From positions 261,355-325,354 of the forward strand of contig CALOAN010000021.1 in assembly GCA_942491345.1 (NCBI GenBank): a DNA stretch of 64,000 nucleotides, given 5' to 3'. The notes beneath the pieces were generated by a model. It was not told where the DNA came from. It saw only the letters and a list, made by a program, of their open reading frames with translations, and searched no databases. The DNA is from an uncultured actinomycete (GTDB taxonomy: Bacteria > Actinomycetota > Acidimicrobiia > Spongiisociales > UBA5794). Both the position numbers and the translations under genes were made by a program. This document shows, in pieces, positions 1 to 64,000 of this stretch; within the stretch, counting starts at the first letter, position 1; the number at the start of each line of letters is the position of its first letter.

Positions 1-214
1 GCTGAGGCCAACGGTGTATGTCTCGACACGTGAGAGCGGCGTGTTGCTCACGGCTCGCCTTCTGGTGGAGGCGCGGTCGCGTCGCGGCGTTGAGGACGAG
101 TTCTGGCGAGCCGTCCTTGACGCATTCGCAGCGGAGCCGTCAGTCGAGCTGGCCTACCCGACGGTGCGGACCTACCTTCACGACCCCCTGATCGTTCGAA
201 AAGACTCAAGCTGA
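1..214 (+). CDS. 3' end of a possible MscS-like mechanosensitive channel gene (truncated by window edge)
   Basis: Frame is open from the window edge to the stop at 212-214. The tail ...SVELAYPTVRTYLHDPLIV resembles the C-terminal domain of MscS-family channels. Partial and weak. Confidence 0.3.
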   Translation, partial: LRPTVYVSTRESGVLLTARLLVEARSRRGVEDEFWRAVLDAFAAEPSVELAYPTVRTYLHDPLIVRKDSS

Positions 215-384
215 GTAGGCGGCACGAATCGGCCGATAGTGGATTCTGCGCCTGTGAAGGTATCCAACGTCGTGGGCACCGAAGACGAAGGAACGGGAGC
301 GGATAACTGATCCGCTGACGATTCAACGGCAATGGCGGGCGGCCAATCGGCCGTCATCCTCGCTCAGAGCTCCCCCGTGTGCGG

Positions 385-432
385 GCAGCCGCTCGGCCGC
401 GCCTCCCCCACATCGTGGTGGAGGCAGAGACT
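385..432. repeat. Copy of GC-rich palindromic element (hairpin module H1)
   Basis: gctcggccgcgCCTCCCCCAC-atc-GTGGTGGAGGcagagac, stem 402-411/415-424, just downstream of the anti-sigma stop. The same module occurs at 13244-13270, 28180-28202, 28215-28244, 39974-39998 and 63809-63838. Confidence 0.6.
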
Positions 433-665
433 CAACTCTCTTTCAGCCCGAGGGCTTCTCTGATTCGCTCTCTCGCGTCGTTGGGTAGTTTCAGGCGGCC
501 GTGGGTGCGGTAGAGGGAACCAACACCTTCCAACTCGGAGACGACGGTGCGGCAGTCGGTGCACGTCGCTAGGTGGTCGGCGGCCGCCGCTTCCTGCTCT
601 GCGGTGAGGGTACCGTCGAAGAACTCGGGGAGCAGGGTGTCGAGTTGGTCGCAGGTCATGATCAT
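432..665 (-). CDS. Anti-sigma factor, zinc-binding ZAS type (77 aa, soluble)
   Basis: HLATCTDC matches the H-x3-C-x2-C ZAS motif. Its start overlaps the sigma gene stop by 4 nt (ATGA at 662-665). Confidence 0.8.
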   Translation of the reverse strand: MIMTCDQLDTLLPEFFDGTLTAEQEAAAADHLATCTDCRTVVSELEGVGSLYRTHGRLKLPNDARERIREALGLKES

Positions 666-1258
666 GCCAGGTACTCCTTGAGGTCCACCCGCAAGGCCTG
701 CCGGGCTCGGGCGAGACGCATCTTGACGGCGGATTCGGAGACATCGAGGGTTTGAGCGACTTCGGCGGTTGAGAGCTGTTCGATGTCCCTCAGCACGAAT
801 GCCGACCGCAGCGGTTCGGCGAGGCGGGCGATGGCGGCGTCGAGGCGTCGCGTCAGTTCGGAGGCGAGCACCGCATCTTCGACACTCGTGACCGGGCGAT
901 CGCCGGTTTCCAGCATCTCGTCGGGGGCGAGCGGCGTCTCCCGTCGCCTGCGAGTGGCGGTGATGGCCTCCCGATAGCCGATGCGGTAGAGCCAGGCGGC
1001 GATCGGTCCGTCACCCCGGTAGGTGTCCAGCGATCGCATCACCTTGATGAAGGTCTCCTGGACGACATCTTCTGCCAGGTGTCGATCACCGAGGATGCGG
1101 TAGCCAAGGGTGTACACGCCGTCGGCGAACCGGTCGAACAGCAACGCGACCGAAACCGTTGGCGTCTTCGTGACCGGGAAGTTGTCCATTGCGTCAGACG
1201 GTACCGCCCTCGGAGAGGTTCGCAGCCACGCATCCGCCCGAAGGATGGCGATGGTCAT
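662..1258 (-). CDS. ECF (sigma-70 family) RNA polymerase sigma factor
   Basis: Region 2 (DVVQETFIKVMRSLDTYRG...WLYRIGYREAI) and region 4 (LSTAEVAQTLDVSESAVKMRLARAR) are recognisable. The start at 1258 is supported by an ATGA overlap with the upstream stop. Confidence 0.9.
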   Translation of the reverse strand: MTIAILRADAWLRTSPRAVPSDAMDNFPVTKTPTVSVALLFDRFADGVYTLGYRILGDRHLAEDVVQETFIKVMRSLDTYRGDGPIAAWLYRIGYREAITATRRRRETPLAPDEMLETGDRPVTSVEDAVLASELTRRLDAAIARLAEPLRSAFVLRDIEQLSTAEVAQTLDVSESAVKMRLARARQALRVDLKEYLA

Positions 1259-1701
1259 GTCTTCCGAAACGGCATGCGGTCCCAGAACGCGAAAGCGACG
1301 AGGGTGAACACCGCAAGGTACAAGAGCGGCTGGCCGGCGACGTACGCGATCCCTCCGACGGTCGCTGCTGCGCCCAGGCGCATCAACCGCTCAATGGCCG
1401 ATAGCGGGATGGAACGCACCTGACCGTCGACAGCCCCGGCGAACACCTCGCCGATCCCGGTTCTGCTCTGGGCTCCGACCGCACGGCCGGCAACGACGCC
1501 ATCATGGATGGCGACGAACGTCGGGACAGCGCGCACCGAATGACGCTCGGCGAGATCTCGGTTCGTGCCAACATCGACCTCGACCAGTTCGACTTCGGAC
1601 CTGTACTCGCCGGCCGCCGCGCGGACCACCGGGGTCATCGCCTTACAAGTCGTGCAATGAGCCCCGGTGAAGTAGAGAACCTGGTTCGTTGTGTCAGTCA
1701 C
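1255..1701 (-). CDS. Thioredoxin-fold protein (CTTC active site) with C-terminal membrane anchor
   Basis: YFTGAHCTTCKAMTPV...VPTFVAIHDG is a thioredoxin-like CxxC fold. The C-terminal third is hydrophobic (GGIAYVAGQPLLYLAVFTLVAFAFW). Confidence 0.7.
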   Translation of the reverse strand: MTDTTNQVLYFTGAHCTTCKAMTPVVRAAAGEYRSEVELVEVDVGTNRDLAERHSVRAVPTFVAIHDGVVAGRAVGAQSRTGIGEVFAGAVDGQVRSIPLSAIERLMRLGAAATVGGIAYVAGQPLLYLAVFTLVAFAFWDRMPFRKT

Positions 1702-1729
1702 GGGTGGGTTGTTCCCTCGAATGGAACCT

Positions 1730-1948
1730 TCAGGCGGCGACGCTGCTGTTGTCGTCGGCCTTCGTCCCCTTGCCGATCAATGAGTAGATCGGGCACCAGC
1801 CGACGAGTCCGGTCACGAGCGGAATCAACCCAATCGCGGCCACGACCCAGCCCCAGCCACCGCCAACCGCCAGGAAACCGACGCCGATCAGTCCGACACC
1901 GAGCACCACGCGGGCGATCCGATCCCAGCTTGCTTCGTTTGCCTTCAT
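1730..1948 (-). CDS. DUF2892 (YgaP-like) small membrane protein
   Basis: MKANEASWDRIARVVLGVGLIGVG...LVGWCPIYSLIG is typical of DUF2892. I chose the internal Met at 1948 rather than the ORF maximum at 2014. Confidence 0.65.
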   Translation of the reverse strand: MKANEASWDRIARVVLGVGLIGVGFLAVGGGWGWVVAAIGLIPLVTGLVGWCPIYSLIGKGTKADDNSSVAA

Positions 1949-2125
1949 CACGAGACCTCCATGAGTCAACGATCTTCCTACCCGGTACGACGCGGCGAGG
2001 TAGCGATCGGTCACATCATTTCCTGGAGTCCAGACCGCGCCAGATCAGGACAGCTGCGTCTGCTCCTGCGAGCACAAGGACCAAGGCAAGACCATGATGA
2101 GGGGCCGTTCGGAGAGGAGTACTCG

Positions 2126-3388
2126 ATGTTGACGATGGAGGGAACGCCGCCGGCATTCCATCTTCTGGCGAAGCCGACGGGTCCGATCTGCAATCTGGAC
2201 TGCGAGTACTGCTTCTTTCTGTCCAAGGAGATGCTGTATCCGGGGGACCGGTTTCGGATGGCCGACAACATGTTGGAGGAGTACCTCCGGCAACTCCTCG
2301 AATCTCACCGTACGCCGGAAGTGACGGTGGCATGGCAGGGCGGGGAGCCGACGATGATGGGCCTCGACTTCTTCAAACGCTCCATCGAACTCGTCGAGCA
2401 GTACCGCCGCCCGACGCAGCGTGTCGAGTACACCATCCAAACCAACGGCGTGCTGATCGATGACCGATGGGCGGCGTTCTTCAAGGAGAACAGCTTCCTC
2501 GTCGGGTTGTCGGTTGACGGCCCCCGAGACCTGCACGACGCCTATCGGGTTGACAAGCGGGGCGGCGGTTCGTTCGACCGAGTGATGGCCGGGTATGCGC
2601 ACCTCCAGGCCGCCGAGGTCGAGGTGAATGTGCTGTGCACCGTGCACGCCGCCAATCAGGACCGTGGCGCCGACGTGTACCGATTCTTCCGCGACGACAT
2701 GGGTGTCCAGTTCATTCAGTTCATCCCGATCATCGAACGCACAACCGAGACGCTGCTGCCGATCGCAAACCTGGGCTGGAGTACCGAGCGCACCGAGAAG
2801 CGGCCGCTCTACGTGCAGCAGGGAACGTGGGTGACCGACCGCAGCGTCGGCGCCGACGCGTACGGGCGATTCCTCATCGATGTGTTCGATGAATGGGTGA
2901 AGAGCGATGTCGGCGAGGTGTATGTCCAGATGTTCGACACGGCGCTCGCGAATTGGCACGGCGAGCCGGGTGCGCTCTGTGTCTTCTCAGAGACGTGTGG
3001 GCTCGCCCTTGCTGTGGAGCACAACGGCGACCTCTACTCGTGCGATCACTTTGTTGAACCCGACTATCTGCTCGGCAACATCACGGAGACGCCGATGATC
3101 GAGTTGGTGTCATCGGACCAGCAGCGGAAGTTCGGGATGGACAAGCGGGACACGCTGCCGCAGTTTTGCCTGGATTGCGATGTGCGATTCGCGTGCCACG
3201 GTGGCTGCCCCCGCAATAGGTTCACGACCACCCCCGACGGTGAGGAAGGCCTCAACTACCTCTGCCCGAGCTACAAGGCCTTCTTCACGCATGTCGACCC
3301 GGCGATGAAGCTCATGTCCCGCCTCCTCAAGCAGAACCGCGCCCCATCCGAGATCGTGAAGCTCGGCGTCCCGAAGGCCGAAGACTAG
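2126..3388 (+). CDS. Radical SAM/SPASM maturase, anaerobic sulfatase-maturating enzyme family
   Basis: CNLDCEYC (CxxxCxxC) cluster, GGEPTMMG, and a C-terminal Cys-rich SPASM region (CDHF...CLDCDVRFACHGGCP). GGAGAGGAG RBS lies 6 nt before the ATG at 2126. Confidence 0.85.
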   Translation: MLTMEGTPPAFHLLAKPTGPICNLDCEYCFFLSKEMLYPGDRFRMADNMLEEYLRQLLESHRTPEVTVAWQGGEPTMMGLDFFKRSIELVEQYRRPTQRVEYTIQTNGVLIDDRWAAFFKENSFLVGLSVDGPRDLHDAYRVDKRGGGSFDRVMAGYAHLQAAEVEVNVLCTVHAANQDRGADVYRFFRDDMGVQFIQFIPIIERTTETLLPIANLGWSTERTEKRPLYVQQGTWVTDRSVGADAYGRFLIDVFDEWVKSDVGEVYVQMFDTALANWHGEPGALCVFSETCGLALAVEHNGDLYSCDHFVEPDYLLGNITETPMIELVSSDQQRKFGMDKRDTLPQFCLDCDVRFACHGGCPRNRFTTTPDGEEGLNYLCPSYKAFFTHVDPAMKLMSRLLKQNRAPSEIVKLGVPKAED

Positions 3389-3397
3389 GGAAGAACC

Positions 3398-3414
3398 GTT
3401 TTCGCCTCTCCCAC
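3398..3414. repeat. Fragment of the GC-rich mosaic element
   Basis: The 17-nt gttttcgcctctcccac is identical to the segment at 40367-40383, and sits just after the anSME stop. Confidence 0.4.
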
Positions 3415-3565
3415 TGAGGTCTACCGGACAGGCGGCGGAACGGCGGGGCCGGACCCCCGACGGGCCCGCCGTGGTCGGGTACGATGCCTGCAGCGATGCG
3501 AAGGTCGAGGTCCGGGCGGGCCGAATCCGAGCAGTCGGTGATGATCGAGTAGGAGGCGATCGGCG

Positions 3566-3904
3566 ATGGCGGATACCCCTCAGACTGAGGGAAAGAAACG
3601 AACCGCAAGTGAGGAATGGAACAAGCACGCCTTCCGGTACATTTCCGGGTTGGCGCTTCTTGTCCTCGCCATGGGCACGGTGGTATACCATTTCATCGAG
3701 GACTGGAGTTGGGTGGATTCGTTCTACTTCAGTTCGGTGGCCCTCACGACCGTCGGATTCGGCGACCTCACACCCAGCACCGATGCCTCGAAGCTGTTCA
3801 CCGTTTTCTACATCTTCTCCGGCATCGCGCTCATCGGTGCCGTGCTCAACGCGTTCCTGAAACTCCACGCGAAGAAGGTCTCGGATCGCCGCTCAGGGGA
3901 CTGA
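3566..3904 (+). CDS. Minimal two-TM potassium channel (112 aa)
   Basis: Selectivity filter TTVGFGD lies between two hydrophobic helices. There is no cytoplasmic regulatory domain. Confidence 0.8.
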   Translation: MADTPQTEGKKRTASEEWNKHAFRYISGLALLVLAMGTVVYHFIEDWSWVDSFYFSSVALTTVGFGDLTPSTDASKLFTVFYIFSGIALIGAVLNAFLKLHAKKVSDRRSGD

Positions 3905-3945
3905 GCCGCAGGGCAATCCACCGCCGGTACTCCGATCACGATCTT

Positions 3946-4698
3946 TCAGATGCCTGCCCCGTGGACGAGTGCGGGCTCGAGGACGATCGAGTCGGTAGGA
4001 CTGTCGCCATTCACGCGCTCTTCGAGCTGTTGCACCCGTTCGAAGAGGATCTCGATGACCCGAACGGCATGGTCGTCGCCACTCTCTTCTAGCGCCAAGC
4101 TCAACGCCGGTGCACCCGGAACGTGCTCGTCGATCACACGACCGGCCAATCCCACGACGGTCGAACCGGCCGGCACATCTTTCACGACCACGGCCCCGGC
4201 CCCTACTCGCGCGCCCGATCCGACAGCGACGGCGCCCAGGATCTTCGCCCCGGCTCCAACGACAACTCTGTCGCCGAGGGTTGGGTGCCGTTTCTGTTTC
4301 TTGAGGCTGGTGCCACCCAGCGTCACACCTTGGTAGAGCATGACGTCGTCACCGATCTCGGCGGTTTCGCCGATCACGACGCCCATGCCGTGGTCGATGA
4401 CGAACCGGCGTCCGATCGTTGCCCCGGGGTGGATTTCGATGCCGGTCACGGCGCGGCTCGCCTGGCTTGCCAGCCGCGCAATGAATGGATGACCCCCGGT
4501 CCACAGTCGATGAGCAAACCGATGAATCGTCACTGCGTGGAGTCCGGGATAGAGAAGGAGCACTTCGGCGACACTTCGGGCCGCGGGGTCGCGGTCGAAG
4601 ACGGCTTGAATATCCTCGCCGAGCCTCCCCCAGAGACGGAGCCACCATCGCCTGGGCCCTTGACGCCCGCTCGCGGGCACGGAAGTCGGACGAGTCAC
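3946..4698 (-). CDS. cysE: Serine O-acetyltransferase
   Basis: [20 protein letters not shown]...[44 protein letters not shown] (hexapeptide repeats). GTG start overlaps the cysK stop (GTGA at 4695-4698). Confidence 0.9.
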
Positions 4699-5645
4699 GG
4701 CGCGACGCTCGTTTCGTCATTCTGGGCCAGCCCCGCCGAGAGATAACGCTCGCCGGTGTCGGGCAGGATGACGACGATGAGCTTCCCTGTGTTCTCCGGC
4801 CGGTTCGCGACGACGAGAGCAGCGTTGAGAGCTGCTCCGCTTGAGATCCCCGCAAGGATTCCTTCCTCGCGTGCGAGACGGCGGGTGGTGTCGAAAGCTT
4901 CGTCGTTGGTGACGGTTATGATTTCGTCGATGATTTCCGGCCTGAGGACGTTTGGCACGAAGCCGGCTCCGATTCCCTGGATCTTGTGCGGACCCGGTTG
5001 ACCACCCGACAGGACGGGGGAGTCTGCCGGTTCGACCGCCACCACGTGCAGCGAGGGTTTCCGATCCTTGAGTACCTCGCTGACACCGGTGATCGTTCCG
5101 CCGGTACCGACTCCCGCCACGAAGATGTCGATGTCGCCGTCCGTATCAGACCAGATCTCTTCAGCGGTCGTTCGGCGGTGGATGTCCGGGTTGGCGGGAT
5201 TCGAGAACTGTCGGAGCATGACCGCATCGGGAATCTCTGCCGCGAGCTGTTCGGCTCTCGAGATGGCTCCGTTCATGCCGGTCGTTCCATCGGTGAGCAC
5301 AACCTCTGCGCCGAGCAGGCTCAGGAGCTGACGGCGTTCGATGCTCATCGTGTCCGGCATGGTCAGTACGAGTCGGTAGCCCTTGGCCGCTGCGGCGGAT
5401 GCCAATCCAATTCCGGTGTTGCCGCTTGTGGGTTCGACGAGCGTCGTTTCGCCAGGGCGCGCAGCACCCGCCCGCTCGGCAGCGTCGATCATGTTCAGGC
5501 CAATGCGGTCCTTCACGCTCGAGAGCGGATTGAACGACTCGACCTTCGCGACGATGCGAGCACCGCCGGTCGGAGAGAGGTGTCCAAGTTCGACGAGCGG
5601 TGTGCCGCCGATCGTCTCGGTGATATCGGAGAGTATCTGTCCCAT
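4695..5645 (-). CDS. cysK: Cysteine synthase A (O-acetylserine sulfhydrylase)
   Basis: IGGTPLVEL...[16 protein letters not shown]...[10 protein letters not shown] is PLP-enzyme typical. The start at 5645 has a GGAGGA RBS. The longer ORF to 5753 is rejected. Confidence 0.9.
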
Positions 5646-5659
5646 TGTGGAAGTCCTCC

Positions 5660-5690
5660 AAGAGAAAAGCCCGGGCGATGTGCCGCGGGC
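5660..5690 (-). terminator. Intrinsic terminator/attenuator hairpin between the Cys leader ORF and cysK
   Basis: Minus strand reads GCCCG(c)GG-cacaucg-CCCGGGC followed by UUUUCUCUU. It ends at the cysK RBS. Confidence 0.6.
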
Positions 5691-5715
5691 CGTGTGCGTC
5701 AGGATTGTGGGGGAA

Positions 5716-5793
5716 TCAGGGACAGCAACATCGTTCCGCGGTTGAGCGCGCACAAGCGCAGGCGGAGCAGCGGAAGTTGATGAACGTTCTCAT
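5716..5793 (-). CDS. Candidate Cys-rich leader peptide (25 aa: [25 protein letters not shown])
   Basis: ATG...TGA ORF read directly from the sequence. It has 6 Cys codons including UGU UGC UGU followed by CCC-stop, and lies between SulP and cysK. No obvious SD. Confidence 0.6.
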
Positions 5794-5916
5794 ATTCGGG
5801 TCGGGATGGTACCGGTGGGGGAGCGGCAATCGCACCGAGATTCGACAGCCCACCACCAGGGCGGTTGAAGAGGATCGCGAGCCGGGTTCACGTCGCCCGA
5901 TCCGCGATCGCCACTG

Positions 5917-7659
5917 CTACTGCTCTGTGGCTTCGTCCGATGGGAACTTGCTCAGGTGAATCTTGACGGCGGCAGCGATGTCGCTGTGAAAGTTCTCCCG
6001 TGGCATCACGTCGAGAAGACCGTCGCGTTCGAGCACCTCGGCCACCTGAGGTTTCACACGAGCCAGGTGCAGGTCGATGTTGCGTTGCTTGCCCGCCTCG
6101 GCGATTGCCTTGATCGTGTCCGCTCCCTCGGTATCGATGAAGTCGACACCTTCCATGCTCAGAATCACGCCGTTCAAGCCGGGCTCTTCGCGGATTCGAA
6201 TCTCCCGGAGATGATCGGCAAGCGCACCTGAGTTGACGAAGAACAGACCGCCGTCGAACCGCACGATGGCGAGGCCTGGGAAGGTCTCACCCTCCGGGTG
6301 GTTCTTGAGATCGAAGAACGCGTGAGTGCCCTTCTTCCGGCCGAGCTCGGGCATGTACGGAAGTGAGGCGACGGCCACCAGCCAAAGGAGCGAGAGTCCG
6401 ACGCCGATGAAGACACCCTGCAAGATGCCGAACGTCATAACGCCGAGCAACGCTGCCGTGGCGACCCAGAACTCGAATTGTTTGACGTCGTAGAGCCGTT
6501 TCATCTCGGGAACGTCCATCATCCCCATTACGACGGCCTGGATGATGATCGCCCCGAGGACGGCATCGGGCAGTTCCGAGAACATCGGGGCAAGGAATAG
6601 CAGTGTCAGGATGATGAGGACGGCCTGGAACAGGTTCGACACCTGTGACTTAGCGCCTGCCTGGTCGTTCACCGGGCTCTTTGACAGGCTCCCGTTGACG
6701 AACACACCCTGGAAGAGACCGGACGACACGTTGGAAACACCCTGTGCGAGAAGTTCCTGGTTGATGTCGATGCGGTAGTTGTGTTTCGAGGCGTAGTCCC
6801 GGACAGCTGCCGTCGTGACAGAGAACCCGATCAACAGTAAGCCGACGGCGCCGGCGATGATTGTGGCGAAGTTGTCGACGATGTACCCGATGTCGGGGAG
6901 GACCACGGCCGGGAGGCCACTCGGCACCTCGGCGATGAGTTCGACGCCACGGTCACCAAGGTCGAGAATCAGCGTCGCGACGATGCCCAGGATCACCGCG
7001 AGGAGTGCGCCCGGGACCTTTGGGGCGTAGATGGCGACGCCGAAGACCAGGATCAGCGCCGCCACACCGACGACGACCGTGGTGCCGTTGGCGTCGGAAA
7101 GGCTCGTGACCCATGTCCACAGCTTCCCCCACGTGTTGGAACCGCCGGATTCGGTTCCGGTGATCTTGAACAGCTCGCCGGCGGCAACGTTGATCGCCAC
7201 TCCGAACGTGAACCCGGTGAGAACGCTGGCCGCGAGGAAGTCTGAGATCCAGCCCATCTTCAGCACGTACATGATGACGAAGAGCGCACCGGCCACGAGG
7301 ACGATCGAAGCCGCGAGCTGAATTGCTTCTTCGGATCCGGAAGAAGCGACGGCCAGGACTGCGGCGCCGAGGACCGCGGCGGTCGACGAACTCGGGCCCT
7401 GGGTGACCTGTTTCGACGTGGTGAAGAGAGCGAAGCCGATGAGTCCGGCCGCTGCCGCGTAGAGGCCGTACTGCACGGGTACGCCGCTGATCGTTGCGTA
7501 CCCGAGCGACGTCGGGACCATGAGTGCCCAGACGGAGAGACCCGCGATCAGGTCGCCCTTCAGCCAGTCCTTGTTGTAGTTGGGGAGCCAATGGAAGATC
7601 GGCATGATCCGGGCGAGTCCGGTCGGCGCCTCACTCTTGGTCTTCGTGTCGGCTGCCAC
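5917..7659 (-). CDS. SulP-family sulfate/anion permease with C-terminal STAS domain
   Basis: 580 aa polytopic protein. N-terminus has LKGDLIAGLSVWALMVPTSLGYA. C-terminal STAS-like part has VILSMEGVDFIDTEGADTI. Confidence 0.9.
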   Translation of the reverse strand: MAADTKTKSEAPTGLARIMPIFHWLPNYNKDWLKGDLIAGLSVWALMVPTSLGYATISGVPVQYGLYAAAAGLIGFALFTTSKQVTQGPSSSTAAVLGAAVLAVASSGSEEAIQLAASIVLVAGALFVIMYVLKMGWISDFLAASVLTGFTFGVAINVAAGELFKITGTESGGSNTWGKLWTWVTSLSDANGTTVVVGVAALILVFGVAIYAPKVPGALLAVILGIVATLILDLGDRGVELIAEVPSGLPAVVLPDIGYIVDNFATIIAGAVGLLLIGFSVTTAAVRDYASKHNYRIDINQELLAQGVSNVSSGLFQGVFVNGSLSKSPVNDQAGAKSQVSNLFQAVLIILTLLFLAPMFSELPDAVLGAIIIQAVVMGMMDVPEMKRLYDVKQFEFWVATAALLGVMTFGILQGVFIGVGLSLLWLVAVASLPYMPELGRKKGTHAFFDLKNHPEGETFPGLAIVRFDGGLFFVNSGALADHLREIRIREEPGLNGVILSMEGVDFIDTEGADTIKAIAEAGKQRNIDLHLARVKPQVAEVLERDGLLDVMPRENFHSDIAAAVKIHLSKFPSDEATEQ

Positions 7660-7733
7660 GTGAGTCCTCCAGTATGCCCGGAATTGGGGACTCTACTGCT
7701 CCACGCGTGGGGTCTGTTTGTGGCGGGCTCCTT

Positions 7734-7853
7734 CCATTCCGCGGGCTGACGGCGCCGCATACGGGGTGGAGAACCCTGGGTTCGCTGCGCCGACCATTCC
7801 GCGGGCTGACGGCGCCGTATGCGGGGTGGAGAACCCTGGGTACGCAGGTAGGG
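7734..7853 (+). repeat. 60-nt tandem repeat, 2 units (family shared with 55116-55346)
   Basis: Units start at 7734 and 7794 (ccattccgcgggctgacggcgccg[c/t]at[a/g]cggggtggagaaccctgggt...). The array ends 5 nt before the ATG at 7858. Confidence 0.8.
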
Positions 7854-7857
7854 CAGA

Positions 7858-10335
7858 ATGGTGGCGATGGCGACCCAACCGACCACCGGACGGGGCACCC
7901 TCGGCACTTTCGCCGGGGTGTTCACGCCGTCGATCCTCACCATCCTCGGGATCATCCTGTTCCTGCGGATGGGGTTCGTGGTCGGCAACGCCGGACTCAC
8001 CCAGACGCTGCTGATCATCGGCCTGGCGACCGGCGTCGCGGTACTGACGAGCATCTCGCTTGCGGCTATCGCCACCAACATTCAAGTGAGGGGAGGCGGC
8101 GACTACTACCTCATCTCGAGGACACTCGGCGTGGAGTTCGGCGGTGCCATCGGGGTTGTCCTCTTCCTGGCACAGTCGGTCTCGGTCGGGTTCTATGCGA
8201 TCGGCTTCGGTGAGATCACCGCCGACCTCCTCGGATTCGACTCGAAGATCTCGGTGCAGATCATTGCTCTGCTCGCCGTCCTCCTGCTGTCCGGATTCGT
8301 GTGGGCCGGCGCCGACGTCGCCAGCCGGTTCCAGTTCGTCGTGATGGCCTTCCTCGTTGCCGCTCTCCTTTCCTTCTATGCCGGTGCCTTCGGCTCTGCA
8401 GATTCGGTGACCCTCAGTGAGGGCTGGAGTTCGCCGCCGGAGGCACTCGGCTTTTGGGCCGTGTTCGCCATCTTCTTCCCCGCCGTCACCGGCTTCACTC
8501 AGGGCGTCAGCATGTCCGGGGATCTCAAGGATCCAGCCAAGAGCCTGCCGCGCGGAACGTTCGCCGCGGTTGGCCTGTCGACGATCGTGTACGTGACCGT
8601 GGCGATCATCCTCGCGGCGTCGGTGCCGCAGATTCTCCTGGTGGACGATGCAGGAGAGGCGATGCGCACGATCGCCCTGATCGGACCGCTCATCGTCATC
8701 GGAGTCATCGCCGCGACGCTTTCGTCGGCGATGGCCTCGTTCCTCGGTGCTCCGCGCATCCTTCAGTCGCTGGCCTCGGATCGCGTGTTCCCGGTGCTCA
8801 ACGTCTTCGCCAGGGGTCACGGACCGCAGTCGAATCCGCGCCTGGCGGCGCTGCTCTCGCTCGCGATCGCGATCCTCACCCTCGGCCTCGGCAGCCTCGA
8901 TGCCATTGCGGCGGTGGTGTCGATGTTCTTCCTCATCTCCTACGGACTGCTCAACTACGCGACGTACTGGGAAGCACGCGCCAAGAGCCCGTCATTCCGC
9001 CCCCGGTTCCGATTCTTCGATCAACGCCTCAGCCTCCTCGGAGCCGTCGCCTGCCTTGGTGCGATGCTGGCGATCAATGTGATCGCCGGCGCTGCGGCGC
9101 TGCTCGTCATGTTCGGCGTATACCAGTACCTCTCCCGACGACGGTCGCCGGAACGCTGGGCCGACTCTGCGCCATCTCATTACTTCCAGCGAGCGACCGA
9201 GAGCATCCGTTCCCTATCCAAAGAAGAGCAACACGCCCGCAATTGGCGCCCGCAGGTGCTCGCATTCTCAGCGGACCCGCGGCGTCGCGAACGGCTGATC
9301 CGCTTCGCATCGTGGCTCGAGGGAGGAAGCGGCTTTACCGCCGCGATCCGCGTGCTGGAAGGTGAAGGCGCTCTCATGCGCCGCGAGCGAGACCGGGCAG
9401 AGGCTGAGCTTCGCGAGCAGATCGAACAGCTGGACCTCGATGTCTACTCGCGTGTTGTCCTAGCAGCGGACTCGATGGAGGGATTGCCGGTGGTGGTGCA
9501 GTCGTTCGGAATCGGCGCGCTGGAGGCGAACACGGCCTTGTTTGGCTGGCCGGAGGATCCGAACGAGGAGCGTCGTGTCCCGTACATCCGATCCCTCCTC
9601 GACATCTCCCGGCTCGGGGTGAACGTCGTCGCGATGTGGAGCGATGAACAACGCTGGGGGGCCATGACGGCGCGGTCCAGGCGAAACCGCCGAATCGATG
9701 TCTGGTGGAACGACGGCGACTCGAGCCGCCTGGCGCTGCTGGTCGCGTACCTCTTCACACGGAACTCGGAGTGGTCACGCGCCTCGATTCGTGTTCTGGC
9801 CGGGGCCAGCGCGGAAGGCCTCGTCCAGCGGCGTGCCGAGCTAGCCGCGATGCTCGAGGAGGCTCGAATCCAGGCCGACGTCGTTTGCCTTATCGAACCT
9901 GACCAGGCGACCATCGTCAACGCGTGTGCCGATGCAGCCTTGGTCCTCGTCACCATGCGGATCCGAGGCGACGACACGTTGGATGCCCTCGGCGGTGATC
10001 TTGACCTGCTCCTGCGCCGCCTGCCTATGGCGGCCGCAGTACTGGCGGGAGAGTCGTTCGATCTCCTTGCCGGACCCGAATCTGGTCATCATGAATCGCT
10101 GACGGAGGCGGAGGAGGCGCTCGCGGAGGCCAAAGCACGGCTTGCGACGCTCGAGAAGAAGCTGGTTGAGGCCTCGGCAGCTCTTGAGGTCGCGGTCGCG
10201 ACCGACGGGTCTGGTCCGGGCGACGACTTCGAGGACCTCGACCGTCAGCGCGAGATCGTGCTGCGGCGGACCATCAAGGCTCGCGTTCGCGTCGAATCAG
10301 CGCAGGCCGACGTCGATGCGTTGCTGGTCCCTTAG
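7858..10335 (+). CDS. Cation-chloride cotransporter-like (SLC12/CCC, APC superfamily) transporter with large cytoplasmic C-terminal domain
   Basis: GTLGTFAGVFTPSILTILGIILFLRMGFVVGNAGL is the typical CCC N-terminal TM1 motif. About 12 TM segments are followed by a roughly 350-aa soluble domain. Confidence 0.8.
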   Translation: MVAMATQPTTGRGTLGTFAGVFTPSILTILGIILFLRMGFVVGNAGLTQTLLIIGLATGVAVLTSISLAAIATNIQVRGGGDYYLISRTLGVEFGGAIGVVLFLAQSVSVGFYAIGFGEITADLLGFDSKISVQIIALLAVLLLSGFVWAGADVASRFQFVVMAFLVAALLSFYAGAFGSADSVTLSEGWSSPPEALGFWAVFAIFFPAVTGFTQGVSMSGDLKDPAKSLPRGTFAAVGLSTIVYVTVAIILAASVPQILLVDDAGEAMRTIALIGPLIVIGVIAATLSSAMASFLGAPRILQSLASDRVFPVLNVFARGHGPQSNPRLAALLSLAIAILTLGLGSLDAIAAVVSMFFLISYGLLNYATYWEARAKSPSFRPRFRFFDQRLSLLGAVACLGAMLAINVIAGAAALLVMFGVYQYLSRRRSPERWADSAPSHYFQRATESIRSLSKEEQHARNWRPQVLAFSADPRRRERLIRFASWLEGGSGFTAAIRVLEGEGALMRRERDRAEAELREQIEQLDLDVYSRVVLAADSMEGLPVVVQSFGIGALEANTALFGWPEDPNEERRVPYIRSLLDISRLGVNVVAMWSDEQRWGAMTARSRRNRRIDVWWNDGDSSRLALLVAYLFTRNSEWSRASIRVLAGASAEGLVQRRAELAAMLEEARIQADVVCLIEPDQATIVNACADAALVLVTMRIRGDDTLDALGGDLDLLLRRLPMAAAVLAGESFDLLAGPESGHHESLTEAEEALAEAKARLATLEKKLVEASAALEVAVATDGSGPGDDFEDLDRQREIVLRRTIKARVRVESAQADVDALLVP

Positions 10336-10418
10336 CTCTCACACGAACGGAAGAAGCTCGGTGAGTGGAGTTCCGCCTGGTACCGTCATCTGCAGGTGAG
10401 CATGAGAAGGAGGAGACG

Positions 10419-10604
10419 ATGGGTGATTTCCTGAAGGCCCTATTGGCGGCGTTCATTGCATTTGCACTGTTCACGTTCCCGGCGACCTGGCTGTTGATGC
10501 TGTTCTTCGGGAATATCGGCTGGGAACTGTCCTATGTGGGAACCCTCCCTCTCGGGATCCTGGTCTCGGTCCTGCTCGGTGGCGTACTCAGCCGTCCCTG
10601 GTAG
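10419..10604 (+). CDS. Small hydrophobic protein (61 aa), unknown function
   Basis: AAGGAGGAG RBS lies 5 nt upstream of the ATG at 10419. Two predicted TM helices. Followed by a strong terminator. Confidence 0.5.
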   Translation: MGDFLKALLAAFIAFALFTFPATWLLMLFFGNIGWELSYVGTLPLGILVSVLLGGVLSRPW

Positions 10605-10628
10605 AACGTCGTCAGAAGACAATCGCAG

Positions 10629-10666
10629 AGAGGCGACCTCGCACTCGAGGTCGCCTCTTCTTCGTT
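10629..10666. terminator. Bidirectional intrinsic terminator between convergent genes
   Basis: AGAGGCGACCTCG-cact-CGAGGTCGCCTCT (13-bp stem) followed by tcttcgtt. Confidence 0.7.
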
Positions 10667-10699
10667 CCGTCGTGCGCTGCCGACGTGGAGTTCGTGTTG

Positions 10700-11440
10700 T
10701 CACCTACTCGCATGGTCGGGCCGCGTAAGGCCGATTGTCACGCTTGCGATGAGCACCCAGACTGGGAACCCGACTCCGATCGGTTCGAACACGAGAGGGA
10801 ACAGGAACAGGAGCGCTCCTCCTGCATACCCGAGGAACGCGAGCCAATTGGGGAGTACCGGTGCGCGCAGGATCAGAGTCGAGGTCGTGAACATGAAGAC
10901 AGCCTGCATACGGGGTCCAATGACGAGGAGCAGTCCGGTGGCGGTGCCGATCGCGTACGTCGCAGATGCCTGGTCGACCGATGCATTGTCGACCACCGAG
11001 AATGCAAGCGCTGGCGCCGCGAGTGCGACCGCGCCTGTGATGTAGGTTGCGACGTAGAGAACCGCCGATCCGAGGAATACCGTCGAGAAGAACCGATCCT
11101 CATGATCGCCGATCCTTCGTCGAATGACGGCGACAAACCAGAGAAACGCCACCGATGCGATCGACACAAGGCTCAAGCCGACGGTGAGCGTGGCCCGATT
11201 CCCGGCATCTTCGAACCAACTGATTGCCGTTCCGTTCGCGAGGCTCAGATCAGCGGGGAGGCGCAGCAGGAACAGCGCCACGATCGTGAGCACGGCGTAG
11301 GCGACGCCCGCGATCGCAGCGGACTCGATTGACCGCAACCGCTCGCGTCTCGGAACGCCGCTCACCCGGCGAGTATGGCACGACCCCAGCCGCCGGTCGT
11401 TGTGCGAGTCGGAGGAGACACAATCATCTCCTCGGAGCAC
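10700..11440 (-). CDS. Integral membrane protein, unknown function (start uncertain)
   Basis: Six or more hydrophobic segments. Possible GTG starts at 11440 or 11365. I recognised no family. Confidence 0.5.
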   Translation of the reverse strand: MLRGDDCVSSDSHNDRRLGSCHTRRVSGVPRRERLRSIESAAIAGVAYAVLTIVALFLLRLPADLSLANGTAISWFEDAGNRATLTVGLSLVSIASVAFLWFVAVIRRRIGDHEDRFFSTVFLGSAVLYVATYITGAVALAAPALAFSVVDNASVDQASATYAIGTATGLLLVIGPRMQAVFMFTTSTLILRAPVLPNWLAFLGYAGGALLFLFPLVFEPIGVGFPVWVLIASVTIGLTRPDHASR

Positions 11441-11544
11441 CGCGCGGTTCCACCATTCTGGCGATTCTCAGCGTTGCTGGCCGGAGCCGCCCCCACTTCT
11501 GTACCCAAGTCGGACTCCCGTTGGGGAGGCCGATGCTTCGCTCT

Positions 11545-11937
11545 CTAGCCGGCCGCGGTGGTGGTGGGTGCCGGTGCCTCCGTCGTCGTCGCTGCCGGAG
11601 CCGTCGTGTCCGTCGAGTCATCGCCGGATGCGTTCATGAGGACGGCGATCAGTACGACGATCGCGATGATCGCGAGGACCACCCCGATGATCGTCCCGAA
11701 CGCGGATCCGCGTTTCTGGGTGACTTGAACGGTCGTTGCTGGCTGGGGCTGCGGCGGAACCGGTGCCTCCGTGCCGGGGGCCGGTGGAGCACTTGCGACA
11801 TCCGCACCCATGGGATCGGGATCCGTCCCGGTGTTGCCTCCCGAGCTCACCTGGTTGGTCCATTGTGCGCCGTTCCAATACCGATATGAGTACTTGGTGG
11901 TCGGGTCGGTGTACCAACCGGCTGGTCGCTGAGACAT
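11545..11937 (-). CDS. DUF2510 domain protein with C-terminal TM anchor
   Basis: The N-terminal PAGWYTDPTTKYSYRYWNGAQWT motif is typical of DUF2510. A Pro/Thr-rich linker and one TM helix follow. Confidence 0.7.
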   Translation of the reverse strand: MSQRPAGWYTDPTTKYSYRYWNGAQWTNQVSSGGNTGTDPDPMGADVASAPPAPGTEAPVPPQPQPATTVQVTQKRGSAFGTIIGVVLAIIAIVVLIAVLMNASGDDSTDTTAPAATTTEAPAPTTTAAG

Positions 11938-12060
11938 GTGTTCTCCTTCGTCGTGCTGTGTTCACCCTACGACGTTGGTCCTGCTGAATGGACCACCCTA
12001 ATTGGGTACCTATGCGGAATTGGGTTGATTTCTTGGCTGGGGACGGTCGTTCGCGGCAGG

Positions 12061-13104
12061 TCAGCTTATGTGGGCAATGGCTCGACCTGTTGATCCGAAG
12101 AGATGGAACCGGCGTGTCCAGATCTCGACCTCATCGCCGATGCTCGGGTCGTCCTCATTGAATCGCATCACGATCTTGTCGGACCCAAGGTCGACATCCG
12201 CAAAACTGTGGGCACCGTGACGCTCGAGTGCCCCGACAACGCCGCGCATTCCCGCTGTCGGCACGACGTCCCAGTCGTGAGGTCGAATTCCAACGACGAC
12301 CGGACCCGCCGGAGTCTGCGGAGGCACCGGGAGTGATCCTGCACCCAGGTGAACCTCCCTGCCCGAGACCGTGCCGCGCAGGAACGACATTGACGGCGAG
12401 CCGACGAATCCAGCGACAAACGTGTCGACCGGCTGGTGGTAGACCTCGTCTGGTGTACCGAGTTGGCGGATACGACCACCGTCGATGACGGCGATGCGGT
12501 CGGCGACCGCCATCGCCTCCTCCTGATCGTTCGTTGCATAGAGCGTGGTGACGCCGTAGCCCGCCTGGAGCAGCCGAATCTCGGAACGCATCATCTGGCG
12601 ATTTGCTGTGTCCATCCGCGAGAGGGGCTCGTCGAGAAGGAAGAGTGACGGACGCCGCACCAGGGCGCGCGCCGCCTGAACGAGCTGTTGGTGCCCGGCG
12701 GCGAGCTGGCTCGGCATGCGGTCGAGGAAACGGTCGATGGCCATCGTTCGCGTCTCAGCGAGGACGCGACGGTCGATCTCTTCCCGATCGACGTGTCGAA
12801 CTTGGAGAGGGAATGAGACGTTTTGCCTGACCGTCTTTCCCGGGATGAGGGCATTGTCCTGGAAGACCATCGCCACGTCGCGACGGGCGGGGGCAACACC
12901 GTCCATGCTCCGGCCATCAAACAGGACGTCACCGCTTGTCGCCTTCTCGAGGCCGGCGACCACGCGCAGCAATGTCGTCTTCCCACTCCCGGACGGCCCG
13001 ATGAGCACGAGGAGTTCCTGATCTTCCACGGAAAGCGTCAAGTGGTCGATCAGGACAACACCCGAACGCTCCACCAGAACCGAGTCGAGCAAGACGGAAG
13101 CCAT
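12061..13104 (-). CDS. MalK/MsiK-like ABC ATPase with degenerate signature and H-loop motifs
   Basis: Walker A GPSGSGKTT and Walker B LFLLDEP are intact. The signature is LAAGH (not LSGGQ) and the H-loop is ATNDQ (His replaced by Asn). A C-terminal MalK-type regulatory domain is present. No permease or binding-protein gene is adjacent. Confidence 0.85.
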   Translation of the reverse strand: MASVLLDSVLVERSGVVLIDHLTLSVEDQELLVLIGPSGSGKTTLLRVVAGLEKATSGDVLFDGRSMDGVAPARRDVAMVFQDNALIPGKTVRQNVSFPLQVRHVDREEIDRRVLAETRTMAIDRFLDRMPSQLAAGHQQLVQAARALVRRPSLFLLDEPLSRMDTANRQMMRSEIRLLQAGYGVTTLYATNDQEEAMAVADRIAVIDGGRIRQLGTPDEVYHQPVDTFVAGFVGSPSMSFLRGTVSGREVHLGAGSLPVPPQTPAGPVVVGIRPHDWDVVPTAGMRGVVGALERHGAHSFADVDLGSDKIVMRFNEDDPSIGDEVEIWTRRFHLFGSTGRAIAHIS

Positions 13105-13147
13105 GGGTCGAGGGTACTGGGTCGTGCCGGTTCGGGGCCCGGGAGAT

Positions 13148-13275
13148 GAGACTCGAGATCCGAGACTCGAGATCCGCGGCGGGCCTCATCTGCGCGATCC
13201 GAACTCCCAAAGCCCCCTCTGCGCCCGAGCATCGGCTCGGCCGCGTCTCCCCCACTTCGTGGGGGAGACGGAGAT
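13148..13275. repeat. GC-rich mosaic element copy (14-bp doublet + X module + H1 hairpin)
   Basis: gagactcgagatcc x2 (13148-13175), then gggcctcatctgcgcgatcc...agccccctctgcg, then CGTCTCCCCCAC-ttc-GTGGGGGAGACG (13244-13270). Collinear with 39875-39998. Confidence 0.75.
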
Positions 13276-13290
13276 TGGTGGCTGTCTATT

Positions 13291-14292
13291 TCACGCCAAT
13301 GTGGCGACCATTACTGCTTTGATGGTGTGGAGGCGGTTCTCGGCTTGGTCGAAGACGATGCTGGCGGGGGATTCGAAGACCTCTTCAGTCACCTCGAGGC
13401 CGTCCGGCATGTTCGTGGCTTCCATCATCTGCTTGCCGACCGTCGTATTCGCATCGTGGAACGCCGGCAGGCAGTGCATGAACTTGACCGCAGGATTGCC
13501 CGACGCGGCCATCAACGCCGCGTTCACCTGATAGGCCTTCAGCAGGTTGACCCGATCGATCCAGACGTCCTTCGATTCGCCCATCGAGACCCAGACATCG
13601 GTGTGGATGAAGTCGACGCCCTTCACTGCAGCCTGCGGGTCTTCGGTCACGGTGATCGTGGCGCCGGTGTGCTGCGCGATCTCGTTCGCGATCTCGAGAA
13701 CGTCGGCCGGGGGAGCGAGTTCTGCCGGTCCAGACAGGCGGATGTCGCTCCCCATGATTGCAGCCATCACGATGTGGGACCTCGCCATGTTGAAGCGGAG
13801 ATCGCCCATGAATGCGTACGAAAGCTCGCTGTAGGGTTTGCCGCTGGCCTCGTGCATGGTGAGGAAGTCGGCGAGCATCTGCGTGGGATGCCATTCCGCG
13901 GTCAGGCCGTTGTAGACCGGCACACCGGCGTGTTCGACGAGTGCCTCGGCATCGACCTGGGATGCGCCTCGGTACTCGATGGCATCGTACATACGGCCCA
14001 AGACCCGGGCCGTATCGGCCGTGGACTCCTTGTGGCCCATCTGTGATCCGGACGGGTCGAGGTAGGTGACGTGCGCCCCCTGATCGAAGGCGGCGACCTC
14101 GAAAGCGGCGCGTGTCCTTGTTGACGTCTTCTCGAAGAGGAGAGCTATGTTCTTGCCGGTGAGCTGCGGCTGTTCGGTCCCCGCGTACTTGGCGGTCTTG
14201 AGGGCCGAAGAGAGGTCGAGGAGGAACAGCATCTCTTTCGGGTCGAAGTCGATCTCCTTGACGAAGCTCCGGTTCTTCAGGTTGTAGGCCAT
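13291..14292 (-). CDS. Ornithine carbamoyltransferase (N-terminus resembles catabolic ArcB type)
   Basis: [10 protein letters not shown]...FEKTSTRTR...HPTQ...HCLPAF are OTCase motifs. The start at 14292 was chosen by analogy with the ArcB N-terminus; the ORF maximum is 14319. Confidence 0.9.
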
Positions 14293-14366
14293 GGGAGGTC
14301 CCTTCTGTTTGAATGACATGCAGCCATCGCCGACCCGAGTTGCGCCGGCGACGGGGTCGTTGTCGG

Positions 14367-15707
14367 CTAGGCCAGGTCGTGTTCCGCTATGAACGCCGAG
14401 AGGATGCCCTCGAGGTTCGGCAAGCCGATCTCCTGAAGGTCGTAGTAGACCCGTGTGTTCGGCTTCTTGATGTCGATGATACGGGCCAAGTCGATTGGTG
14501 TGCCGATGACGACCGCATCACAGTCCGTGGCGTTGATCGTCGCTTCGAGATCACGAAGCTGCTCTTCGCCGTATCCCATGGCGGGAAGGATCGTCCCGAT
14601 CTCCGGGTAGATTTCAAACGTCTCTTTGAGCTTCCCGACGAGGAACGGCCTCGGGTCGACGAACTCCGAGGCGCCGTACTTGGTGGCTGCCACCACGCCG
14701 GCGCCGATCTTCATGCCGCCATGGGTGAGGGTTGGGCCGTCCTCGACGACGAGCACCCGTTTGCGTGCGACCACAGAGGGATCATCCATTGCGATCGTCG
14801 ACGCCGCTTCGACGATCGTCGCATCCGGATTCACTGCCGCGATGTTCGCGCGCACCGTCTCGATCCCCGCCAGGTCGGCCGAGTCGATCTTGTTGATCAC
14901 GGCCACGTCCGCAAGGCGCACATTGACCTCGCCCGGGTAGTAGCTCAGCTCGTGGCCGGGGCGGTGCGGATCCGCCACCGTGAGGTAGAGATCGCTCTCG
15001 TAGAACGAGAAGTCATTGTTGCCGCCGTCCCACACGATCACGTCACACCCGTCCGGGTCTTCCTCGGCGGCCCTGACGATGGCTTCGTAGTCGACTCCTG
15101 CGTAGATCACGTTGCCGCGCACGATGTGTGGCTCGTACTCCTCCATCTCTTCGATGGTGCAGTCGTGCTTCTCCAGGTCGGAGAGCTCCGCGAAGCGCTG
15201 AACCTTCTGAGCGACCAGGTCGCCGTACGGCATCGGATGTCGGATGGCGACCGGCTTCAGCCCCGACTCCATCAGAATCTCGATCACGCGGCGCGTCGTT
15301 TGGCTCTTGCCTGAACCGGTGCGTACGGCACAGACCGAGATCACCGGCTTCGTGCTCTTGACCATCGTGTCGTTCGGGCCGAGGAGAATGAAGGAAGCGC
15401 CCGCTGCGGCCACGATGGCGTCAATCCGCATCACATGGGTGTACGAGATGTCGCTGTATGAGAACGCGCACTCGTCGGCATCGAGTTCCTTGATCAGCTC
15501 GGCGAGGCGCTCCTCGGGATAGATCGGAATGCCGTCCGGATAGAGCGGCCCCGCGAGCTCCGCGGGGTACCTGCGGTCGTCGATCCCCGGGATCTGCTCT
15601 GCCGTGAACGCCAAGACCTTCACACTCTCGTCGTCCCGGTAGCGGGTGTTGAAGTTGTGGAAGTCGCGTCCTGCGGCCCCGATGATGATCACTCGACGCT
15701 GTCTCAT
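14367..15707 (-). CDS. P-loop protein of the cyclic 2,3-diphosphoglycerate synthetase-like family (COG2403-type predicted GTPase)
   Basis: N-terminal Rossmann-like [14 protein letters not shown], central Walker [14 protein letters not shown], 446 aa. Family recognition is from memory only. Confidence 0.6.
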
Positions 15708-15765
15708 GTGACGGCTCCGTTCGTAGCGGCTGCTCTGTAATGCACGATAGGGACGCAGAATAGCA

Positions 15766-15781
15766 CCTATCGGACGATAGG
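15766..15781. promoter_or_regulatory. Candidate TetR operator in a divergent promoter region
   Basis: CCTATCG-ga-CGATAGG inverted repeat, plus an extra CGATAGG half-site at 15745-15751, between the CPGS-like gene start (15707) and the TetR gene. Confidence 0.45.
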
Positions 15782-15873
15782 GTGAGTGGTTGGGCCTCGG
15801 TCAGAACATGGAACAGCGCCTTCTCCCGGACGCCCACGAGGTGGTAGCCTATCAATCGCTAGAGAGGGATCTG

Positions 15874-16524
15874 ATGGTTGACGAACCTGCAGGATTCGAG
15901 GAGCCGACCACCCGGCAGCGAATCTTGACGGCAGCATCCACGCTCTTCGCGCAGAAGGGCTACCACGGCACTTCGACCCGAGAGATTGCCACAGCGGTTG
16001 GAATCCAACAGCCCTCGCTCTTCCATCACTTCGGGTCGAAGGAAGCGATCATGGGCGAACTCATCGACTTCGATCTCGACGAACCGCTCGCCGTCGCCGA
16101 ACGGGAAGCCGTCGCCGAAGGGTCGCCTGCGGTGCGCCTCTATCGATACCTGGCCTGGGACGTTGAATACCTCTGCCGGTCCCCGTACAACCTGTCGCCG
16201 GTGCACCTCATGGTGTCCGACCCCGTCTTCATTGGAGCGATCGAGCGATATGGGAGGCTGGTCGAAGCTCGGGAATCACTGATCCGGGAGGCGATTGACG
16301 CAGGGGAATTCATCGATGTGGACCCCTCGTTCGCCCAGAAAGCCATTCTCTGGATGATCGGCGGCACGACCGCCGACGCAGAAGCGCAGACGCCTGAGCA
16401 GGCGCGTGCGACGGCCAACCGCCTTGCTTCCTTCGCCGTTCGTGCGCTGCTGCGAGATCCGGAGGAACTTGAACAGATCAGAGAAGGAGCCGGGTATGCC
16501 GGGGAAGGCACCCCGGTCGGATGA
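15874..16524 (+). CDS. TetR-family transcriptional regulator
   Basis: TRQRILTAASTLFAQKGYHGTSTREIATAVGIQQPSLFHHFGSKEAI is a TetR HTH. Start is uncertain (15874 with a GAGGGA RBS; alternatives 15808 and 15790). Confidence 0.8.
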   Translation: MVDEPAGFEEPTTRQRILTAASTLFAQKGYHGTSTREIATAVGIQQPSLFHHFGSKEAIMGELIDFDLDEPLAVAEREAVAEGSPAVRLYRYLAWDVEYLCRSPYNLSPVHLMVSDPVFIGAIERYGRLVEARESLIREAIDAGEFIDVDPSFAQKAILWMIGGTTADAEAQTPEQARATANRLASFAVRALLRDPEELEQIREGAGYAGEGTPVG

Positions 16525-16597
16525 AACGGCTCGAGCCAGAGAGAGACGATGGGACACCCATTGAGCGATAGACCAACCGAAGTGAGAGGTGGTTGAC

Positions 16598-17812
16598 ATG
16601 TCCGGTTCATTCCTGCACCCGTTCACGCCACCTCGCAAGAAAGAGTTCGTGAAGATCGTGCGCGGCGACGGGGCCGTCGTCTGGGACGATGCCGAGAATC
16701 CGTACATCGACGGAATGGCGTCGCTCTGGTATGTCAACATCGGCCACGGTCGAGAAGAGATGGCCGAAGCGCTTGCTGCTCAGGCACGAACTCTTGCGGC
16801 CTATCACGCCTTCGACCCGTTCACGAACGGACCGGCCGACGAAGCCGCCGACAAGATCGCAGAGTTGTCCCCCTACTCCGACAGCCGCGTCTTCTTCGGG
16901 ACCTCGGGATCCGAGGCGGTCGATACCGCGATGAAGATCGCCCGAATTGCCCAACGTGAGGCCGGGCATCCGGAGAAGACGATCGTCGTCAGCCGCGAAC
17001 GCGGCTACCACGGCACCAACTACGGAGGAACGTCGCTTCAGGGGATCGCGCCCAACCGGGAAGGGTGGGGACCACTCGTCCCCGGTGTCGTCAACGTGAC
17101 TGCGGACGACGAGGAGGCGATGAAACAGATCTTCGCCGACCACGGCGATGAGATCGCCGCTGTCATCACCGAACCCGTCCAGGGCGCTGGCGGCGTGTGG
17201 CCGGCGCAGCCCGGTTACCTGCAGCATCTGCGAGACCTGTGTGACACGTACGGGGCGTACTTGATCCATGACGAGGTCATCACCGGCTTTGGCCGCCTCG
17301 GCGAGTGGTTCGGGAGCCAGTACTACGGAGTGACTCCCGACATGATCACGTTTGCGAAGGCGGTCACCTCGGGATACGTGCCGTTCTCCGGCGTCATCGT
17401 CGGCCCGGCCGTGAAGGCTGCGCTCGAAGCCAACGAGGGGTTCCTTCTTCGCACGGGCTATACGTATTCGGGCCATCCCGTCGCGGCCACCGCTGCCTTG
17501 AAGGCCATCGAGATTCAGGAGAGGGAAGGTTTGCTCGCACGAGCGACCGAGATCGGCGCACGATTGGAGAACGGCTTGTCCGGCCTCTTCGACGACGGGC
17601 TGCTGGTCAATGTGCGCGGTGCGGGTGCGGTGTGGGGTGTGACGGTGCCCGACGGCGTCGACGCGGTTGTCACCCGGGATCGCTTGCTCGATGAAGGGGT
17701 CATAGTGCGACCCTTGCCCCCCTACCTGCTGATGTGCCCGCCGCTCGTGATTTCGTACGAACAGATCGATGAGATGGTTTCGGGGATGCGAAAGGTCCTC
17801 GAAACAAGCTGA
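16598..17812 (+). CDS. Class III (omega) aminotransferase
   Basis: YIDGMASLWYVNIGHGR...GSEAVDTAMKIAR...HDEVITGFGRLG...TFAKAVTSGYVP (PLP lysine context). Confidence 0.85.
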   Translation: MSGSFLHPFTPPRKKEFVKIVRGDGAVVWDDAENPYIDGMASLWYVNIGHGREEMAEALAAQARTLAAYHAFDPFTNGPADEAADKIAELSPYSDSRVFFGTSGSEAVDTAMKIARIAQREAGHPEKTIVVSRERGYHGTNYGGTSLQGIAPNREGWGPLVPGVVNVTADDEEAMKQIFADHGDEIAAVITEPVQGAGGVWPAQPGYLQHLRDLCDTYGAYLIHDEVITGFGRLGEWFGSQYYGVTPDMITFAKAVTSGYVPFSGVIVGPAVKAALEANEGFLLRTGYTYSGHPVAATAALKAIEIQEREGLLARATEIGARLENGLSGLFDDGLLVNVRGAGAVWGVTVPDGVDAVVTRDRLLDEGVIVRPLPPYLLMCPPLVISYEQIDEMVSGMRKVLETS

Positions 17813-17867
17813 ACAGGAACCGGCCTCGACACCCTCGGGTGGCCTGAGGCCAACGTGGAGGTGAGTG

Positions 17868-19004
17868 ATGATCGTCGGAGCCCCGATGGAGATCAAGAGT
17901 GCGGAGCGCAGGGTCGGCCTGACCCCCGCATCCGTGCGAGAACTCGTCGCCCACGGTCACGAAGTGATCGTCGAGACGGGCGCGGGGGTTGGGATCGCAG
18001 CATCTGACGATGACTACGTTGACGCCGGCGCTTCGATCGCATCTACCGCCGATGAGGTGTGGGCGACTGCCACGATGATCGTCAAGGTGAAAGAACCCCA
18101 GGCCGTTGAACGCGCCAGGCTCCGACCCGACCATGTCTTGTTCACCTACCTTCACCTTGCTCCTGATCCGGAACAGACAGAGGACCTGGTAGCCAGCGGT
18201 GCGACCTGTATCGCGTATGAGACGGTCACCGACGACGCAGGCGGCCTGCCGCTCCTCGCTCCCATGTCTCAGGTTGCGGGCCGCATGTCTGTGCAGGCCG
18301 GCGCGCACTGCCTCGAGGCGCCGCACGGTGGCGCCGGACTCCTCCTCGGCGGTGTTCCCGGCGTGATGCCTGCGAGAGTGGTCGTGATCGGTGGCGGCGT
18401 TGTGGGAGAGAACGCGATCCAGATGGCCGCCGGTCTCGGTGGTGATGTCGTCGTACTCGACAAGAGTGTTCCGGTGCTGAATCGCCTCGCTCGGCACTTC
18501 GGGAACTCGCTCGAGACGGTGTACTCGACACGTGCCGCGGTCGAGGAGCTCGTTCTCCAAGCCGACCTTGTCATTGGCGCAGTGCTCGTCAAGGGCGACC
18601 GGGCCCCGACGTTGGTGACCGCCGACACGGTGAAGCGAATGAAGCCGGGGTCGGTTCTGGTCGACGTCGCGATTGATCAAGGCGGCTGCTTCGAGACATC
18701 GCGCCCGACAACGCACGAGGACCCAACCTACATCGTTGACAACGTCGTTCACTACTGCGTCGCCAACATGCCGGGGGCCGTGCCTCAGACATCGACACGC
18801 GCACTGAACAATGCGACCCTCCACTTCGCGTTGGCGCTCGCCGATAAGGGCGCAAAGCAGGCGATGCTGGACGACCCTCACCTGCTCGGCGGGTTGAATG
18901 TGTGTGGCGGTGTTGTGACCGAGGAGCACGTCGCCACGGCGCTGGGCTACGACTACGTCGACCCGGGAACGGCGCTCGAGGAGAACTACAGCGCCGGCGG
19001 CTAG
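17868..19004 (+). CDS. ald: Alanine dehydrogenase
   Basis: [20 protein letters not shown]...[12 protein letters not shown]...[19 protein letters not shown] upstream. Confidence 0.9.
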
Positions 19005-19028
19005 TTGTGCTGTCTTTGCGTCTGTGAG

Positions 19029-19430
19029 CTACGAGGCCGACACCGCGAGAACGGGGCACGTGGCGCCCAACATGACCGCCAGCGGCGTGCTCCCGAGCAG
19101 GAGCTTGCCGGTGGTGCTGCGTTTCTGATAGCCGACGACGATGAGGTCGGCACTCTGTTCCGCCGCGACCTCCAGAAGATCCTCCGACGGCGCCCGACCG
19201 CGTACGAAGGTCTCCACCTCGAACTCGATGTTCTCGGACCTCAATCGGGTTTCAACTCGTTCCATCGCTTTGCGGGAGGCGTTGATCTCATCCGGTGTGG
19301 TTTGTTGGCCGCCGCGCAGCGAATGGACAACGATCAATCCCGTGTTCCGGCGCCGAGCTTCCTCGATTGCGAGTTCGAGCGCACGGTTCCCGGGTGGGTT
19401 GTCGACGAATCCGACGACGATGGTCGCCAT
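19029..19430 (-). CDS. Universal stress protein (UspA family)
   Basis: MATIVVGFVDNPPGNRALELAI...LIVVGYQKRSTTGKLLLGSTPLAVMLGATCPVLAV. GGAGG RBS before the ATG at 19430. Confidence 0.8.
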   Translation of the reverse strand: MATIVVGFVDNPPGNRALELAIEEARRRNTGLIVVHSLRGGQQTTPDEINASRKAMERVETRLRSENIEFEVETFVRGRAPSEDLLEVAAEQSADLIVVGYQKRSTTGKLLLGSTPLAVMLGATCPVLAVSAS

Positions 19431-19594
19431 CGTGACCTCCGTTGGTTGGTTCTGCCTTCGATCATAGGCCCTGCAGCCGGACCCGCTCCAGAGTCGGTAT
19501 CCCTGGGTACGCGGTCCGTGCGTACAGGCGAACGACACCGGAGGTGAGCCCGTCGGGGGGCTGGTACGGGTCCGCTGGTAGCGTTGCGCGGGAG

Positions 19595-21832
19595 ATGATC
19601 GATCACGAACGACTTGTGGCCGACGTGTTCGGAATCACCGGCAAATGCTCGCTTCTGCCGGGTGAGATCGACGAGAACGCGAGGGTCACCGGATCGGACG
19701 AACAGGACTACCTGTTGAGAATCTCGCCACCGGAGACGAATGTCGCGGCGCTGCGCTTTCGGCAATCGGTCCTCGATGCTGTGGCCCGTGCCGGTGCCGG
19801 CGTCGCCACGCCGGCGGTTGTCCCGACCGTCACCGGAGGCACATGGGCTGCTCTCGACGACGGGCTCACGGCCCACCTGTACTCATGGGTCGATGGCGTC
19901 GCCTATAGCGAGGCCGGCCGGCCACCGGAGCTTGCACACGAGATCGGTGTTGTCGCAGGCACGATTGTGAACGCGCTCGCCGGCCTTCCGGCGGGACCTC
20001 AGCCGTCCGGATTCCTCTGGGATCTTTCGGATGCGGGAACGATCATCACGAAGCGCTTGGGGGCAATCGACGATTCACGCCGACGGCGGCTGATCGAGCG
20101 TGTGCTTGACCGGTACGAAGCGATCGATCTTGGAGCGCTTCCCCGACAGGTGGTCCACAACGATCTGAACGACGAGAACATCGTGCTTCGCGACGGTGTG
20201 ATCTCCGGGGTGATCGACTTCGGTGACGCGATCGAGACCGTCAGGGTCGCAGAACTCGCCATCGCGTGCACCTACGCCATGTTCGATCAGGACGATCCCG
20301 TCGGGGTCGCCTCCGACGTGATCTCGGGGTACCGGCCGCTGGCGCCCCTCACCGATGCCGAGGCTGGTGCCCTCCTCGACCTGATCCTGGCTCGACTCGC
20401 CACGTCGGTGACGGTTTCTGCGTCTCGCGGCGATGCCAACCAACATCACACCATCAGCGAGGATCTGGCATGGGACCTGCTCGAGCGCCTCGTGGCAGGC
20501 GACCTCGACAGGATTGCCGAGGAACTCTCCGCCGCTGGTAGGGAGGTGCGACCTTCCAGGCCGCGCCGAACCGAGCTTCTCGGTCGTCGCTCGACGCTCG
20601 GACCCTCACTCAGCCTCAGCTACGACGAACCCCTGACCATCGTGCGTGGAAGCGGCCAATACCTCTACGACGAACGTGGCCGGCGATACCTCGACTGCGT
20701 CAACAACGTGTGCCATGTTGGGCACGGCAATCCGGCGGTCGCTGCAGCAGGTGCCGCCCAATCGTTTGTCCTCAACACCAACACTCGCTACCTGCATCCC
20801 GAAGTTCTCCGCTACGCCGAGAGGATCCTCGCGACCCTCCCTGATCACCTTGATCAGGTGTTTCTCGTCAACTCGGGCAGCGAGGCCAACGAACTAGCGA
20901 TTCGGCTCGTCCGAGCGGCCACCCAGCGGACGGACATCGTGTGCCTCGATCACGGCTACCACGGCAACACGTCGACGCTGATCGATGTGAGTCCATACAA
21001 GTTCAACGCACCCGCCGGAGCAGGCAAGCGCGACTGGGTTCACGTGCTCCCGTCTCCCGATCCGTATCGCGTTCCGGAGTTCAGCGGCTTCGAGGGCCCT
21101 GCGACGTACCGCGCGATAGCGGACGACGTACTCGCCGGCACGGCACCCGCCGGGCTCATCATCGAAGCCCTCCCCGGCTGCGGCGGTCAGGTCGTTCCGT
21201 CTCCGGGTGTGCCGAATGCCGCGCACGATGCCGTTCGGGCCAGGGGAGGGTTGGTCGTCGCCGATGAGGTTCAGACCGGGTTCGGACGGACCGGTGCGTT
21301 CTGGGCGTTCGAGAGATACGACCTCGAGCCCGATGTGGTGACGATGGGCAAGCCGGCGGGGAACGGACACCCGCTCGCGGTTGTCGCTACGACGCGAGCG
21401 ATCGCAGAGGCCTTCAACAACGGAATGGAGTACTTCAATACCTTCGGCGGCAACCCCGTCTCGGCTGCCATCGGGAATGCCGTGCTCGATGAGATCGAGC
21501 GACTCGACGTTGTTGACCACGGGACGAACGTCGGCGACCGCCTGCTCCACTCCCTGGTCAGAGTTGCCGACCGCCACCACGCGGTCGGCGATGTTCGTGG
21601 CGCGGGCCTCTACCTCGGTGTCGAACTGGTCGAGGAACGGCGTTCGAAGCACCCAGCGACGACCCTGGCCCGAGCGGTTGTCGAATACGCCAAGGCACAG
21701 GGCGTGCTCCTGAGCACCGACGGTCCGTTCGGCAACGTCATCAAGATCAAACCGCCGATGGTGTTCGACTCCGCAAACGCAGACCAATTGGTCTCCGTGA
21801 TCGACGAGGCCCTCGCGGCCTCCACTTCCTAG
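19595..21832 (+). CDS. Fusion protein: APH/choline-kinase-like kinase domain + class III aminotransferase-fold domain of the AGXT2L/ETNPPL phospho-lyase type
   Basis: N-terminal half has VVHNDLNDENIVL and IDFGD kinase motifs. C-terminal half has CVNNVCHVGHGNP, NSGSEANELA, ADEVQTGFGRTG, TMGKPAGNGHPLA, YFNTFGGNPVS. Start is uncertain (ORF maximum 19442). Confidence 0.8.
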   Translation: MIDHERLVADVFGITGKCSLLPGEIDENARVTGSDEQDYLLRISPPETNVAALRFRQSVLDAVARAGAGVATPAVVPTVTGGTWAALDDGLTAHLYSWVDGVAYSEAGRPPELAHEIGVVAGTIVNALAGLPAGPQPSGFLWDLSDAGTIITKRLGAIDDSRRRRLIERVLDRYEAIDLGALPRQVVHNDLNDENIVLRDGVISGVIDFGDAIETVRVAELAIACTYAMFDQDDPVGVASDVISGYRPLAPLTDAEAGALLDLILARLATSVTVSASRGDANQHHTISEDLAWDLLERLVAGDLDRIAEELSAAGREVRPSRPRRTELLGRRSTLGPSLSLSYDEPLTIVRGSGQYLYDERGRRYLDCVNNVCHVGHGNPAVAAAGAAQSFVLNTNTRYLHPEVLRYAERILATLPDHLDQVFLVNSGSEANELAIRLVRAATQRTDIVCLDHGYHGNTSTLIDVSPYKFNAPAGAGKRDWVHVLPSPDPYRVPEFSGFEGPATYRAIADDVLAGTAPAGLIIEALPGCGGQVVPSPGVPNAAHDAVRARGGLVVADEVQTGFGRTGAFWAFERYDLEPDVVTMGKPAGNGHPLAVVATTRAIAEAFNNGMEYFNTFGGNPVSAAIGNAVLDEIERLDVVDHGTNVGDRLLHSLVRVADRHHAVGDVRGAGLYLGVELVEERRSKHPATTLARAVVEYAKAQGVLLSTDGPFGNVIKIKPPMVFDSANADQLVSVIDEALAASTS

Positions 21833-21839
21833 GCGCCGG

Positions 21840-22820
21840 TCAACCCCGAGGCGAAGGTGGTCCGTCCTTCTCCCAACGCCACGCCGACTCGACGATTTCA
21901 GCGAGATCGGTGGTGTGCGGCGTCCACTGCAGAACGCTCCTCGCTTCGTCGGCGGCGGCAACGAGAACCGCAGGATCACCGGGCCGTCGCGACGTCTCGA
22001 CGGCGTTGATCGACCTGCCGGTCACCTCTTCGGACGTGGTGAGCACCTCGCGCACGCTGGCGCCGTGTCCCACGCCGAGATTCAGCGCGACGGTCGCACC
22101 ACCGCTGCGCAGGTAGTCGATGGCACGGACGTGGGCGGAAGCGAGGTCGGTGACGTGGATGTAGTCGCGGATAGCGGTTCCGTCCGGCGTGGGATAGTCG
22201 GTTCCGAAGACGTTCATTGGAGTTCCGTCCCGCGCGGCTCGAAGGGCAAGCGGGATGAGGTGCGTCTCGGGTATGTGCCGTTCCCGGCGGCGCTCAGATG
22301 CGCCGGCCGCGTTGAAGTACCTGAGCGAGACCGCTTGGAGTTGTCCAGACGCCGACAGATCCTCGAGTACCTGCTCGACCACCAGCTTCGTGTTGCCGTA
22401 CGGGCTGGTCGGCTGTTTCGGGTGCGCTTCCGGGATGGGGACCTCGATTGGATCCCCATACACGGCCGCCGACGACGAGAACACCACATTGTCGACGCCG
22501 AGGCTAGAAAGGGTGTCAAACAGGGTGATGCTCTCTGCCACGTTGCGGCGCCAATACAGGCCGGGCTCCGCAACGGATTCGCCTACGGCGATGAGTCCCG
22601 CGAAGTGGATGCAGGCGTCCACCTCGTGGTCGGCCACGATGCGGGTGATGGCATCACGGTCACCGACAGTGGCTCGGTAGAACGGCACATCGTCGTCCAC
22701 GACATCGCGGTGTCCGCGGCTCAGGTCGTCGATGACCACCACCGGTTTGCCGCCCGCCCGCAACTGGTCGGTCACGACTCCGCCGATGAATCCGGCCCCT
22801 CCGGTCACGAGCACAGTCAT
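21840..22820 (-). CDS. galE: UDP-glucose 4-epimerase
   Basis: MTVLVTGGAGFIGG...YGNTKLVVE...; ATGA overlap with the galK stop at 22817-22820. Confidence 0.9.
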   Translation of the reverse strand: MTVLVTGGAGFIGGVVTDQLRAGGKPVVVIDDLSRGHRDVVDDDVPFYRATVGDRDAITRIVADHEVDACIHFAGLIAVGESVAEPGLYWRRNVAESITLFDTLSSLGVDNVVFSSSAAVYGDPIEVPIPEAHPKQPTSPYGNTKLVVEQVLEDLSASGQLQAVSLRYFNAAGASERRRERHIPETHLIPLALRAARDGTPMNVFGTDYPTPDGTAIRDYIHVTDLASAHVRAIDYLRSGGATVALNLGVGHGASVREVLTTSEEVTGRSINAVETSRRPGDPAVLVAAADEARSVLQWTPHTTDLAEIVESAWRWEKDGPPSPRG

Positions 22821-23992
22821 GTCACATTCTCCTCTGTCTGGACGCTTGTGCCGTCGGATGCCTTGCAGACATAGAGAGACGGTTCGAGCCCCGTCCGATT
22901 CCGATACACGCGTGTCGTCTCGCATATGAAGCCTTCGAGTGCGGAACTCTCGACAAGCGCCACCGCACAACCGGCGAACCCACCGCCGGTCATCCGTGCG
23001 CCAAGGCATCCGGGAGCGGCGACGGCGGCTTCCACCATGGCGTCGAGCTCCGGACCCGATACTTCGTAGTCCTCGCGCAAGCTCGCGTGTGAGGAGACCA
23101 TGAGGCTGCCAACCAGGGCTGCATCATCTCCCGCCAGTGCGTCGGCGGCGTCGATGGTGCGCTGGTTTTCAGAGACAACGTGGTGTGCTCTTCGATAGAG
23201 CTTCCAATCTGCGAGCGGATTGCTAGTGAGCGTATTGAGCGTGAGATCGCGAAGAAACTCCTTCCCGTACGCCGCAGTAGCCGCCTCGCATTCGAGCCTT
23301 CGCTCGTTGTAGCGGCTTTCGGTGAGCTTCCTTCTCGTCCCGGTGTCGAGGACAACAACGTCGGTGCCGGTCGGGATAGCGACGGGTCGTGTGGTGAGGT
23401 TGCGGCAATCGATCAGCAGGGCATGGTTCTCGTGACCCGAGCCGCAGATCAGTTGGTCCATGATGCCGCTGCTCAGACCGAGCCATTCGTTCTCAACACG
23501 CCAGCCCATGATCGCGGCCCGACGCGGATCCCAAGCGAAGCCACTCGATACGGAGAAGGCCTTGGCAGCCGCCAACTCGAGCGCGGCCGACGACGAGAGT
23601 CCGGCGCCTGCTGGAAGGTCGGAGGTGAGCGCTCCGTCGAATCCGACAAGCTCAACGCCTTCAACGATGAGTTCATGAGCAATTCCTTCGACGTATGCCG
23701 CCCATCCAGGGTGCTTTTTCAATCGATCAAGATCGATCTCGGCCCACTCATCGCCAAGTTCGGCCCAGATCCTGACCATCCGGTCGGCCCGAGGCCGCAT
23801 GGCGAGCCACAACCCGCGGTCGATGGCGATCGGCAGCACAAATCCCTCCGAGTAGTCGGTGTGGTCGCCGATCAGGTTCACCCGCCCCGGGGACCGGACC
23901 ATGAACGATGGAGGCTCGCCGAAATGCTCGCCGAAGGCGGTCCGGGCCCGATCTTGCGCCGATGAACCGACCCGCCGGGTGGACTCACTCAA
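22817..23992 (-). CDS. galK: Galactokinase
   Basis: PGRVNLIGDHTDYSEGFVLP and GAGLSSSAALE (GHMP kinase). TTG start at 23992 is preceded by GGAGGAGG; the ORF maximum 24136 is rejected. Confidence 0.9.
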   Translation of the reverse strand: MSESTRRVGSSAQDRARTAFGEHFGEPPSFMVRSPGRVNLIGDHTDYSEGFVLPIAIDRGLWLAMRPRADRMVRIWAELGDEWAEIDLDRLKKHPGWAAYVEGIAHELIVEGVELVGFDGALTSDLPAGAGLSSSAALELAAAKAFSVSSGFAWDPRRAAIMGWRVENEWLGLSSGIMDQLICGSGHENHALLIDCRNLTTRPVAIPTGTDVVVLDTGTRRKLTESRYNERRLECEAATAAYGKEFLRDLTLNTLTSNPLADWKLYRRAHHVVSENQRTIDAADALAGDDAALVGSLMVSSHASLREDYEVSGPELDAMVEAAVAAPGCLGARMTGGGFAGCAVALVESSALEGFICETTRVYRNRTGLEPSLYVCKASDGTSVQTEENVT

Positions 23993-24152
23993 GGGGGCCT
24001 CCTCCGATCGTCCGAGCGATGCTAGCGGTAGGCGGACACCGCGCGGCGCCGACAGCTCAGCCGATCGGCCGTCGCGGGTGGGAATCGGTGGACCGAACCA
24101 CACCCGGTCGCGGGCGGGTAGCGTGGCGCCTGCCAACGAGAGGAGGCCCGAA

Positions 24153-25676
24153 GTGGACGATCATTTCTCACTCTATGGGAACAGCCTGAAGCCGTCATAC
24201 ACCAAGCGAGCCCGCCGATGGCAGCAGATGTTCATCGACAAGTTCTCGTACGACCCGGACGAGCAGTACGAACTCACGCTCTTCGACAACGAGTACCTTG
24301 GTTCGGTCTTCGGTCTTCAGGACATCCGCCGGAGCGGCGAGGGGGAGCCGATCGACCCGTCGAACGGCGTCATCTGTGCCACCGTGAGGATGGGCTTCGG
24401 GCACTACCGCATCGCGATGGCGGGCGCGTCGTGTGCGAAGGCGATGGGCTACACCCCCTACTGGCTTGACCTGCTGGCGATTCCGGGCATCACGTCGGAC
24501 GTAATCAACTGGTGGAACACCGGCTACAGCCGCTTCTCACGGGTCTCGCAGCGGAGCAAGCTCTTCAACCAGTACGTATGGGAACCGGTCACGACCGGCG
24601 ACCGCACGCTGCCCGGCCTGTGGTGGGCGCTCAATGCATTCGCCGTGGGCTGGCCCTGGCGATTCATCAAGGCCAACGCCAGGGACTATCGGATGAGCGA
24701 GCTGTTCGCGAATCTCCACCGCGGCCTGCCGTCCGAGACTCCTCTCCTTGGGTCGCACATGTGGAATTCGATGGGCGCCGTGGCCGGTGGGATGACCAAC
24801 GTCGTCGACATGATGTTCGACAACTGGCCGATGGCCTTCCAGCTGATCGAGGGGGCGAGCCATGCCGTGCAGTCACCTTCCGGCTACTACGGCTTCCGGA
24901 CGATGCGCGGCTTCGACGAGAAGAACAGCATCTTGAAGCCGGTACCGAGCGATGCGCTCACCTACGTCGGCCACCACGTTGACCATGAGCTGGTCGAGAA
25001 CATCGAGGTTGACTGCGCTCGTCGGATCGAACGGATGGAGAGCGGTGAGCCGCGTCGGTTTCTCTTGACGATGGGTGGGGCGGGAGCGCAGCGGGATCTC
25101 TTCCAGGCGATCATCGAGCACGTGCGCCCGATGGTCGATGCGGGCGAGGCGACCCTATTTGTGAACCTCGGCGATCATGCTGAGAACTGGGAATGGCTCC
25201 AGGAGGAGATGGGCAGCGACTCCAAGGACGTCCACACCCACTTCACGTGGAGGGACACGCAGGCCTTTGCCGATGAGATTCGCATTGGACCCGCGGAAGG
25301 CATCCACGTGTTCCTGTTCGACAACACCTTCCATGCCGTGTACTCCACGAACTACCTGATGCGGGTGGTCGACGTTCTCATCACGAAACCGAGCGAATTG
25401 GCGTTCTACCCGGTCCCCAAGATCTTCAACGAGCGGGTCGGCGGGCATGAGGCCTGGGGCGCTATCCGTTCCGCAGAACTCGGCGACGGCACGGTGGAGA
25501 TGCGGTCGATCCCTGAGACACTCAACGCGATCGATCTGATTGCCGGTGAGGAGGATCTGCTGCGCATGTACTGCGACTCGATCATCAAGAACAAACACAT
25601 CGGGATCTACGACGGCGCCTATCACAGCGTGGCGCTCGCCACGGGAACAACCTGGGAGCGTCCGGCGCCGGATTAG
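24153..25676 (+). CDS. GT-B-fold glycosyltransferase-like protein (MGDG-synthase/UgtP-like), function unknown
   Basis: VRMGFGHYRIAMAGA, LLTMGGAGAQRD and VLITKPSELAFYPVPKI resemble the N- and C-terminal motifs of the diacylglycerol glycosyltransferase family. GTG start at 24153 with an AGGAGG RBS. Family assignment is tentative. Confidence 0.45.
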   Translation: MDDHFSLYGNSLKPSYTKRARRWQQMFIDKFSYDPDEQYELTLFDNEYLGSVFGLQDIRRSGEGEPIDPSNGVICATVRMGFGHYRIAMAGASCAKAMGYTPYWLDLLAIPGITSDVINWWNTGYSRFSRVSQRSKLFNQYVWEPVTTGDRTLPGLWWALNAFAVGWPWRFIKANARDYRMSELFANLHRGLPSETPLLGSHMWNSMGAVAGGMTNVVDMMFDNWPMAFQLIEGASHAVQSPSGYYGFRTMRGFDEKNSILKPVPSDALTYVGHHVDHELVENIEVDCARRIERMESGEPRRFLLTMGGAGAQRDLFQAIIEHVRPMVDAGEATLFVNLGDHAENWEWLQEEMGSDSKDVHTHFTWRDTQAFADEIRIGPAEGIHVFLFDNTFHAVYSTNYLMRVVDVLITKPSELAFYPVPKIFNERVGGHEAWGAIRSAELGDGTVEMRSIPETLNAIDLIAGEEDLLRMYCDSIIKNKHIGIYDGAYHSVALATGTTWERPAPD

Positions 25677-25724
25677 GTGCAATCGCCCGCCACAGAGGGG
25701 CGGCGTGGTGCAACGCTGTTGTCG

Positions 25725-26213
25725 CTACCAGCCCGTAGTCCCGGGCGCTCCCTTGAACGGACCAACGATTTCGTCCGTGATCCAACCGCCGTAGAAGCTG
25801 CCTTCCTGAGCGCGAACCAACTCGCCGCCCAGATAACAGGCGTCGACTCTTCCCGGGTACACAGAGAGGTATTCCGCGATTACTTCGAAGCCGGGGCTTG
25901 GCTCGGGATAGCTCCACGCCGCGGCGACCCGCGTGAGTTCTCCGCCACTGAGATCCCAGTACTCGGCCAGGCCCTTCCATTCACACACTGTGCGTTGTGG
26001 GTTCGGGCTGAGGGCTCCTGCCGCGAACGCTTCCGGCGGAACGTAGATGCCGGGCGGATGGCTGGTTTCAAGCACCCGCAGCGCACGATCCGTGGTGGCG
26101 ATCGTTTCACCTCCGAGGACGATCCGGACAATCCGAGGCTCGGGTGCAACTCGCGGTGGCCGCGGATAGTCCCACACCGATTCTTGACCGGGGCCTGGGC
26201 GTTCGCGCTTCAT
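25725..26213 (-). CDS. DUF427 domain protein
   Basis: SVWDYPRPP...TVCEWKGLAEYWD...YPGRVDACY is a typical DUF427 pattern. Confidence 0.75.
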   Translation of the reverse strand: MKRERPGPGQESVWDYPRPPRVAPEPRIVRIVLGGETIATTDRALRVLETSHPPGIYVPPEAFAAGALSPNPQRTVCEWKGLAEYWDLSGGELTRVAAAWSYPEPSPGFEVIAEYLSVYPGRVDACYLGGELVRAQEGSFYGGWITDEIVGPFKGAPGTTGW

Positions 26214-26349
26214 GGAAGAACCCTAGGTATCGTCGCCGGACACGGCGACGACCAGCGGAGGGTCTGCCGGGTCGGTCTATCCTCGATACCGAAGACGCTC
26301 GACCCGATGGCGTCGGGCGCTGTGAGCCGGACACGACAGGAGACGCAGC

Positions 26350-28047
26350 ATGATCCTCCTTCATCCGCATCGCCGTGATCGGGCCTACGCCGACGATCGC
26401 TCCGACGAGGTGATGCGCAAGACGATTGCGTTCTTCGAGGCGAAAGGGAAGCAGCGGCTCAAGGAGGATGACCACGGCGCGGTTTGGTACCGGGACTTCC
26501 TTGACTTCGTCGCGAGCGAGGACATCTTCGCCACAATGTGCACGCCCATCGGATACGGCGCCGACGACTCTCGCTGGGACGTGTGGCGTATCTGCGAGTT
26601 CGCGGAGATCCTCGGGTTCTACGGCCTGCCCTATTGGTACACCTGGCAGGTCACCGTCCTCGGGCTCGGACCGATCTGGATGAGCGGCAACGAGGCCGTG
26701 AAGGCCAAGACCGCCGCGTTGCTTCAAGAGGGTGCCGTGTTTGCCTTCGGATTGTCCGAGAAGGAGCACGGCGCCGACCTCTACTCCACGGAGATGGAGT
26801 TGACCCCGGTCGGCGACGGCACCTACCGGGCCAACGGCAGCAAGTACTACATCGGGAACGGCAACGAGGCCGCACTCGTGTCAACCTTCGGCAAAATGGC
26901 CGACACCGGCGAGTACTGCTTCTTCGTCGTCGATTCGCAGCACCCTGCCTACCGGGTGGTGAAGAACGTGGTGCACAGCCAGAACTTCGTGGCGGAATAC
27001 GCCCTCGACGACTATCCGATCACCGATGCCGACATCCTGTCCCGCGGTGATGACGCATGGGATGCCGCGCTCAACACCGTCAACATCGGCAAGTTCAACC
27101 TCGGGTGGGGCTCGATCGGCATCTGTACCCACGCGTTCTACGAGGCCGTTCACCACGCCGCCCACCGGCACCTCTACGGCATGGCCGTGACCGACTTCCC
27201 CCACGTGCGGCGGCTGTTCACCGATGCCTACGCACGGCTCGTCGCGATGAAGCTGGTGGCGTCACGCGCTGGGGACTACATGCGCGTGGCCTCACCCGAC
27301 GATCGTCGCTACTTGCTGTACAACCCCGTCGTCAAGATGAAGGTCACGACACAGGGTGAGGATGTGGTCAATCATCTCTGGGACGTGATCGCAGCGAAGG
27401 GATTCGAGGCCGACACCTACTTCGACATGGCTGCCCGCGACATTCGCGCATTGCCGAAGCTCGAGGGAACGGTGCACGTCAACATCGCCCTGATCGTCAA
27501 GTTCATGGAGAACTACTTCTTCCGCCCTACCGATCTCCCAGCCGTTGGCCGGCGCGACGAAGCGGTGAACGACGACTTCCTCTTCGATCAGGGACCAACG
27601 CGTGGACTCGGCAAGATCCGATTCCACGACTACGCGCCCGTCTTCAAGCGCTTCGACGTACCGAATGTGACCGTGTTCGCCGAGCAGACAGAAGTGTTCA
27701 AGAGAATGCTGGTCGAGGCGACACCAACCGAGGATCAGCAGCGAGACACGGACTGGCTGCTGGCCGTCGGCGAGATCTTCACGCTCGTCGTCTACTGCCA
27801 GCTGGTGCTGGAGAACGCCGAGATCTACGAGATCGAAGACGACCTCGTCGACCAGATGTTCGACGTAGCCGTCCGCGACTTCTCCCGCTTCGCCGTCGAC
27901 CTCAATGGCCGTGCCGGGACAACGGCAGACCAGAGTCGGTTCTGCCTCGAGATGATCCGGAGGCCAGTACGCGACGACGCTCGCGCTCAGCGGATCTGGA
28001 TCGACCACGTCTACGCCCAACGCGACGCCTACGAGATGGCCGAATAG
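26350..28047 (+). CDS. Acyl-CoA dehydrogenase family protein (long form)
   Basis: FGLSEKEHGADLYSTEMELTP...YRANGSKYYIGNGNEA and a C-terminal helical domain. AGGAG RBS. Confidence 0.75.
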   Translation: MILLHPHRRDRAYADDRSDEVMRKTIAFFEAKGKQRLKEDDHGAVWYRDFLDFVASEDIFATMCTPIGYGADDSRWDVWRICEFAEILGFYGLPYWYTWQVTVLGLGPIWMSGNEAVKAKTAALLQEGAVFAFGLSEKEHGADLYSTEMELTPVGDGTYRANGSKYYIGNGNEAALVSTFGKMADTGEYCFFVVDSQHPAYRVVKNVVHSQNFVAEYALDDYPITDADILSRGDDAWDAALNTVNIGKFNLGWGSIGICTHAFYEAVHHAAHRHLYGMAVTDFPHVRRLFTDAYARLVAMKLVASRAGDYMRVASPDDRRYLLYNPVVKMKVTTQGEDVVNHLWDVIAAKGFEADTYFDMAARDIRALPKLEGTVHVNIALIVKFMENYFFRPTDLPAVGRRDEAVNDDFLFDQGPTRGLGKIRFHDYAPVFKRFDVPNVTVFAEQTEVFKRMLVEATPTEDQQRDTDWLLAVGEIFTLVVYCQLVLENAEIYEIEDDLVDQMFDVAVRDFSRFAVDLNGRAGTTADQSRFCLEMIRRPVRDDARAQRIWIDHVYAQRDAYEMAE

Positions 28048-28104
28048 GGCCAGCCCCAGTCCTCGGCAATTCCTACCCCTCAGGGGCTAGGCGGGAGCAT
28101 TGGA

Positions 28105-28370
28105 CGAGCTCATCTGCGCGTGCCAGCTCCCAGGCGGCCCCCTCCGCTCCGCTCCGGCCTCACCGGCCGGATGCTCGCGCCTCCCCCACTCCGTGGGAGA
28201 GGCAAAGACGTCTTCGTCTCTCCCACCGCTAGGTGGGGGAGACGCGGCCGGACGGAAGTCCGGTCGCAGAGGGGGCGGCCTGGGAGCTCACGCCGGAAAG
28301 ATGAGGACTGTCGACGAGCCCGGAAGGCCGCCGGTGACGGTGACACTCACCGCCCGATTCTCTGCACTCC
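28105..28370. repeat. GC-rich mosaic element, inverted-pair copy with long terminal inverted repeats
   Basis: The left arm gagctcatctgcgcg...gagctcccaggcggccccctccgc is mirrored by gcagagggggcggcctgggagctc...agatgaggac. Two H1 hairpins (28180-28202, 28215-28244) flank the palindrome AAGACGTCTT. The right boundary is approximate. Confidence 0.75.
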
Positions 28371-28394
28371 GATCCGATTGTTTACGATGGCGCA

Positions 28395-29063
28395 ATGTCC
28401 GACGACACCAAGCCCCAACTCACTCCGGCCGAGCAACGCGCTGCGAACCCTGATCGGCTGGTCTTTCTGACCGATGGCGTCATTGCCATCATCATCACCA
28501 TCCTGGTTCTCGACATTCGAGTCCCCGAGCTCGGATCGGGTCAATCCCTCGCTGACTCGCTGACTGAAGTCCGTCCGACGTTCGTTTCCTTCGTGATCAG
28601 TTTCCTGCTCGTTGGGATGTTCTGGACGCTCCACAAACAGACGTTCAACCAGGTTCGGTACGTCGATCACAATGCAACGTGGCTGAATCTGCTCTTCCTG
28701 CTTGTGTTGGCGCTCGTTCCGTACGCCTCGTCAGCTCTCGGTGAGTACCCGACAGAACCGACGGCGCTCCACCTCTACGGAGTTGTCATGATTGCGGCGT
28801 CCCTGCTTCGCCTTGCGCTCAACGCGTACTTGCAGACTCACCCCGGCCTGCTGTGGCAGCCACCCTCGAAGAAGGCGCGGCGGTTGTATGCATTCACCTC
28901 GTCGGTGCCGATAGTGGTCTACATCATCGCAATGGTGGTTGCCGGCTGGTCCACAACGCTCAGCCTGGTGCTCTATTCCTCGATTCCCGTGGTGTACTTT
29001 GCCTTGGTCGCCTTCGTCAACGCCGACCCGCGCACCAAAGCCACCGCCGAGGGCCTTTCCTGA
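28395..29063 (+). CDS. TMEM175/DUF1211-family potassium channel homologue
   Basis: RLVFLTDGVIAIIITILVLD resembles the RxxxFSDGVxAIxxTLLVL signature of TMEM175/DUF1211. Six TM segments. Confidence 0.75.
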   Translation: MSDDTKPQLTPAEQRAANPDRLVFLTDGVIAIIITILVLDIRVPELGSGQSLADSLTEVRPTFVSFVISFLLVGMFWTLHKQTFNQVRYVDHNATWLNLLFLLVLALVPYASSALGEYPTEPTALHLYGVVMIAASLLRLALNAYLQTHPGLLWQPPSKKARRLYAFTSSVPIVVYIIAMVVAGWSTTLSLVLYSSIPVVYFALVAFVNADPRTKATAEGLS

Positions 29064-29066
29064 CGA

Positions 29067-29103
29067 GAGACCGCTCCCGCCGGCGGTCGACGAGAGCGGT
29101 CTC
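29067..29103. terminator. Hairpin between convergent genes (terminator-like, no clear U-tract)
   Basis: GAGACCGCTC-17 nt-GAGCGGTCTC. The loop contains the CCGCCGGCGG palindrome. Confidence 0.45.
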
Positions 29104-29143
29104 CCAATCCCGAGGCGATCGTCGGCCGCGGGACGCTGCGTCG

Positions 29144-29644
29144 CTAGTAGTTGAGGGTGCCGGTCAAGTTCGCATTCCACGGGCTGTTGGTCAGGCACAT
29201 GAGTGGGTCGCTGTCGGGATCACAGTCCTCTCGGAAGGTCAGTTCAACGCCGTACACAACCGTTGCGGTGCCGGTGGCTTCCGCAAAGCGGCCGGTACCA
29301 CCGTCGAATGTGATCGGTGAGCCATTGTCAATTTCCGGGTAGTCGTAGGTCCCGTAGAGCTCGTCCCCGTCTTCGTCGATGATCGTGACGCGCCCGTCCT
29401 CAACTATGTCGTCTTCAGGGCAGTGCGCCCAGGTTGTGGTGACCGACCCAAGGTCGGGGTCCTCGCCGGTGGCTTCGGTCATCGTCGTGACCACCTGACA
29501 CTGATCGGTGATTCCCCAGTGGACTTCGCCGGTGAACGATGTATCCAGCGCGTGGTCAGTCGCTCCACTGCATGACGAAGCTCCGAGCATTGCCAGAATC
29601 ACGAGAACGATCAAAACCGGCCCGACCGACCATCGTCTCAGCAT
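29144..29644 (-). CDS. Putative lipoprotein, unknown function
   Basis: Signal peptide with a lipobox-like LGASSC. The mature part is acidic and has several Cys residues. Confidence 0.6.
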   Translation of the reverse strand: MLRRWSVGPVLIVLVILAMLGASSCSGATDHALDTSFTGEVHWGITDQCQVVTTMTEATGEDPDLGSVTTTWAHCPEDDIVEDGRVTIIDEDGDELYGTYDYPEIDNGSPITFDGGTGRFAEATGTATVVYGVELTFREDCDPDSDPLMCLTNSPWNANLTGTLNY

Positions 29645-29769
29645 GATGGCCTCCTTTCTGTTCTTGCCAGTTCAGGACATCATCCCCGACGCCGATCCAG
29701 AAACGATCCAAGCGAGGCAATCGCGCGCTCCGTTCGATTCGGTAGGATGCACTCGAAGGCGATCGTCAT

Positions 29770-32658
29770 ATGCGGTTCGAGATACTTGGCCCGCTGCGGG
29801 CCTTTGACGGCGATGCCGAGATCGACCTCGGTGGACCCCGGCAGCAACGCGTCCTTGCCGTGCTCTTGGCCGCAGCGCCAGAGACCGTGAGCGTCGATCG
29901 GCTCGTTGACGAAGTGTGGGGTGACGCTCCGCCGGGTACCGCATCACACGTCGTCCGGACATACGTGTCGAACCTCCGCAAGGCGCTCGGCGAGCGAGTC
30001 GTCTCCGATGGACAGCGCTATCGGATCAGCCTGAATGGAGACTCGATCGATGCCGCGGAGTTCAGGCGCTCACTCGACGCTGCGCGCGCACTGTTCCCGT
30101 CCGATCCGGTTCGAGTTGCGAAGCTGCTCCGCGAAATTGCGCTTCTCTGGCGCGGTCGTCCGTTTGAGGAGCTCTCGGATGACGCCCCGCTGCTCGCCCG
30201 GAGAGCATTCGAGCTGGACGAGGAGAGAATTCAGTCAACCGAACTCCTCATGGAGGCTGAGCTTGCCCTCGGGCACCACGAGCAAGTGATCCCAAGACTC
30301 GAGGCGTTGACGAGCGAGTTTCCCCTGCGGGAGCGTCTCCACCGGGCCTTGATGGTGGCGTTGTACCGGAGCGACCGGCACGCCGAAGCTCTGCGTGTGG
30401 GTTGGCGCCTCCGGAACACACTTGTCGAGGAGCTCGGAATCGAACCTTCGGCCGAGACGCGAACGCTCGAAGACCGAATCCTTGTTCAGGATCCGATGCT
30501 CGACGTTAGCCCGCCGACGAACCTGCCGGCGTTCGTGTCGTCCTTCGTGGGGCGACGTCGTGAGATGGCTGAAGTGAGCAAGCTCCTCGACGTCGATCGG
30601 CTCGTCACGCTCGTTGGGGTTGGGGGTGTTGGCAAGACCCGCCTCGCACGCCAGGTTGCCCATGAGCTGCTGGACCGCTACCCCGACGGCGCGTGGTGGG
30701 TTGATCTTGCCGCGCTGACGCCGGGCGGGGACGCTGCAGCGAGGACGACCGAGGTGCTGGGGCTCGCCGGCCAGCCGGGTGTTGATTCCGTTGCTCTGCT
30801 CAGCCGCTACCTGGCCCGACGCCGGATCCTCCTCGTGCTCGACAACTGCGAGCACGTTGTCGAGGATGTCGCGCGGCTTGCAACCGACGTACTCCAAGCG
30901 GCCGACGACCTGACCGTGCTTGTCACCAGTCGTCGGCCGCTCCACGCCGCCGGGGAAGTGCGGTATGTCGTGCCTTCGATGAGTCTCCCGATGGGTGTGC
31001 TGGGCGTGTCCGACGCCGAGCGACTGTTCGTCGAGCGCGCGACCCAGGTCGATCGAGAGTTCACCGTGACCGAAGACTTCGAACGCGATATCGCCCAGAT
31101 CTGCCGGGCCATGGAAGGCCTGCCCCTTGCGATCGAAATGGCGGCAGTGCACGTGAACGCGGTGAGCCCCGCCGACATCGCTCGTCGATCTGCCGCGAGC
31201 CTCGACCTTCCGAATCGAGACACAACTGCTCCAGACCGCCACCGGAGTCTTGCTGCGACAGTCGCGTGGAGTTACGACCTGCTCACACCCGAGCAACAGG
31301 TTCTCTTCGATCGCCTCTCGGTCTTCGTTGGATCCTTTGACATCCCGGCCGTCAGCGCGGTAGCAGGATGGGACCCGCTCCATTCCGCCGATGTGACGTT
31401 CGATCTCGAGACTCTGGTCGATGCATCGATGGTGACGGTCGAGCGAACGCAAGGCGGCCAGACCCGATATCGCTTGCTCGATACCCTTCGGGCGGTCGGC
31501 CGGGAACGATTGGTGCAGCTCGGCGAGAGCAACGCGGTGGCGCTGCGCCACAGCCGTTACTTCTTGGAGATGGCACGGACGTCCGCCGACGTTTGGCTCA
31601 CACCCGGCCATCCCGCGGCCGTTGCGCCGATGGCGGCTGCCCACGACGATCTCGTCTCGGCCCTCGAATGGTCGTTGGACCATGAGTCACGAACGGCGAC
31701 ACTCGCTGCGGCCCCGGGATTGTGCGCCTACTGGTTCTGGCGGGGTGATCCGGCAAACGCGCATCGGTTTGGAGTCCGCATGCTCGAGGGCGCGGGAGAC
31801 GCACCCTTGTCGATGCAGGCAGCGGCACACCTCAGCGTCGCGTTCGGAGCGCAGCTGATCGGGAATCTTGCCGCTTCTGCGTCAGCTTCGGCAACCGCAG
31901 TCGAGATGCTCGAACAGACCGACGCCTGGAAGCTGCTGCTGTGGGCTTGCAACGGTCAGGGACAGAGCGGCGTGTTCGTCGGAATGCCGGAACTCACCGA
32001 AGGAATGGGTCGCCAAATCCTCGAGCTGTGCGATGCCCATAGCGCACGGTTGCCGCGTGGGTACGGGCTCGCGCTCCTTGGCGAGGCCCAGTTCTTCGGC
32101 GACGGTGACTTTGACGCAGCCCGAACGTGGATCAACGAAGCCATTCCACTGCTTCGTGAACTTGGCGACGACGCCGCGCTCAATATGTTTGCCCTCGGAA
32201 TTCTGGCGTCGGTGGCGGCGCTGCAGCTCGATTTCGAGACTGCCGAACAAGCGGCGGTGGAGGCGAGCACGCTCGGCGGTCCCGGGTGGTCGGCGACCGC
32301 GCTCATCGTCCTCGGAACCTTCGTCCTCTCCCCTCGCGGCGATGTGGACCGAGCGGAGATGGTTGTGAAGGAGGGCCTGACGCGAGTGTACGAGCGGTCC
32401 ATGGAGCCCTGGGTTCGGACCGGGCTGTTCGGCCTCGGCCGCATCGCCGCCGGCCGGGGTCAATGGGAGGCGGCGGCGCGGCTGTTTGGGGGCTGCCGGC
32501 CCCACCTCCCGCCGTGGGCACAGCACCCCCGGTGGTGGAACGTCGAGCCCGTTGTCCGCGCGGCACTTGGGGAGGACCGCTACGAGGAGATTGCAGCCCG
32601 GGCCGAGAACGAGCCGCTCGATGATCTGGTCGCGTGGGCGCTCGAGCCCGTTCACTAG
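29770..32658 (+). CDS. SARP/AfsR-family regulator (winged-helix + BTAD + NB-ARC ATPase + TPR-like C-terminus)
   Basis: MRFEILGPLRAFDG...GGPRQQRVLAVLL...VDEVWGD (OmpR-type/BTAD), then the P-loop GVGGVGKTRLA and LVLDNCEH. Confidence 0.85.
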   Translation: MRFEILGPLRAFDGDAEIDLGGPRQQRVLAVLLAAAPETVSVDRLVDEVWGDAPPGTASHVVRTYVSNLRKALGERVVSDGQRYRISLNGDSIDAAEFRRSLDAARALFPSDPVRVAKLLREIALLWRGRPFEELSDDAPLLARRAFELDEERIQSTELLMEAELALGHHEQVIPRLEALTSEFPLRERLHRALMVALYRSDRHAEALRVGWRLRNTLVEELGIEPSAETRTLEDRILVQDPMLDVSPPTNLPAFVSSFVGRRREMAEVSKLLDVDRLVTLVGVGGVGKTRLARQVAHELLDRYPDGAWWVDLAALTPGGDAAARTTEVLGLAGQPGVDSVALLSRYLARRRILLVLDNCEHVVEDVARLATDVLQAADDLTVLVTSRRPLHAAGEVRYVVPSMSLPMGVLGVSDAERLFVERATQVDREFTVTEDFERDIAQICRAMEGLPLAIEMAAVHVNAVSPADIARRSAASLDLPNRDTTAPDRHRSLAATVAWSYDLLTPEQQVLFDRLSVFVGSFDIPAVSAVAGWDPLHSADVTFDLETLVDASMVTVERTQGGQTRYRLLDTLRAVGRERLVQLGESNAVALRHSRYFLEMARTSADVWLTPGHPAAVAPMAAAHDDLVSALEWSLDHESRTATLAAAPGLCAYWFWRGDPANAHRFGVRMLEGAGDAPLSMQAAAHLSVAFGAQLIGNLAASASASATAVEMLEQTDAWKLLLWACNGQGQSGVFVGMPELTEGMGRQILELCDAHSARLPRGYGLALLGEAQFFGDGDFDAARTWINEAIPLLRELGDDAALNMFALGILASVAALQLDFETAEQAAVEASTLGGPGWSATALIVLGTFVLSPRGDVDRAEMVVKEGLTRVYERSMEPWVRTGLFGLGRIAAGRGQWEAAARLFGGCRPHLPPWAQHPRWWNVEPVVRAALGEDRYEEIAARAENEPLDDLVAWALEPVH

Positions 32659-32667
32659 GTCGGCTTG

Positions 32668-34671
32668 CTAGCTGAAGGCGCTTGGCTCTTCGGGCAAATC
32701 CTCGAAAGCGTCGGGACCGCTGAATTGGGACTCGTAGAGAGCGGCGTACGCACCGGCGAGGTCCAGGAGTTCCTGGTGGTTGCCTTGCTCGACGATCTGG
32801 CCGTCCTCCATGACGAGGATCAGGTCTGCGTCGCGGATCGTTGAGAGTCGGTGCGCGATGACGAAGCTGGTCCGATCGGCTCGCAATGCCGACATCGCTC
32901 GCTGGACAAGCACCTCGGTCCGGGTGTCGACCGAACTCGTCGCCTCGTCGAGGATCAGCAGGGCAGGATCGGCGAGGAAGGCCCGAGCGATCGTGATGAG
33001 CTGCTTCTCACCTGCGCTGACCGTGCCACCCTCGTCGTCGATGATGGTGTCGTAGCCGTCCGGGAGGTTCGCCACGAAGCGATCAACGTAGGTGGCGCGC
33101 GCCGCCTCCAGGATTGCTGCTTCGCTTGCGTCGGGGCGGCCGTACGCGATGTTGTCGCGAATCGTGCCTTCGAAGAGCCACGTGTCCTGCAGCACCATTC
33201 CGGTCTGTGATCGGAGGGCATCGCGTCGCAACGTTGAGATGTCGACACCGTCGAGCGTGATGTCGCCCGAGTCGATGTTGTAGAACCGCATGATGAGGTT
33301 GACGAGCGTCGTCTTGCCGGCGCCGGTCGGTCCGACGATTGCGACGGTTTGGCCCGGGTCGACGTGGAAACTCACGTGCTCGATCAGCGGCTGGTCCTCG
33401 ACGTATCGGAATGAGACGTCGTCGAACGCCACCCGACCGTGCGCATCCGTTGGAATCTCCGCAAGGCCCTGGTCGGGGGTCTCCTCCTCGGCGTCGAGCA
33501 ACTCAAAGACCCGTTCGGCGGACGCGACGCCCGACTGCAGGAGGTTGGCCATCGAAGCGATCTGCGTGACCGGCCGGGTGAACAGACGCGAGTACTGGAT
33601 GAAGGCTTGCACGTCGCCGAGGCTCATCGCACCGCTGGCGACCCGAAGCCCGCCGAGCACCGCGATGATGACGTAGTTGAGGTTCCCGATGAGCATCGCG
33701 ATCGGCATGATCAGCCCGGAGAGGAATTGGGCACCGAAGCTCGCCTGATACAGCTCCTCGTTTTCGACCTCGAACGTGTCCTGGACATCACTTTGGCGAC
33801 CGAACACCTTCACCAGGGCGTGGCCGGTGAACGCCTCCTCGATCTGGGCGTTGAGCTGGCCGGTGCGGCGCCACTGGGTGATGAACTTCGTCTGGGATCG
33901 CTTCATCACGGTCCCAGCGATGATGACGGTGAGGGGGATTGTCACGACCGCGATCAGCGCGAGGACCCACGAGATCGACAGCATCATGGCGAAAACGAAC
34001 ACCACGGTGAGCACGGAGGTCAGCAGCTGGCTCATCGTCTGCTGGAGGCTCTGCGAGACGTTGTCGATGTCGTTGGTGACGCGGCTGAGCAGTTCGCCGC
34101 GCGGCACCCGGTCGAAGTAACTCAGCGGCATGTGATTGATCTTGTCCTCGACCTCGGACCGCATCCGCAACACCGTGTGCTGAACCACGTCGTTGAGGAA
34201 GTAGGCCTGGAGGAATCCGAGGAGTGCGGAGAGCCCGTAGATGATCAGAGCGAGGATGAGGGTGTTGCGCAGCGCAGTGAAGTCGATGCCGACACCAGGA
34301 ATCAGGTCGACACCGCTCAACATGTCGGCGAGCTGGTCCTGGCCCTGCGCTCTGACCGAGTCGATCGCCTGCGCCTTTGTCATGCCTTCTGGGAGGAATC
34401 CCCCGACTACACCGGAGAAGATGATGTCGGTTGCCCGTCCGAGGATTCTCGGCCCGAGCGAGGTGAGCGCCACGCTGACGATTGCAGCCGTAACCACGGC
34501 GATCACCTTGGCCCGTTCGGGGCGAAGTCGCCTTCCGAGTCGCTTGATGGATGGGCCGAAGGCGAGCGGCTTCTGGCCGACCATTCCGCCGCCGAATGGG
34601 CCGCCGTGGCCCGGACCGCCCTGGCCCTTGATCCGCTCGGTCTCCTTCATGGTGGTGTGCTGCGACGTCAT
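32668..34671 (-). CDS. ABC exporter, fused permease/ATPase subunit
   Basis: Six-TM N-terminal domain. GPTGAGKTT, LSAGEKQLITIARA, LILDEATSSVD. ATGA overlap with the upstream partner. Confidence 0.9.
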   Translation of the reverse strand: MTSQHTTMKETERIKGQGGPGHGGPFGGGMVGQKPLAFGPSIKRLGRRLRPERAKVIAVVTAAIVSVALTSLGPRILGRATDIIFSGVVGGFLPEGMTKAQAIDSVRAQGQDQLADMLSGVDLIPGVGIDFTALRNTLILALIIYGLSALLGFLQAYFLNDVVQHTVLRMRSEVEDKINHMPLSYFDRVPRGELLSRVTNDIDNVSQSLQQTMSQLLTSVLTVVFVFAMMLSISWVLALIAVVTIPLTVIIAGTVMKRSQTKFITQWRRTGQLNAQIEEAFTGHALVKVFGRQSDVQDTFEVENEELYQASFGAQFLSGLIMPIAMLIGNLNYVIIAVLGGLRVASGAMSLGDVQAFIQYSRLFTRPVTQIASMANLLQSGVASAERVFELLDAEEETPDQGLAEIPTDAHGRVAFDDVSFRYVEDQPLIEHVSFHVDPGQTVAIVGPTGAGKTTLVNLIMRFYNIDSGDITLDGVDISTLRRDALRSQTGMVLQDTWLFEGTIRDNIAYGRPDASEAAILEAARATYVDRFVANLPDGYDTIIDDEGGTVSAGEKQLITIARAFLADPALLILDEATSSVDTRTEVLVQRAMSALRADRTSFVIAHRLSTIRDADLILVMEDGQIVEQGNHQELLDLAGAYAALYESQFSGPDAFEDLPEEPSAFS

Positions 34672-36398
34672 GATGCTTCCACCGCCATCTGGGAATCGAC
34701 GATTTCCGCGTACGCGCCACAGGTCTCCAGAAGCTCATCATGCGTGCCGAGGCCGACGATGCCGCCGTCCTCGAGCACCACGATCTGGTCGGCATCGATG
34801 ATCGTCGCCACTCGTTGTGCCACGATGATCACCGTTGCGTCCGCGGTCACGCCGGCGAGGGCGTGACGGAGGCGAGCATCGGTGGCCACATCGAGGGCTG
34901 AGAACGAGTCATCGAACAGGTAGATCTCCGGCCGGCGAATGAGTGCCCGAGCGATAGCGAGGCGCTGGCGTTGGCCACCGGAAACGTTGGTGCCGCCTTG
35001 GGAGATCGGCGAATTGAGGCCCTCGGGCATCGCCTCGACGAACTCTCGAGCCTGTGCGATCTCGAGGGCCTCCCACATCTCCTCGTCGGTGGCGTCCGGC
35101 TTGCCGTATCGAAGGTTCGAGGCAACGGTGCCCGAGAACAGATAGACCCTTTGCGGGACCAGGCCGATCCTGTTCCACAGTGTGTCGGGATCGATCTGCC
35201 GCACATCGACGCCGTCGACGAGAACACGGCCGTCCGTGGCGTCGAAGAGCCGAGGGATCAGGTTGACGAGGGTTGTCTTGCCCGCACCGGTCGACCCGAT
35301 GACGGCCGTCGTCTGCCCTGGATGCGCCGTGAACGTGATGCCGCTCAGCACGGGATGGCTGGCGCCCGGATAGCGGAATCCGACATCTTCGAACTCGAGG
35401 GTGCTGTGGCTGACGAGTTCGGTGATCCCGTCGGTGGGCGGAACGACGGATGGATCGGTCTCGAGTACCTCACCGATTCGGTCAGCAGAGACCGATGCGC
35501 GGGGGAGGAGCATGAGCATGAAGGTCGACATCATCACGGCCATGAGAATCTGGATGAGATAGGACAGGAACGCGGTGAGCGATCCAATCTGCATGGCGCC
35601 GGCGTCCACGCGGAGACCACCGAACCACAACACGGCGACGCTCGAGAAGTTCATCACCACCATCACCGCCGGGAAGATCGCAGCCATCCAGCGTCCGACG
35701 GTGATCGACACGTTGGTGAGGTCGGTGTTGGCCGCCCCAAATCGCTCGGTCTCGATCGGCTCACGAACGAACGCACGGACAACGCGGATACCGGTGATCT
35801 GCTCGCGCAGCACCTTGTTCACGGTGTCGAGGCGCCGTTGCATGAGGCGGAATCCGGGGACCATGTGCGACAAGAGGAACGCGATGATCACGACGAGCAC
35901 CACGACGGTGACGGCGATGAGCCACGCAAGCCCGATGTCCTCTCGCAGCGCCATGAAGATGCCGCCGACCATCATGATTGGTGCCGCGATCAGCATCGTG
36001 AAGGTGGTGAGCACCAGCATCTGAACTTGTTGCACGTCGTTGGTGTTCCGGGTGAGGAGTGACGGCGCCCCGAATCGGGCCATCTCACGACTCGAGAACT
36101 CGATCACCCGATGGAAGATCGCCGACCGCACGTCTCTGCCGAACGCCATTGCCGTCCGGGCTCCGAAGTAGACGGCGGTGATGGTGCTGACAGCCTGGAT
36201 CAGGGAAACGAAGAGCATCCATGATCCGACGCGAAGGATGTAGTCGGTGTCCCCGCGCACGACGCCGTTGTCGATGAGGTCTGCGTTGAGGCTTGGCAGG
36301 TAGAGCGCGGCGATCGTGCCGATCGTCTGGAGCACGACCACGATCACGATCTCACGTGTGTACGGCTTGAGGTATCGGCGGAGGATCTGGACCAGCAT
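34668..36398 (-). CDS. ABC exporter, fused permease/ATPase subunit (heterodimer partner)
   Basis: GSTGAGKTT, VSGGQRQRLAIARA, YLFDDSFSALD. Confidence 0.9.
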   Translation of the reverse strand: MLVQILRRYLKPYTREIVIVVVLQTIGTIAALYLPSLNADLIDNGVVRGDTDYILRVGSWMLFVSLIQAVSTITAVYFGARTAMAFGRDVRSAIFHRVIEFSSREMARFGAPSLLTRNTNDVQQVQMLVLTTFTMLIAAPIMMVGGIFMALREDIGLAWLIAVTVVVLVVIIAFLLSHMVPGFRLMQRRLDTVNKVLREQITGIRVVRAFVREPIETERFGAANTDLTNVSITVGRWMAAIFPAVMVVMNFSSVAVLWFGGLRVDAGAMQIGSLTAFLSYLIQILMAVMMSTFMLMLLPRASVSADRIGEVLETDPSVVPPTDGITELVSHSTLEFEDVGFRYPGASHPVLSGITFTAHPGQTTAVIGSTGAGKTTLVNLIPRLFDATDGRVLVDGVDVRQIDPDTLWNRIGLVPQRVYLFSGTVASNLRYGKPDATDEEMWEALEIAQAREFVEAMPEGLNSPISQGGTNVSGGQRQRLAIARALIRRPEIYLFDDSFSALDVATDARLRHALAGVTADATVIIVAQRVATIIDADQIVVLEDGGIVGLGTHDELLETCGAYAEIVDSQMAVEAS

Positions 36399-37012
36399 CA
36401 GTCGGTGCTGTTCTTCGTCGGCGTAGCGATTCCGTTCATCAGCACCTCGACGCTTTCCTGAATCGACGGCTTTTCGTCGGATGAGATCAGAGGATGTGCC
36501 GTGGCGAAGACGAATCCCCGGAACGCAATCGCCGCCTGATGTGGACTGACGCGGATCTCGTTGCGGTTCCGTTCGAACAGTGTGGTCAGCGCGCGGAGGA
36601 TTGCGGTGTTCGCGTCCATGACGTATTGGCGGGCGCCCGACGGGGGGCCGCCGGCGTGCGAACCCGATGCCCGAAGCACTCCGATGAGGGCGGCGACCCG
36701 TTCCGAGCGTTCCACGAGGATGCGTGCTGCGGTTTCGAGTTGGTTGGCGAGAGGTGTCGTCGGGGGAATCGCCGCGATGGCCTGCTGGATCTGATCCGGG
36801 TCCATGCCGGCTTTGACGGCTTCGTGAATCACCGATGACTTGTCGGGAAAGACACGAAAGATGGTCCCTTCGGCGATACCGGCCGCTTCGGCCATCTCGC
36901 GCGTGGTGACGGCAGGTCCCTTCTCCAAGAAGAGGGGGATCACTGCCTCGACGATCGCCCGACGACGGTCGTCGGCCGGGAGCGGTTCTGCACGTTCATG
37001 TCGTGTGGGCAC
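36398..37012 (-). CDS. TetR-family regulator, first gene of the ABC exporter operon
   Basis: RRAIVEAVIPLFLEKGPAVTTREMAEAAGIAEGTIFRVFPDKSSV. I chose the GTG start at 37012, just downstream of the palindrome; the ORF maximum is 37210. Confidence 0.75.
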   Translation of the reverse strand: MPTRHERAEPLPADDRRRAIVEAVIPLFLEKGPAVTTREMAEAAGIAEGTIFRVFPDKSSVIHEAVKAGMDPDQIQQAIAAIPPTTPLANQLETAARILVERSERVAALIGVLRASGSHAGGPPSGARQYVMDANTAILRALTTLFERNRNEIRVSPHQAAIAFRGFVFATAHPLISSDEKPSIQESVEVLMNGIATPTKNSTD

Positions 37013-37023
37013 GACGACAGCAT

Positions 37024-37047
37024 AGCTGAGTGAGCGCTCACTCAGCT
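37024..37047. promoter_or_regulatory. Perfect 24-bp palindrome, candidate TetR operator
   Basis: AGCTGAGTGAGC|GCTCACTCAGCT, located between the aceE stop (37095) and the TetR start. Confidence 0.6.
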
Positions 37048-37094
37048 CGGTCGAGGTGACCGGGGGGATGCCCCAGATTCCCGAGGAGCCTCGC

Positions 37095-39800
37095 TCAACG
37101 CTTCCAGGGATCTCCAACGTCCGGGTCGATGCCGAAACGTTCGATCGCCTCGCGCACGACCCCGGGATCGATCCGCTGGTCGCGTGCGAGCGCGGACAGC
37201 GTTGCGACAACTACGTGGCCGGCGTCGGTCTCGAAGAATTCGCGGAGGGCCTCCCGAGTGTCGCTGCGCCCGTATCCGTCGGTTCCGAGCGACGTGTACG
37301 AACGGGGAACCCAGCGCGAGATCTGGTCCGGGACCGTGCGCATGTAGTCGGTGACGGCGATGACCGGCCCGAGCGTGCCTTCGAGCTGCCGTGTCACGAA
37401 GGGAACCTTCGGACCCTCGCCGGGATGCAGGCTGTTCCAACGGTCCACCGACATGGCCTCTTCTCGCAGCTTCTTGTAGGACGTGGCGCTCCAGAGTTCG
37501 GCCCCAACGCCGTATTCCTCGGCGAGGATGGTCTGAGCTTCCCGTGCCGCCGAATGAGATGGACCCGAGAACAGGATGGTCGCGCGGTACTTCGTGCCGG
37601 TCGGTGCCGGCGCCCATCTGTACAGGCCGTCGATGATTCCCTGATCGGACCCTTCCGGCTTCGGCGGTTGGGCGTAGGCCTCGTTGTAGAGCGTGAGGTA
37701 GTAGTAGACGTCTTCGTTGTCGACGTACATGCGCTTCAGGCCGTGTTCGATGATCCCGGCGATCTCGTAGGCGAACGCCGGGTCATATGCCTCGCATGCC
37801 GGGATGACCGAGGCGAGAACGTGGCTGTGCCCATCCTGATGCTGGAGGCCCTCGCCCAACAGCGTCGTTCGTCCCGATGTTGCGCCGAGGAGGAACCCGC
37901 GTGCGCGCGAGTCTGACGCGGCCCACAATAGGTCACCGACGCGTTGGAACCCGAACATCGAGTAGTACGTGTAGAACGGCACCATCGGCACGCCGCGGGT
38001 GGCGTATGAGGTTCCGGCGGCGATCCAGCTCGCCGTCGATCCGGCTTCGGTTATGCCCTGCTCGAGGATTTGACCGGACTGCGATTCCTTGTACGAGAGG
38101 ATCAGGCTGTGATCGACCGGTTCGTAGAGCTGGCCCTGCGAGGCGTAGATCTGTAGCTCCTTGAACAGCGCATCCATCCCGAAGGTGCGTCCTTCGTCCG
38201 GGATGATCGGCACAACACGGCGCCCGAACTGCTCGTCACGAGCGAGGCTTCGCAGCAGACGGGTGAAGACGCCGGTCGTGGACGCCTCGGCGTCGCCCGA
38301 TCCGGCATCGAACTCGGCGAAAGCCTTGTGGTCAGGCATCTCGATCGGTGTGCGGATCTCGAGCGTCCGACTCGGCACCGGACCGTTGAGCGCGTCCCTG
38401 CGCTCGGTCAAGTAGCGGTACTCGGGCGAGTCAACCGGGGGCCGGTAGTACGGCGGGCGGTCGAGTTCGAGTGCCTCATCGGGTATCTCATCGTTGAGGG
38501 ATAGCAGGTCACGAAGGCCGACCAGCTGGTCGCCCGTGAGGTTCTTGACGGAATGGGTTGCGTTCCTGCCCTGAACCTGGGGTCCGAGCGTCCAACCCTT
38601 GATGGTCTTCGCGAGGATTACCGTCGGTCGGCCCTTCATCTCCGTCGCCGCCTTGTAGGCGGCGTAGATCTTGCGATAGTCCAGACCGCCGCGGCGGAGA
38701 GCCCACAGGTCATCGTCGGTCATGTCTCGGACGAGTTGGCCGAGGCGGGGATCCGGGCCGAAGAAGTGCTTGCGCACGTACGCGCCGGACTCTGCCTTGT
38801 AGCGCTGGAATTCGCCGTCGACGGTGGAGTTCATCTTGTCGATGAGCACCCCTTCGGTGTCTCGGGCGAGCAGTGGGTCCCAACCCGAACCCCAAATCAC
38901 CTTGATGACGTTCCAGCCGTTGCCGCGAAAGATCGCTTCAAGTTCCTGGATGATCTTCCCGTTGCCGCGCACGGGGCCGTCGAGGCGCTGGAGGTTGCAG
39001 TTGACGACCCACGTCAGATTGTCGAGCTTCTCGCGGCCTGCGAGGGAGATCGAGCCGAGGGTCTCGGGCTCGTCGGTCTCGCCGTCGCCGAGGAACGACC
39101 ACACGCGGGAGCCGGACGTGTCGTCGAGATCGCGATTCTCGAGGTACTTGAGGAACTGGGCGTGATAGATCGAGTTGATCGGTCCGAGGCCCATCGAGAC
39201 CGTCGGGTACTCCCAGAATTTCGACATGAGCCGCGGGTGCGGGTAGCTCGACAGGCCGGGTTCGCCGATCTCGCGGCGAAAGCGGTCGAGGTCCGCCTCG
39301 TCGAGGCGCCCTTCGAGGTAGGCACGGGCATATACGCCGGGCGCGGCGTGGCCCTGGAAGTAGATATGGTCGCCCGGCTGACCGTCGGCGGTCCCCCGGA
39401 AGAAGTGGTTGTAGCCAACCTCATAGAGGGTTGCCGAGGAGGCGAAGGTCGAGAGGTGGCCGCCGATGCCGGGGGCAGCACGATTGGCGCGGATGACCAT
39501 AACCGCGGCGTTCCAGCGAATGAACCTGCGGATTCGTTTCTCGAGCTGCGCGTCGCCGGGGAACGGCGGCTCATCTTCGGGTGGGATCGTGTTGACGTAG
39601 GGTGTTGATACCGCGCCTGGAACCGCGATGTGGTTGCGCGCAGCCTCTCGGATGAGGCGCGCGACCAGGTATTGAGCCCGGCCCTGGCCGTCGGTCGCGA
39701 CAACTGAGTCGAACGCGTCGAGCCATTCTGCGGTCTCCGTCGGATCCGTGTCGATGTGTGGTCCGGTGTATCCGTCAATGAAGGTGGGTGGTTCGCTCAT
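37095..39800 (-). CDS. aceE: Pyruvate dehydrogenase E1 component (homodimeric type)
   Basis: About 900 aa. DTDPTETAEWLDAFDSVV N-terminus, and a GDGETDEPE thiamine-PP binding region. Confidence 0.9.
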   Translation of the reverse strand: MSEPPTFIDGYTGPHIDTDPTETAEWLDAFDSVVATDGQGRAQYLVARLIREAARNHIAVPGAVSTPYVNTIPPEDEPPFPGDAQLEKRIRRFIRWNAAVMVIRANRAAPGIGGHLSTFASSATLYEVGYNHFFRGTADGQPGDHIYFQGHAAPGVYARAYLEGRLDEADLDRFRREIGEPGLSSYPHPRLMSKFWEYPTVSMGLGPINSIYHAQFLKYLENRDLDDTSGSRVWSFLGDGETDEPETLGSISLAGREKLDNLTWVVNCNLQRLDGPVRGNGKIIQELEAIFRGNGWNVIKVIWGSGWDPLLARDTEGVLIDKMNSTVDGEFQRYKAESGAYVRKHFFGPDPRLGQLVRDMTDDDLWALRRGGLDYRKIYAAYKAATEMKGRPTVILAKTIKGWTLGPQVQGRNATHSVKNLTGDQLVGLRDLLSLNDEIPDEALELDRPPYYRPPVDSPEYRYLTERRDALNGPVPSRTLEIRTPIEMPDHKAFAEFDAGSGDAEASTTGVFTRLLRSLARDEQFGRRVVPIIPDEGRTFGMDALFKELQIYASQGQLYEPVDHSLILSYKESQSGQILEQGITEAGSTASWIAAGTSYATRGVPMVPFYTYYSMFGFQRVGDLLWAASDSRARGFLLGATSGRTTLLGEGLQHQDGHSHVLASVIPACEAYDPAFAYEIAGIIEHGLKRMYVDNEDVYYYLTLYNEAYAQPPKPEGSDQGIIDGLYRWAPAPTGTKYRATILFSGPSHSAAREAQTILAEEYGVGAELWSATSYKKLREEAMSVDRWNSLHPGEGPKVPFVTRQLEGTLGPVIAVTDYMRTVPDQISRWVPRSYTSLGTDGYGRSDTREALREFFETDAGHVVVATLSALARDQRIDPGVVREAIERFGIDPDVGDPWKR

Positions 39801-39874
39801 ACCTATGAATCTCTTTGTTGGAGGTGTCTGAGCGTACTGAGATGCGAGTCTTTGGGCGACAGAAAGTGGGACGC

Positions 39875-40433
39875 GAGACTTGAGACACGAGACTTGAGAC
39901 ACGCGTCGGACCTCATGTTCGTGATCCGAGCTCCCAGGCCGCCCCCTCTGCGACCGGACTTGCGTCCGGCCGCGTCTCCCCCACTACGTGGTGGAGACAA
40001 AGGCCCGGGCCGCCCCCTCCCGCCCTCGCTGCGCTCGGGCACCCTGGCAGCGGGCCTCATCTGCGCGATTCTGGCTCCCAGGCCGCCCCCTCCCGCCCTC
40101 GCTGCGCTCGGGCATCCTGGCAGCGGGCCTCATCTGCGCGATTCTGGCCCAGGCGCCCCCCCCGCCCTCGCTGCGCTCGGGCATCCTGGCAGCGGGCCTC
40201 ATCTGCGCGATTCTGGCTCCCAGGCCGCCCCCTCCCGCCCTCGCTGCGCTCGGGCACCCTGGCAGCGGGCCTCATCTGCGCGATTCTGGCTCCCAGGCCG
40301 CCCCCTCCCGCCCTCGCTGCGCTCGGGCACCCTCCCCCACCTTCGGTGGTGGAGGGGAGAAGCGGAGGGTTTTCGCCTCTCCCACGGAGTGGGGGAGGTG
40401 CGTCCGGCCAATTGCCCGGACGCGGAGGGGGCT
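39875..40433. repeat. Largest copy of the GC-rich mosaic element (14-bp doublet, X module, H1 hairpins, 73-bp array, H2 palindrome)
   Basis: gagacttgagacac x2 (39875-39902); H1 at 39974-39998; 73-bp array; cUUCGg-looped hairpin at about 40333-40356; CGTCCGGCCAATTGCCCGGACG; ends with cgcggagggggct (40421-40433). Confidence 0.8.
40008..40333. repeat. 73-bp tandem repeat, about 4.5 units
   Basis: Units start at 40008, 40081, 40152, 40223 and 40296. Units 2 and 3 are 71 nt (two 2-nt deletions). Unit = ggccgccccctcccgccctcgctgcgctcgggcaccctggcagcgggcctcatctgcgcgattctggctccca. Confidence 0.85.
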
Positions 40434-40451
40434 CTGTCGAAAGAGCGGCTT

Positions 40452-42916
<2,465 letters not shown>

Positions 42917-42933
42917 TCAGTTGATGGTCGGTG

Positions 42934-42981
42934 CTACGCGACAGCTCCACACGGCTTCATATGTGCCATGGGCATCATCAT
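42934..42981 (-). CDS. Candidate Met-rich leader peptide (MMMPMAHMKPCGAVA; possibly 22 aa from an in-frame ATG at 43002)
   Basis: ATG ATG ATG CCC ATG GCA CAT ATG AAG CCG TGT GGA GCT GTC GCG TAG read directly from the sequence. 5 of the first 8 codons are AUG. No obvious SD. Confidence 0.6.
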   Translation of the reverse strand: MMMPMAHMKPCGAVA

Positions 42982-43011
42982 GGTGGTGCGTGCAGCGGTC
43001 ATTGCGGAGGG

Positions 43012-43041
43012 AAGGTAGTGCCGGCATCGACCGCGTGTCAA
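43012..43041 (-). promoter_or_regulatory. Possible sigma-70-type promoter of the metY leader
   Basis: TTGACA (43041-43036), 18 nt spacer, TACCTT (43017-43012), about 10 nt before the in-frame ATG at 43002. Confidence 0.35.
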
Positions 43042-43062
43042 GGGTTGTGGGTCTTGTGCGGC

Positions 43063-43812
43063 TCAGCGCCTGGCGGCGAGCTCGTTCACGACCGCCGCCG
43101 TTGCGTCGATGACTGCCCGCTGCTGTTCGTCGCGCGTAATCGTTGCCGGGTTGTCGCCGCGCTGATCGCCATACCAGCCGAAGTATGCGTGGTTTCCACC
43201 TTCGATCCCGACGAACGCAGTGCTCGAAGGGAGCCGGACCCGGGAATCGTCGATGTCGGCGACCGTGGTGAGTCCGTCGAGTGTGCCGAAGATGGATGTG
43301 GTCACACCACCCCACGAAGACAGGTCAACGCCGTTCTCCGGATAGGAGCCCCAGAGCGCAAGGCCACCAATGGCTTCGGGGTTGTTTGAGGTGTACCGAG
43401 CAGCCATGACACCCCCGAGCGAGTGTCCGGCAATGACCCAATTGGTGATTTCCGGATGGTCCTCGATGACGCCGTCGGCCCGGTTGCCGCCGAGGATCGC
43501 GAAGCTGAGCGGCATCGGGACGATGGCGACGAACACCCCGCTGCTGGCCAGGGCATGGGCGGCCGGTGCGTACGAACGTGGCTCCACCAGAGCTCCGGGG
43601 TAGATGATGAGGCCGCTCGTTGTTCCCTCGACTGGAGTGAAGGTGATCGGCCGGCCGTCAACCACGGTGACGGTCTCGGTTGACTCCATCGCTGCGAGCG
43701 CCTCCGGCATCGGCCCCTTGGTCAGGATCGGCGGGACGATCAGGATCGCCGCCACGATGAGCGCCACCACCACGCCGAGGACGATGCCGGTGATCTTCAG
43801 CGATCGTCGCAT
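43063..43812 (-). CDS. Membrane-anchored alpha/beta hydrolase
   Basis: N-terminal TM helix, GHSLGG nucleophile elbow, GGAGGAGG RBS before the ATG at 43812. Confidence 0.7.
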   Translation of the reverse strand: MRRSLKITGIVLGVVVALIVAAILIVPPILTKGPMPEALAAMESTETVTVVDGRPITFTPVEGTTSGLIIYPGALVEPRSYAPAAHALASSGVFVAIVPMPLSFAILGGNRADGVIEDHPEITNWVIAGHSLGGVMAARYTSNNPEAIGGLALWGSYPENGVDLSSWGGVTTSIFGTLDGLTTVADIDDSRVRLPSSTAFVGIEGGNHAYFGWYGDQRGDNPATITRDEQQRAVIDATAAVVNELAARR

Positions 43813-43894
43813 GGTGAATCCTCCTCCGCGTCGGCCAGTCGATGAGACGGCTCCCATTCTGGCGCATCTCGCACACCGGTCGATCGGGTCATCG

Positions 43895-45233
43895 TCAAGT
43901 CTTGGCGGCCTCGAACCTTCGGAGGGTGATCTCTCGCGCCTCGGCATGGTCGATCATCGGGTAGGGGTAGTCCTCGCCGAGGGTGATACCTGCTGCGGCG
44001 GTCTCGAGCGGACGTTCCCACGGGGCATGGATCCCAGGTCCGTCGAGTGACGCCAATTCCGGGACGTACCTCCGGATGTATGCACCATCCGGATCAAACC
44101 GGCGGCTCTGGGCGACCGGATTCATGATGCGAAAGTAGGGGGCCGCGTCGGCGCCGGTGCCCGCCACCCATTGCCAGTTCCCGACGTTCTGCGACGTGTC
44201 GGCGTCGATCAGGAGGCGCCGGAAGTGGCGTTCGCCGATCCTCCAGTCGATGCCGAGATCCTTGACCAGGAACGAGGCCGTGACCATGCGCACACGCCCG
44301 TGCATCCATCCTTCGGCCACGGAGCTGCCGCATGCCGGCGTCGACCATCGGATAGCCGGTCCTCCCGTCCTTCCACGCACGGACCGCTTCGCCGTCGTCT
44401 TCCCACACGATCGAAGCGAGATCGTCACGGAAGGAGTGGTCGACCGAGTGTGGAGCGTGGAAGAGGACCTGAGCGTAGAAGTCGCGCCAAGCGAGCTGGC
44501 GCACAAACGCCTGCCGACCGTCGGTCGCCGTACCCACGTGTTCGGCGACGGTGCGAGCCGCGACCGTCCCGAACTTCAAATCGGCCGAGAGGTGAGAGGT
44601 CCGGTCGAGGTCCGGCCGATTGCGGTCCGCCTCGTAGCCGTCGACGACCTCGAGGAATCGCTCCAGCCGCTCGCGTGCGCCGACCTCGCCCGGGGCCGCG
44701 ACCGGTGATTCCACGGGAGGGAGTTCGATACCACCGTGTGCGATGATCGTGGCCTGGCCTGCCTGTGGCCACGGTTCGACCGGTGTCTTGCTCCAGGAGC
44801 GGTAGTACGGGGTGAACACCCGGTACGGCGTGCCGCCGCCCGTCATCACCGTTTCCGGTGCTCGTACAACGTTGCCGTCGTACGTTTCGATTGGCGGTCC
44901 AGTTCCTGCGGCGACATCGGCGTCACGCCGTTGGGAGAACGGCGTGTAGTCGCGATTCCAGTACACCGCGTCATGCCGGCGGGCGACGGCGGGGACCACC
45001 AGTTCCGGGTCGCCGGTCTCCACCGTGAGGCTGCCGCCCAGGCGCCGGAGTTCCGCGTCGAGCGCGTGGAGATGGGCGAACAGCAGATCTCGCCGAAGAT
45101 CGCCTGCGGTGGCGAGCAGGCGCCGGTCGAGGACGAACAGTGCCGCCACTTCATCGTGGTCGAGAGTTGCGGCAGCCCACGCCGGATTGTCCGCAAGGCG
45201 GAGATCCCGCCGGAACCAGACCAGCGAACTCAC
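43895..45233 (-). pseudogene. phr: Deoxyribodipyrimidine photolyase, reading frame broken by a +1-nt shift near 44312-44322
   Basis: The N-terminal frame reads VWFRRDLRLADNPAW...GYPMVDAGMRQL. The conserved continuation GWMHGRVRMVTASFLVKDL...NWQWVAGTGADAAPYFRIMNP is in another frame (ORF 43895-44506). Total length is 1 mod 3. GTG start overlaps the upstream stop (GTGA at 45230-45233). Confidence 0.8.
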
Positions 45234-46714
45234 TCGAGGCCGTCTTCGACCACCGGAGCCGCAGAAGATATGCGGTCCCTGAGTTCGGCCGTCGCAGCAA
45301 TCCGGCGGGCCATGTTCCCAAAGATGAACGCATGGAAGGGGAGGAGTGCATACCAGTAGAGGCGACCGCTGAGTCCCCGCGGCCGGAAATAGGCGTTCTG
45401 GTGAAGCACGGTGACGTCGCCGCTGCGCTCTGTGCTCCATTCCAGCCACGCATCGCCCGGAAGCCGCATCTCAGCAGAGAGTTGGAGCCAGCGGCCTGGT
45501 TCGACGGCGGTGACGCGCCAGAAGTCGACGGTGTCCTCGAGGCGGACGTCTTCCGGATGGCGGCGTCCACGCCGGAGCCCGACGCCGCCCATGACGATAT
45601 CGAGGATCCCCCGCAGCCTCCACGCCCAATCGAAGCCGTGGTAGCCGACGTCTCCGCCAATCCGTGCGAACGACCAGAACACATCCGCGGGGTCTGCTGT
45701 TGTTGTTGCGGTCTGGTGATCCACGAACAAGCTTCCACCGCTCCAGGATGGGTCTCCTTCGAATCGTTGGGCTGGGCCCGTTGTTGCATCCGACCACCGG
45801 GTGTCGACGCTGAGATCTGTGCTGTGCTCGAGGGCCCGTTCAATGGCCGTGTCGAGCGGAGTCGGCCCGATGCCGAATTGGACGTGTGCCGCGTCGCGCG
45901 AACGACGACCTCGTTCTTGAGCGAGTCGACCAGGGGCCGGGCAACTCCAACGGGGAGCGGGGTCACGAGTCCGATCCAGAGTGACGAAAGGCGCGGGGTG
46001 AGCACGGGAACCGGAACGACGAATCGGACGCGGAAGCCCCGCCACCCGCGCATACGCTTGCATCATGTCGAGGTAAGAGAGCACCTCGGGCCCGCCGATC
46101 TCGTACACCGTGTGACCTGGGGTTGTCTCGTTGAGACATGCAATCAGGTAGAGGAGTACGTCGCGAATGGCGATCGGCTGGCATCTGGTCTGGACCCACG
46201 ACGGGGTGACCATGGCCGGCAGCACCTCGGTGAGGTAGCGGAGCATCTCGAACGAAACGGATCCGGATCCGATGATCACCGCCGCACGTAGTTCAGTGAC
46301 GGGAACCGGTCCTGAAGCGAGGGCTCGGCCAACTTCGTGCCGGCTGCCGAGATGTGTGGAAAGGCGGTCGTCCTCGTCACCAAGCCCTCCGAGGTAGACG
46401 ATGCGTTCCACACCGGATTCCGCTGCCGCTTCGGCGAAGTTGGTTGCGGCGATCCGGTCTGTGTCCCGGAAGCTGTCGGCGCTGCCCATCGAATGGATGA
46501 GGTAGTAGGCGACATCGCATCCGGCGAGAGCATCGACCAGAGTGTCGGGCTGGAGGACGTCTGCCGTCACCGCTTCAACATCGTCGCTCCACGAGCGACC
46601 GGCGAGCTTCGCCGGGTTGCGAACTGGACAGACAACTTCGTGTCCCTCGGCAAGCAGCCGCGGGACAAGCCTGCCTCCGATGTATCCGGTTGCGCCCGTG
46701 ACGGCGATTCTCAT
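45230..46714 (-). CDS. NAD(P)-binding SDR/NmrA-like domain fused to DUF2867; contains an internal compensated double frameshift
   Basis: MRIAVTGATGYIGGRLVPRLL.... The ORF stays open, but the family-typical RFVVPVPVLTPRLSSLWIGLVTPLPVGVARPLVDSLKNEVVV (45901-46026) is encoded in a different frame. Confidence 0.7.
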   Translation of the reverse strand: MRIAVTGATGYIGGRLVPRLLAEGHEVVCPVRNPAKLAGRSWSDDVEAVTADVLQPDTLVDALAGCDVAYYLIHSMGSADSFRDTDRIAATNFAEAAAESGVERIVYLGGLGDEDDRLSTHLGSRHEVGRALASGPVPVTELRAAVIIGSGSVSFEMLRYLTEVLPAMVTPSWVQTRCQPIAIRDVLLYLIACLNETTPGHTVYEIGGPEVLSYLDMMQAYARVAGLPRPIRRSGSRAHPAPFVTLDRTRDPAPRWSCPAPGRLAQERGRRSRDAAHVQFGIGPTPLDTAIERALEHSTDLSVDTRWSDATTGPAQRFEGDPSWSGGSLFVDHQTATTTADPADVFWSFARIGGDVGYHGFDWAWRLRGILDIVMGGVGLRRGRRHPEDVRLEDTVDFWRVTAVEPGRWLQLSAEMRLPGDAWLEWSTERSGDVTVLHQNAYFRPRGLSGRLYWYALLPFHAFIFGNMARRIAATAELRDRISSAAPVVEDGLE

Positions 46715-46868
46715 GGTGGCCTCTCTTCCGACGGTACTACGAAGCTACGGCACCCGTTGGATCGGCGTGGCACGTCGACGCGTCGTGAGGAAAGTTAACA
46801 CTAAATCTCATCCAGTCGACGTGGCGGTTCCGTACATAGGACAGTCAACCCCAAAAAGGAGGGGCAGA

Positions 46869-47660
46869 ATGAAGAAGCTCATTGCGGTATTCGCCGCAAC
46901 CCTTATGACTCTGGCGATTGCAGCACCCGCAATGGCTCAGAGTGAAACACGTATCCACCTGATTCACGGAATCCCGGATACTCCCGTTGATGTGATCGTA
47001 GATGGAGAAGCGGTGTTCACCGACTTCAACTTCGGCGATACACAAGATCTGTCGTCACTCGCTGGCGCAACGTTGGTCGGCCTCCAGGTCGTCGTCGCCG
47101 GCACCGACACTGTTGCGATTGACGCTGGTGATGTCGATCTTCCTGCTTCGGGCAACTACTCGATCATCGCGAACCTTGACGCTTCGGGCACCCCGACGCT
47201 GACGGTGTTCGAGAATGACACTTCTGCGATCGACGCCGGTAACGGCCGCCTGCAGGTTCGTCACACCGCTGCCGCTCCGGCCGTGGACGTGAAGGCCGAC
47301 GGCGCGGTTGCGTTCAGCAACCTCAGCAACCCGAACGAGGCGAAGGCTGACCTTCCCGCCGCTACCTATAGCGTCGAGGTGGTCCCCACCGGAGCCGATG
47401 AGCCGGTTGTGATTGGCCCAGCCGACATCGCCCTTCCTGACGGCACGTCGCTGATCGTCTACGCAGTTGGTTCGCTCGATGACGAGACGCTGACCGTGTT
47501 GACCGAGTCGATCACCGGTCTTGGCGCCGCTCCTGCGGCCGTCGAAACCGGGAACAGCCCTGTTGAAAGCGGCATCTCGATGACCGCTGTCGCCGGCATG
47601 CTGGTGATCGCAACCGTTGCAGTTGGCGGAGGTCTCACCCTCGCCCGCCGCTCGAGCTGA
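46869..47660 (+). CDS. Secreted DUF4397 protein with C-terminal sortase-type sorting signal (AVETG + TM + RRSS)
   Basis: AAGGAGGGG RBS. Signal peptide ...APAMAQS. Repeated DUF4397-type beta modules. The C-terminus is PAAVETGNSPVESG-ISMTAVAGMLVIATVAVGGGLTLA-RRSS. Confidence 0.75.
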   Translation: MKKLIAVFAATLMTLAIAAPAMAQSETRIHLIHGIPDTPVDVIVDGEAVFTDFNFGDTQDLSSLAGATLVGLQVVVAGTDTVAIDAGDVDLPASGNYSIIANLDASGTPTLTVFENDTSAIDAGNGRLQVRHTAAAPAVDVKADGAVAFSNLSNPNEAKADLPAATYSVEVVPTGADEPVVIGPADIALPDGTSLIVYAVGSLDDETLTVLTESITGLGAAPAAVETGNSPVESGISMTAVAGMLVIATVAVGGGLTLARRSS

Positions 47661-47684
47661 CGACAAAACGACGAACGAAGGAGA

Positions 47685-47715
47685 ATGGGGGCGGGACACA
47701 GCGTCCCGCCCCCAT
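47685..47715 (+). promoter_or_regulatory. Strong hairpin between the substrate and sortase genes (possible partial terminator/processing site)
   Basis: ATGGGGGCGGGAC-acagc-GTCCCGCCCCCAT (13-bp stem), weak U tail (tcgaatg). Confidence 0.5.
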
Positions 47716-47729
47716 TCGAATGTGAAACC

Positions 47730-48428
47730 ATGAAACTCCCAGCCGCCATCGTTCTCCTGCTCCTTGCCCTGGTTGGCGCCGCCTGTAGTTCGGCTTCCGC
47801 CGACCCAGTCGGCGAGGCCCCCGCAACCACAACCACTATCGCCTCACCCGTCACTACAACGACGGTGGCGCCTGAAGAGGAACAATCGCCCGCCACCTCG
47901 ACCCGCTCGACGTCCACACTCGCCGATGCGGTGGTGCCGCTGGAGTCGGCCCTCTACGACCCGGCGGAACATGCGGACGACCGTCCGATCCCGACCTCCA
48001 TTTCGATCGAAGGCATCGGTGTTGCCGGAGCGCCCGTGATCGATGTGGGTGTCGAAGAGAACGGCGACATGGAGATCCCCGGCGCCGACAGCGTCGGCTG
48101 GTACCGCTTCAACCCAACACCCGGCGAGCCCGGGTCCTCCGTCCTTGCGGCACACATCTCGTACAACGGCGAACCCGGCGTCTTTCGATACCTCGACGAC
48201 GTCGAAATCGGCGAACGTGTTGTGGTGACGTTCGACGACGGCACATCGACTGAGTTTGAGATCATCGAGCTTGCGCAATATGACAAGCAGGAGCTTCCGG
48301 ACGATCGAGTCTTTGCGAAAGACGGTGACCCGGTCCTCACGTTGATCACGTGTGGAGGCGACTTCAATCGTTCGCTGCGCAGTTACGAAGACAACGTCGT
48401 GGCCTACGCTGTACCCGTCGCCGGCTAG
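47730..48428 (+). CDS. Sortase (class E/F-like), lipobox-type signal
   Basis: LVGAAC signal. Catalytic AAHISYNG...F..L and TLITCGG motifs plus a downstream Arg (RSLRSY). Confidence 0.85.
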   Translation: MKLPAAIVLLLLALVGAACSSASADPVGEAPATTTTIASPVTTTTVAPEEEQSPATSTRSTSTLADAVVPLESALYDPAEHADDRPIPTSISIEGIGVAGAPVIDVGVEENGDMEIPGADSVGWYRFNPTPGEPGSSVLAAHISYNGEPGVFRYLDDVEIGERVVVTFDDGTSTEFEIIELAQYDKQELPDDRVFAKDGDPVLTLITCGGDFNRSLRSYEDNVVAYAVPVAG

Positions 48429-48576
48429 GTCGGCTCTGGTGCATTCAGCCGACTGCATTGCGCGCCAGCAGGCCCGTAGTCCTTCGCCGGGATTATCGGC
48501 TCCGCATGAATGACCGTTGGCTTCTCGCGAGGTCAACAGCGTGCGCTGAAATCGACGCGACCAGCGAGAGGAAGAC

Positions 48577-49683
48577 ATGTACATCGCCTTGAGAGAATTG
48601 TGGCGTTCCAAGCTCAGATTCGGGCTTCTCTCCGCGGCGGTTGCGCTCCTTGCATTCCTCCTTCTGTTCCTCGGCACGCTATCCGGCACCCTTCTTTCCT
48701 CCTATATCGGTGCGATCGAGAACGCAGAGGCCGACGCCGTCGTCTTCTCTTCGGACGCTCGCCGCAATGTGCAGGCCAGCCGCTTCGACGTCGCTGCGGT
48801 GGAAGCGGTACAACAGGTTCCAGGGGTGATGGCCGCAGCCGGGATGAACGAGGTCACCCTGACGGTGCTGATCGACGGAGAGACCTCCGACCTCAGTATG
48901 TGGGCCGTGGAGCCCGGAGCTCCCGGCGACGTTCCGATCATCGAGGGACGAAAGGCGGGTGCTGGAGAGCTGGTTGTCGACGTCTCGGCGAAAGCCGCTG
49001 GGTTCGAGATCGGATCAACCGTCACCCTCGTCGAGACCGATCGTGACCTTGCGATAGTCGGATTCACCGACCGGCGGCAGTACGCGGTCCTGCCGACCGG
49101 ATACACGCCATTGTCTGAGTGGAACCGGATCTTCCTCGAGACCTATCCAGGAGCGACCGACATCCCCATAAACATCATCGCGGTCGACGTCGACGAGGGC
49201 GCCGATCTCGATGTCGTCATTTCCGCGATCAACAATTCGGTTGCGACTGCCGATGCTGTCACACCCACCGATGCCGCCGCTGCGACGCCCGGGGTTTCGT
49301 CGATTACGACGTCGTTCAACCTGATTGTCGGTATCACGTTCGGGATTGTGGTCGTCGTGATCGGGTTCTTCTTCATGATTCTCGCCGTCCAGAAGCAGAA
49401 GTCCTTTGCTCTCCTTCGGGCTGTCGGAGCCAGTCGGCGGTATCTCGGATTGAGCATCGTCTTCCAGATCGCCGTCACGGTCAGCGTCGGGATTCTCGTG
49501 GGGGTCCTGTTCCTCTGGGGAGCGAGCCTCATGAGCAGTGAGTCCTTCCCGCTCACCATCGAGACCGTTTCGGTGGCGCTCACATCGTTGATTGTCTTGA
49601 TCTCGGCGATCGTCGCGGGTGGCTTCTCCGTGCGACGGGCCTTGAAGGTCGACCCGACGCGAGCGGCACAGGGGATCGCCTGA
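48577..49683 (+). CDS. ABC transporter permease, FtsX/MacB-like
   Basis: N-terminal TM helix, large extracytoplasmic domain, C-terminal FtsX-type 3-TM bundle (LRAVGASRRYL...). Confidence 0.8.
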   Translation: MYIALRELWRSKLRFGLLSAAVALLAFLLLFLGTLSGTLLSSYIGAIENAEADAVVFSSDARRNVQASRFDVAAVEAVQQVPGVMAAAGMNEVTLTVLIDGETSDLSMWAVEPGAPGDVPIIEGRKAGAGELVVDVSAKAAGFEIGSTVTLVETDRDLAIVGFTDRRQYAVLPTGYTPLSEWNRIFLETYPGATDIPINIIAVDVDEGADLDVVISAINNSVATADAVTPTDAAAATPGVSSITTSFNLIVGITFGIVVVVIGFFFMILAVQKQKSFALLRAVGASRRYLGLSIVFQIAVTVSVGILVGVLFLWGASLMSSESFPLTIETVSVALTSLIVLISAIVAGGFSVRRALKVDPTRAAQGIA

Positions 49684-50798
49684 TGCGTCTCGCGATCGCC
49701 GAACTCCGTCGCAACAAGGGCAGGTACTTCTCGATCACAGCTGCTGTCGGCTTGATCGTGTTCCTTGTCTTGATTCTCGCGGGCCTCGCAGACGGCCTCT
49801 ACTTCGGAGCAACCGGGGCGTACCGCAACGGCAACGCCGATCTGTACTCCTACAGCCAGGATTCCCAGCGAAGCTTCTCGAGGAGCGAGATTCCGTTCGC
49901 CTCGATTGCCGAAGTTCGCCTGGTGCCCGGTGTGGTCGACGCGGGCGGACTGGGAATCCAATTGGGCTCAACAACCGTTGACGGCGCGCTCATTGACGTG
50001 GCGCTGATTGGTCACGAGCCTGGAAGGCCGGGCAGCCCGGACTATGCCACCGACTTCTCGTCTGCTTCCGGTCCCATTGCGGTGGCCGATGTCTCACTCG
50101 AGGCCCAGGGTGTTGAGGTTGGCGACCAGATCCTGTTGACGGGTTCCACCACGCCTGTCACGGTCGTTGAGATCGTGAACGACAGCGCATTCCTGCTCGC
50201 CGGGACGCTCTGGACCGATCTCGATACATGGTCCCACGTCCGACAGGAGATCGTCCCTGAGCTTGCGTTTCGCGATCCAGCGGTTCAGGCGGTCGCCTCA
50301 ACCGTGAATACACCCGACGATGTTTCGTCGGTAGCCGCGTCGATCGACGAGGCGACCGGCTTCACCGACACCGCTACGACGAATGAAGCGATTTCGAGCC
50401 TCCCCGGTGTTGATCAGCAGGAGGCGACGTTTCAGGCCATCATCTGGGCGAGTTTCGCCGTTGTTGGTGTGGTCACGGCACTGTTCTTCGCTCTCGTCAC
50501 ACTCGAGAAACGCAACCTGCTCGCGATTCTGAAAGCAATCGGAGCCACCAACCGGTCGCTGCTTGCCGGCATTCTTGGCCAGGGTCTCGTCACAGCAGTC
50601 GGTGGATTCATCGTGGGATTCATGTTGTCCCGTCTTGTCGGACTCATACTCCCGGCGGAAGTACCCATCGCGTTCCTTTCGAGCACCGCCCAATGGCTCC
50701 TCTTCGCGACCGTTGCCATGGGGCTTTTCGGCGCAGCTCTCTCATTCCGAAAGATCTCGAAGATCGATCCGGCTACAGCAATCGGAGGTGCAGGATGA
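49683..50798 (+). CDS. ABC transporter permease, FtsX/MacB-like (second copy)
   Basis: Same architecture (LKAIGATNRSLL...). Its start overlaps the previous stop. Confidence 0.8.
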   Translation: MRLAIAELRRNKGRYFSITAAVGLIVFLVLILAGLADGLYFGATGAYRNGNADLYSYSQDSQRSFSRSEIPFASIAEVRLVPGVVDAGGLGIQLGSTTVDGALIDVALIGHEPGRPGSPDYATDFSSASGPIAVADVSLEAQGVEVGDQILLTGSTTPVTVVEIVNDSAFLLAGTLWTDLDTWSHVRQEIVPELAFRDPAVQAVASTVNTPDDVSSVAASIDEATGFTDTATTNEAISSLPGVDQQEATFQAIIWASFAVVGVVTALFFALVTLEKRNLLAILKAIGATNRSLLAGILGQGLVTAVGGFIVGFMLSRLVGLILPAEVPIAFLSSTAQWLLFATVAMGLFGAALSFRKISKIDPATAIGGAG

Positions 50799-51493
50799 CC
50801 AAGGCACTTGAAGTCGCCAATCTCACCAAGGTGTACGGCGAAGGGCGGACGGCCGTAACTGCCGTCAAGAGTGCTGAATTCAGGCTCGCAGAGAACGAAT
50901 TCGTTGCACTTGTTGGCCCGTCCGGATCGGGCAAGACCACCCTCTTGTCGATGATCGGCGGCCTGCTGACTCCCACCGAGGGTGAGGTCAGCATCGGTGA
51001 TACCGTTGTGACGAGTCTGAGCAGTCGGCAGCGAACCCGCTTTCGGGCTCGTTCCGTCGGTTTCGTGTTCCAGGCGTTCAATCTTGTTCCATTCCTCACC
51101 GCACGGGAGAACCTCACCATGATGGCGACGATCGCAGGGATGGACAGGGGCCAGATCGAAGAGCGCGCCACCGAACTGCTGCGAGACCTCGGACTCGCCG
51201 AGCGGAGCGGCAATCTTCCGGAAGAGCTGTCCGGAGGCGAACGCCAGCGTGTTGCCATCGGTCGGTCACTGGTGACTGATCCCGAGATCATCCTCGTCGA
51301 CGAGCCGACAGCAAGCCTCGACTCCGAGCGCGGAGCTCAGGTGGTCCAGATGCTCGCGAACGAAGTGAAGAGTCGCGGCAAGGCAGGCATCATGGTGACA
51401 CACGACTTGAGGATGGTTGAATACGCAGACCGCTCGCTCACCATCTCGGATGGTGTGGTGGAACAGAGCCCACGCGAGCTTGTCGAGGCATAG
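50795..51493 (+). CDS. ABC transporter ATP-binding protein (MacB/LolD-like)
   Basis: GPSGSGKTTLL, LSGGERQRVAIGRSL, ILVDEPTASLD. ATGA overlap at 50795-50798. Confidence 0.9.
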   Translation: MTKALEVANLTKVYGEGRTAVTAVKSAEFRLAENEFVALVGPSGSGKTTLLSMIGGLLTPTEGEVSIGDTVVTSLSSRQRTRFRARSVGFVFQAFNLVPFLTARENLTMMATIAGMDRGQIEERATELLRDLGLAERSGNLPEELSGGERQRVAIGRSLVTDPEIILVDEPTASLDSERGAQVVQMLANEVKSRGKAGIMVTHDLRMVEYADRSLTISDGVVEQSPRELVEA

Positions 51494-51512
51494 CCGACAG
51501 CGGAGGACAGAA

Positions 51513-52409
51513 ATGAAGATTGCCGTCACCGGAGCATCGGGACTCATCGGAACACCCCTCGTGTCGTCTCTTCGAGACGGTGGCTACGACGTCGTACGGC
51601 TCGTACGGCGTGATCCGCAGACTGTCGACGAGATCCAGTGGAATCCGGCAGCCGGCACGATCGATACTGCGGGCCTCGTTGGGACAGACATCGTGTTTCA
51701 TCTCGCGGGCGCCGGGATCGGTGATCGGCGATGGACCGAGTCGTACAAGCAGGAGATCCTCGATAGCCGTGTCCTCGGCACGAGACTGCTTGCTGGAGCA
51801 CTTGCCGAACTGGATCCAACACCTTCCGTCATGGTGTCCGCCTCGGCAATCGGCTGGTACGGGGACCGCGGAGATGAGGTTCTCGACGAGACCTCGCCCC
51901 TGGGCACAGGTTTTCTCGCCGACGTAGTCGCGGCGTGGGAGGCTGCGGCACAACCTGCGGCGGACGCGGGAATACGGGTTGTCCATCCTCGAACCGGGAT
52001 TGTGCTCTCGAAGGAGGGCGGGGCGCTCCAGCGGCTGCTGCTGCCCTTCAGGCTCGGCGCAGGCGGCAGGACCGGTCCTGGAAGCCAATGGTGGAGCTGG
52101 ATCACCCTCGACGACGGGGTGAGGGCGCTGAACCACCTTGCGTTCTCATCTTCGCTCGCCGGTCCTGTGAATCTGACCGCACCGAACCCCGTGACGAACC
52201 AAGAGTTCGTCGATGCCCTGGGGCGTGTTCTGCGGCGTCCAACCGTGCTGCCGACACCATCGCTGGCGCTCAAGGCCGTCCTCGGATCTGAACTGGCAGA
52301 GGCGCTCCTCTTCCAGTCACAGCGTGTTGTGCCGGCCCGGTTGCTCGAGGATGGCTTCACGTTCGATTCTCCGAACCTCGACGAAGCGCTGCAGTCGGCG
52401 ATCGATTGA
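51513..52409 (+). CDS. YfcH/TIGR01777-type epimerase-family protein (SDR fold + DUF1731)
   Basis: MKIAVTGASGLIGTPL...; C-terminal LLEDGFTFDSPNLDEAL is typical of DUF1731. Confidence 0.8.
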   Translation: MKIAVTGASGLIGTPLVSSLRDGGYDVVRLVRRDPQTVDEIQWNPAAGTIDTAGLVGTDIVFHLAGAGIGDRRWTESYKQEILDSRVLGTRLLAGALAELDPTPSVMVSASAIGWYGDRGDEVLDETSPLGTGFLADVVAAWEAAAQPAADAGIRVVHPRTGIVLSKEGGALQRLLLPFRLGAGGRTGPGSQWWSWITLDDGVRALNHLAFSSSLAGPVNLTAPNPVTNQEFVDALGRVLRRPTVLPTPSLALKAVLGSELAEALLFQSQRVVPARLLEDGFTFDSPNLDEALQSAID

Positions 52410-52457
52410 GTCCGTGCCCGCGGCTTACGCCCAGCGGCGGCTGCTACGGTCGACGGC

Positions 52458-53168
52458 ATGGTCATCGAACTCGTCGGCCACGTCCGTGCTGTGTGTGTAG
52501 GCGAGGTTGGTGCATTGACGCTCGGGCGGCGCAGCATTGAATCGGCATTCGTCAAGACGCGCGTCGAAGGACCGCTCCGGTTGGGTGAGCTTGGATTCCC
52601 CGGAGACGAGCATGTCTACGAAGACCATGGCGGTCCGGAGATGGCGGCCTTGGTGTATGCGTTTGAGCACTACTCGTATTGGCGCGAATTCGGTCTCGAT
52701 CTGCCCGAGGCCGGTGCGTTCGGAGAGAACCTGACGGTCACCGGGCTTGTCGAATCCGACGTTCACCTCGGTGACGTTTTTGAAGTCGGAACGAGTGTCG
52801 TCCAAGTCACTCAGCCTCGCGCACCGTGCTACAAGATTGGTGCGCGCTACGGAGACCGGAGCCTTTCGGTTACGGCGCAGAACGCCGGGTTGATCGGCTA
52901 TCTCCTGCGGGTTCTCGACGAGGGAGACGTGAGTGCAGGCGACTCGATGCGGCTCGTCGATCGAGGCTCCCACGGTGTGACGGTTGCCGAAGCCGGTCGG
53001 GCTGCAAACGTCGATCGAAACGACCTGGAGACCGCTGCACGCGTGCTTGCGGTCGATGCCCTTGGGTCCTCGACGCGGCGCAGGCTCACGGCACGGACGG
53101 CGAGCCGAGTCGAAGTTGGCCTCGACGTTGGTCGCCTCATTCTCCCGGAGGATGGCCTCCCGTCATGA
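52458..53168 (+). CDS. MOSC domain protein (YiiM-like)
   Basis: GENLTVTGL...DVFEVGTSVVQVTQPRAPCYKIG is a MOSC beta-barrel with the conserved Cys. Confidence 0.8.
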   Translation: MVIELVGHVRAVCVGEVGALTLGRRSIESAFVKTRVEGPLRLGELGFPGDEHVYEDHGGPEMAALVYAFEHYSYWREFGLDLPEAGAFGENLTVTGLVESDVHLGDVFEVGTSVVQVTQPRAPCYKIGARYGDRSLSVTAQNAGLIGYLLRVLDEGDVSAGDSMRLVDRGSHGVTVAEAGRAANVDRNDLETAARVLAVDALGSSTRRRLTARTASRVEVGLDVGRLILPEDGLPS

Positions 53169-53642
53169 GGGCTCGCGTGCAAGTCCTTCAACGATCTCTG
53201 CCCCGAGGGCAGTCAGAATTGCGGGTGGGGCGAGCACCTTCCGATCGCGGCTGCCGCCGCCCAGGATGATGCGGTCCCGGGTCATCACCTGACCGTCGAC
53301 CCACAGGGGCAGGTCGTCGGGGAGCCCGAACGGCGTCACACCACCGATGGCCATGCCGGTGAGCTGTTCGGTGTCGGCGCCGCCTGCGAACGACGCCTTG
53401 CGCACACCCATACGTTCCTTGACGACGCGATTCACGTCGAGCCTTGTGGTGGCCAACACAACACACGCTGCATACACGGGCGGCGTCGCCTTGCCGGCAA
53501 CCAGGATCGTGTTTGCCGAATCGTCCAGCGCATACCCGTAGGCAGCGCAAAACTGGGCGGTGTCCGCGAGCTCCGGATCGCACGGGATGATCTCGTACGC
53601 GATGCCGAGTGAATCGAGCTGCTCGACAAGTGTGTCACTCAC
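53163..53642 (-). CDS. YbaK/EbsC-family aminoacyl-tRNA deacylase domain protein
   Basis: KASFAGGADTEQLTGMAIGGVTPFGLP...ILGGGSRDRKV. Confidence 0.8.
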   Translation of the reverse strand: MSDTLVEQLDSLGIAYEIIPCDPELADTAQFCAAYGYALDDSANTILVAGKATPPVYAACVVLATTRLDVNRVVKERMGVRKASFAGGADTEQLTGMAIGGVTPFGLPDDLPLWVDGQVMTRDRIILGGGSRDRKVLAPPAILTALGAEIVEGLAREPS

Positions 53643-53813
53643 TCGTGGATCTCCCTCCTCGAAGCCTGGTCGGTTGATCCTAGGCGTTGCTCCATCCGGT
53701 CCGGATTCGGCACCCGCAGCGCTGGTTGGTCACCGCTCGCCAGGATTGGTCGCTTCCCCACAGCACCCGCTACGGTTGGAGGTGTCGTAACCGCTGACGA
53801 AAGTTGAGGAAGT

Positions 53814-54152
53814 ATGACCGCTCTGGAGAAGATCAGCGCCGCTGAGGACAAGGTTGCGGGGCTCCAAGACGCCCTGACCGCTGTTGAGAGTGTTCTCGAG
53901 ACGACGGAGCAAATCGTTGTCGAGGGAAAGAAGGCGGGGCGCTGCTTCCGGCGCCTGCTGAAGCTGCTGCTCCTCGTCTCGATCGTCGCCGTTCTTGCGA
54001 TGGTTGTGAAGAAGCTTGTGGGCCGGAAGTCGCTGGAAGACGAGATCGAGATCCACGATGCCAGTGTCGAGGAGGCCGAGGAAGCCGTCGTCGAGGAAGC
54101 CGTCGTCGAGGAGGCCGAGGGGGAGGGCGAGGGGGAGGGCGAGGCGTCCTAG
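53814..54152 (+). CDS. Hypothetical single-TM protein with acidic repetitive tail
   Basis: GAGGAAG RBS. Central TM helix LLKLLLLVSIVAVLAMVV. The tail is VEEAEEAVVEEAVVEEAEGEGEGEGE. Confidence 0.45.
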   Translation: MTALEKISAAEDKVAGLQDALTAVESVLETTEQIVVEGKKAGRCFRRLLKLLLLVSIVAVLAMVVKKLVGRKSLEDEIEIHDASVEEAEEAVVEEAVVEEAEGEGEGEGEAS

Positions 54153-54304
54153 TTCAAAGCGCGTCGATGACATGATGCGGAGCGACCTTCACCGTTGCGG
54201 TGAGGCCGCGATGTGCGACCAGCGATCGTCGGAATTCGCACGGATTGGCTCTAGCCGCCGTCGGGATTGTCGACCATGCTTGGTTGGTCAACCGAGGAGC
54301 TGAT

Positions 54305-54559
54305 GTGACCACTGCAGAAGAACGAGGGCAGCGACGGCCACCTATCCAGATGGCAATTGGCTGGGTATTTGCGGCGGTTGTGATCTTCCTCGCTCAACGA
54401 GATCTCAGCCGCAGACCCCCCGAAGCCGTGCGTGGGCCGGTCGCCCTCTGGCGTGTTGTCGCCGGGATCCCGCCGGGAGCCTTGGCCTATCTCGTTTTCG
54501 GACGCCGCCGGACGTCGTCGGTTGCTCCCGACGAAGCCGCGGCCGAGGCAGCCGGCTGA
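54305..54559 (+). CDS. Small membrane protein, PLD-N-terminal-like (PLDc_N) motif
   Basis: GTG start with a GAGGAG RBS. Two TM helices. ...IPPGALAYLVFGRRR resembles the PLDc_N family ending. Confidence 0.4.
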   Translation: MTTAEERGQRRPPIQMAIGWVFAAVVIFLAQRDLSRRPPEAVRGPVALWRVVAGIPPGALAYLVFGRRRTSSVAPDEAAAEAAG

Positions 54560-54584
54560 GCGGGAGATCCGGTAGCAATACGGA

Positions 54585-55055
54585 GTGATGATGTCGGCAG
54601 TGCTTGTCCCGGACGATTTCGACGTGCCCCTTGCGTTCGAAGGTCCGGGCTTTCGGCTCGAGCCACTGGGACCGGAGCACAACGAACGCGACCACGACGC
54701 CTGGATGTCGAGCATCGATCACATCCGAGCCACGCCGGGGTTCGGGCCAACGCGGCGCTGGCCGCAGCCCATGGATCTTGATGAGAACCGAAGCGACTTG
54801 GTCGGTCACGCGACCGACTTCGAGAACCGCGAGGGTTTCACGTACTCGATCCTCGATGGCGACGAGGTGATCGGGTGTGTCTACATCTATCCGTCCAAGG
54901 AGCCCGCGCACAAGGAGCCCGCGCACGATGCGGCGGTGTCGTCGTGGGTCCGCGCGAGCCGTTCTGAGATGGATATGGTCGTCCACCGGTCGCTCAGCGC
55001 ATGGCTCGCCGAAGCCTGGCCGTTCGACAATCCCGACTACGCGGAGCGGGAGTGA
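54585..55055 (+). CDS. GNAT-like acetyltransferase family protein (tentative)
   Basis: FRLEPLGPEHNERDHDAWMSS...FTYSILDGDEVIGCVYIYP pattern. Contains an in-frame 15-bp tandem duplication (KEPAH x2). Confidence 0.5.
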   Translation: MMMSAVLVPDDFDVPLAFEGPGFRLEPLGPEHNERDHDAWMSSIDHIRATPGFGPTRRWPQPMDLDENRSDLVGHATDFENREGFTYSILDGDEVIGCVYIYPSKEPAHKEPAHDAAVSSWVRASRSEMDMVVHRSLSAWLAEAWPFDNPDYAERE

Positions 55056-55115
55056 CCGCGTACCCAGGGTTGTAGACGTCCTATTTGGCGTCTCCAGCCC
55101 GCGGAACGCGAGCCG

Positions 55116-55346
55116 CCATTCCGCGGGCCCACAGCGCCGTATGCGGGGTGGAGAACCCTGGGTACGCAGCGCCACCCATTCCGCGGGCCCACGGCGCCGT
55201 ATGCGGGGTGGAGAACCCTGGGTTCGTGATCAGCCATTCCGCGGGCTGACGGCGCCGTATGCGGGGTGGAGAACCCTGGGTTCGCAGCGCCACCCATTCC
55301 GCGGGCCCACGGCGCCGTATGCGGGGTGGAGAACCCTGGGTTCGTG
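55116..55346 (+). repeat. 60-nt tandem repeat, 4 units (family shared with 7734-7853)
   Basis: Units start at 55116, 55176, 55234 and 55294. The array lies about 100 nt upstream of the heliorhodopsin ATG. Confidence 0.85.
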
Positions 55347-55448
55347 GACTACCTCGCGCGCGATCGCGGTAAGGTGCAGCCTCACCGGAGTTGGCGCGTC
55401 GACTGGAGTGCCTCTCCGTTGCTGTCACATCGATCTCGGGAGGGCCCA

Positions 55449-56213
55449 ATGGTCTCAAAAGTTGAAGTAACCGACGCTGACTTCAGTCGACTCAGAACGT
55501 ACAACTGGGTGATGGGCGGCCTGCATCTTCTCCAGGCAGTCTTGGTCCTGGTGCTGGCAACCGACTTCACGCTGCCGGTGACCGGAACGTTCCCTGAGGG
55601 ACCCCCCGGCAGCCCCTCGGAGACGGTCACGCTGTTCGAGCTCTCGATCGCCTGGGGCGTCGCCGCCTTCTTGTTCCTCTCGGCGCTGTTCCATTTCATC
55701 GTGGCGAGTGTTGGGGCGGGCCGCTACCGCGACCAGTTGTCCCGTGGACAGAACCAGTTCCGATGGATCGAATACTCGCTGTCGTCATCGATCATGATTG
55801 TTCTCATCGCGATGCTGACGGGGATCTCCGGTATCGCCGCCATCCTTGCTCTGTTCGGGGTCAACGCCGGCATGATCTTCTTCGGATCCGTCCAGGAACG
55901 GTATGAGGCCCCCGGTGGCTCCTTGTGGCCATTCTGGCTCGGTGTGGTCCTCGGCGTGGTGCCGTGGATCGCCATCGGTATCTATCTGGTGTCCCCCGGA
56001 AGTGATGCACAGCCTCCTGGGTTCGTCTACGGAATCTTCTTCTCGTTGTTCGTGTTCTTCAACACCTTCGCTATCAACCAGTGGCTGCAGTACAAGGAGG
56101 TGGGGCGCTGGCGCAACTATCTGACCGGCGAACGCACCTACATCCTCTTGAGCCTCCTGGCGAAGAGTCTCCTTGCCTGGCAGGTCTTTGCGGGAACCCT
56201 CGCAGGGACGTAG
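55449..56213 (+). CDS. Heliorhodopsin
   Basis: Collinear with heliorhodopsin 48C12 as I remember it: GGLHLLQ, LSALFHFIV, NQFRWIEYSLSSSIMIVLIA (counterion Glu), FVYGIFFSLFVFFN, SLLAKSLLAWQVFAGTL (Schiff-base Lys). Confidence 0.9.
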   Translation: MVSKVEVTDADFSRLRTYNWVMGGLHLLQAVLVLVLATDFTLPVTGTFPEGPPGSPSETVTLFELSIAWGVAAFLFLSALFHFIVASVGAGRYRDQLSRGQNQFRWIEYSLSSSIMIVLIAMLTGISGIAAILALFGVNAGMIFFGSVQERYEAPGGSLWPFWLGVVLGVVPWIAIGIYLVSPGSDAQPPGFVYGIFFSLFVFFNTFAINQWLQYKEVGRWRNYLTGERTYILLSLLAKSLLAWQVFAGTLAGT

Positions 56214-56266
56214 GAGCACAGACCCGAGCAGGACGGGGACGACAACGCAGGGGCCGAGAGGACGCG

Positions 56267-56302
56267 GAGAAGGGGCCGGCTGACTGGCACCGGCCCCTTC
56301 TC
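56267..56302. terminator. Bidirectional terminator hairpin between the heliorhodopsin and fasciclin genes
   Basis: GAGAAGGGGCCGG-10 nt-CCGGCCCCTTCTC followed by tcctatct. Confidence 0.65.
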
Positions 56303-56345
56303 TCCTATCTCCGGTGCGGGTGAATGGGCCCCGCAACGGTGACTG

Positions 56346-57416
56346 TTAGCTCGCCGGAACGAGCACTGCGTCGATGACGTGGATGACGCCGTTGCTGGCC
56401 AGCACGTCGGCCGTGACGACGGTTGCCACGTCGTTGATCACGACACTTCCGTCGACCACTGCGATCGCCACGGTGTTCTCCTCGTAGAGCGTGGGGACGT
56501 CCGCAGGAGCGATCTCGATGACGTCGGCGGCCAGGAACTCGCCGCTCACCACGTGGTACAACAGGATGTTGGCCAGGTCGGGATTGGCAAGGAGCTCTTC
56601 GGCGGTCACACCGAGTTCTTCGAGCAGTGCTGCGAAGGCTTCGTCAGTGGGAGCGAAGACCGTGAACGGACCTTCGCCGTTGAGCGCGTCAACCAAACCG
56701 GCGGTCTCGAGTGCTGCGAGGAGCACAGTGAACTGTGCCGGGTCGCCGGCGGCCGCTTCGACGACGGTCTCGGAGATCGTCAGCTCCATGGCCTCGGTGG
56801 TCGTGGTCATTGCTTCGGTTGTGGTGGTGGTCTCTTCTTCCATAGGTTCTTCGGCCATGGCTACGCCGAGGGCTTCGGCGATGTCCGGCGGAAGCAGGAC
56901 GCCGTCGATGACGTGCACGATGCCGTTGTCGGCGATGAGGTCGGCAGAGACGACCGTCGCTTCGTTGATCATGATCTGACCGTCGACGACGCTGATGGCG
57001 ACTTCCTGGGGGTTAAGGGTGGCAACAGAGCTGCCATCGAGGGTCGCGACCAACTGCGAGTCGGCCTCCTGGCCCAGTACGTGATAGAGGAGGATCGCCG
57101 TGAGCGTCTCCGTGTCGGCGAGCAGTTCTTCGGCTGTGATGCCGAGCGCCTCGAACGCGGCTTCGAAAGCGGCGTCGGTGGGTGCAAGAACTGTGAACGG
57201 GCCCTCACCCTGCAGGGTCTCGCTGAGACCGGCTGCATCGATGGCCGCAATGAGCGTCGAGAACTGACCGGCTTCAATCGCGAGATCAAGTACCGAAGTG
57301 TCCGCTACGGGTTCCGCCGCGGTCGTTGTGGTTGTATCGTCGCTGTCGCTGCTGCACGCTGCCACGATCATGGCGAAGGCAAGCAGGAGAGCGAAGAACG
57401 AAAGTCGTTTCCTCAT
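56346..57416 (-). CDS. Lipoprotein with two fasciclin (FAS1) domains
   Basis: Lipobox VAAC. The pattern GPFTV(L/F)APTD(A/E)AF...H(V)V/IDGVLLP/IDAVLVP occurs twice. Confidence 0.85.
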   Translation of the reverse strand: MRKRLSFFALLLAFAMIVAACSSDSDDTTTTTAAEPVADTSVLDLAIEAGQFSTLIAAIDAAGLSETLQGEGPFTVLAPTDAAFEAAFEALGITAEELLADTETLTAILLYHVLGQEADSQLVATLDGSSVATLNPQEVAISVVDGQIMINEATVVSADLIADNGIVHVIDGVLLPPDIAEALGVAMAEEPMEEETTTTTEAMTTTTEAMELTISETVVEAAAGDPAQFTVLLAALETAGLVDALNGEGPFTVFAPTDEAFAALLEELGVTAEELLANPDLANILLYHVVSGEFLAADVIEIAPADVPTLYEENTVAIAVVDGSVVINDVATVVTADVLASNGVIHVIDAVLVPAS

Positions 57417-57437
57417 GAAATTGATGTCCTTTCAGAC

Positions 57438-57449
57438 TTACTAATAAAT
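57438..57449. promoter_or_regulatory. AT-rich box 1 (TTACTAATAAAT) in a divergent promoter region
   Basis: Near-identical copy at 57566-57577. A TCTGCActcTGCAGA inverted repeat is adjacent (57450-57464). Confidence 0.3.
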
Positions 57450-57565
57450 CTGCACTCTGCAGACATCGGATATACGAAGCAGGTGTCGCGGTTGGATGAC
57501 GGGAGACTCGATTCTTGACCGTTCTCGCCAGAAGGTGTTTCTCGTGACGGGCCCAACCTGCTATC

Positions 57566-57577
57566 TTACTACTAAAT
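57566..57577. promoter_or_regulatory. AT-rich box 2 (TTACTACTAAAT) abutting the regulator start
   Basis: 11/12 identity with box 1. Such AT-rich 12-mers are rare in this GC-rich sequence. Confidence 0.3.
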
Positions 57578-57579
57578 GG

Positions 57580-58407
57580 ATGACACGAAACCCGAAGAAG
57601 CTGAGCCTGCACGAGGTCGCCGAGATCCTCGACGTGCACTACATGACCGCGTACCGGTATGTCCGGTTGGGAATCCTCCCTGCGCGACGCGAAGGTCGGA
57701 GCTGGCGAATTCATCGCGACGACCTCGATGAGTATCTCTCGAAGGATGAGCCCCGCACGCAACGGGGTGAGGCCGACTGGGGCGACCGCTTCTTCAATCG
57801 AGTCCTCGCCGCCGACGAGGCAGGGGCGTGGGGGGTTGTCGAAGCGGCGCTCAGCTCCGGGATGACGATTCCCGAGGCGTATCCCACCCTGCTCGCTCCG
57901 ACGATGCGTCGTATCGGCGAGCTGTGGGCGACCGGCGAGGTCGATATCGCGAACGAGCACGCCGCCTCAGAGGTGGTATCGAGGATCGTCGCGAGACTCG
58001 GACCGCGTCTGGCACGTCGCGGGGTTCGGCGGGGTACCGTGGTGCTCGGTTCGACGGCGACCGAACTCCATTCGCTTCCGCTTGCCATGGCGACAGATCT
58101 CTTCCGAGCCGCGCAGTTCGAGGTCGTGGACCTCGGCGCCTATCTTCCGCCCAAGTCTTTCGCTGCATTTGTTGCCGACATAGATGACCTTGTTGCCGTC
58201 GGAGTCGGCGTGACCATGCCCGGTCAGGCGGACGAAATCCGCAAAACGCTCGTCGCCATCCGTAACGTCACCGACGTCCCGATTGTCATCGGCGGTGGCG
58301 GGGTTGATGAGGCAGCCGCACTCGAGCTCGGTGCCGACGGGTGGGCTCAAACCGGAGACGAGGCAGTTGAGCTGGTGGAGGCGTTGCTCGAGCCCTTCAA
58401 AGCCTGA
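57580..58407 (+). CDS. CarH/LitR-like B12-binding photoreceptor-regulator with excisionase-type HTH
   Basis: N-terminus LSLHEVAEILDVHYMTAYRYVRLGILPARREGRSWRI (HTH_17-like). Helical bundle with W-x9-EH (WATGEVDIANEH). Rossmann B12 domain LGSTATELHSLPL...VGVGVTM...IVIGGGG. Confidence 0.8.
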   Translation: MTRNPKKLSLHEVAEILDVHYMTAYRYVRLGILPARREGRSWRIHRDDLDEYLSKDEPRTQRGEADWGDRFFNRVLAADEAGAWGVVEAALSSGMTIPEAYPTLLAPTMRRIGELWATGEVDIANEHAASEVVSRIVARLGPRLARRGVRRGTVVLGSTATELHSLPLAMATDLFRAAQFEVVDLGAYLPPKSFAAFVADIDDLVAVGVGVTMPGQADEIRKTLVAIRNVTDVPIVIGGGGVDEAAALELGADGWAQTGDEAVELVEALLEPFKA

Positions 58408-58428
58408 GTTGGTGCGACCGACAACCGC

Positions 58429-59653
58429 TCAGAGTGCGATGGCCGGCGGCGGTTCAGCGATTCCGGGCTTCCGGTAGACCGCCTGAACTCCGTCGATCCG
58501 CCCGCTCCGGAACCCGGCGATGCAGTACGCCAAGTAGTAGCGCCACATCCGATAGAAGCGCTCGTCGAACCGATCCGACTGCGGCGATTTCCGGCCACGC
58601 GGCAACGAAGCGCTCGTCCCACGCTTGGAGCGTTCGTGCGTAGCTGGTCCCGTGGGTCGACAGGCCGATCCATTCGAGGCCGGCGTTGTCGCCGAGCCGG
58701 CGAAGGATCTTGGTCGAGGGGAGTGCACCACCCGGGAAGATGTAGGAGCGGATGAACTCCTCGCGGCCGATCATCTGGAGGTGGAGATCATGGTCGATGG
58801 TGATGACCTGGAGGGCAGCGGAACCTCCTGGAACGAGTGAGCGGCTGATGACGTCGTACAGATCGACCCAGGCTTCTTCGTTGATCGACTCGATCATCTC
58901 GATCGAGATCACCCGGTCGAACTCGCCTTCGATGTCCCGGAAGTCGGTCAACAGAACCTCGACACGATCCTCGAGGCCCGCCTCCTTCATTCGCCGGACC
59001 ACGTAGTCGTGCTGCTCGTGCGAGATCGTGACCGCGGTGACGGTGCATCCCAGCTCGCCTGCGGCAAACTCCGCCATCGCTCCCCACCCACACCCGATCT
59101 CGAGGACGCGGTCGCCGGGTTGGATCCCGGCACGAGCGGCGATGCGTTCGTACTTGGTACGCATCGCCGACTCGAGGTCGTCGCCGTTGCTGAAGATGCC
59201 GGATGAGTAGCTCATCGACGGGTCGAGCCAGGCCGCGTAGAACTCATTGCCGAGGTCGTAGTGCTCGACCATCGTGCGGACTGCGGTTGTCCCGGTGGAG
59301 CCTCGCAGGCGATCCCATGCGGTCCGAGAAGTCCGCATCGCTGTTTCCCACACGGCGGTATGGCGTCGGCGGTCGTGGTTGTCGGCTGCGAACTCGAGAA
59401 GCCTCGCGAGGTCGGTCGTGTCCCACAGTCCGTCGATGTAGGCCTCGGCGAAGCCGACACCACCGGTGCGCAGCACGCGGCGCGCCACGGCGTCGGCGTC
59501 GTGGATGCTGATCGACGCTTCGAGTCCGGGCTTCGAACCCACGATGTCAACCGTCGAGCCTTCGACGTCGGCATGCAGGGTGCCGGCGCGCACAAGACGG
59601 CGCAGCACCGTTGGCATGCTGCGTACGAGTCGGGATGGTGCTTCGTCGGTCAT
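58429..59653 (-). pseudogene. Cyclopropane-fatty-acyl-phospholipid-synthase-family SAM methyltransferase, C-terminus frameshifted near 58570-58590
   Basis: VLEIGCGWGAMAEFAA (SAM motif). The main frame ends in non-family sequence, and the conserved tail FDERFYRMWRYYLAYCIAGFRSGRIDGVQAVYRKP is in ORF 58429-58731. Length is 1 mod 3. Confidence 0.8.
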
Positions 59654-60429
59654 GCGGCCATTTTGGTCGCGACCGAGACCTCGTCAACCGGCGCGGCGGG
59701 ACGCTTCCGATATCGGGCGCCCTTGACCCAGAGTTTGGCGGCCTCCCAATGGATGGCGGCCATGATCTTGAACGTGATCAGCGGATACCGCACGGTGGCA
59801 CCGAGCAGGCTCTTCGACGTCAGCGGCACGCGTCGACCGGCGAGTGTTGCTGTGAATACGGTCTCGTCTTCGACTTCGTAGGTGATCACCACGGAGATTC
59901 GGTCGGCGGGTTGTGAGATGCGCACGCGGTATCCGCCTTCGACGTCGAAGAACGGAGAGACGAAGAACTCCTTGCGGAATCCGTGTTTGTGGTGGTCGCT
60001 CTCGTCGACTTCGACGAGGTGGGAGTGGGCTTCGCCGAACGTGTTGTGGATCTCGTAGAGGATCCAGCGTGGAGCACCTCTCGCGTCATCGATGAACCAC
60101 ACCGTGAGGGGGTTGAACTCGTATCCGGCGATCCTGGGCAGGCACAGCAGGCGAATCCGGCCGGGAGTTCCGTCGAATCCTGACGTGTTCAGCTTCGCTG
60201 TGATCCACTCCCGCAGGTTGCCACCGTCGCGTGCCCCGTGGTCCTGGTCGAAGAAGCTGATGAGGTTGGTCCTGTTGTGTGAGAAGAACGGCATATGCGC
60301 CAGCTCATCGAGTTCGTCGAGATCAACGAGCAGCGAGAAGAGACCGTATTGGAGGCGGTGCTCGAACGGCTTGCGGCGGACGTGCGTCGTGGTGCCTTCG
60401 TAGATCGCGGAGTTGGTTGCGGCTTTCAT
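59650..60429 (-). CDS. DUF1365 family protein
   Basis: IYEGTTTHVRRKPFEHRLQYGLFSLLVDLDEL...GYEFNPLTVWF. ATGA overlaps on both sides. Confidence 0.8.
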   Translation of the reverse strand: MKAATNSAIYEGTTTHVRRKPFEHRLQYGLFSLLVDLDELDELAHMPFFSHNRTNLISFFDQDHGARDGGNLREWITAKLNTSGFDGTPGRIRLLCLPRIAGYEFNPLTVWFIDDARGAPRWILYEIHNTFGEAHSHLVEVDESDHHKHGFRKEFFVSPFFDVEGGYRVRISQPADRISVVITYEVEDETVFTATLAGRRVPLTSKSLLGATVRYPLITFKIMAAIHWEAAKLWVKGARYRKRPAAPVDEVSVATKMAA

Positions 60430-61742
60430 ACCTGAACCAGCGTATCCGCCGGCGCGCTGTGAATCGCGGCCGGAGTGGCGGGGGTGATGTCGTCGTGCCA
60501 CGGGGCAGGTGAGCCGAGGGCTGCCGCCACCGTGAGGCCCGACTGCAATCCGTCCTCATGGAACCCATACCCGGTCCATGCGCCGCAGTACCAGATTCCG
60601 TCCCGACCCTGGATCTCCGGCAGGCGCTGCTGCGCCCGGTCGGTGTCCGGATTGAACTGCGGATGTGCGTACCAGATGTCGTCGATGATGTTCTCCGGAT
60701 CCTGTGCAGGATTGAGCGAGATGAACACGTCGTGGTTTGGGTCGAGGTTCTGAAGGCGGTTCATCCAGTACGTCACCGAAATCGGCTGCGCCGAACCTGC
60801 CGGGGTGCCGACGGCGTTCCATGCCGACCACGCGGCCCTGCGACGCGGCATCACGGATGGATCGCGATGTACCACCGCACGATTGGGGGCATATCGGAAC
60901 GTGCCGAGGATGGAGCGTTCGTCGTCGCGTACATCGTCGCCGCGGAGACGGAGTGTCTGCGGGGCGTGGGTGGCCATCACCACCTCGTCGTACCGTTCGG
61001 AACCCTCCGGTGTGGTGACCTCGACTCCACCGTCGACGCGCCGGACGGCGGTGACTTCGACGCCGGTGCGTACCACAGGAATCTCTTTGGCGATGCGCTC
61101 GACATACTCGCGACTGCCTCCGGTGACGGTCCGCCAACGCGGCCGCTCGAGTTCGAAGAGGCCGTGATTGGCGAGGAAGTGCAGGAACGTGCCGACCGGC
61201 ATGGATGCTGCATCGGTACCCGCGCCGGACCAGACCGCTGCGGCGAGAGGGAGGAGGTAGTCCGTGATGAACGGCTCGGGATAGTCGCCATCCCGCAGGA
61301 ACTCGATGAGTGTGGCATTGGGATTCGGGATGCTGTCGTAGGCGCCCACCTGCTTGCGGAACCGGTTGATGCCGCGAAGGATCGCCCACGTGCGACGCGA
61401 TGCGAGGTGCTGGGGACTAGAAAGCAGCGCACCAGGCGTTGGTGCGAATTCGAAGCGGCCGCTCTTCACCGAGAACGACATGTCGGTTGCCTCGGTCGCT
61501 ACGCCGAGCGTTTCGAAGAGATGCGTGAGGTTCGGGTAGTTGCGGTGGTTGAAGACGATGAAACCCGTGTCGACCGGTGCCAGCTGTTCGCCCATGGTCA
61601 CGTCGATGGTTCGGGCGTGTCCGCCCAGGCGAGCTTCGCGCTCGAGCAGCGTGACATGGTGGTTTTGGCCCAGCGCCCAGGCGGCGCCGAGGCCGGTGAC
61701 GCCCGATCCGATGACGGCGATCTTCTTCGATGTGGTTCTCAT
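60426..61742 (-). CDS. NAD/FAD-binding oxidoreductase (amine-oxidase/COG2907 type)
   Basis: KIAVIGSGVTGLGAAWAL...LLEREARLGGHA dinucleotide fold. The start is either 61742 (ATG) or 61763 (GTG). Confidence 0.8.
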   Translation of the reverse strand: MRTTSKKIAVIGSGVTGLGAAWALGQNHHVTLLEREARLGGHARTIDVTMGEQLAPVDTGFIVFNHRNYPNLTHLFETLGVATEATDMSFSVKSGRFEFAPTPGALLSSPQHLASRRTWAILRGINRFRKQVGAYDSIPNPNATLIEFLRDGDYPEPFITDYLLPLAAAVWSGAGTDAASMPVGTFLHFLANHGLFELERPRWRTVTGGSREYVERIAKEIPVVRTGVEVTAVRRVDGGVEVTTPEGSERYDEVVMATHAPQTLRLRGDDVRDDERSILGTFRYAPNRAVVHRDPSVMPRRRAAWSAWNAVGTPAGSAQPISVTYWMNRLQNLDPNHDVFISLNPAQDPENIIDDIWYAHPQFNPDTDRAQQRLPEIQGRDGIWYCGAWTGYGFHEDGLQSGLTVAAALGSPAPWHDDITPATPAAIHSAPADTLVQV

Positions 61743-61847
61743 GACGCTAGGAGTACGGACCACATCGGGAATGCGGATGACCGGTCATCCGGATGCCGGG
61801 CGAGATCCGAAGATGGGGTATCACCAACCGAGATCTGAAAGGCCACC

Positions 61848-62309
61848 ATGCCCGTCATCACCGAATCCGTAGAAACCGATCTTCACATCGAAGCCACCTT
61901 CGACTATGTGGCTGACTTTGAGAACATCGTTGAGTGGGACCCAGGGGTGACCGCCGTTCGAAAGATGTCCGACGGCCCTGCCGCCGTGGGAACCGCATAC
62001 GAACTCAACCTGAACTACGGAGGGTCACCTCTGTCCATGGTGTACCGCATCACGGAGTGGGATCCTCCCCGGAGAGTGGTGCTCGAAGGCGACGGTTCCC
62101 GGAGTTTTGCGATCGATCGGATCTCGTTCTTGCCAACGGCGACGGGGACCGTAGTCGAGTATCAGGCCGACATTCGCCTGAAGGGCGTCTACCGCGCCGC
62201 TGAACCGTTCCTCGGAAAACTCTTCCGCAGAGTTGGCGATGGCGCCCGCGAGGGCATGGAAAACCGCCTTCGGGAACTTGCAGCAGAAGCAGCAGAAGAG
62301 GGCAACTGA
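61848..62309 (+). CDS. SRPBCC (START/polyketide-cyclase-like) protein
   Basis: The size and the pattern FDYVADFENIVEWDPGV...YRITEWDPPRRVVLEG are typical of SRPBCC ligand-binding proteins. Confidence 0.7.
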   Translation: MPVITESVETDLHIEATFDYVADFENIVEWDPGVTAVRKMSDGPAAVGTAYELNLNYGGSPLSMVYRITEWDPPRRVVLEGDGSRSFAIDRISFLPTATGTVVEYQADIRLKGVYRAAEPFLGKLFRRVGDGAREGMENRLRELAAEAAEEGN

Positions 62310-63287
62310 TGGCTCTGACCACCGATGGGGTGCTCGAGGGATCGATCGTCGGGAGTTTCACGAATTTCGGCTACCGGATTCGGAGCCGGGACTGGGAGGA
62401 TTCACTCGCAGAGATGCCCGGCGCGACTGCCGTCATCACAGGGGCTACCTCCGGGATCGGGCTCGCGGCGGCGAAACGAATGGCCGGCCTCGGTGCTCGT
62501 GTCGTTCTGATTGGTCGCAATACCCAGAAGCTCGAGGCGGCGGTGAAGGAAGTGTCTGCCGATGCGGAGAACGAAGCCGTCGGCTATCAGGCGGACCTGT
62601 CCTCGCTCGATGAGGTCCGTCGGCTTGCCGATGAACTCCTGGCGGGGGAGGAGCGGATCGACGTACTCGTCAACAACGTGTCCGTCCTGGCTCCCGAACG
62701 GACGATGAGCGTCGACGGATTCGAACTGACGCTCGCCACCAACCTCCTGGGCGCCTTTCTCCTCACGAACCTGCTGATTCCCCGAATGGTGAAGAGCGCA
62801 CCCGCACGGATCATCACGGTGTCGTCCGGCGGCATGTACACCGAGGGCCTCGATATCTCCGGCTTGGAGATGAACGCCGAGGAATATGCGGGTGCCGCCG
62901 CGTATGCCCGCACGAAACGGGCGCAGGTGATCCTCACGGAACTCTGGGCCGATCTGCTGGCAGGGACTGGTGTGGTTGCTCACTCGATGCATCCCGGCTG
63001 GGTGAACACACCCGGTGTCGCCGCCTCACTCCCGACGTTTCCGCCGAGTTATGGGCCCGCTGCTGCGTAATGCGGATCAAGGAGCCGACACGATCGTCTG
63101 GCTGTCGGCCGATTCGGATGCACTGGAGTCTTCGGGGGATTTCTGGATGGACCGACTGCCGCGTTCGAAACATCGGTTGAAGCGGACTGAAGCTGGAGAC
63201 GCCGAGACCGATCTCCTTTGGGAGTTCCTCAGCGATGCTACCGGCTGGGTTCCGCCCGACGGGTGGCCGAATTCAGAGAGTTCCTGA
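62309..63287 (+). pseudogene. Short-chain dehydrogenase (retinol-dehydrogenase-like SDR), frameshifted near 63041
   Basis: TGATSGIGLAAA, NNVSV, YARTK (YxxxK). After ...ASLPTF the family-typical tail RRVMGPLLRNADQGADTIVWLSA... continues in ORF 63015-63287. Length is 1 mod 3. Confidence 0.75.
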
Positions 63288-63718
63288 TGGCGATGGTCGT
63301 GGTCGAGATCGATCTGCCGTTTCCGGTCTCAGAGGTGTGGGACGAGCTTTCGAAACTCGAGCGCCACGCCGACTGGATGATGGACGCGGAGCGGATCGAC
63401 TTTGCAAGCGGACAGACGCGCGGGGTCGGGACCGAGATGAAGGTACGCACTCGTGTAGGCCCGTTCGTGACCGAAGATGTCATCGAGGTCCGCGAGTGGA
63501 CCGAGGGGAAGAGTATCGGCGTCTCGCACCGCGGACTCGTCACCGGCGTTGGTGTGTTCATCCTCACCCCAATCGAAGGCGGGACCCGCTTCGTCTGGTG
63601 GGAAGACCTGGAGTTCCCGTGGTACCTCGGTGGCCCCATCACCGCCTGGTTCGCCGCCCCCGTCCTGAAGTGGATCTGGAAAGGCAACCTGAACCGGTTC
63701 GCAAAGACGCTGAGGTAG
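63287..63718 (+). CDS. SRPBCC family protein
   Basis: MAMVVVEIDLPFPVSEVWDELSKLERHADWM.... The start overlaps the SDR stop by 1 nt. Confidence 0.7.
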   Translation: MAMVVVEIDLPFPVSEVWDELSKLERHADWMMDAERIDFASGQTRGVGTEMKVRTRVGPFVTEDVIEVREWTEGKSIGVSHRGLVTGVGVFILTPIEGGTRFVWWEDLEFPWYLGGPITAWFAAPVLKWIWKGNLNRFAKTLR

Positions 63719-63745
63719 AGCCGGTCGCTCGTCGGTTCCGGCGGC

Positions 63746-63945
63746 GGACCTCATTGTCGTGATTCTGGGTCCCAGAGCCCCCTCTGCGACCAAGCATCAG
63801 CTTGGCCGCGTCTCCCCCACCTGACGGTGGGAGAGACGAAGACAGTCTTTGCCCCACCACGCAGTGGGGGGGAGGCGCGTCCCGGGCAATTGCCCGGACG
63901 CGGAGGGGGCTGTTCTTGCCGCAAGGCCGGAGTGCAGAGGAGGGG
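63746..63945. repeat. GC-rich mosaic element copy with terminal inverted repeats
   Basis: gacctcattgtcgtgattc...AGCCCCCTCTGCG ... H1 hairpin 63809-63838 ... AAGACaGTCTT ... CGTCCcGGGCAATTGCCCGGACG ... CGCGGAGGGGGCT (ends 63911). The right boundary is approximate and may run to the window edge. Confidence 0.75.
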
Positions 63946-64000
63946 GGTAGGTTGCGTTGCCCCTGCTGCCACTGCGTTTCGGGGTATTTCGCGCACGGGA

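Follow-up and report, generated by a model that had tools for sequence, protein, structure and literature searches.

The cysK and cysE genes lie on the minus strand of the window, by which we mean the whole 64,000-nucleotide stretch of actinomycete DNA that was analyzed. NCBIfam models identified both products (448 bits for CysK with TIGR01139) and confirmed the upstream neighbor as SulP. Between SulP and the cysK ATG at 5645, the minus strand contains a short open reading frame (sORF) that begins with ATG at 5793 and ends with TGA at 5718–5716 (Table 1). Six of its 25 codons specify Cys (codons 9, 12, 14 and 22–24), and the last three are followed by a CCC Pro codon and the stop. CysK, CysE and SulP combined contain no Cys residue in 1149 amino acids. 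A GC hairpin starts 24 nt past the sORF stop and is followed by a U-run and the GGAGGA of cysK. A first-pass annotation of this DNA had described the sORF, its Cys codons, the hairpin, the U-run and GGAGGA, and re-reading of the sequence found all of these statements correct. The hairpin was missed by a simple consensus terminator scan owing to a 1-nt bulge, and we used an energy-based scan instead. With no more than 23 nt between the hairpin and the cysK ATG, cysK lacks room for a promoter of its own, and therefore its expression must read through the hairpin. No Rfam covariance model matched either strand of positions 5400–6100 at E ≤ 10.

Table 1. Features of the cysK-cysE leader and operon, with positions counted along the window
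Feature	Position	Strand	Remarks
-10-like promoter box TACCAT	5806..5811	(-)	12 nt upstream of sORF ATG; putative transcription start site placed from it
Leader sORF, 25 codons + UGA	5716..5793	(-)	ORF kept in 14 other loci
Region 1, UUCCGC (Phe7-Arg8 codons)	5770..5775	(-)	pairs with region 2; seen in MFE folds
First Cys cluster UGC, UGC, UGU (codons 9, 12, 14)	5752..5769	(-)	Cys positions invariant in close clade
Region 2, CCGCGGAA (Thr18-Ala19-Glu20 codons)	5734..5741	(-)	partner: region 1 or terminator 5' arm
Terminal UGU-UGC-UGU-CCC-UGA (Cys22-24, Pro25, stop)	5716..5730	(-)	distal 5' strand of predicted antiterminator
C/A-rich, G-poor spacer (12 C, 2 G of 24)	5692..5715	(-)	3' part GACGCACAC pairs with terminal Cys codons in predicted antiterminator
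Region 3, GACGCACACGGCCCGCGG, includes terminator 5' arm 5683-5691	5683..5700	(-)	3' strand of predicted antiterminator
Terminator-like hairpin GGCCCGCGG-CACAUCG-CCCGGGC	5669..5691	(-)	dG about -16 to -17 kcal/mol; in all 15 loci
U-rich tract UUUUCUCUU, directly 3' of stem	5660..5668	(-)	sequence reading
cysK Shine-Dalgarno GGAGGA	5654..5659	(-)	invariant in alignment A2
Operon cysK (4695-5645) + cysE (3946-4698)	3946..5645	(-)	4-nt overlap; NCBIfam TIGR01139, TIGR01172, both above cut-off

Dinucleotide-shuffled windows contained 1.7 Cys-rich sORFs each (at least 4 Cys and at least 15% Cys), and the real window contained one; a Cys-rich sORF by itself is not beyond chance. Hairpins with dG ≤ -12 and an immediate U-run are rare: shuffles gave 1.5 such sites, and both strands of the window (128 kb) gave three, two of which come after the Cys leader ORF and a Met leader ORF. 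The latter is a Met-rich leader (MMMPMAHMKPCGAVA) with a hairpin and U-run upstream of metY-metX. Folding was not exceptional, with z = -1.2 for the 161-nt region and z = -1.7 for the hairpin alone. Further, simple sites resembling canonical intrinsic terminators showed no overall excess in the 60 kb of the window that was scanned, and for this reason the use of intrinsic terminators by this organism is unproven. Given its location and its conservation in 14 other loci, the element as a whole is nevertheless far beyond chance.

To describe this conservation, we retrieved 19 loci in which CysK was 72–91% identical to that of the window and examined 14 of them besides the window. The resulting set of 15 comprised the window, L001, L081, L082, L088, L161, L164, L165, L167, L169–L171 and L173–L175; the near-duplicate loci L162, L163, L166 and L168 were left out of the count. 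All 15 loci contained a TANNNT box, an ORF of 21–27 codons with 2–7 in-frame Cys codons, the hairpin (-15 to -20 kcal/mol), the SD sequence and cysK, and cysE follows cysK in the related loci too. The spacer between sORF and hairpin was 22–32 nt long. The gene upstream of the element differed among loci (SulP, cupin, guanylate cyclase, SLH protein or PIN toxin). The comparison bore out the small Cys-enriched ORF of the first-pass annotation, which is conserved in the 14 other loci: in 10 diverged sequences, 48 of 62 TGY triplets were in frame 0 (p=1.5e-12). Consecutive Cys runs (CC to CCCC) were present in 13 of the 15 loci, the exceptions being L170 and L174, and at the Cys positions of the first cluster UGC and UGU were swapped synonymously within the close clade. 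CysK scans of genome and metagenome collections returned mostly homologues from other phyla (60–70% identity) and only four close relatives; in those 160 loci, no Cys-run sORF was found outside the clade except in L139 and, as weak cases, in L077 and L099. From these comparisons, the element is real and conserved in related uncultured actinobacteria.

The first-pass annotation saw no SD sequence for the sORF, and we likewise found none before the sORF in the window. In each of the 15 loci, a single TANNNT hexamer is situated 7–12 nt ahead of the start codon. It is 7–8 nt upstream in L161, L167, L170, L171 and L173, as would suit a leaderless start, and 11–12 nt upstream in the window clade, implying a leader of about 4–6 nt. 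This position implies that the sORF mRNA is leaderless or near-leaderless, which would account for the missing SD sequence. A consensus promoter scan of the region found no sigma-70 promoter.

Within the sORF, the N-terminal codons drift without frameshifts, and codons 7–26 were 87–93% identical, with all three codon positions conserved. The spacer and the terminator 5' arm were 85–88% identical. For comparison, the identity was 57–62% at synonymous third positions of cysK and 47–67% at sORF codons 2–6. Conservation at all three codon positions points to a constraint on the RNA and argues against a functional Cys-rich micropeptide with a metal or redox role that would share a transcript with cysK. 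Such a peptide, or a ligand-binding RNA that carries the ORF incidentally, would involve no ribosome-mediated sensing. The CxxCxC and CCC motifs do resemble metal-binding peptides, and some residues other than Cys are conserved (F-R and A-E-R or A-G-E). However, these residues are exactly those encoded by the codons that form the two predicted helices discussed below (UUCCGC/GCGGAA), the N-terminus and length of the sORF vary in the family, and a terminal Cys is replaced by Trp in L173. A purely non-coding RNA is disfavored by the in-frame enrichment of TGY, and a ligand-binding RNA also by the lack of an Rfam match over the region searched. Further, the element is linked to cysK-cysE only, while its upstream neighbors change. 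We regard both of these explanations as highly improbable.

The hairpin was 100% paired in alignment A2 (10 sequences), with one compensatory change from G-C to A-U, and distant members keep the stem with another inner part (GGCCCGC-ACCA-GCGGGCC). The tail contained 5–8 U in 9 nt in 10 of the 12 sequences measured, and likewise in L173 (AUUUUCUUUU, by eye). It was weak in L169 (4/9) and L175 (4/9, by eye) and absent in L170 (2/9) and in L174, which has the same tail as L170. The missing U-run of L170 and L174 would suit Rho-dependent polarity, in which a ribosome that leaves the sORF fast exposes the C-rich, G-poor, untranslated spacer and downstream RNA to Rho. Rho action would be prevented by a ribosome that stalls or by translation starting on cysK, and the hairpin would serve for pausing or RNA stabilization instead of intrinsic termination. 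Rho was proposed for mycobacterial Cys leaders (Seliverstov et al., 2005; PMC1262725), and the spacer is C-rich and G-poor in all 14 loci for which its composition was counted (172 C and 34 G in 351 nt; 49% C, 10% G). On the other hand, a stable hairpin and an SD-led gene follow immediately after this spacer, and the U-rich tract at the stem in most members fits an intrinsic terminator, not Rho. Rho usually needs roughly 70–80 nt, far more than the spacer offers at any locus. Rho-dependent polarity is thus an improbable explanation of the element.

We consider it probable, although by no means assured, that the element is a ribosome-mediated transcription attenuator of cysK-cysE that reads the supply of Cys-tRNA. 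The first-pass annotation had made the same proposal, a complete Cys attenuator composed of leader and terminator, and it is supported by the layout and spacing kept in 15 loci, with CysK identity down to 72%. Transcription would begin at, or a few bases before, the sORF AUG, and translation initiation would be of the leaderless type, because TACCAT is located 12 nt upstream and an SD sequence is missing. When Cys-tRNA is plentiful, the ribosome would reach the Pro-UGA and cover region 2 together with the terminal Cys codons. After its release, region 1 (UUCCGC) would re-pair with region 2 (GCGGAA), freeing the terminator 5' arm. The GC hairpin would then fold ahead of the U-run, and most transcripts would stop near 5660, before the cysK SD sequence. 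When Cys-tRNA is scarce, the ribosome would stall at Cys codon 9, 12 or 14, which we propose as the main sensor codons, and would cover region 1. Region 2 and the downstream Cys codons (CCGCGG..CG.UGU.GC.GUC) could then pair with the emerging GACGCACACGGCCCGCGG. This antiterminator would capture the terminator 5' arm, and RNA polymerase would continue into cysK-cysE.

The alternative pairings are predicted with the following local energies in the window: -16.2 kcal/mol for the 1:2 hairpin (nt 17–62, UUCCGC:GCGGAA with an inner stem), -22.6 kcal/mol for 2:3 and -16.6 kcal/mol for 3:4. The predicted antiterminator 2:3 has 16 bp, and 92% of its cells are paired in alignment A2. Its conserved candidate form is CCGCGG, extended by CG/UGU/GC/GUC, opposite region 3. 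Region 2 is conserved as GCGG.. in Ala-Glu or Ala-Gly codons, is always situated 16–27 nt before the stop and, in 10 of 11 sequences, gave the best duplex with the 5' arm of the terminator; per sequence, this complementarity was only modestly above shuffles (p 0.03–0.35, and <0.001 in one). The 1:2 helix is present in the window clade, has an analogous UUCGCCUGU:GCGGGCGAA pairing in L173 and is weakened in L001, L164, L161 and L167. There was no significant covariation for the antiterminator or the 1:2 helix, and variable pairs in A2 mostly break rather than compensate; A2 varies too little for covariation tests on the antiterminator, the terminator and a start-codon helix to be decisive. Two pairings read in the first-pass annotation, UUCCGC:GCGGAA and CCGCGG:CCGCGG, both occur in RNAfold structures. 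A third one, UGUGCGCG:CGCG(G)CACA, is not conserved. We rejected it as a family feature, together with a helix CGAUGU-U-GCUGU:GCGGCACAUCG of our own, as their partner positions (codons 14–16 and loop nt 3–7) vary without compensation.

We modeled the ribosome by masking its footprint, and repeated this on shortened transcripts that ended ahead of either the 3' arm or the U-tract. With the U-tract excluded, the terminator probability in the window was 0.93–0.97 without a ribosome or with a ribosome at the stop, and decreased to 0.67 or 0.41 with a ribosome at C9 or C12. L081 and L164 responded much as the window did, and in L169 the 5' arm paired with region 2 only with a ribosome at Cys10/11. 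When the U-tract was included at equilibrium, the terminator prevailed in every ribosome state (P 0.83–1.0), partly through an artefactual helix between the 5' end and the U-tract. Because the terminator wins at full equilibrium in all ribosome states, the switch would need to be kinetic. In the equilibrium model there was essentially no ribosome-dependent change in 5 of 14 sequences (L088, L082, L169, L175 and L170), and the terminator probability of L173 shifted by only 0.02. Further, the effective modeled stall site in L165, L161 and L167 was the terminal Cys cluster, not the first, and therefore the stall-site model is not uniform in the family.

The terminal Cys codons of the window fit the transcriptional scheme poorly. 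A stall at Cys22–24 should mask region 2 and favor termination, which is the wrong polarity for these three codons. The terminal stretch differs among family members (CCRS, CSCP, CCSP, CLCP, a single C, or W). Further, conservation of the Pro-stop is confined to the subgroup of the window, where 8 of 9 distinct sequences have it, and does not extend to the wider family; thus, it is not essential. The right polarity for the terminal Cys-Cys-Cys-Pro codons, and an explanation of the CCC codon, would come from translational attenuation of the type found for the mycobacterial sORF Ms5788A, the only Cys sORF dissected experimentally. In this alternative, the 3' end of the sORF (CUGUCCC, nt 69–75) blocks the cysK initiation region, a ribosome stalled on Cys22–24 or the Pro-stop frees the cysK start (the G of AUG plus GGACAG), and the GC hairpin merely clamps the strands or is a constitutive partial terminator. 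The window, L081, L088 and L082 all had a perfect 7-bp CUGUCCC:GGGACAG helix in their MFE structures. For the window, L088 and L082 the probability of this helix was 0.98–0.99, and a ribosome over codons 22–26 abolished it. However, the helix was lost from the MFE fold of the window once 21 nt of cysK were included, and it is broken by every sequence change in the family (L001, L164 and L161). In the distant members, cysK begins with a different N-terminus and neither SD nor AUG is consistently sequestered; since sequestration of the SD or start codon is inconsistent across lineages, we rejected it as the mechanism of the family in general. Translational attenuation also leaves unexplained the conserved U-run after the stem and the resemblance of region 2 to region 4. 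We therefore consider it unlikely as the mechanism of the family, although it is the most serious competitor of transcription attenuation. In the window's subgroup, pairing of CUGUCCC with the cysK AUG-GGACAG may add a second, translational layer, which is not a family feature.

A more specific version of transcription attenuation is that this is the first cysteine-specific classical attenuator, with a leaderless or near-leaderless sORF and a two-cluster design. We advance it tentatively, and as stated it may well be wrong. In the two-cluster design, the Cys codons themselves (GC-UGY / UGC-UGC) would complement CGCGGCA, an invariant sequence in the 5' arm and loop of the terminator, so that whichever Cys cluster is left uncovered by the stalled ribosome would act as the antiterminator strand. 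Termination would occur only with the ribosome at the Pro-stop, or released with 1:2 re-formed. If this is true, a paired Met attenuator on metY-metX would mean that both sulfur amino-acid pathways are sensed by ribosomes in this lineage.

Classical attenuators regulate trp, his, leu, thr, ilv and pheA in Enterobacteria, and trp and ilvB in Corynebacterium, Streptomyces and Mycobacterium. To our knowledge, cysteine has long been without one, and the literature that we searched yielded no terminator-type cysteine attenuator. The present element resembles the classical attenuators in its leader ORF, rich in codons for the end product, and in a predicted, terminator-like hairpin before the first structural gene. 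It also shares with them four segments with predicted, mutually exclusive 1:2, 2:3 and 3:4 pairings, in which region 2 resembles region 4. It differs from them in the amino acid, in its SD-less and probably leaderless initiation and in a sORF that spans region 2 with further Cys codons; moreover, the window leader matches no Rfam leader family. S-box (SAM) riboswitches and T-box leaders of cys and met genes in Firmicutes sense SAM or uncharged tRNA via structured RNA. The likeness to these lies in the sulfur amino-acid genes and in the regulated premature termination in the 5' leader that we propose here; the difference lies in the lack of an Rfam match and in the Cys-rich ORF, which is presumably translated.

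Candidate Cys leaders were reported by comparative genomics before cys operons of Mycobacterium and P. acnes and before cbs of B. longum (Seliverstov et al., 2005; PMC1262725). They share with the present family short ORFs with Cys-codon runs near the stop, upstream of cys operons. The first-pass annotation correctly stated that these leaders were without terminators, whereas the present family has a conserved hairpin, with a U-run in most members. In mycobacteria, the polycysteine sORFs of the "Cys ribulon", including one before cysK1-cysE (Rv2334A), are Cys-responsive attenuators (Canestrari et al., 2020; bioRxiv 10.1101/834739; Mol Microbiol 114:93), which lowers the novelty of our finding. 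As in that group, the present sORF is short and unannotated, contains Cys runs, has no SD sequence and directly precedes cysteine operons including cysK-cysE. Placement at or next to the 5' end of the transcript (here putative, judged from the -10 box), a Cys run near the stop and the proposed sensing by ribosome pausing on Cys codons are also alike. In contrast to the Cys ribulon, the host is Acidimicrobiia-like, not Mycobacterium, and the Cys codons form two clusters. Ms5788A acts on translation through pairing of its polyCys tract with the SD region, with no terminator, and its authors left open the mechanism at other Cys ribulon loci (Canestrari et al., 2020; bioRxiv 10.1101/834739). In contrast to Ms5788A, the present family has a conserved GC hairpin with a U-run and the 1:2/2:3/3:4 layout, and SD sequestration is not conserved.

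Thus, Cys leaders were noted in 2005 precisely for the missing terminator, and the one case dissected, in 2020, is translational. A conserved family that joins this kind of Cys-rich, SD-less sORF to an intrinsic terminator would mean that, in a single phylum, one sensor gave rise to transcriptional as well as translational read-outs. Such a family would further offer a compact natural test case for how leaderless translation couples tightly enough to RNA polymerase for attenuation, and would aid annotation of sulfur regulons in uncultured Acidimicrobiia-type genomes, where gene calling always misses 25-codon genes of this kind. In practical terms the gain is modest, as a known principle is refined and not a new one introduced. 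Cys leader sORFs before cys operons of actinobacteria have been described before; what the present family adds to them is a conserved, predicted intrinsic terminator.

The leader sORF, hairpin and Shine-Dalgarno (SD) sequence upstream of cysK-cysE, as read in the first-pass annotation, matched the minus strand of the window exactly. No Rfam family matched the element at E<=10. In-frame GTG codons at 5835 and 5853 (minus) would lengthen the sORF to 39 or 45 codons. We dismissed both because they lie 5' of the conserved -10 box and relatives do not keep them, and thus assigned the start to the ATG. The motif GCGA(G)ATTG(C/G)C lies at 5823-5833 (minus), 12 nt 5' of the -10 box (columns ~55-66 of alignment A1), and was kept in the five closest loci but not in more distant ones. 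Its spacing to the -10 box is too short for a canonical -35 element, and it may therefore be a regulator site.

Features of the Cys and Met leaders in the window. RNA positions (nt) count from the A of the sORF ATG as nt 1 (window coordinate = 5794 - n); energies of alternative helices are local RNAfold predictions.
Feature	Position	Strand	Description
SulP	5917-7659		Upstream neighbour of the element
Leader sORF	ATG 5793 to TGA 5716	minus	25 codons, six Cys
Hairpin GGCCCGCGG-CACAUCG-CCCGGGC	5691 to 5669	minus	24 nt past sORF stop; -16 to -17 kcal/mol
UUUUCUCUU	5668 to 5660	minus	Directly after the hairpin
cysK SD, GGAGGA	5659 to 5654	minus	
cysK	4695-5645	minus	ATG at 5645
cysE	3946-4698	minus	
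1:2 hairpin	nt 17-62		UUCCGC (19-24) with GCGGAA (55-60), plus inner stem; -16.2 kcal/mol
2:3 helix	nt 51-113		16 bp; CCGCGG (53-58) with CCGCGG (106-111); CG, UGU, GC, GUC (codons 21-25) with GACGCACACG (94-103); -22.6 kcal/mol
3:4 terminator	nt 101-127		-16.6 kcal/mol
Met-leader element	42872-42981	minus	
Met-rich leader ORF, MMMPMAHMKPCGAVA-stop	42981 to 42934	minus	Upstream of metY-metX
Met-leader hairpin, GAUCCGCACCGGCGACGGGGCGGAUC	42906 to 42881	minus	-17.1 kcal/mol; then GUUUUGUUG
Met-leader SD, GGGAGGGA			Between GUUUUGUUG and metY-metX
metY	41507-42823		O-acetylhomoserine sulfhydrylase
metX	40452-41510		Homoserine O-acetyltransferase

CysK-based scans of genome and metagenome collections yielded only four close relatives (loci L001, L081, L082 and L088; CysK 86-91% identical to that of the window). 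A large protein database provided a gradient down to 70% identity, with source names indicating Acidimicrobiia and Actinomycetia MAGs. We sampled contig loci along this whole gradient, leaving out four near-duplicates, and found a common layout, from the -10 box through cysK-cysE, in all 15 distinct loci. Each carried one TANNNT box 7-12 nt 5' of the start codon, no SD for the sORF, an sORF 21-27 codons long that includes 2-7 Cys codons, a C/A-rich, G-poor spacer of 22-32 nt between sORF stop and hairpin, a GC hairpin predicted at -15 to -20 kcal/mol, and an SD followed by cysK-cysE; a U-rich tail was usual, not universal. The sORF is thus conserved and Cys-bearing in relatives, with leader peptides such as MRTATHFRCPACACARSAAERCCCP (L081), MRNHFDLRCTACLCACSAADRCCSP (L164), MRVFTPGRCPSCCCGYPAGERCLCP (L165), VNTANSTRHCCCACACAQLAADRCCRS (L161), VNTTTSNRSVCCACACAYAVAERCSCP (L167), MLSVRALRNCCHPSGFPAGENC (L169), MSSAQTFRCCCCPVGFPAGEIC (L175), MNSAHRLKRPCRCTSGTRCPAGVR (L170), MKSVQSFACCCSNGSRVGEIC (L171) and MKPAETFACCRPIGSIAGEVW (L173). 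The terminal Pro-stop to which the first-pass annotation had drawn attention is no family feature, since other members end in RS, C, W or R before the stop. The upstream gene varies from locus to locus, indicating that the element goes with cysK-cysE and not with SulP.

The spacer bias (window 5692-5715 and 13 other loci; C 172 and G 34 of 351 nt, or 49% C and 10% G) recurred in every lineage despite sequence divergence. The spacer may serve as an unstructured loop of the antiterminator, as a complement to the UGY codons or as a rut-like element. Outside the studied clade, locus L139 (contig Ga0326728_10173666, 51% GC; CysK 66% identical), from an unrelated organism, has an sORF, MHRGLVTNLVIHACCCC-stop, ~60-110 nt upstream of cysK; its stop lies 58 nt before cysK and no obvious hairpin was seen. 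Possibly it is a polycysteine leader that arose independently.

The sORF on its own is not beyond chance: Cys-rich sORFs (>=4 Cys, >=15% Cys) numbered 1.7 per shuffled window and one in the real window. What is non-random is the combination of features. A stable hairpin with a directly adjoining U-run occurred at three sites in 64 kb on both strands (shuffle mean 1.5), of which one lies between the Cys sORF and cysK and another between a Met-rich sORF and metY-metX. The Met leader proposed at metY-metX is indeed built like the Cys leader (ORF, hairpin, GUUUUGUUG, SD). The strongest such hairpin of the window, at 10630-10657 (+), is GAGGCGACCUCG-CACU-CGAGGUCGCCUC (-23.3 kcal/mol) followed by UUCUUCGUU, ~300 nt downstream of a cation-chloride cotransporter-like gene (7858-10335).

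TGY triplets were concentrated in the sORF frame (48/62, p=1.5e-12; ten diverged sequences). Further, CysK, CysE and SulP of the window (3946-7659) contain no Cys in 1149 residues, compared with six in the 25-codon leader, in line with the scarcity of sulfur amino acids already known for enzymes of sulfur assimilation. In the close clade, identity was only 57-62% at synonymous third positions of cysK, 87-93% in sORF codons 7-26, 85-88% in the spacer plus terminator 5' arm, and 47-67% in codons 2-6; the N-terminal codons drift freely with the frame kept. Because the leader is conserved above cysK synonymous sites at all codon positions, it is constrained as RNA. The Phe-Arg codons UUCCGC (region 1) are the exact complement of the Ala-Glu codons GCGGAA (region 2), a pairing that explains the conserved non-Cys residues. 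This pairing, noted at first reading, was recovered in the predicted 1:2 hairpin.

The alternative 2:3 helix, a candidate antiterminator between region 2 and the terminator 5' arm, was predicted for every window-type transcript ending before the 3' arm (region 4); in L169 it was predicted only with a ribosome placed on Cys10/11. The best partner of the 5' arm was region 2 in 10/11 sequences, in each case 16-27 nt 5' of the stop, although complementarity relative to shuffles was modest per sequence (p from <0.001 to 0.35). In distant members, region 2 (GCGGGCG or GUGGGCG) nearly copies the terminator 3' arm GCGGGCC, a resemblance that is a classic attenuator signature. Four alternatives were weighed: purely translational attenuation, a ligand-sensing RNA, a functional micropeptide, and Rho-dependent polarity via the C-rich spacer. 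None explains this mimicry and the conserved stem with its U-run as well as attenuation.

In A2, an alignment of ten window-type sequences, 100% of terminator cells were paired, with one compensatory G-C to A-U change (L161). The 2:3 helix had 92% (one double change, several breaks), and a CUGUCCC:GGGACAG helix at the cysK start codon 90% (breaks only). Covariation was statistically decisive for none of the three, the nucleotides involved being almost invariant, as expected if each serves two structures.

When the U-tract was left out of folding, because it would lie in the RNA:DNA hybrid at the decision moment, the probability of the window terminator was 0.93 with no ribosome, 0.97 with a ribosome at the stop, 0.67 at Cys9 and 0.41 at Cys12. 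L081 and L164 responded similarly. In L165, L161 and L167 the probability dropped instead when the ribosome stalled on the terminal Cys codons, because UGCUGCG of the first cluster is then free to pair with CGCGGCA in the 5' arm and loop. Ribosome position made essentially no difference in five sequences in this model, and in L173 the shift was only 0.02. With the U-tract included, the terminator was favoured in all ribosome states; any switch must therefore be kinetic, an assumption made for classical attenuators.

We propose that initiation would be of the leaderless type and that attenuation would then proceed in the usual way. When Cys-tRNA is abundant, the ribosome would reach Pro-UGA and cover region 2 together with the distal strand of the antiterminator, so that the terminator forms; upon release, 1:2 would re-form and keep region 2 unavailable. 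With scarce Cys-tRNA, a stall at codons 9, 12 or 14 would cover region 1 and free region 2 for the 2:3 helix, permitting read-through. This model is weakest at the terminal Cys-Cys-Cys-Pro-stop, since a ribosome stalled at these codons would be expected to mask region 2. Possibly it acts by RNA-level pairing of UGY with RCA of the spacer, or holds a parked ribosome on region 2. A third possible role, restricted to the window subgroup, is an added layer of translational control through CUGUCCC:GGGACAG; this modelled helix was neither robust in folding nor conserved. L081 carries CUGUCCC twice, at 1373-1379 (Cys9-Pro10) and 1421-1427 (Cys24-Pro25), and with the second copy masked the first is predicted to pair with cysK GGGACAG instead.

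For candidate actinobacterial Cys leaders, conserved terminator hairpins were stated to be absent (Seliverstov et al., PMC1262725), in agreement with the first-pass annotation. Mycobacterial polycysteine leaderless sORFs are cysteine-responsive, and Ms5788A works on translation by SD sequestration; Rv2334A, upstream of cysK1-cysE, is listed in the same study, with the mechanism at other loci left open (Canestrari et al., 2020; bioRxiv 10.1101/834739). A 2026 paper still regards Cys sORFs as translational attenuators (PMC13236596). The full-text literature searched contained no example of an intrinsic terminator joined to a Cys leader, an absence that is not proof. The present element shares its proposed sensor and its operon, both already known, with the mycobacterial sORFs, whereas it belongs to another lineage and adds what is new: a conserved predicted terminator and a candidate four-segment layout.

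Follow-up and report, generated by a model that had tools for sequence, protein, structure and literature searches.

Repeat loci in the window

The window, a stretch of 64,000 nucleotides from the genome of an uncultured Acidimicrobiia bacterium, carries a modular hairpin repeat in its intergenic DNA (Table 1). At the main locus, the repeat lies in the spacer between aceE, which encodes pyruvate dehydrogenase E1, and a metX-like alpha/beta hydrolase gene; the element begins 16 nt past the stop codon of the hydrolase gene, and the aceE ORF as listed, with its start at 39902, extends too far and runs into the repeat. An nhmmer profile, seeded from three window copies and then iterated, recovered 11 units in the window at five clear loci, fewer than the seven or more sites of the initial annotation, in which the fragment at 3398-3414 proved to be half of one hairpin arm and not significant. 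Its modules nevertheless recur in the window as it had described them: the hairpin H1, put at eight or more copies, occurs nine times (at 407, 13251, 28185, 28222, 39980, 40336, 40381, 63816 and 63853), with loops that vary between copies while the stems are conserved, and the closing sequence CGCGGAGGGGGC is indeed the inverse of GCCCCCTCTGCG. The long ORFs across the repeat, which it had regarded as artefacts, have no Pfam match, which fits that reading. The 73-nt tandem array and the two GAGACNN arrays of 7-nt period in Table 1 were absent from it.

Table 1. Repeat units, arrays and flanking genes of the window; a prime marks the inverted form of a module, and model positions refer to the nhmmer profile
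Feature	Position	Strand	Evidence or remark
Partial unit: 3' half of S and H1 (CGCCTCCCCCAC atc GTGGTGGAGGC)	357..430	+	nhmmer model positions 19-96, E=5.6e-9
GAGACNN array, 4 units, 6 nt 5' of X arm	13148..13175	+	Tandem repeat with a 14-nt period, equal to two heptamers; 100% match
Single full unit: X arm, tail GCCCCCTCTGCG, S (CCGAGC/GCTCGG), H1 with perfect stem	13181..13274	+	nhmmer positions 2-96, E=4.8e-21; two-hairpin fold predicted
Complete dimer, palindromic about AAGAC/GTCTT at 28205-28214: X-tail-S-H1 / H1'-S'-tail'-X'	28106..28309	both	nhmmer units 28106-28208 (+) and 28211-28309 (-)
aceE (pyruvate dehydrogenase E1), flanking, outside the element	37095..39802	-	Pfam PDH_E1_M 1e-92; ATG at 39802 from sequence
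GAGACNN array abutting X arm, weaker units from 39838	39875..39902	+	36-101 nt 5' of the aceE ATG
Type-1 unit: X arm 39908-39940, tail 39941-39952, S 39953-39970, H1 39974-39998 (C.T mismatch in stem)	39908..40002	+	nhmmer E=9.7e-22; sequence and predicted fold
Tandem array, 4.6 units of 73 nt, each with X arm, tail CCCCCTCCCGC and degenerate S; units without H1	40004..40333	+	Tandem Repeats Finder score 611, 95% matches; nhmmer units 40052-40113 and 40194-40256
Last array unit (type 2), which carries an H1 of its own (CCCTCCCCCACC ttc GGTGGTGGAGGG)	40267..40358	+	nhmmer positions 2-93, E=9.3e-12
Inverted core unit without X arm: H1' (CCTCTCCCAC gga GTGGGGGAGG), S' (H2 of the initial annotation, 40400-40423), tail' CGCGGAGGGGGC	40371..40436	-	nhmmer positions 29-95, E=1.5e-11; inverted repeat
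Alpha/beta hydrolase (homoserine O-acetyltransferase-like, metX-like), flanking	40452..41510	-	Pfam Abhydrolase_1 8e-21
Full unit: X arm, tail 63777-63788, S 63789-63806, H1 63810-63837	63746..63842	+	nhmmer E=1.1e-20; head-to-head with the next unit via AAGAC-A-GTCTT at 63839-63849
Inverted core unit: H1', S' (H2, CGTCCCGGGCAATTGCCCGGACG), tail'	63846..63914	-	nhmmer positions 32-96, E=2.5e-7

Anatomy of the unit and the mirror rule

The core unit of ~65 nt consists of a pyrimidine-/C-rich tail, a hairpin S with a variable stem and the hairpin H1, of which the 5' arm is C-rich and the 3' arm G-rich, and a two-hairpin fold is predicted for 137 of 144 units. The S stem takes many forms (CCGAGC, CCGGAC, CCAAGC, CCGGGC, CCAGGGC, CTCCGGCC), several of them with compensating changes, and the outer stem of H1 likewise co-varies between GTC/GAC, GCC/GGC and CCC/GGG. 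An X arm (~33 nt) and GAGACNN heptamer arrays are optional outer modules. In the units that were read, H1 is followed by GAAGAC, and units joined head-to-head form long palindromes; local tandem expansion occurs at 73-nt and ~145-nt spacing, and larger clusters alternate in orientation (e.g. <><><<><) as imperfect palindromes.

The tail is the mirror image of the C-rich arm of H1, and tail and arm co-vary across subfamilies. Since the tail mirrors this arm, the complementary strand reads C-rich arm, loop, G-rich arm, hairpin S and then a mirror G-rich arm. The extension of the tail is the mirror of the 5'-arm extension of H1 in 90 of 102 units. The mean mirror score is 2.69 of 3 positions, whereas 2000 shuffles gave 1.94 (sd 0.07, maximum 2.16); the units do not count as independent events here, because the within-genome covariation rests on about three subfamilies. 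By direct reading, the rule also holds in other variants, namely CCCCCCTG/GGGGGGAC, the P family (CCCCCTCC/GGGGGAGG) and the variant of G022, a genome from another family of the same order. The sequences that the initial annotation took for terminal inverted repeats are better understood as the mirror block, the third one, in a triplex motif of BoxC/PIT type.

GAGACNN arrays number 168 in the genome and 1 in a reversed-sequence control; they are outer arms of mosaic units in 17 of the 168 cases, and mostly occur as convergent inverted pairs starting at stop codons. The pentamer GAGAC/GTCTC is common to the arrays and the H1 stem. Intergenic heptamer repeats are described elsewhere, such as TAACTGA of Beggiatoaceae (PMC4679880), GGGAATC of Xanthomonas (PMC4692102) and the cyanobacterial STRR; like the GAGACNN arrays they are 7-nt tandems restricted to intergenic DNA, but the convergent inverted pairs at stop codons, the H1-stem pentamer and the position as outer arms set the GAGACNN arrays apart. 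As predictors of the family, the arrays were discarded, since the family also occurs in five genomes that have no GAGAC array at all. A gene for a small four-helix-bundle protein (Pfam 23S_rRNA_IVP) also lies between inverted heptamer arrays; present in 18 of 19 genus genomes, it had no discriminating value as a predictor either.

Genome-wide distribution and turnover

The initial annotation had described a recurring modular non-coding element, and the family is genome-wide rather than confined to the window: 164 nhmmer units, ~96 merged loci and ~129 blastn loci were found in the 4.1-Mb genome, a partly chimeric MAG. This is not a chance pattern. The host range is one genus of uncultured Acidimicrobiia, in which 9-11 of 18 relatives carry the family. 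The main locus is one of the sites of this genus-restricted family, whose members are non-coding mosaic repeats at the DNA level.

The comparison of presence and absence with relatives, which the initial annotation had proposed, revealed that arrays come and go between related species. Two related MAGs with 84-98% identity (CAWEEG01 and CBFDAN01) were used. At a similar tandem array elsewhere in the genome (contig C44:254568), where the flanks are ~97% identical, copy number differs from that of the relative by whole ~73-nt units; at one orthologous site the orientation is opposite, and at three sites the relative has the element and this genome has the heptamer array alone. Turnover of the repeat units is fast; it takes place at intergenic sites, which for the most part lie downstream of genes. 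At the main locus itself, no exact element boundary could be set because the aceE/metX spacers of relatives carry other sequences: G006, a genus relative, has a different repeat family plus an IS there, and G012 has an additional small gene. An IS also lies inside a repeat cluster of G006, and at the relative locus L016 an ORF of ~1.3 kb is inserted beside the element.

Gene context and a possible role in RNA

According to a crude custom ORF caller, 35 of 96 loci lie in convergent spacers, where 16.4% would be expected (p=1.6e-6), and the median distance of units is 80 nt from the stop codon upstream but 166 nt from the start codon that follows. The statement that copies sit just after stop codons is sound as a tendency and fails as a rule, the main locus being also directly before aceE. 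Such a context would suit 3'-end hairpins kept by selection as terminators without U-tracts, as exonuclease-blocking stabilisers or as insulators of convergent genes, and the compensatory changes that keep the stems would suit them equally. Actinobacterial terminators often lack U-tracts. However, units occur in both orientations (33 share the strand of the genes and 54 have the other), many copies are found upstream of genes or within arrays of 500-770 nt, the mirror rule between tail and H1 has no Watson-Crick explanation at the RNA level, and 3' ends are also the sites where insertions are best tolerated. A scan of 39600-40700 at the main locus, the sole locus scanned, found no terminator-like site and no U-tract terminator, contrary to the terminator function that had been suggested. 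No Rfam family matched in the window at gathering thresholds, and relaxed thresholds at two loci gave chance-level matches only (E of 0.1 or more). In the summary given in PMC4666352, the PIT elements of E. coli likewise have no promoter or terminator effect, and none in vivo. Taken together, we regard selection for such a role in RNA as improbable.

Comparison with transposon-derived and other mosaic repeats

The layout of the family resembles that of REP/BIME repeats, as the initial annotation had remarked, in its both orientations, head-to-head pairs, clusters and 3'-end enrichment. REP, BIME and REPIN repeats are reportedly associated with a RAYT transposase (Nunvar 2010; Bertels and Rainey 2011). 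They resemble the Acidimicrobiia repeat in being short, structured palindromes of intergenic DNA whose copies number in the tens to hundreds, in their mosaic clusters of alternating orientation and in their head-to-head doublets; in contrast, the Acidimicrobiia repeat has no GTAG-type 5' tetranucleotide, it combines a double hairpin with a mirror block, and its mobilisation is putative. Membership of that class did not hold, as the family is not accompanied by a RAYT: when this genome and 30 relatives were searched with PF01797, the single match was in this genome, and the relatives had none, those of the genus (0 of 18) included.

A mobile element proper, either a MITE mobilised in trans by the DDE transposase of an IS sharing the X arm or a strict REP/BIME mobilised by a RAYT (Y1/HUH), could draw on the two complete dimers (28106-28309 in the window and contig C44:325905-326098), whose X arms (~35-38 nt) form terminal inverted repeats, on the BIME-like alternating clusters and on that one Y1_Tnp match in the assembly. 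Against it, 34 loci are isolated full-length units with one X arm only, no target-site duplication was found at 26 isolated units, no IS with the same ends was found in this assembly, and its X...X' pairs within 12 kb enclose nothing or ORFs that, by appearance, are ordinary. The sole Y1_Tnp ORF lies on contig C33, which has no copy of the family, and looks frame-broken after the HUH motif. The MITE-like reading of the initial annotation therefore does not stand, and mobilisation by either type of transposase is very improbable.

The BOX elements of Streptococcus pneumoniae (boxA-boxB(n)-boxC; PMC3049150) are comparable in having pairing end modules, a variable internal number, an intergenic position and no transposase of their own. 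Nevertheless, BOX has no sequence relationship to the Acidimicrobiia repeat and no mirror/triplex block. We know of no nuclease gene associated with BOX.

The closest likeness is to the BoxC/PIT/TMECO repeats, which occur in E. coli and in other Proteobacteria (Hoyne et al. 2000, as cited in PMC4666352); the fullest study of them reports that mobility genes never turned up in their vicinity (Holder et al. 2015, NAR, PMC4666352). Both have a C-rich arm, a loop, a complementary G-rich arm and then a mirror G-rich arm, and in both a stem mismatch is commonly kept; both are strictly intergenic, without strand bias and frequent as inverted pairs, with loci subject to unusual rearrangement among close relatives, and in both a transposase nearby is absent and a copy adjoins a DUF559 gene. 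The TMECO pattern, with which the mirror rule agrees, is CCCTCNCCC-N3-6-GGGNGAGGG-N3-GGGNGAGGG (PMC4666352). The loops and consensus differ, as the BoxC blocks are CCCTCNCCC/GGGNGAGGG and those of Acidimicrobiia CTCCCCC/GGGGGAG, and the second loop of BoxC has 3 nt whereas the Acidimicrobiia repeat has there the 24-30-nt hairpin S with a freely varying stem. The published search, with its loops limited to 1-6 nt, could for this reason not reach the Acidimicrobiia repeat, which further differs in its extra X arms, heptamer arrays, long tandem arrays and Actinomycetota host, and in which the triplex is putative.

A DUF559 nuclease gene paired with the repeats

The search for a cognate RAYT or transposase gene, also proposed in the initial annotation, yielded a nuclease rather than a transposase. 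The sole DUF559 gene of the genome (contig C42:29190-29567) is nested between copies of the family. Its product (PF04480, YcjD-like) scores 108.5 bits against a Pfam cut-off of 20.6, has a match in the endonuclease-like protein of PDB 3HRL (E=6e-20) and retains FRRQ, DF, ExD and H as invariant motifs. In G006, the DUF559 gene likewise lies between repeats, with no synteny outside them, and such modules stand on both sides of all standalone DUF559 genes examined in relatives from the genus and the order. A possible origin of the X arm as a relic of a DUF559 leader or start codon was rejected, as local alignment beyond the shared mirror block was at the level of shuffled sequence.

Across the genus, three DUF559 clades correspond to three repeat variants: clade 1 (support 96/92) to the P family, clade 2a to the family of this window and clade 2b (support 91/95) to the CCCCCCTGCG variant. 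The match of clade to variant holds in ~12 genus loci, and the P-type flank is itself dispersed in 12 of 12 genus genomes tested. In 9 of 9 DUF559 loci sampled outside the genus, mostly of Proteobacteria, hairpins with a pyrimidine arm and a purine arm are present within the final 13-130 nt ahead of the gene or lie in its over-called start, and almost none are found in the rest of these loci. The association of the DUF559 gene with the repeats is thereby shown, whereas triplex formation in vivo and any catalytic role of the nuclease, in mobilising or maintaining the repeats, are inferred.

This arrangement parallels that of REP and RAYT, in which a single-copy gene is also flanked by its own repeat variant with clade matched to variant; the RAYT gene encodes a Y1/HUH transposase whereas DUF559 is a Vsr-fold PD-(D/E)XK nuclease. 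We consider it probable that the family is a genus-restricted mosaic repeat of the BoxC/PIT type, the folded strand of which is a candidate substrate of the DUF559 nuclease. A single strand would fold into a hairpin or a triplex with its conserved stem mismatch and could then be recognised by the small YcjD-like nuclease; a nick by this enzyme may lead to repair or recombination by which units are copied, inverted, amplified and deleted. Such a role would be analogous to that of RAYT with REPs, with a different chemistry. Among the functions offered by the initial annotation, the protein-binding site has gained the most.

Nevertheless, co-location could also arise if the gene homes into repeats or if the repeat is a regulatory site of the gene. 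The repeats may have come first, spreading by slippage, recombination or other means, and DUF559 may be a passenger, a selfish homing-type gene that landed or was retained in hairpin repeats and has no part in their biology. The other small genes among the repeats (the 23S_rRNA_IVP gene, the ORF of L016 and the IS of G006) would be explained in this way, as would a DUF559 cassette whose locus differs from species to species and whose orientation is inverted in some of them. Copies also persist in genomes without the matching gene, as indicated by 22 P-type copies in this genome, which has no clade-1 gene; four genus MAGs that have the family yielded no full-length DUF559, at a completeness of 64-88%. 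On the other hand, a passenger would not be expected to have a protein clade that matches its flanking variant, nor a pairing that recurs across phyla at a fixed short distance from the start codon, and the DUF559 gene lies at a syntenic locus in most genus members, which fits vertical inheritance and not frequent homing. Specific recognition of the repeat by the nuclease would be required of a passenger too.

A further argument comes from E. coli. The ycjD gene of K-12 has a BoxC copy 150-220 nt away, among 21 BoxC copies in the chromosome. In a spread sample of E. coli, genomes with the ycjD-side locus have 11-22 BoxC copies (median 16) and those without it 1-13 (median 3), a contrast that is confounded by phylogroup and in which presence of the locus is a proxy for ycjD. 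The few BoxC copies of strains without the locus also count against a passenger gene, which we hold to be rather unlikely. The reading of DUF559 as the enzyme that acts on the folded repeat could extend beyond the genus, and we tentatively propose that DUF559/YcjD nucleases might be the missing partner enzyme of BoxC/PIT triplex-hairpin repeats from E. coli to Acidimicrobiia.

Implications

In E. coli, BoxC/PIT repeats were already known in the 1990s, and to our knowledge they still lack an assigned function, origin or mobility factor; DUF559/YcjD is, as far as we know, similarly a widespread nuclease-fold family without an assigned role. The gene-repeat pairing, which is consistent, clade-matched and found across phyla, joins these two unknowns into one hypothesis that is testable in E. 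coli K-12. For the annotation of Acidimicrobiia MAGs, the family explains long spurious ORFs and over-extended gene starts such as that of aceE, and it probably explains many assembly breaks as well, since public contigs with a DUF559 gene often fall short of 3 kb. If DUF559/YcjD is indeed the partner enzyme, it would constitute a second system of a repeat plus a domesticated nuclease beside REP-RAYT, and an enzyme recognising a folded, mismatch-bearing repeat would explain the genomic instability reported at BoxC/PIT loci.

Anatomy of the repeat unit and its mirror rule

The mosaic repeat family has a three-block, double-hairpin anatomy whose parts covary. Re-reading of the sequence agreed with the initial annotation of the element at 39875-40433 and of its other copies in the window, and the main locus lies between ordinary genes (aceE and a metX-like gene). 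The long open reading frames over its array have no Pfam match, as expected of the artefacts that they had been taken for; no terminator-like sites were found by a terminator scan of the main locus alone, and Rfam holds no match to the family. Elsewhere in the window, 55116-55344 carries a 60-nt tandem repeat (3.8 units, 89% matches) of unrelated sequence.

Coordinates of repeat features and associated genes
Feature	Position	Location	Remarks
Tandem repeat	39870-39903	main locus	14 nt (2 x 7)
GAGACNN heptamer array	13148-13175 and 39875-39902	window	
One full unit	39908-40002	main locus	
Tandem array of 73 nt	40004-40333	main locus	4.6 units, 95% matches
Final unit	40267-40358	main locus	own hairpin
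Inverted unit	end at 40436	main locus	ends in CGCGGAGGGGGC
aceE	37095-39802	flanking gene	minus strand
Alpha/beta-hydrolase, metX-like	40452-41510	flanking gene	minus strand
BoxC, relic and ycjD block	NC_000913 1351040-1351830	E. coli K-12	7040-7830 of fetched locus L066

Read 5' to 3', the unit consists of the X arm (GGCCTCATCTTCGCGATTCNGGCTCCCAGGCC), a tail (GCCCCCTCTGCG), hairpin S, CGC, hairpin H1 (GTCTCCCCCAC, loop, GTGGNGGAGAC) and GAAGAC, and folding predicted two adjacent hairpins in 137 of 144 units. The S stems occur in many forms (CCGAGC, CCGGAC, CCAAGC, CCGGGC, CCAGGGC, CTCCGGCC), several of which differ by compensating changes. The 5' arm of H1 is almost invariant. Its 3' arm pairs perfectly in one allele and contains a C.T or a C.A mismatch in the two others. 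The outer H1 pairs define three subfamilies (GTC/GAC, GCC/GGC and CCC/GGG), with which the tail varies (CTCTG, CTCCG and CTCCC, respectively). The three bases following the tail CCCCCTC mirror the three bases preceding the CTCCCCC of H1 in 90 of 102 units, agreement averaging 2.69 of 3 vs 1.94 in 2000 shuffles (sd 0.07, maximum 2.16), with about three lineages lying behind this within-genome covariation.

The tail and the purine arm of H1 are mirror repeats rather than Watson-Crick partners, and this layout is the arrangement needed by a third strand; on the complementary strand, the order reads C-arm, loop, G-arm, (S), mirror G-arm. The same rule could be read directly from the sequence in a CCCCCCTG/GGGGGGAC variant and in CCCCCTCC/GGGGGAGG of the P family, a second double-hairpin repeat, and it recurs in a variant from a genome of another family of the order (G022). 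The P family (ACCCCCTCCGC-CGCCC..GGGCG-GCA-CCTCCCCCtgaGGGGGAGG) has 22 copies in the studied genome, e.g., at C10:20642 and C3:150267, and a degenerate look-alike is located near 28060-28100 of the window.

The studied family shares its block layout of C-arm, loop, G-arm and mirror G-arm with E. coli BoxC (synonyms PIT and TMECO), published as CCCTCNCCC-N3-6-GGGNGAGGG-N3-GGGNGAGGG (PMC4666352), but the 3-nt second loop there is replaced here by a 24-30-nt hairpin. By that paper's account, TMECO is strictly intergenic without strand bias, frequently occurs in inverted pairs, marks loci prone to rearrangement and adopts a triplex fold in vitro; the published finder admits loops of 1-6 nt only, and mobility genes were never found near the motif in the main BoxC study (PMC4666352). 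The element fits best in the BoxC/PIT class, where it forms a new variant. The REP/BIME-like or MITE-like label proposed earlier describes the layout correctly, and membership in those classes does not hold. The family lacks transposon hallmarks, and isolated units show no target-site duplications, which had been suggested as a check. Searches for a RAYT (REP-associated Y1/HUH transposase) as cognate enzyme and for a parent IS failed.

Genomic distribution and gene context

Using six window copies as blastn queries, approximately 129 loci were retrieved from the genome, and an iterated nhmmer profile of the ~96-nt unit detected 164 units genome-wide (82 full length), so that the family is not limited to the window. 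After merging, there are 96 loci, arranged in patterns as simple as one '>' and as complex as '<><><<><', the longest locus spanning 770 nt. According to our own codon-usage ORF caller, on which all gene-context figures are based, only 7 of the 96 loci overlap a called gene by >30 nt, convergent spacers are enriched (35/96 loci vs 16.4% expected, p=1.6e-6), and divergent spacers are depleted (9/96). Both orientations relative to transcription occur, as initially noticed (33 same strand, 54 opposite strand), and units in co-directional spacers lie a median of 80 nt from the preceding gene's stop codon and 166 nt from the start codon that follows. The repeats may act at the RNA level as 3'-end hairpins, but such a role leaves both the mirror block and the orientation data unexplained.

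Of 19 genus genomes, 12 contain the family, which was absent from all 12 genomes examined from the order's other families, and a pattern scan of public genomes gave matches in Actinomycetota/Acidimicrobiaceae MAGs only. The assembly, in which the window is C21:261355-325354, has 54 contigs, 63% GC and 4.1 Mb, vs 2-3 Mb in relatives. Mosaic units and heptamer arrays are both absent from contigs C19, C12, C46, C52, C50, C35 and C33 and from the initial ~200 kb of both C11 and C20, and the rest is dense in them. Because of these contigs and half-contigs without either repeat and of the larger assembly size, the MAG looks partly chimeric, and repeat densities are therefore lower bounds.

GAGACNN arrays of at least three units number 168 in the genome vs 1 in a reversed-sequence control. 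They reach 17 units, are nearly all intergenic and mostly form convergent inverted pairs, many starting at a stop codon (TGA-GAC...), and the 17 arrays that adjoin a mosaic unit do so at its X end every time. The sole 23S_rRNA_IVP gene (PF05635, encoding a small four-helix-bundle protein; C3:70594-70908) has inverted GAGACAC arrays on both sides (C3:70442-71013, fetched as L037), one of which, with 12 units, begins at the upstream gene's stop codon. The locus resembles a cassette whose arms are heptamer arrays. Relatives with the mosaic family cannot be told from those without it by their heptamer arrays or IVP genes.

Turnover between related species

Comparison with two related MAGs (CAWEEG01 and CBFDAN01), whose flanking DNA is 84-98% identical, a check of the kind suggested earlier, showed that turnover is rapid, occurs at the DNA level and proceeds by whole units. 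At C44:254568, the outer units are common to both species, which differ by two internal modules of ~50-75 nt; at C20:250991, the unit has opposite orientations in the two species, its X end adjoining a heptamer array in each; and three sites have a unit in the relative and heptamer arrays alone in the studied genome. At isolated units, conservation ends 3-10 nt before CTCAT and ~5 nt past H1.

Other insertions were also seen. In CAWEEG010000016.1 (locus L016, ~1720-2900), a ~1.3-kb insertion with a reverse-strand ORF lies beside a mosaic unit, at a site with none in the studied genome. In the relative G006 (contig C18, locus L034), the spacer upstream of aceE is occupied by another multi-hairpin repeat in three copies (TTCCTTCCCCTCAGGGGAAGG...GGGGTCTCTCG...), with an IS-like ORF of ~1 kb between two of them, and a second copy of the metX-like gene is located ~9 kb away.

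Pairing of DUF559 genes with the repeats

The pairing of DUF559 (PF04480, YcjD-like) genes with these repeats is specific, clade-matched and cross-phylum. The only such gene in the studied genome (125 aa, C42:29190-29567) lies within the densest repeat region, C42:11-39 kb. In gene orientation, it is preceded by H1, S', CGCAGAGGGGGC and 53 nt before the ATG, and followed by TAG, 6 nt, GCCCCCTCCGC and more modules. The protein matches PDB 3HRL (E=6e-20), with nuclease motifs intact. In G006, the gene and its modules are arranged alike (71% nucleotide identity over gene and flanks), at another chromosomal site, the equivalent of which in the studied genome has repeats and no gene. All other standalone DUF559 genes examined in the genus and order have double-hairpin modules on both sides, built on the same grammar but species-specific in sequence.

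DUF559 falls into three clades in a maximum-likelihood tree, and a different repeat variant flanks each: clade 1 (G003 C31, G001 C103, G002, G010 and G015 C109; support 96/92) with the P family, clade 2a (the studied genome, G006 and G015 C60) with the studied family, and clade 2b (G017, G015 C9, G003 C19 and a pseudogene in G001; support 91/95) with a CCCCCCTGCG variant. The clade-1 cassette occupies one syntenic spacer in most genus members, in either orientation, and its flanking P module is dispersed in 12 of 12 genus genomes tested (6-54 copies).

Homologues are abundant, many on very short contigs. At nine loci outside the genus (Steroidobacteraceae, Chiayiivirga, Xanthobacteraceae, Rhodospirillaceae, Dongiaceae and four other contigs; 2.7-6.4 kb), pyrimidine-arm/purine-arm hairpins (9-nt arms, at most one mismatch) were found in all nine, within the final 13-130 nt 5' of DUF559 or inside an over-called N-terminus, often with more just downstream of the gene and almost none elsewhere. 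At least three have the full TMECO form, e.g., TCCCCTCCCCC ggtcgcc GGGGGAGGG tta GGGAGAGGG, 20 nt before the ATG.

The single DUF559 gene of E. coli K-12, ycjD, has one of the 21 chromosomal BoxC copies 150-220 nt from its stop codon, at which there is a degenerate hairpin; the remnant of another ycjD 3' end is also present. Of 5426 complete E. coli genomes, 3378 carry the gene. The fabI-sapF spacer has two alleles, either a block of BoxC, the ycjD 3'-end relic and ycjD (about 62% of complete genomes) or eefRABC; this efflux operon replaces the block in EcN, and O157 and NC101 likewise lack the block. In a spread sample of 60 E. coli, BoxC numbers 11-22 copies (median 16) in the 37 that have the ycjD-side BoxC locus vs 1-13 (median 3; UTI89, 2) in the 23 without it, a contrast that supports the DUF559 hypothesis and is not independent evidence, because it follows phylogroups and the locus is a proxy for ycjD. 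In the literature searched, no report ties DUF559/YcjD to BoxC/PIT or any repeat.

Possible mechanism

DUF559 shares the fold of Vsr, a mismatch-specific nicking enzyme. We infer that a single strand exposed by replication or transcription could fold into a hairpin or triplex with the conserved stem mismatch, that the DUF559 enzyme would recognise and nick this folded repeat strand, and that repair or recombination from the nick would duplicate, invert, delete or copy units. The main rival explanation takes DUF559 for a passenger homing into the repeats, which would still require specific repeat recognition. The DUF559 pairing is the result worth following up.

Follow-up and report, generated by a model that had tools for sequence, protein, structure and literature searches.

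Gene content of the heliorhodopsin island

The window, i.e., the complete 64-kb stretch of DNA analyzed here, contains a heliorhodopsin (HeR) gene that is part of an island of nine genes, with a photolyase gene and an SDR-DUF2867 gene residing 10 kb upstream. Pfam and NCBIfam matches confirmed the nine genes at the positions given in an initial annotation of this DNA, and the upstream pair was likewise recovered by profile matches.

43898..45233, minus strand: DNA photolyase, its start overlapping the stop of SDR-DUF2867; frame disrupted near 44350
45230..46714, minus strand: SDR(NmrA-like)-DUF2867 fusion, intact, 494 aa (single-frame alignment to L006)
46869..47660, plus strand: DUF4397 secreted protein, divergent from SDR-DUF2867
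55449..56213, plus strand: HeR, 254 aa, intact (PF18761, 331 bits; NCBIfam HeR equivalog, 322 bits, cutoff 100)
56346..57416, minus strand: lipoprotein with two FAS1 (fasciclin) domains (Pfam Fasciclin twice; lipobox ...IVAAC)
57580..58407, plus strand: regulator, 275 aa, with excisionase-type HTH, B12-binding_2 and B12-binding domains (PF12728, PF02607, PF02310)
58438..59653, minus strand: CFA-synthase-family SAM methyltransferase (UfaM/RSP1089-like; CMAS, 222 bits)
59650..60429, minus strand: DUF1365 protein (UfaO-type family), intact (PF07103, 256 bits)
60426..61763, minus strand: FAD amine-oxidase-family oxidoreductase (UfaD-like), intact, first gene of its operon (PF01593, PF13450)
61848..62309, plus strand: SRPBCC (Polyketide_cyc2) protein (Pfam); recurs beside HeR, SDR and FAD oxidoreductase at other loci
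62309..63275, plus strand: SDR, PRK06197-like, about 320 aa if intact (adh_short); frame broken near 63040
63287..63718, plus strand: second SRPBCC protein; start set by homology to L161

HeR carries a ribosome-binding site (GGGAGGG) 5' of its ATG, and its nearest relatives stem from Acidimicrobiia MAGs. Alignment with 48C12 equates H26, H82, E108 and K239 with H23, H80, E107 and K241 of that protein, in agreement with the profile scores and with the intact gene with lysine, glutamate and both histidines described initially. The FAS1 gene faces HeR in convergent orientation and is transcribed away from the regulator gene; the DUF4397 gene is a repeated divergent partner of the regulator at other loci. 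The genes for the FAD amine-oxidase, the DUF1365 protein and the methyltransferase are joined in this order by two ATGA overlaps and are termed the Ufa-like operon in the following. The SRPBCC-SDR-SRPBCC operon on the plus strand is divergent from it. Both operons as well as the two-FAS1 lipoprotein correspond to what had been reported. In L022, an ortholog of the FAD oxidoreductase, 48% identical, occurs in the same gene order. None of the ~60 ORFs scanned across the 64-kb window belongs to a crt or blh family, in line with the earlier statement that the window lacks a retinal-synthesis gene. Position 55116 was rejected as the island start, as a 60-bp tandem REP-like element outside the system is located there.

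Four genes had been claimed to be disrupted, and for three of these frame switches were found. Compared with three intact relatives (L081-L083), the methyltransferase gene lacks 2 bp between 58582 and 58581. This deletion, seen as a frame switch in tblastn, places the last ~50 codons and the C-terminal part of the CMAS profile match in another frame. The SDR switches from frame 2 to 3 near 63040 when compared with the intact, 327-aa versions in L049 and L161, and the photolyase gene has one extra base after MRQL, its ortholog in L161 being a single gene of 445 aa. The fourth case, SDR-DUF2867, was rejected, since its single frame aligns in one piece, while the DUF1365 protein and the FAD oxidoreductase are intact as had been stated. 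With three island genes frame-disrupted, the system may therefore be decaying, or the assembly may contain indel errors.

A regulator with a predicted light-sensing cobalamin domain

The four-helix-bundle B12-binding_2 domain of the regulator features the Wx9EH motif (W-ATGEVDIAN-EH) and E-L-H, and the Rossmann B12-binding domain carries His164. Neither Wx9EH nor the His ligand varies across the regulator family; the residue after the His ligand, normally Gly, is Pro in the window's clade. This signature separates light-responsive cobalamin domains (CBDs) from enzymatic CBDs (PMC11796333). Among PDB sequences, the best matches are photocobilins (8J2W/X/Y; E 3e-14) and CtMerR from Chloracidobacterium thermophilum (8JBS/8JBT; 9e-12), and no solved structures are closer to the sensor module (rmsd 1.8-2.9 Å); TtCarH follows at 1e-4. 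Corrinoid proteins and methionine synthase are also among the PDB and profile matches. A Foldseek search with the AF2 model (pLDDT 90.8) retrieved light-sensing CBDs and full-length TtCarH (5C8D/E/F). These results support the view that both the sequence signature and the predicted fold of the regulator are those of light-sensing cobalamin domains. The original designation as a CarH-type B12 photoreceptor holds in this respect, though not in the sense of a canonical CarH: the protein reaches 44 bits with the CarH equivalog model of NCBIfam (cutoff 400), and its HTH is of the HTH_17/excisionase type (PF12728; TIGR01764 above its cutoff), an assignment to the MerR type (PF13411) being rejected.

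Linkage of HeR and regulator across species

The co-occurrence of HeR and B12-domain regulators was assessed by neighborhood counts for 80 HeR loci, one per species, within 10 kb of HeR (~1.2 Mb in total). A Wx9EH cobalamin-domain protein is encoded at 17 of these loci, leaving ~63/80 HeR loci with no cobalamin-domain regulator nearby. Fourteen of the 80 loci contain orthologs of the window's regulator, mostly on the same strand and with a start 0-60 nt past the HeR stop, the usual order being FAS1, HeR, regulator; the other three proteins are a MerR-CBD, a CBD-XRE and a CBD with an unknown domain. FAS1 directly precedes HeR in at least 11 species, and HeR and regulator are translationally adjacent in at least 12. 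Upon unbiased clustering the regulator ranks second among HeR neighbors, after an SDR cluster (16/80); SDR-DUF2867 is found in 10-11 of the 80 species, and a photolyase gene directly follows HeR in L022 and L073. In the reverse sample of 80 regulator loci, HeR is present at 11, the methyltransferase/Ufa-like operon at 13, an ECF sigma factor at 14, RskA at nine and photolyase at six; the regulator's neighbors are overwhelmingly light/UV-related (photolyase, HeR, Ufa-like genes, ImuB/DnaE2). On one contig of 2.7 Mb, HeR and regulator are ~1.6 Mb apart.

The linkage of HeR and B12 regulator recurs in many species from two phyla, often within one operon. In relatives of the window, the order of HeR, FAS1, regulator and Ufa-like genes is kept down to regulator identities of 79% (L161) and 61% (L086), a point in favor of selection for proximity. 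In part, the association had been described before: published surveys already name cobalamin-binding proteins and photolyase (Chazan et al., bioRxiv 10.1101/2021.02.16.431466) as well as a MerR-family regulator, photolyase and SDR groups (Kim et al., 2024, PMC11109279) among HeR neighbors.

A candidate operator palindrome

A 14-bp palindrome, ATTTAG(T/C)ACTAAAT, is present at just three sites in the 64-kb window (0.01 expected), all of them in promoter regions of the island, and a second, longer palindrome lies between the two divergent operons.

46793..46806, no strand: site 3 of the candidate operator, AGTTAACACTAAAT, in the region separating DUF4397 from the divergent SDR-DUF2867(-photolyase) genes
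57436..57449, no strand: site 1 of the candidate operator, ACTTACTAATAAAT, 22 nt ahead of the FAS1 start codon; PWM 18.4 bits
57564..57577, no strand: site 2 of the candidate operator, TCTTACTACTAAAT, 2 nt ahead of the regulator ATG; PWM 22.3 bits
61774..61791, no strand: perfect 18-bp palindrome, CGGATGACCGGTCATCCG, in the divergent FAD oxidoreductase/SRPBCC promoter region

Site 1 is kept in six close relatives while its flanking spacer diverges, the core of site 2, CTACTAAATG, is invariant in close relatives, and the position of site 3 is also occupied in L161. The exact sequence TTANNANTAAAT occurs 47 times in 2.0 Mb of independent loci vs. ~1 predicted from base composition, and most of these sites lie directly upstream of island genes. 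Counted per operon, the palindrome precedes FAS1 in 12/17, ECF sigma genes in 11/13, the regulator in 26/66, DUF4397 in 4/7 and HeR-containing operons in 9/75 cases vs. 16/789 for all others; across loci it was found upstream of none of 12 FAD oxidoreductase operons and none of five photolyase operons. In other phyla, it overlaps a TTGACA-type promoter before FAS1-HeR-regulator operons, the regulator gene and ECF sigma genes, and the TTGACA-N6/8-palindrome spacing is kept in at least 15 species. Operons whose sole regulator is the B12 protein also possess it. We assign the palindrome to the B12 regulator as a candidate operator through co-occurrence alone; its overlap with promoters points to a dark-state repressor that would be released by light.

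Within the window, a PWM scan detected no such palindrome upstream of HeR, the Ufa-like operon or the SRPBCC operon, nor directly at the photolyase gene. It is also missing upstream of HeR in the six close relatives, where, as in the window, HeR has a separate conserved proximal promoter region (TTGACT...). The proposal of one light regulon covering all six elements (HeR, FAS1, regulator, the Ufa-like and SRPBCC operons and the upstream photolyase pair) is therefore unsupported here. CGGATGACCGGTCATCCG, whose GGATGA...TCATCC is partly kept in L082, L083, L086 and L087, is an element distinct from the regulator's candidate operator.

Comparison with known systems

CarH and class I LitR from Thermus thermophilus, Myxococcus xanthus, Streptomyces and Bacillus megaterium are AdoB12-dependent repressors released by light. 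The window's regulator shares with them an N-terminal DNA-binding domain, the Wx9EH four-helix bundle and the Rossmann domain with a His ligand, its candidate operator overlaps a promoter and autoregulation is likely; as in Streptomyces LitR-LitS, an ECF sigma gene adjoins the regulator in some relatives. It departs from them in its excisionase-type HTH and its weak similarity to TtCarH, and the candidate targets are FAS1/HeR, SDR-DUF2867-photolyase and ECF sigma genes instead of carotenoid genes. The Thermus-type CarH operator consists of tandem direct repeats, unlike the 14-bp palindrome. CtMerR and photocobilins are "group 2" light-responsive cobalamin domains from SignatureFinder; photocobilins differ from the regulator in carrying a bilin-binding or GGDEF output instead of an HTH. 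For CtMerR and photocobilins alike, experiments have confirmed the response to light, in a paper that describes neither a DNA target or regulon for CtMerR nor a rhodopsin link (PMC11796333).

As stated in the initial annotation, LitR controls phr and cfa-like genes in Pseudomonas: the class II LitR (PplR/PmlR) cluster of phrB, SDR, FAD-dependent oxidoreductase and ufaM matches the functional gene set of the window (PMC9758184). Class II LitR, however, has no Rossmann B12 domain and needs a separate LOV photoreceptor, and the light regulon of this proteobacterial host comprises neither rhodopsin nor FAS1. The likewise stated link to the singlet-oxygen regulon of Rhodobacter sphaeroides is borne out by family and gene order: the ChrR/sigma-E operon RSP1091-1087 encodes UfaD, UfaO (a DUF1365 protein), a CFA-like protein, an unknown protein and an SDR, R. 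palustris has UfaD-UfaO-UfaM (PMC7380195), and the window has the FAD amine-oxidase type, DUF1365 and CFA-family methyltransferase (UfaM- or RSP1089-like) with an SDR nearby. In Rhodobacter, singlet oxygen acts on the operon through an ECF sigma/anti-sigma pair, and its methyltransferase counterpart here is frame-disrupted. Finally, HeR is encoded beside proposed partners in TfHeR-photolyase, AbHeR-glutamine synthetase and OcHeR-OmrDE; the conserved candidate partner in the present case is a predicted photoreceptor-regulator with a shared candidate cis-element.

Proposed model and alternatives

We consider the island to be probably the form that LitR/CarH-type photoprotection islands induced by light take in Acidimicrobiia, with the regulator as dark repressor. 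We infer that the regulator most likely binds adenosylcobalamin. Its dark-state oligomer would occupy ATTTAG(T/C)ACTAAAT over the spacer/-10 region of sigma-A-type promoters and repress transcription until green light photolyses the cofactor and releases the protein. The two candidate operators in the divergent FAS1/regulator promoter region imply autoregulation, and the SDR-DUF2867(-photolyase)/DUF4397 promoter region would be under the third. In Chloroflexota and other Acidimicrobiia, where the operator precedes FAS1, HeR and regulator, light would induce HeR along with the regulator; in the window's lineage FAS1 is inverted, HeR keeping its neighborhood with its own operator-free promoter. 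The Ufa-like and SRPBCC-SDR-SRPBCC operons are taken as co-located photo-oxidative-stress genes, probably under indirect control, e.g., via the ECF sigma/anti-sigma pair that has an operator in relatives, or via a factor acting at their own palindrome. HeR seems to belong to a photodamage regulon switched on by light and probably assists photodamage enzymes, photolyase for instance, in a light-dependent manner; one report describes binding and stimulation of photolyase by HeR (PMC9769723). An increase of HeR mRNA in the dark in the transcriptome of another actinobacterium (PMC8591293) counts against light induction. The HeR-regulator linkage and the shared cis-element offer a useful handle on HeR function.

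An unlikely but still arguable alternative regards the adjacency as a historical remnant: HeR would be expressed from its own promoter independently of the regulator and only help enzymes such as photolyase, the island being a cluster of light-related genes under separate controls. The TTGACT... region and the lack of an operator before HeR in the window and its six relatives, the inversion of FAS1 relative to the common operon and the separate palindrome of the Ufa-like operon fit this reading, whereas the gene order kept down to 61% regulator identity and the position of HeR behind the operator in other lineages speak for the light-induced island. We regard as improbable that HeR is the upstream light sensor and the B12-domain regulator its effector in a two-chromophore signaling unit, in which membrane-bound HeR, once activated by light, would capture or free the regulator instead of being its target. 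Translational adjacency in at least 12 species is reminiscent of same-operon HeR partners already shown (glutamine synthetase, photolyase, ABC transporter; PMC11109279), and class II LitR of Pseudomonas mendocina acts as effector of a short LOV protein (PMC9758184), but the regulator retains all residues of the self-sufficient light-sensing cobalamin signature, so that a second sensor is unneeded, and 69 of the 80 regulator loci are devoid of HeR. Even less credit is due to the idea that light is over-read, with the regulator sensing cobalamin availability or redox or with the palindrome belonging to another factor, e.g., an ECF sigma factor. Cobalamin domains do occur in non-photoreceptors, including the corrinoid proteins and methionine synthase matched here, and the palindrome often precedes genes for ECF sigma factors, a class in which autoregulation is common; against this stand the Wx9EH/His signature that sets light-responsive CBDs apart from enzymatic ones (PMC11796333), the predominance of light/UV genes among the neighbors and the location of the palindrome over sigma-A-type -35/-10 boxes in operons with the B12 protein as sole regulator. 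A chance juxtaposition of HeR and B12 regulator is effectively refuted: most sampled HeR genes are not beside such a regulator, but 17 cobalamin-domain genes lie in ~1.2 Mb around HeR from 80 species, against an expectation of one to a few per genome, and gene order and shared operator recur in two phyla.

Gene content of the light island

The gene calls of the initial annotation for the island and for the photolyase and SDR-DUF2867 genes upstream of it were borne out by Pfam and NCBIfam scans of this high-GC region (63%).

Genes of the island and of the upstream photolyase locus, with window coordinates and strand
43898–45233, minus: photolyase, start overlapping the SDR-DUF2867 stop
45230–46714, minus: SDR-DUF2867, about 10 kb upstream of the island
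55449–56213, plus: heliorhodopsin (HeR); PF18761 331 bits (cutoff 26.7), NCBIfam NF038020 322 bits (cutoff 100)
56346–57416, minus: two-FAS1-domain lipoprotein, from the Pfam and NCBIfam scans
57580–58407, plus: regulator with HTH_17, B12-binding_2 and B12-binding domains
58438–59653, minus: CFA-synthase-family methyltransferase, joined to the DUF1365 gene by an ATGA overlap
59650–60429, minus: DUF1365 protein, ATGA overlaps with its operon neighbours
60426–61763, minus: FAD amine-oxidase-type enzyme (FADox), ATGA overlap to the next gene
61848–63718, plus: SRPBCC, SDR, SRPBCC operon, divergent from the Ufa-like operon (FADox, DUF1365, methyltransferase)

The lysine, glutamate and two histidines originally assigned to HeR were recovered by alignment with the reference protein 48C12, in which K239, E108, H26 and H82 correspond to K241 (Schiff-base lysine), E107 (counterion), H23 and H80, respectively. 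The closest relatives of this HeR stem from Acidimicrobiia MAGs. In agreement with the initial annotation, domain scans of the window did not reveal any blh or crt genes.

Linkage of heliorhodopsin and the cobalamin-binding regulator

HeR and a B12-binding regulator do share one island, and their linkage has been conserved in evolution. The neighborhood statistics that had been proposed as a check were collected in both directions. The first sample consisted of 80 loci, one genome per species, with a HeR at least 57% identical to that of the window; it covered Acidimicrobiia, other Actinomycetota and Chloroflexota and was probed with the proteins of the island. Cobalamin-domain proteins carrying the Wx9EH motif were encoded in 17 of these loci, and 14 of the 17 are orthologs of the window's regulator (39–44% identity) with a near-invariant helix-turn-helix (HTH) sequence, GVHYMT-YR-VRLG. 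For most HeR-linked orthologs, 0–60 nt separate the HeR stop codon from the start of the regulator, both genes share a strand and FAS1 immediately precedes HeR; SDR-DUF2867 is often appended to this FAS1→HeR→regulator layout. When all predicted proteins of the 80 loci were clustered without bias, SDR ranked first among the neighbors of HeR (16), ahead of the regulator (14), an ABC ATPase of generic type (13), FAS1 (11) and SDR-DUF2867 (10).

Further arrangements comprise SDR→FADox→DUF1365→methyltransferase→HeR→photolyase (locus L022), FAS1→HeR→SRPBCC→SDR (L040 and L077, with the same order in the short locus L049, where FAS1 was not detected) and FADox→DUF1365...SRPBCC→HeR→photolyase together with a regulator combining a cobalamin-binding domain (CBD) and an XRE domain (L073). 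HeR adjoins a canonical MerR-CBD protein in L079, and its neighbor in L029 joins a CBD to an unknown domain. An apparent HeR-photolyase fusion ORF in L022 was discarded as an out-of-frame high-GC artefact, since translation puts the photolyase start about 110 nt after HeR. FAS1 opens the HeR operon in L006, L011, L016, L023–L025, L028, L031, L039, L041, L135 and L142.

The second sample comprised 80 metagenomic loci centered on the regulator gene. HeR occurred in 11 of them, the methyltransferase/Ufa-like operon in 13, photolyase in 6 and ImuB/DnaE2 in 9; an ECF sigma factor was encoded in 14, accompanied in 9 by an RskA-type anti-sigma factor. Six loci of this sample are closely related to the window and share its gene order. 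On one 2.7-Mb contig, HeR and the regulator lie about 1.6 Mb apart. Linkage of the two genes is frequent, not universal. Members of the regulator family were also seen beside the ImuB/DnaE2 error-prone polymerase or an ECF sigma/RskA pair (L148:11470-13341, L062:12070-15603, L154:4094-4693 and L144:954-1697); these neighbors suggest a wider light/UV-damage regulon with a LitR-LitS-like cascade.

Class and sensor domain of the regulator

The HTH domain of the regulator is matched by Pfam HTH_17 (PF12728, 54 bits) and by the NCBIfam excisionase model TIGR01764 (44 bits, cutoff 28.8), and no MerR model of either collection matched the protein. Its four-helix bundle carries the Wx9EH signature, WATGEVDIANEH, which in CarH and class I LitR caps the upper face of AdoCbl and in which W116, E126 and H127 are invariant among 25 family members and are retained in the HeR-linked orthologs, too. 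The Rossmann domain (PF02310, 46 bits) contains an invariant His164 at the place of the lower-axial histidine of CarH (GxxH...G), embedded in the motif T-E-L-H-S-L-P in the window's clade vs. G-E-R-H-G-L-G in the orthologs from HeR operons. CarH and class I LitR proteins resemble the regulator in the Wx9EH bundle and in the Rossmann B12 domain with its histidine, whereas their HTH is of the MerR type and that of the window's regulator is of the excisionase type. The earlier assignment as a CarH-type regulator therefore stands as far as the two sensor features are concerned, but not with respect to the MerR-type HTH or the CarH equivalog model NF052513 TransRegCarH, against which the protein scores 44.3 bits vs. 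a cutoff of 400.

The nearest solved relatives by sequence are photocobilin CBDs (E 3e-14) and CtMerR from Chloracidobacterium (9e-12), with Thermus CarH being distant (E 1e-4). An AlphaFold model of the regulator (pLDDT 90.8) superposes on those light-sensing CBDs at 1.8–2.9 Å and, full-length, on TtCarH (Foldseek), which places the regulator and TtCarH in a similar fold class. CBDs of group 2, i.e., of the GxxW/EH/GxxH type, answer to green light and exist fused to HTH domains (SignatureFinder paper, PMC11796333). The regulator probably works like CarH. Its family yielded 1372 matches in our search, always with the architecture PF12728+PF02607+PF02310, and is labeled in the sources as "excisionase family DNA binding protein" or "B12-binding domain-containing protein", more rarely as "MerR family, light-induced transcriptional regulator".

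A candidate operator

The DNA between FAS1 and the regulator contains two AT-rich boxes (site 1, 57436–57449; site 2, 57564–57577) that look like a box in the spacer between SDR-DUF2867 and DUF4397 (site 3, 46793–46806). A pattern derived from these boxes matched exactly three times in 64 kb vs. 0.01 expected; since the pattern came from the window itself, such a count is circular, and the looser pattern TTANNANTAAAT was tried on independent loci, where it had 47 exact matches in 2.0 Mb vs. about one expected from base composition, most of them in intergenic DNA beside island genes. The consensus is a 14-bp palindrome, ATTTAG(T/C)ACTAAAT, and a literature search with this sequence returned unrelated primers only. 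Scored with a position weight matrix (PWM), the palindrome precedes 12 of 17 FAS1 operons, 11 of 13 ECF sigma operons, 26/66 regulator operons, 4/7 DUF4397 operons and 9/75 operons containing HeR, compared with 16 of the 789 remaining operons (2% background). Both sites in the FAS1/regulator spacer are kept in six close relatives, in which the DNA between them diverges and even gains insertions. In L010 and L012 the motif is found just upstream of HeR although no regulator is nearby.

Promoters of Chloroflexota read TTGACA-N6-ATTTAGTGCTAAAT-ACT, with the palindrome occupying the promoter spacer and reaching into a -10-like AATACT at the optimal distance of 17 nt; in Acidimicrobiia the layout is TTGACT/TTGACA-N8-palindrome. 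The palindrome overlaps TTGACA-N17 promoters, that of the regulator's own gene included. Such a geometry is typical of a repressor; promoters of MerR-type activators have an over-long spacer instead. The assignment of the palindrome to this regulator is an inference from their co-occurrence. Site 2 (stretch 57564–57582) ends 2 nt before the regulator ATG and leaves no space for a ribosome-binding site; the transcript may be leaderless, or the site may act as a roadblock.

A PWM scan of the window down to 9 bits did not detect the candidate operator upstream of the HeR gene or of the Ufa-like and SRPBCC operons, nor directly at the photolyase gene. Across loci, the motif directly precedes none of 12 FADox operons and none of five photolyase operons. 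The photolyase of the window probably rides on the SDR-DUF2867 transcript. HeR appears, from gene order and motif positions, to lie inside a putatively autoregulated operon in many species and to be uncoupled from the candidate operator in the window.

The Ufa-like operon and ECF sigma factors

The gene trio for FAD enzyme, DUF1365 protein and CFA-like methyltransferase mirrors RSP1091 (UfaD), RSP1090 (UfaO) and RSP1089 from the singlet-oxygen regulon of Rhodobacter and, likewise, UfaD-UfaO-UfaM of R. palustris (PMC7380195), in agreement with the initial annotation as regards the Rhodobacter gene set. UfaO is a DUF1365 protein (PMC7380195), and the window's protein, matched over its full length by PF07103 (256 bits), corresponds to it at the domain level only. 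UfaD is an FAD-dependent fatty-acyl desaturase of the amine-oxidase type whose gene immediately precedes that of UfaO; the UfaD candidate fits in gene order and matches Pfam Amino_oxidase/NAD_binding_8, with only weak NCBIfam matches to other FAD enzymes. An intact UfaM, the SAM-dependent fatty-acyl methylase, was not found: the CMAS-family protein of the window has its frame broken by a 2-bp deletion. Its counterpart could just as well be RSP1089, a protein not needed for furan fatty acids (PMC7380195).

The Ufa-like operon and the divergent SRPBCC operon are separated by DNA with a perfect 18-bp palindrome, CGGATGACCGGTCATCCG (61774–61791), that is partly conserved in related Acidimicrobiia as GGATGA...TCATCC and may be bound by a second regulator. 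Reading it as an ECF-type promoter upstream of the Ufa-like operon was not convincing. An ECF sigma/RskA pair follows the second SRPBCC gene in the related locus L161, and L163 contains a divergent ECF pair. The pair is missing from the corresponding position at the end of the window, where the stretch behind the second SRPBCC gene (63720–64000) is non-coding and full of short GC-rich hairpins or repeats (e.g., GCGTCCGGGCAATTGCCCGGACGC-like). The sole ECF sigma gene of the window (665–1390) is unrelated, and the LitR-LitS arrangement, with an ECF pair beside the regulator and behind its operator, was not found in the island.

Proposed mechanism and relation to known systems

Most likely, the regulator would act as an AdoCbl-dependent repressor that is released by green light and binds at the conserved palindrome. 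In a first tier it would control itself, FAS1 (with or without HeR) and an ECF sigma factor; in a second tier the enzymes would be under the control of the ECF sigma or of some other factor. Such a putative two-tier scheme agrees with the linkage and motif data and resembles the LitR-LitS cascade of Streptomyces. The island would belong to the LitR/CarH-type photoprotection regulons and differs from the known ones in HTH type, in operator and in having HeR and FAS1 as members. In Pseudomonas, class II LitR controls phrB, ufaM, an SDR and an FAD oxidoreductase, as the initial annotation had rightly stated for phr and cfa-like genes, and is the effector of a LOV photoreceptor (PMC9758184).

A more far-reaching proposal, which we regard as improbable, is that FAS1, HeR and regulator form a self-contained light module. 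The regulator would gate expression by green light, HeR would serve as a second, membrane-bound green/yellow sensor signaling to the regulator or to co-induced repair enzymes, and the extracytoplasmic FAS1 lipoprotein would be an AstaP-like carotenoid/retinoid binder supplying the chromophore to a HeR that has no genes for retinal synthesis in its neighborhood. If true, this would provide heliorhodopsins with an output partner and a route of chromophore supply. AstaP, an algal carotenoid-binding protein induced by photo-oxidative stress, is the only FAS1 protein known with a small ligand (PMC10147662), and by analogy chromophore handling by a bacterial FAS1 protein is conceivable. The similarity of the FAS1 lipoprotein to AstaP (E 2e-17) was rejected as a sign of carotenoid binding, since generic fasciclins match at least as well.

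The association of HeR with cobalamin-binding or MerR-family neighbors is not wholly new. Chazan et al. listed DNA photolyase and cobalamin-binding proteins among HeR neighbors, families that also occur near proton pumps (bioRxiv 10.1101/2021.02.16.431466), and Kim et al. (2024) count a MerR-family regulator, photolyase and SDR among ten partners frequently encoded in HeR operons (PMC11109279). In one actinobacterial transcriptome HeR mRNA is up in the dark; the FAS1-HeR-regulator operon is not known from that organism (PMC8591293). Our literature search found nothing that names a B12 photoreceptor as partner of HeR, defines an operator or joins HeR to Ufa-type photo-oxidative genes.

The function of heliorhodopsins has been debated since 2018, and to our knowledge few partner proteins have been described, each from a single organism. 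The island offers a recurrent operon partner of HeR that is itself a predicted photoreceptor-regulator, a predicted operator sequence with its promoter geometry, and a list of putatively co-controlled genes (FAS1, SDR-DUF2867-photolyase, DUF4397, ECF sigma), such that HeR as a light-induced member of a photodamage response becomes directly testable. For the large uncharacterised family of excisionase-HTH cobalamin photoreceptors, which may serve as green-light switches, it would define a DNA target and a probable regulon, and hence a first, sequence-derived regulon model.

Frame disruptions

Of four frame disruptions originally reported, those in the methyltransferase, SDR and photolyase genes were confirmed, whereas SDR-DUF2867 is intact. 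The methyltransferase gene lacks 2 bp between 58582 and 58581, with the frame kept in three close relatives from other metagenomes, and the frames of SDR and photolyase shift near 63040 and 44350, respectively. In L161, situated on a 493-kb contig, methyltransferase (408 aa), SDR (327 aa) and photolyase are all intact, and SDR/DUF2867 is split where the window's gene is intact. About 30 genes with full-length Pfam matches in the first 42 kb of the window are free of disruptions; all three fall into light-related genes, for which a rough calculation with a uniform indel model gives a chance of about 0.007. The assemblies of the window and of L161 both have a long-read look. The three disruptions reflect either relaxed selection on the light response, i.e., pseudogenisation, or indels of long-read assembly.

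Additional observations in the window

A 60-bp GC-rich REP-like element with the core CATTCCGCGGGCCCACGGCGCCGTATGCGGGGTGGAGAACCCTGGGT forms a 3.8-copy tandem array upstream of HeR (55116–55344) and occurs in two copies in another intergenic region (7735–7816). Relatives contain zero to two copies; it is absent from L084 and L085, and one copy in L082 (2650–2760) lies within the FAS1/regulator spacer. The element is a mobile or expanding intergenic repeat, and its interpretation as a HeR regulatory array was rejected because it is dispersed and not HeR-specific.

Two adjacent half-transporter ABC exporters, each consisting of ABC_membrane and ABC_tran, are encoded at 32671–36995 (minus strand), 18 kb from HeR, as a heterodimeric multidrug-type pair; OmrDE, an exporter of that class, is reported to be a HeR-modulated partner in another actinobacterium (PMC11109279). 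A 73-bp tandem repeat (40004–40333; 4.6 copies, 95% matches) is located inside or beside an ORF without Pfam match (39925–40731). Finally, a DUF6937-DUF6938 protein of 606 aa is encoded at 23856–25673 (plus strand), between galactokinase/epimerase genes and an acyl-CoA dehydrogenase-like gene.
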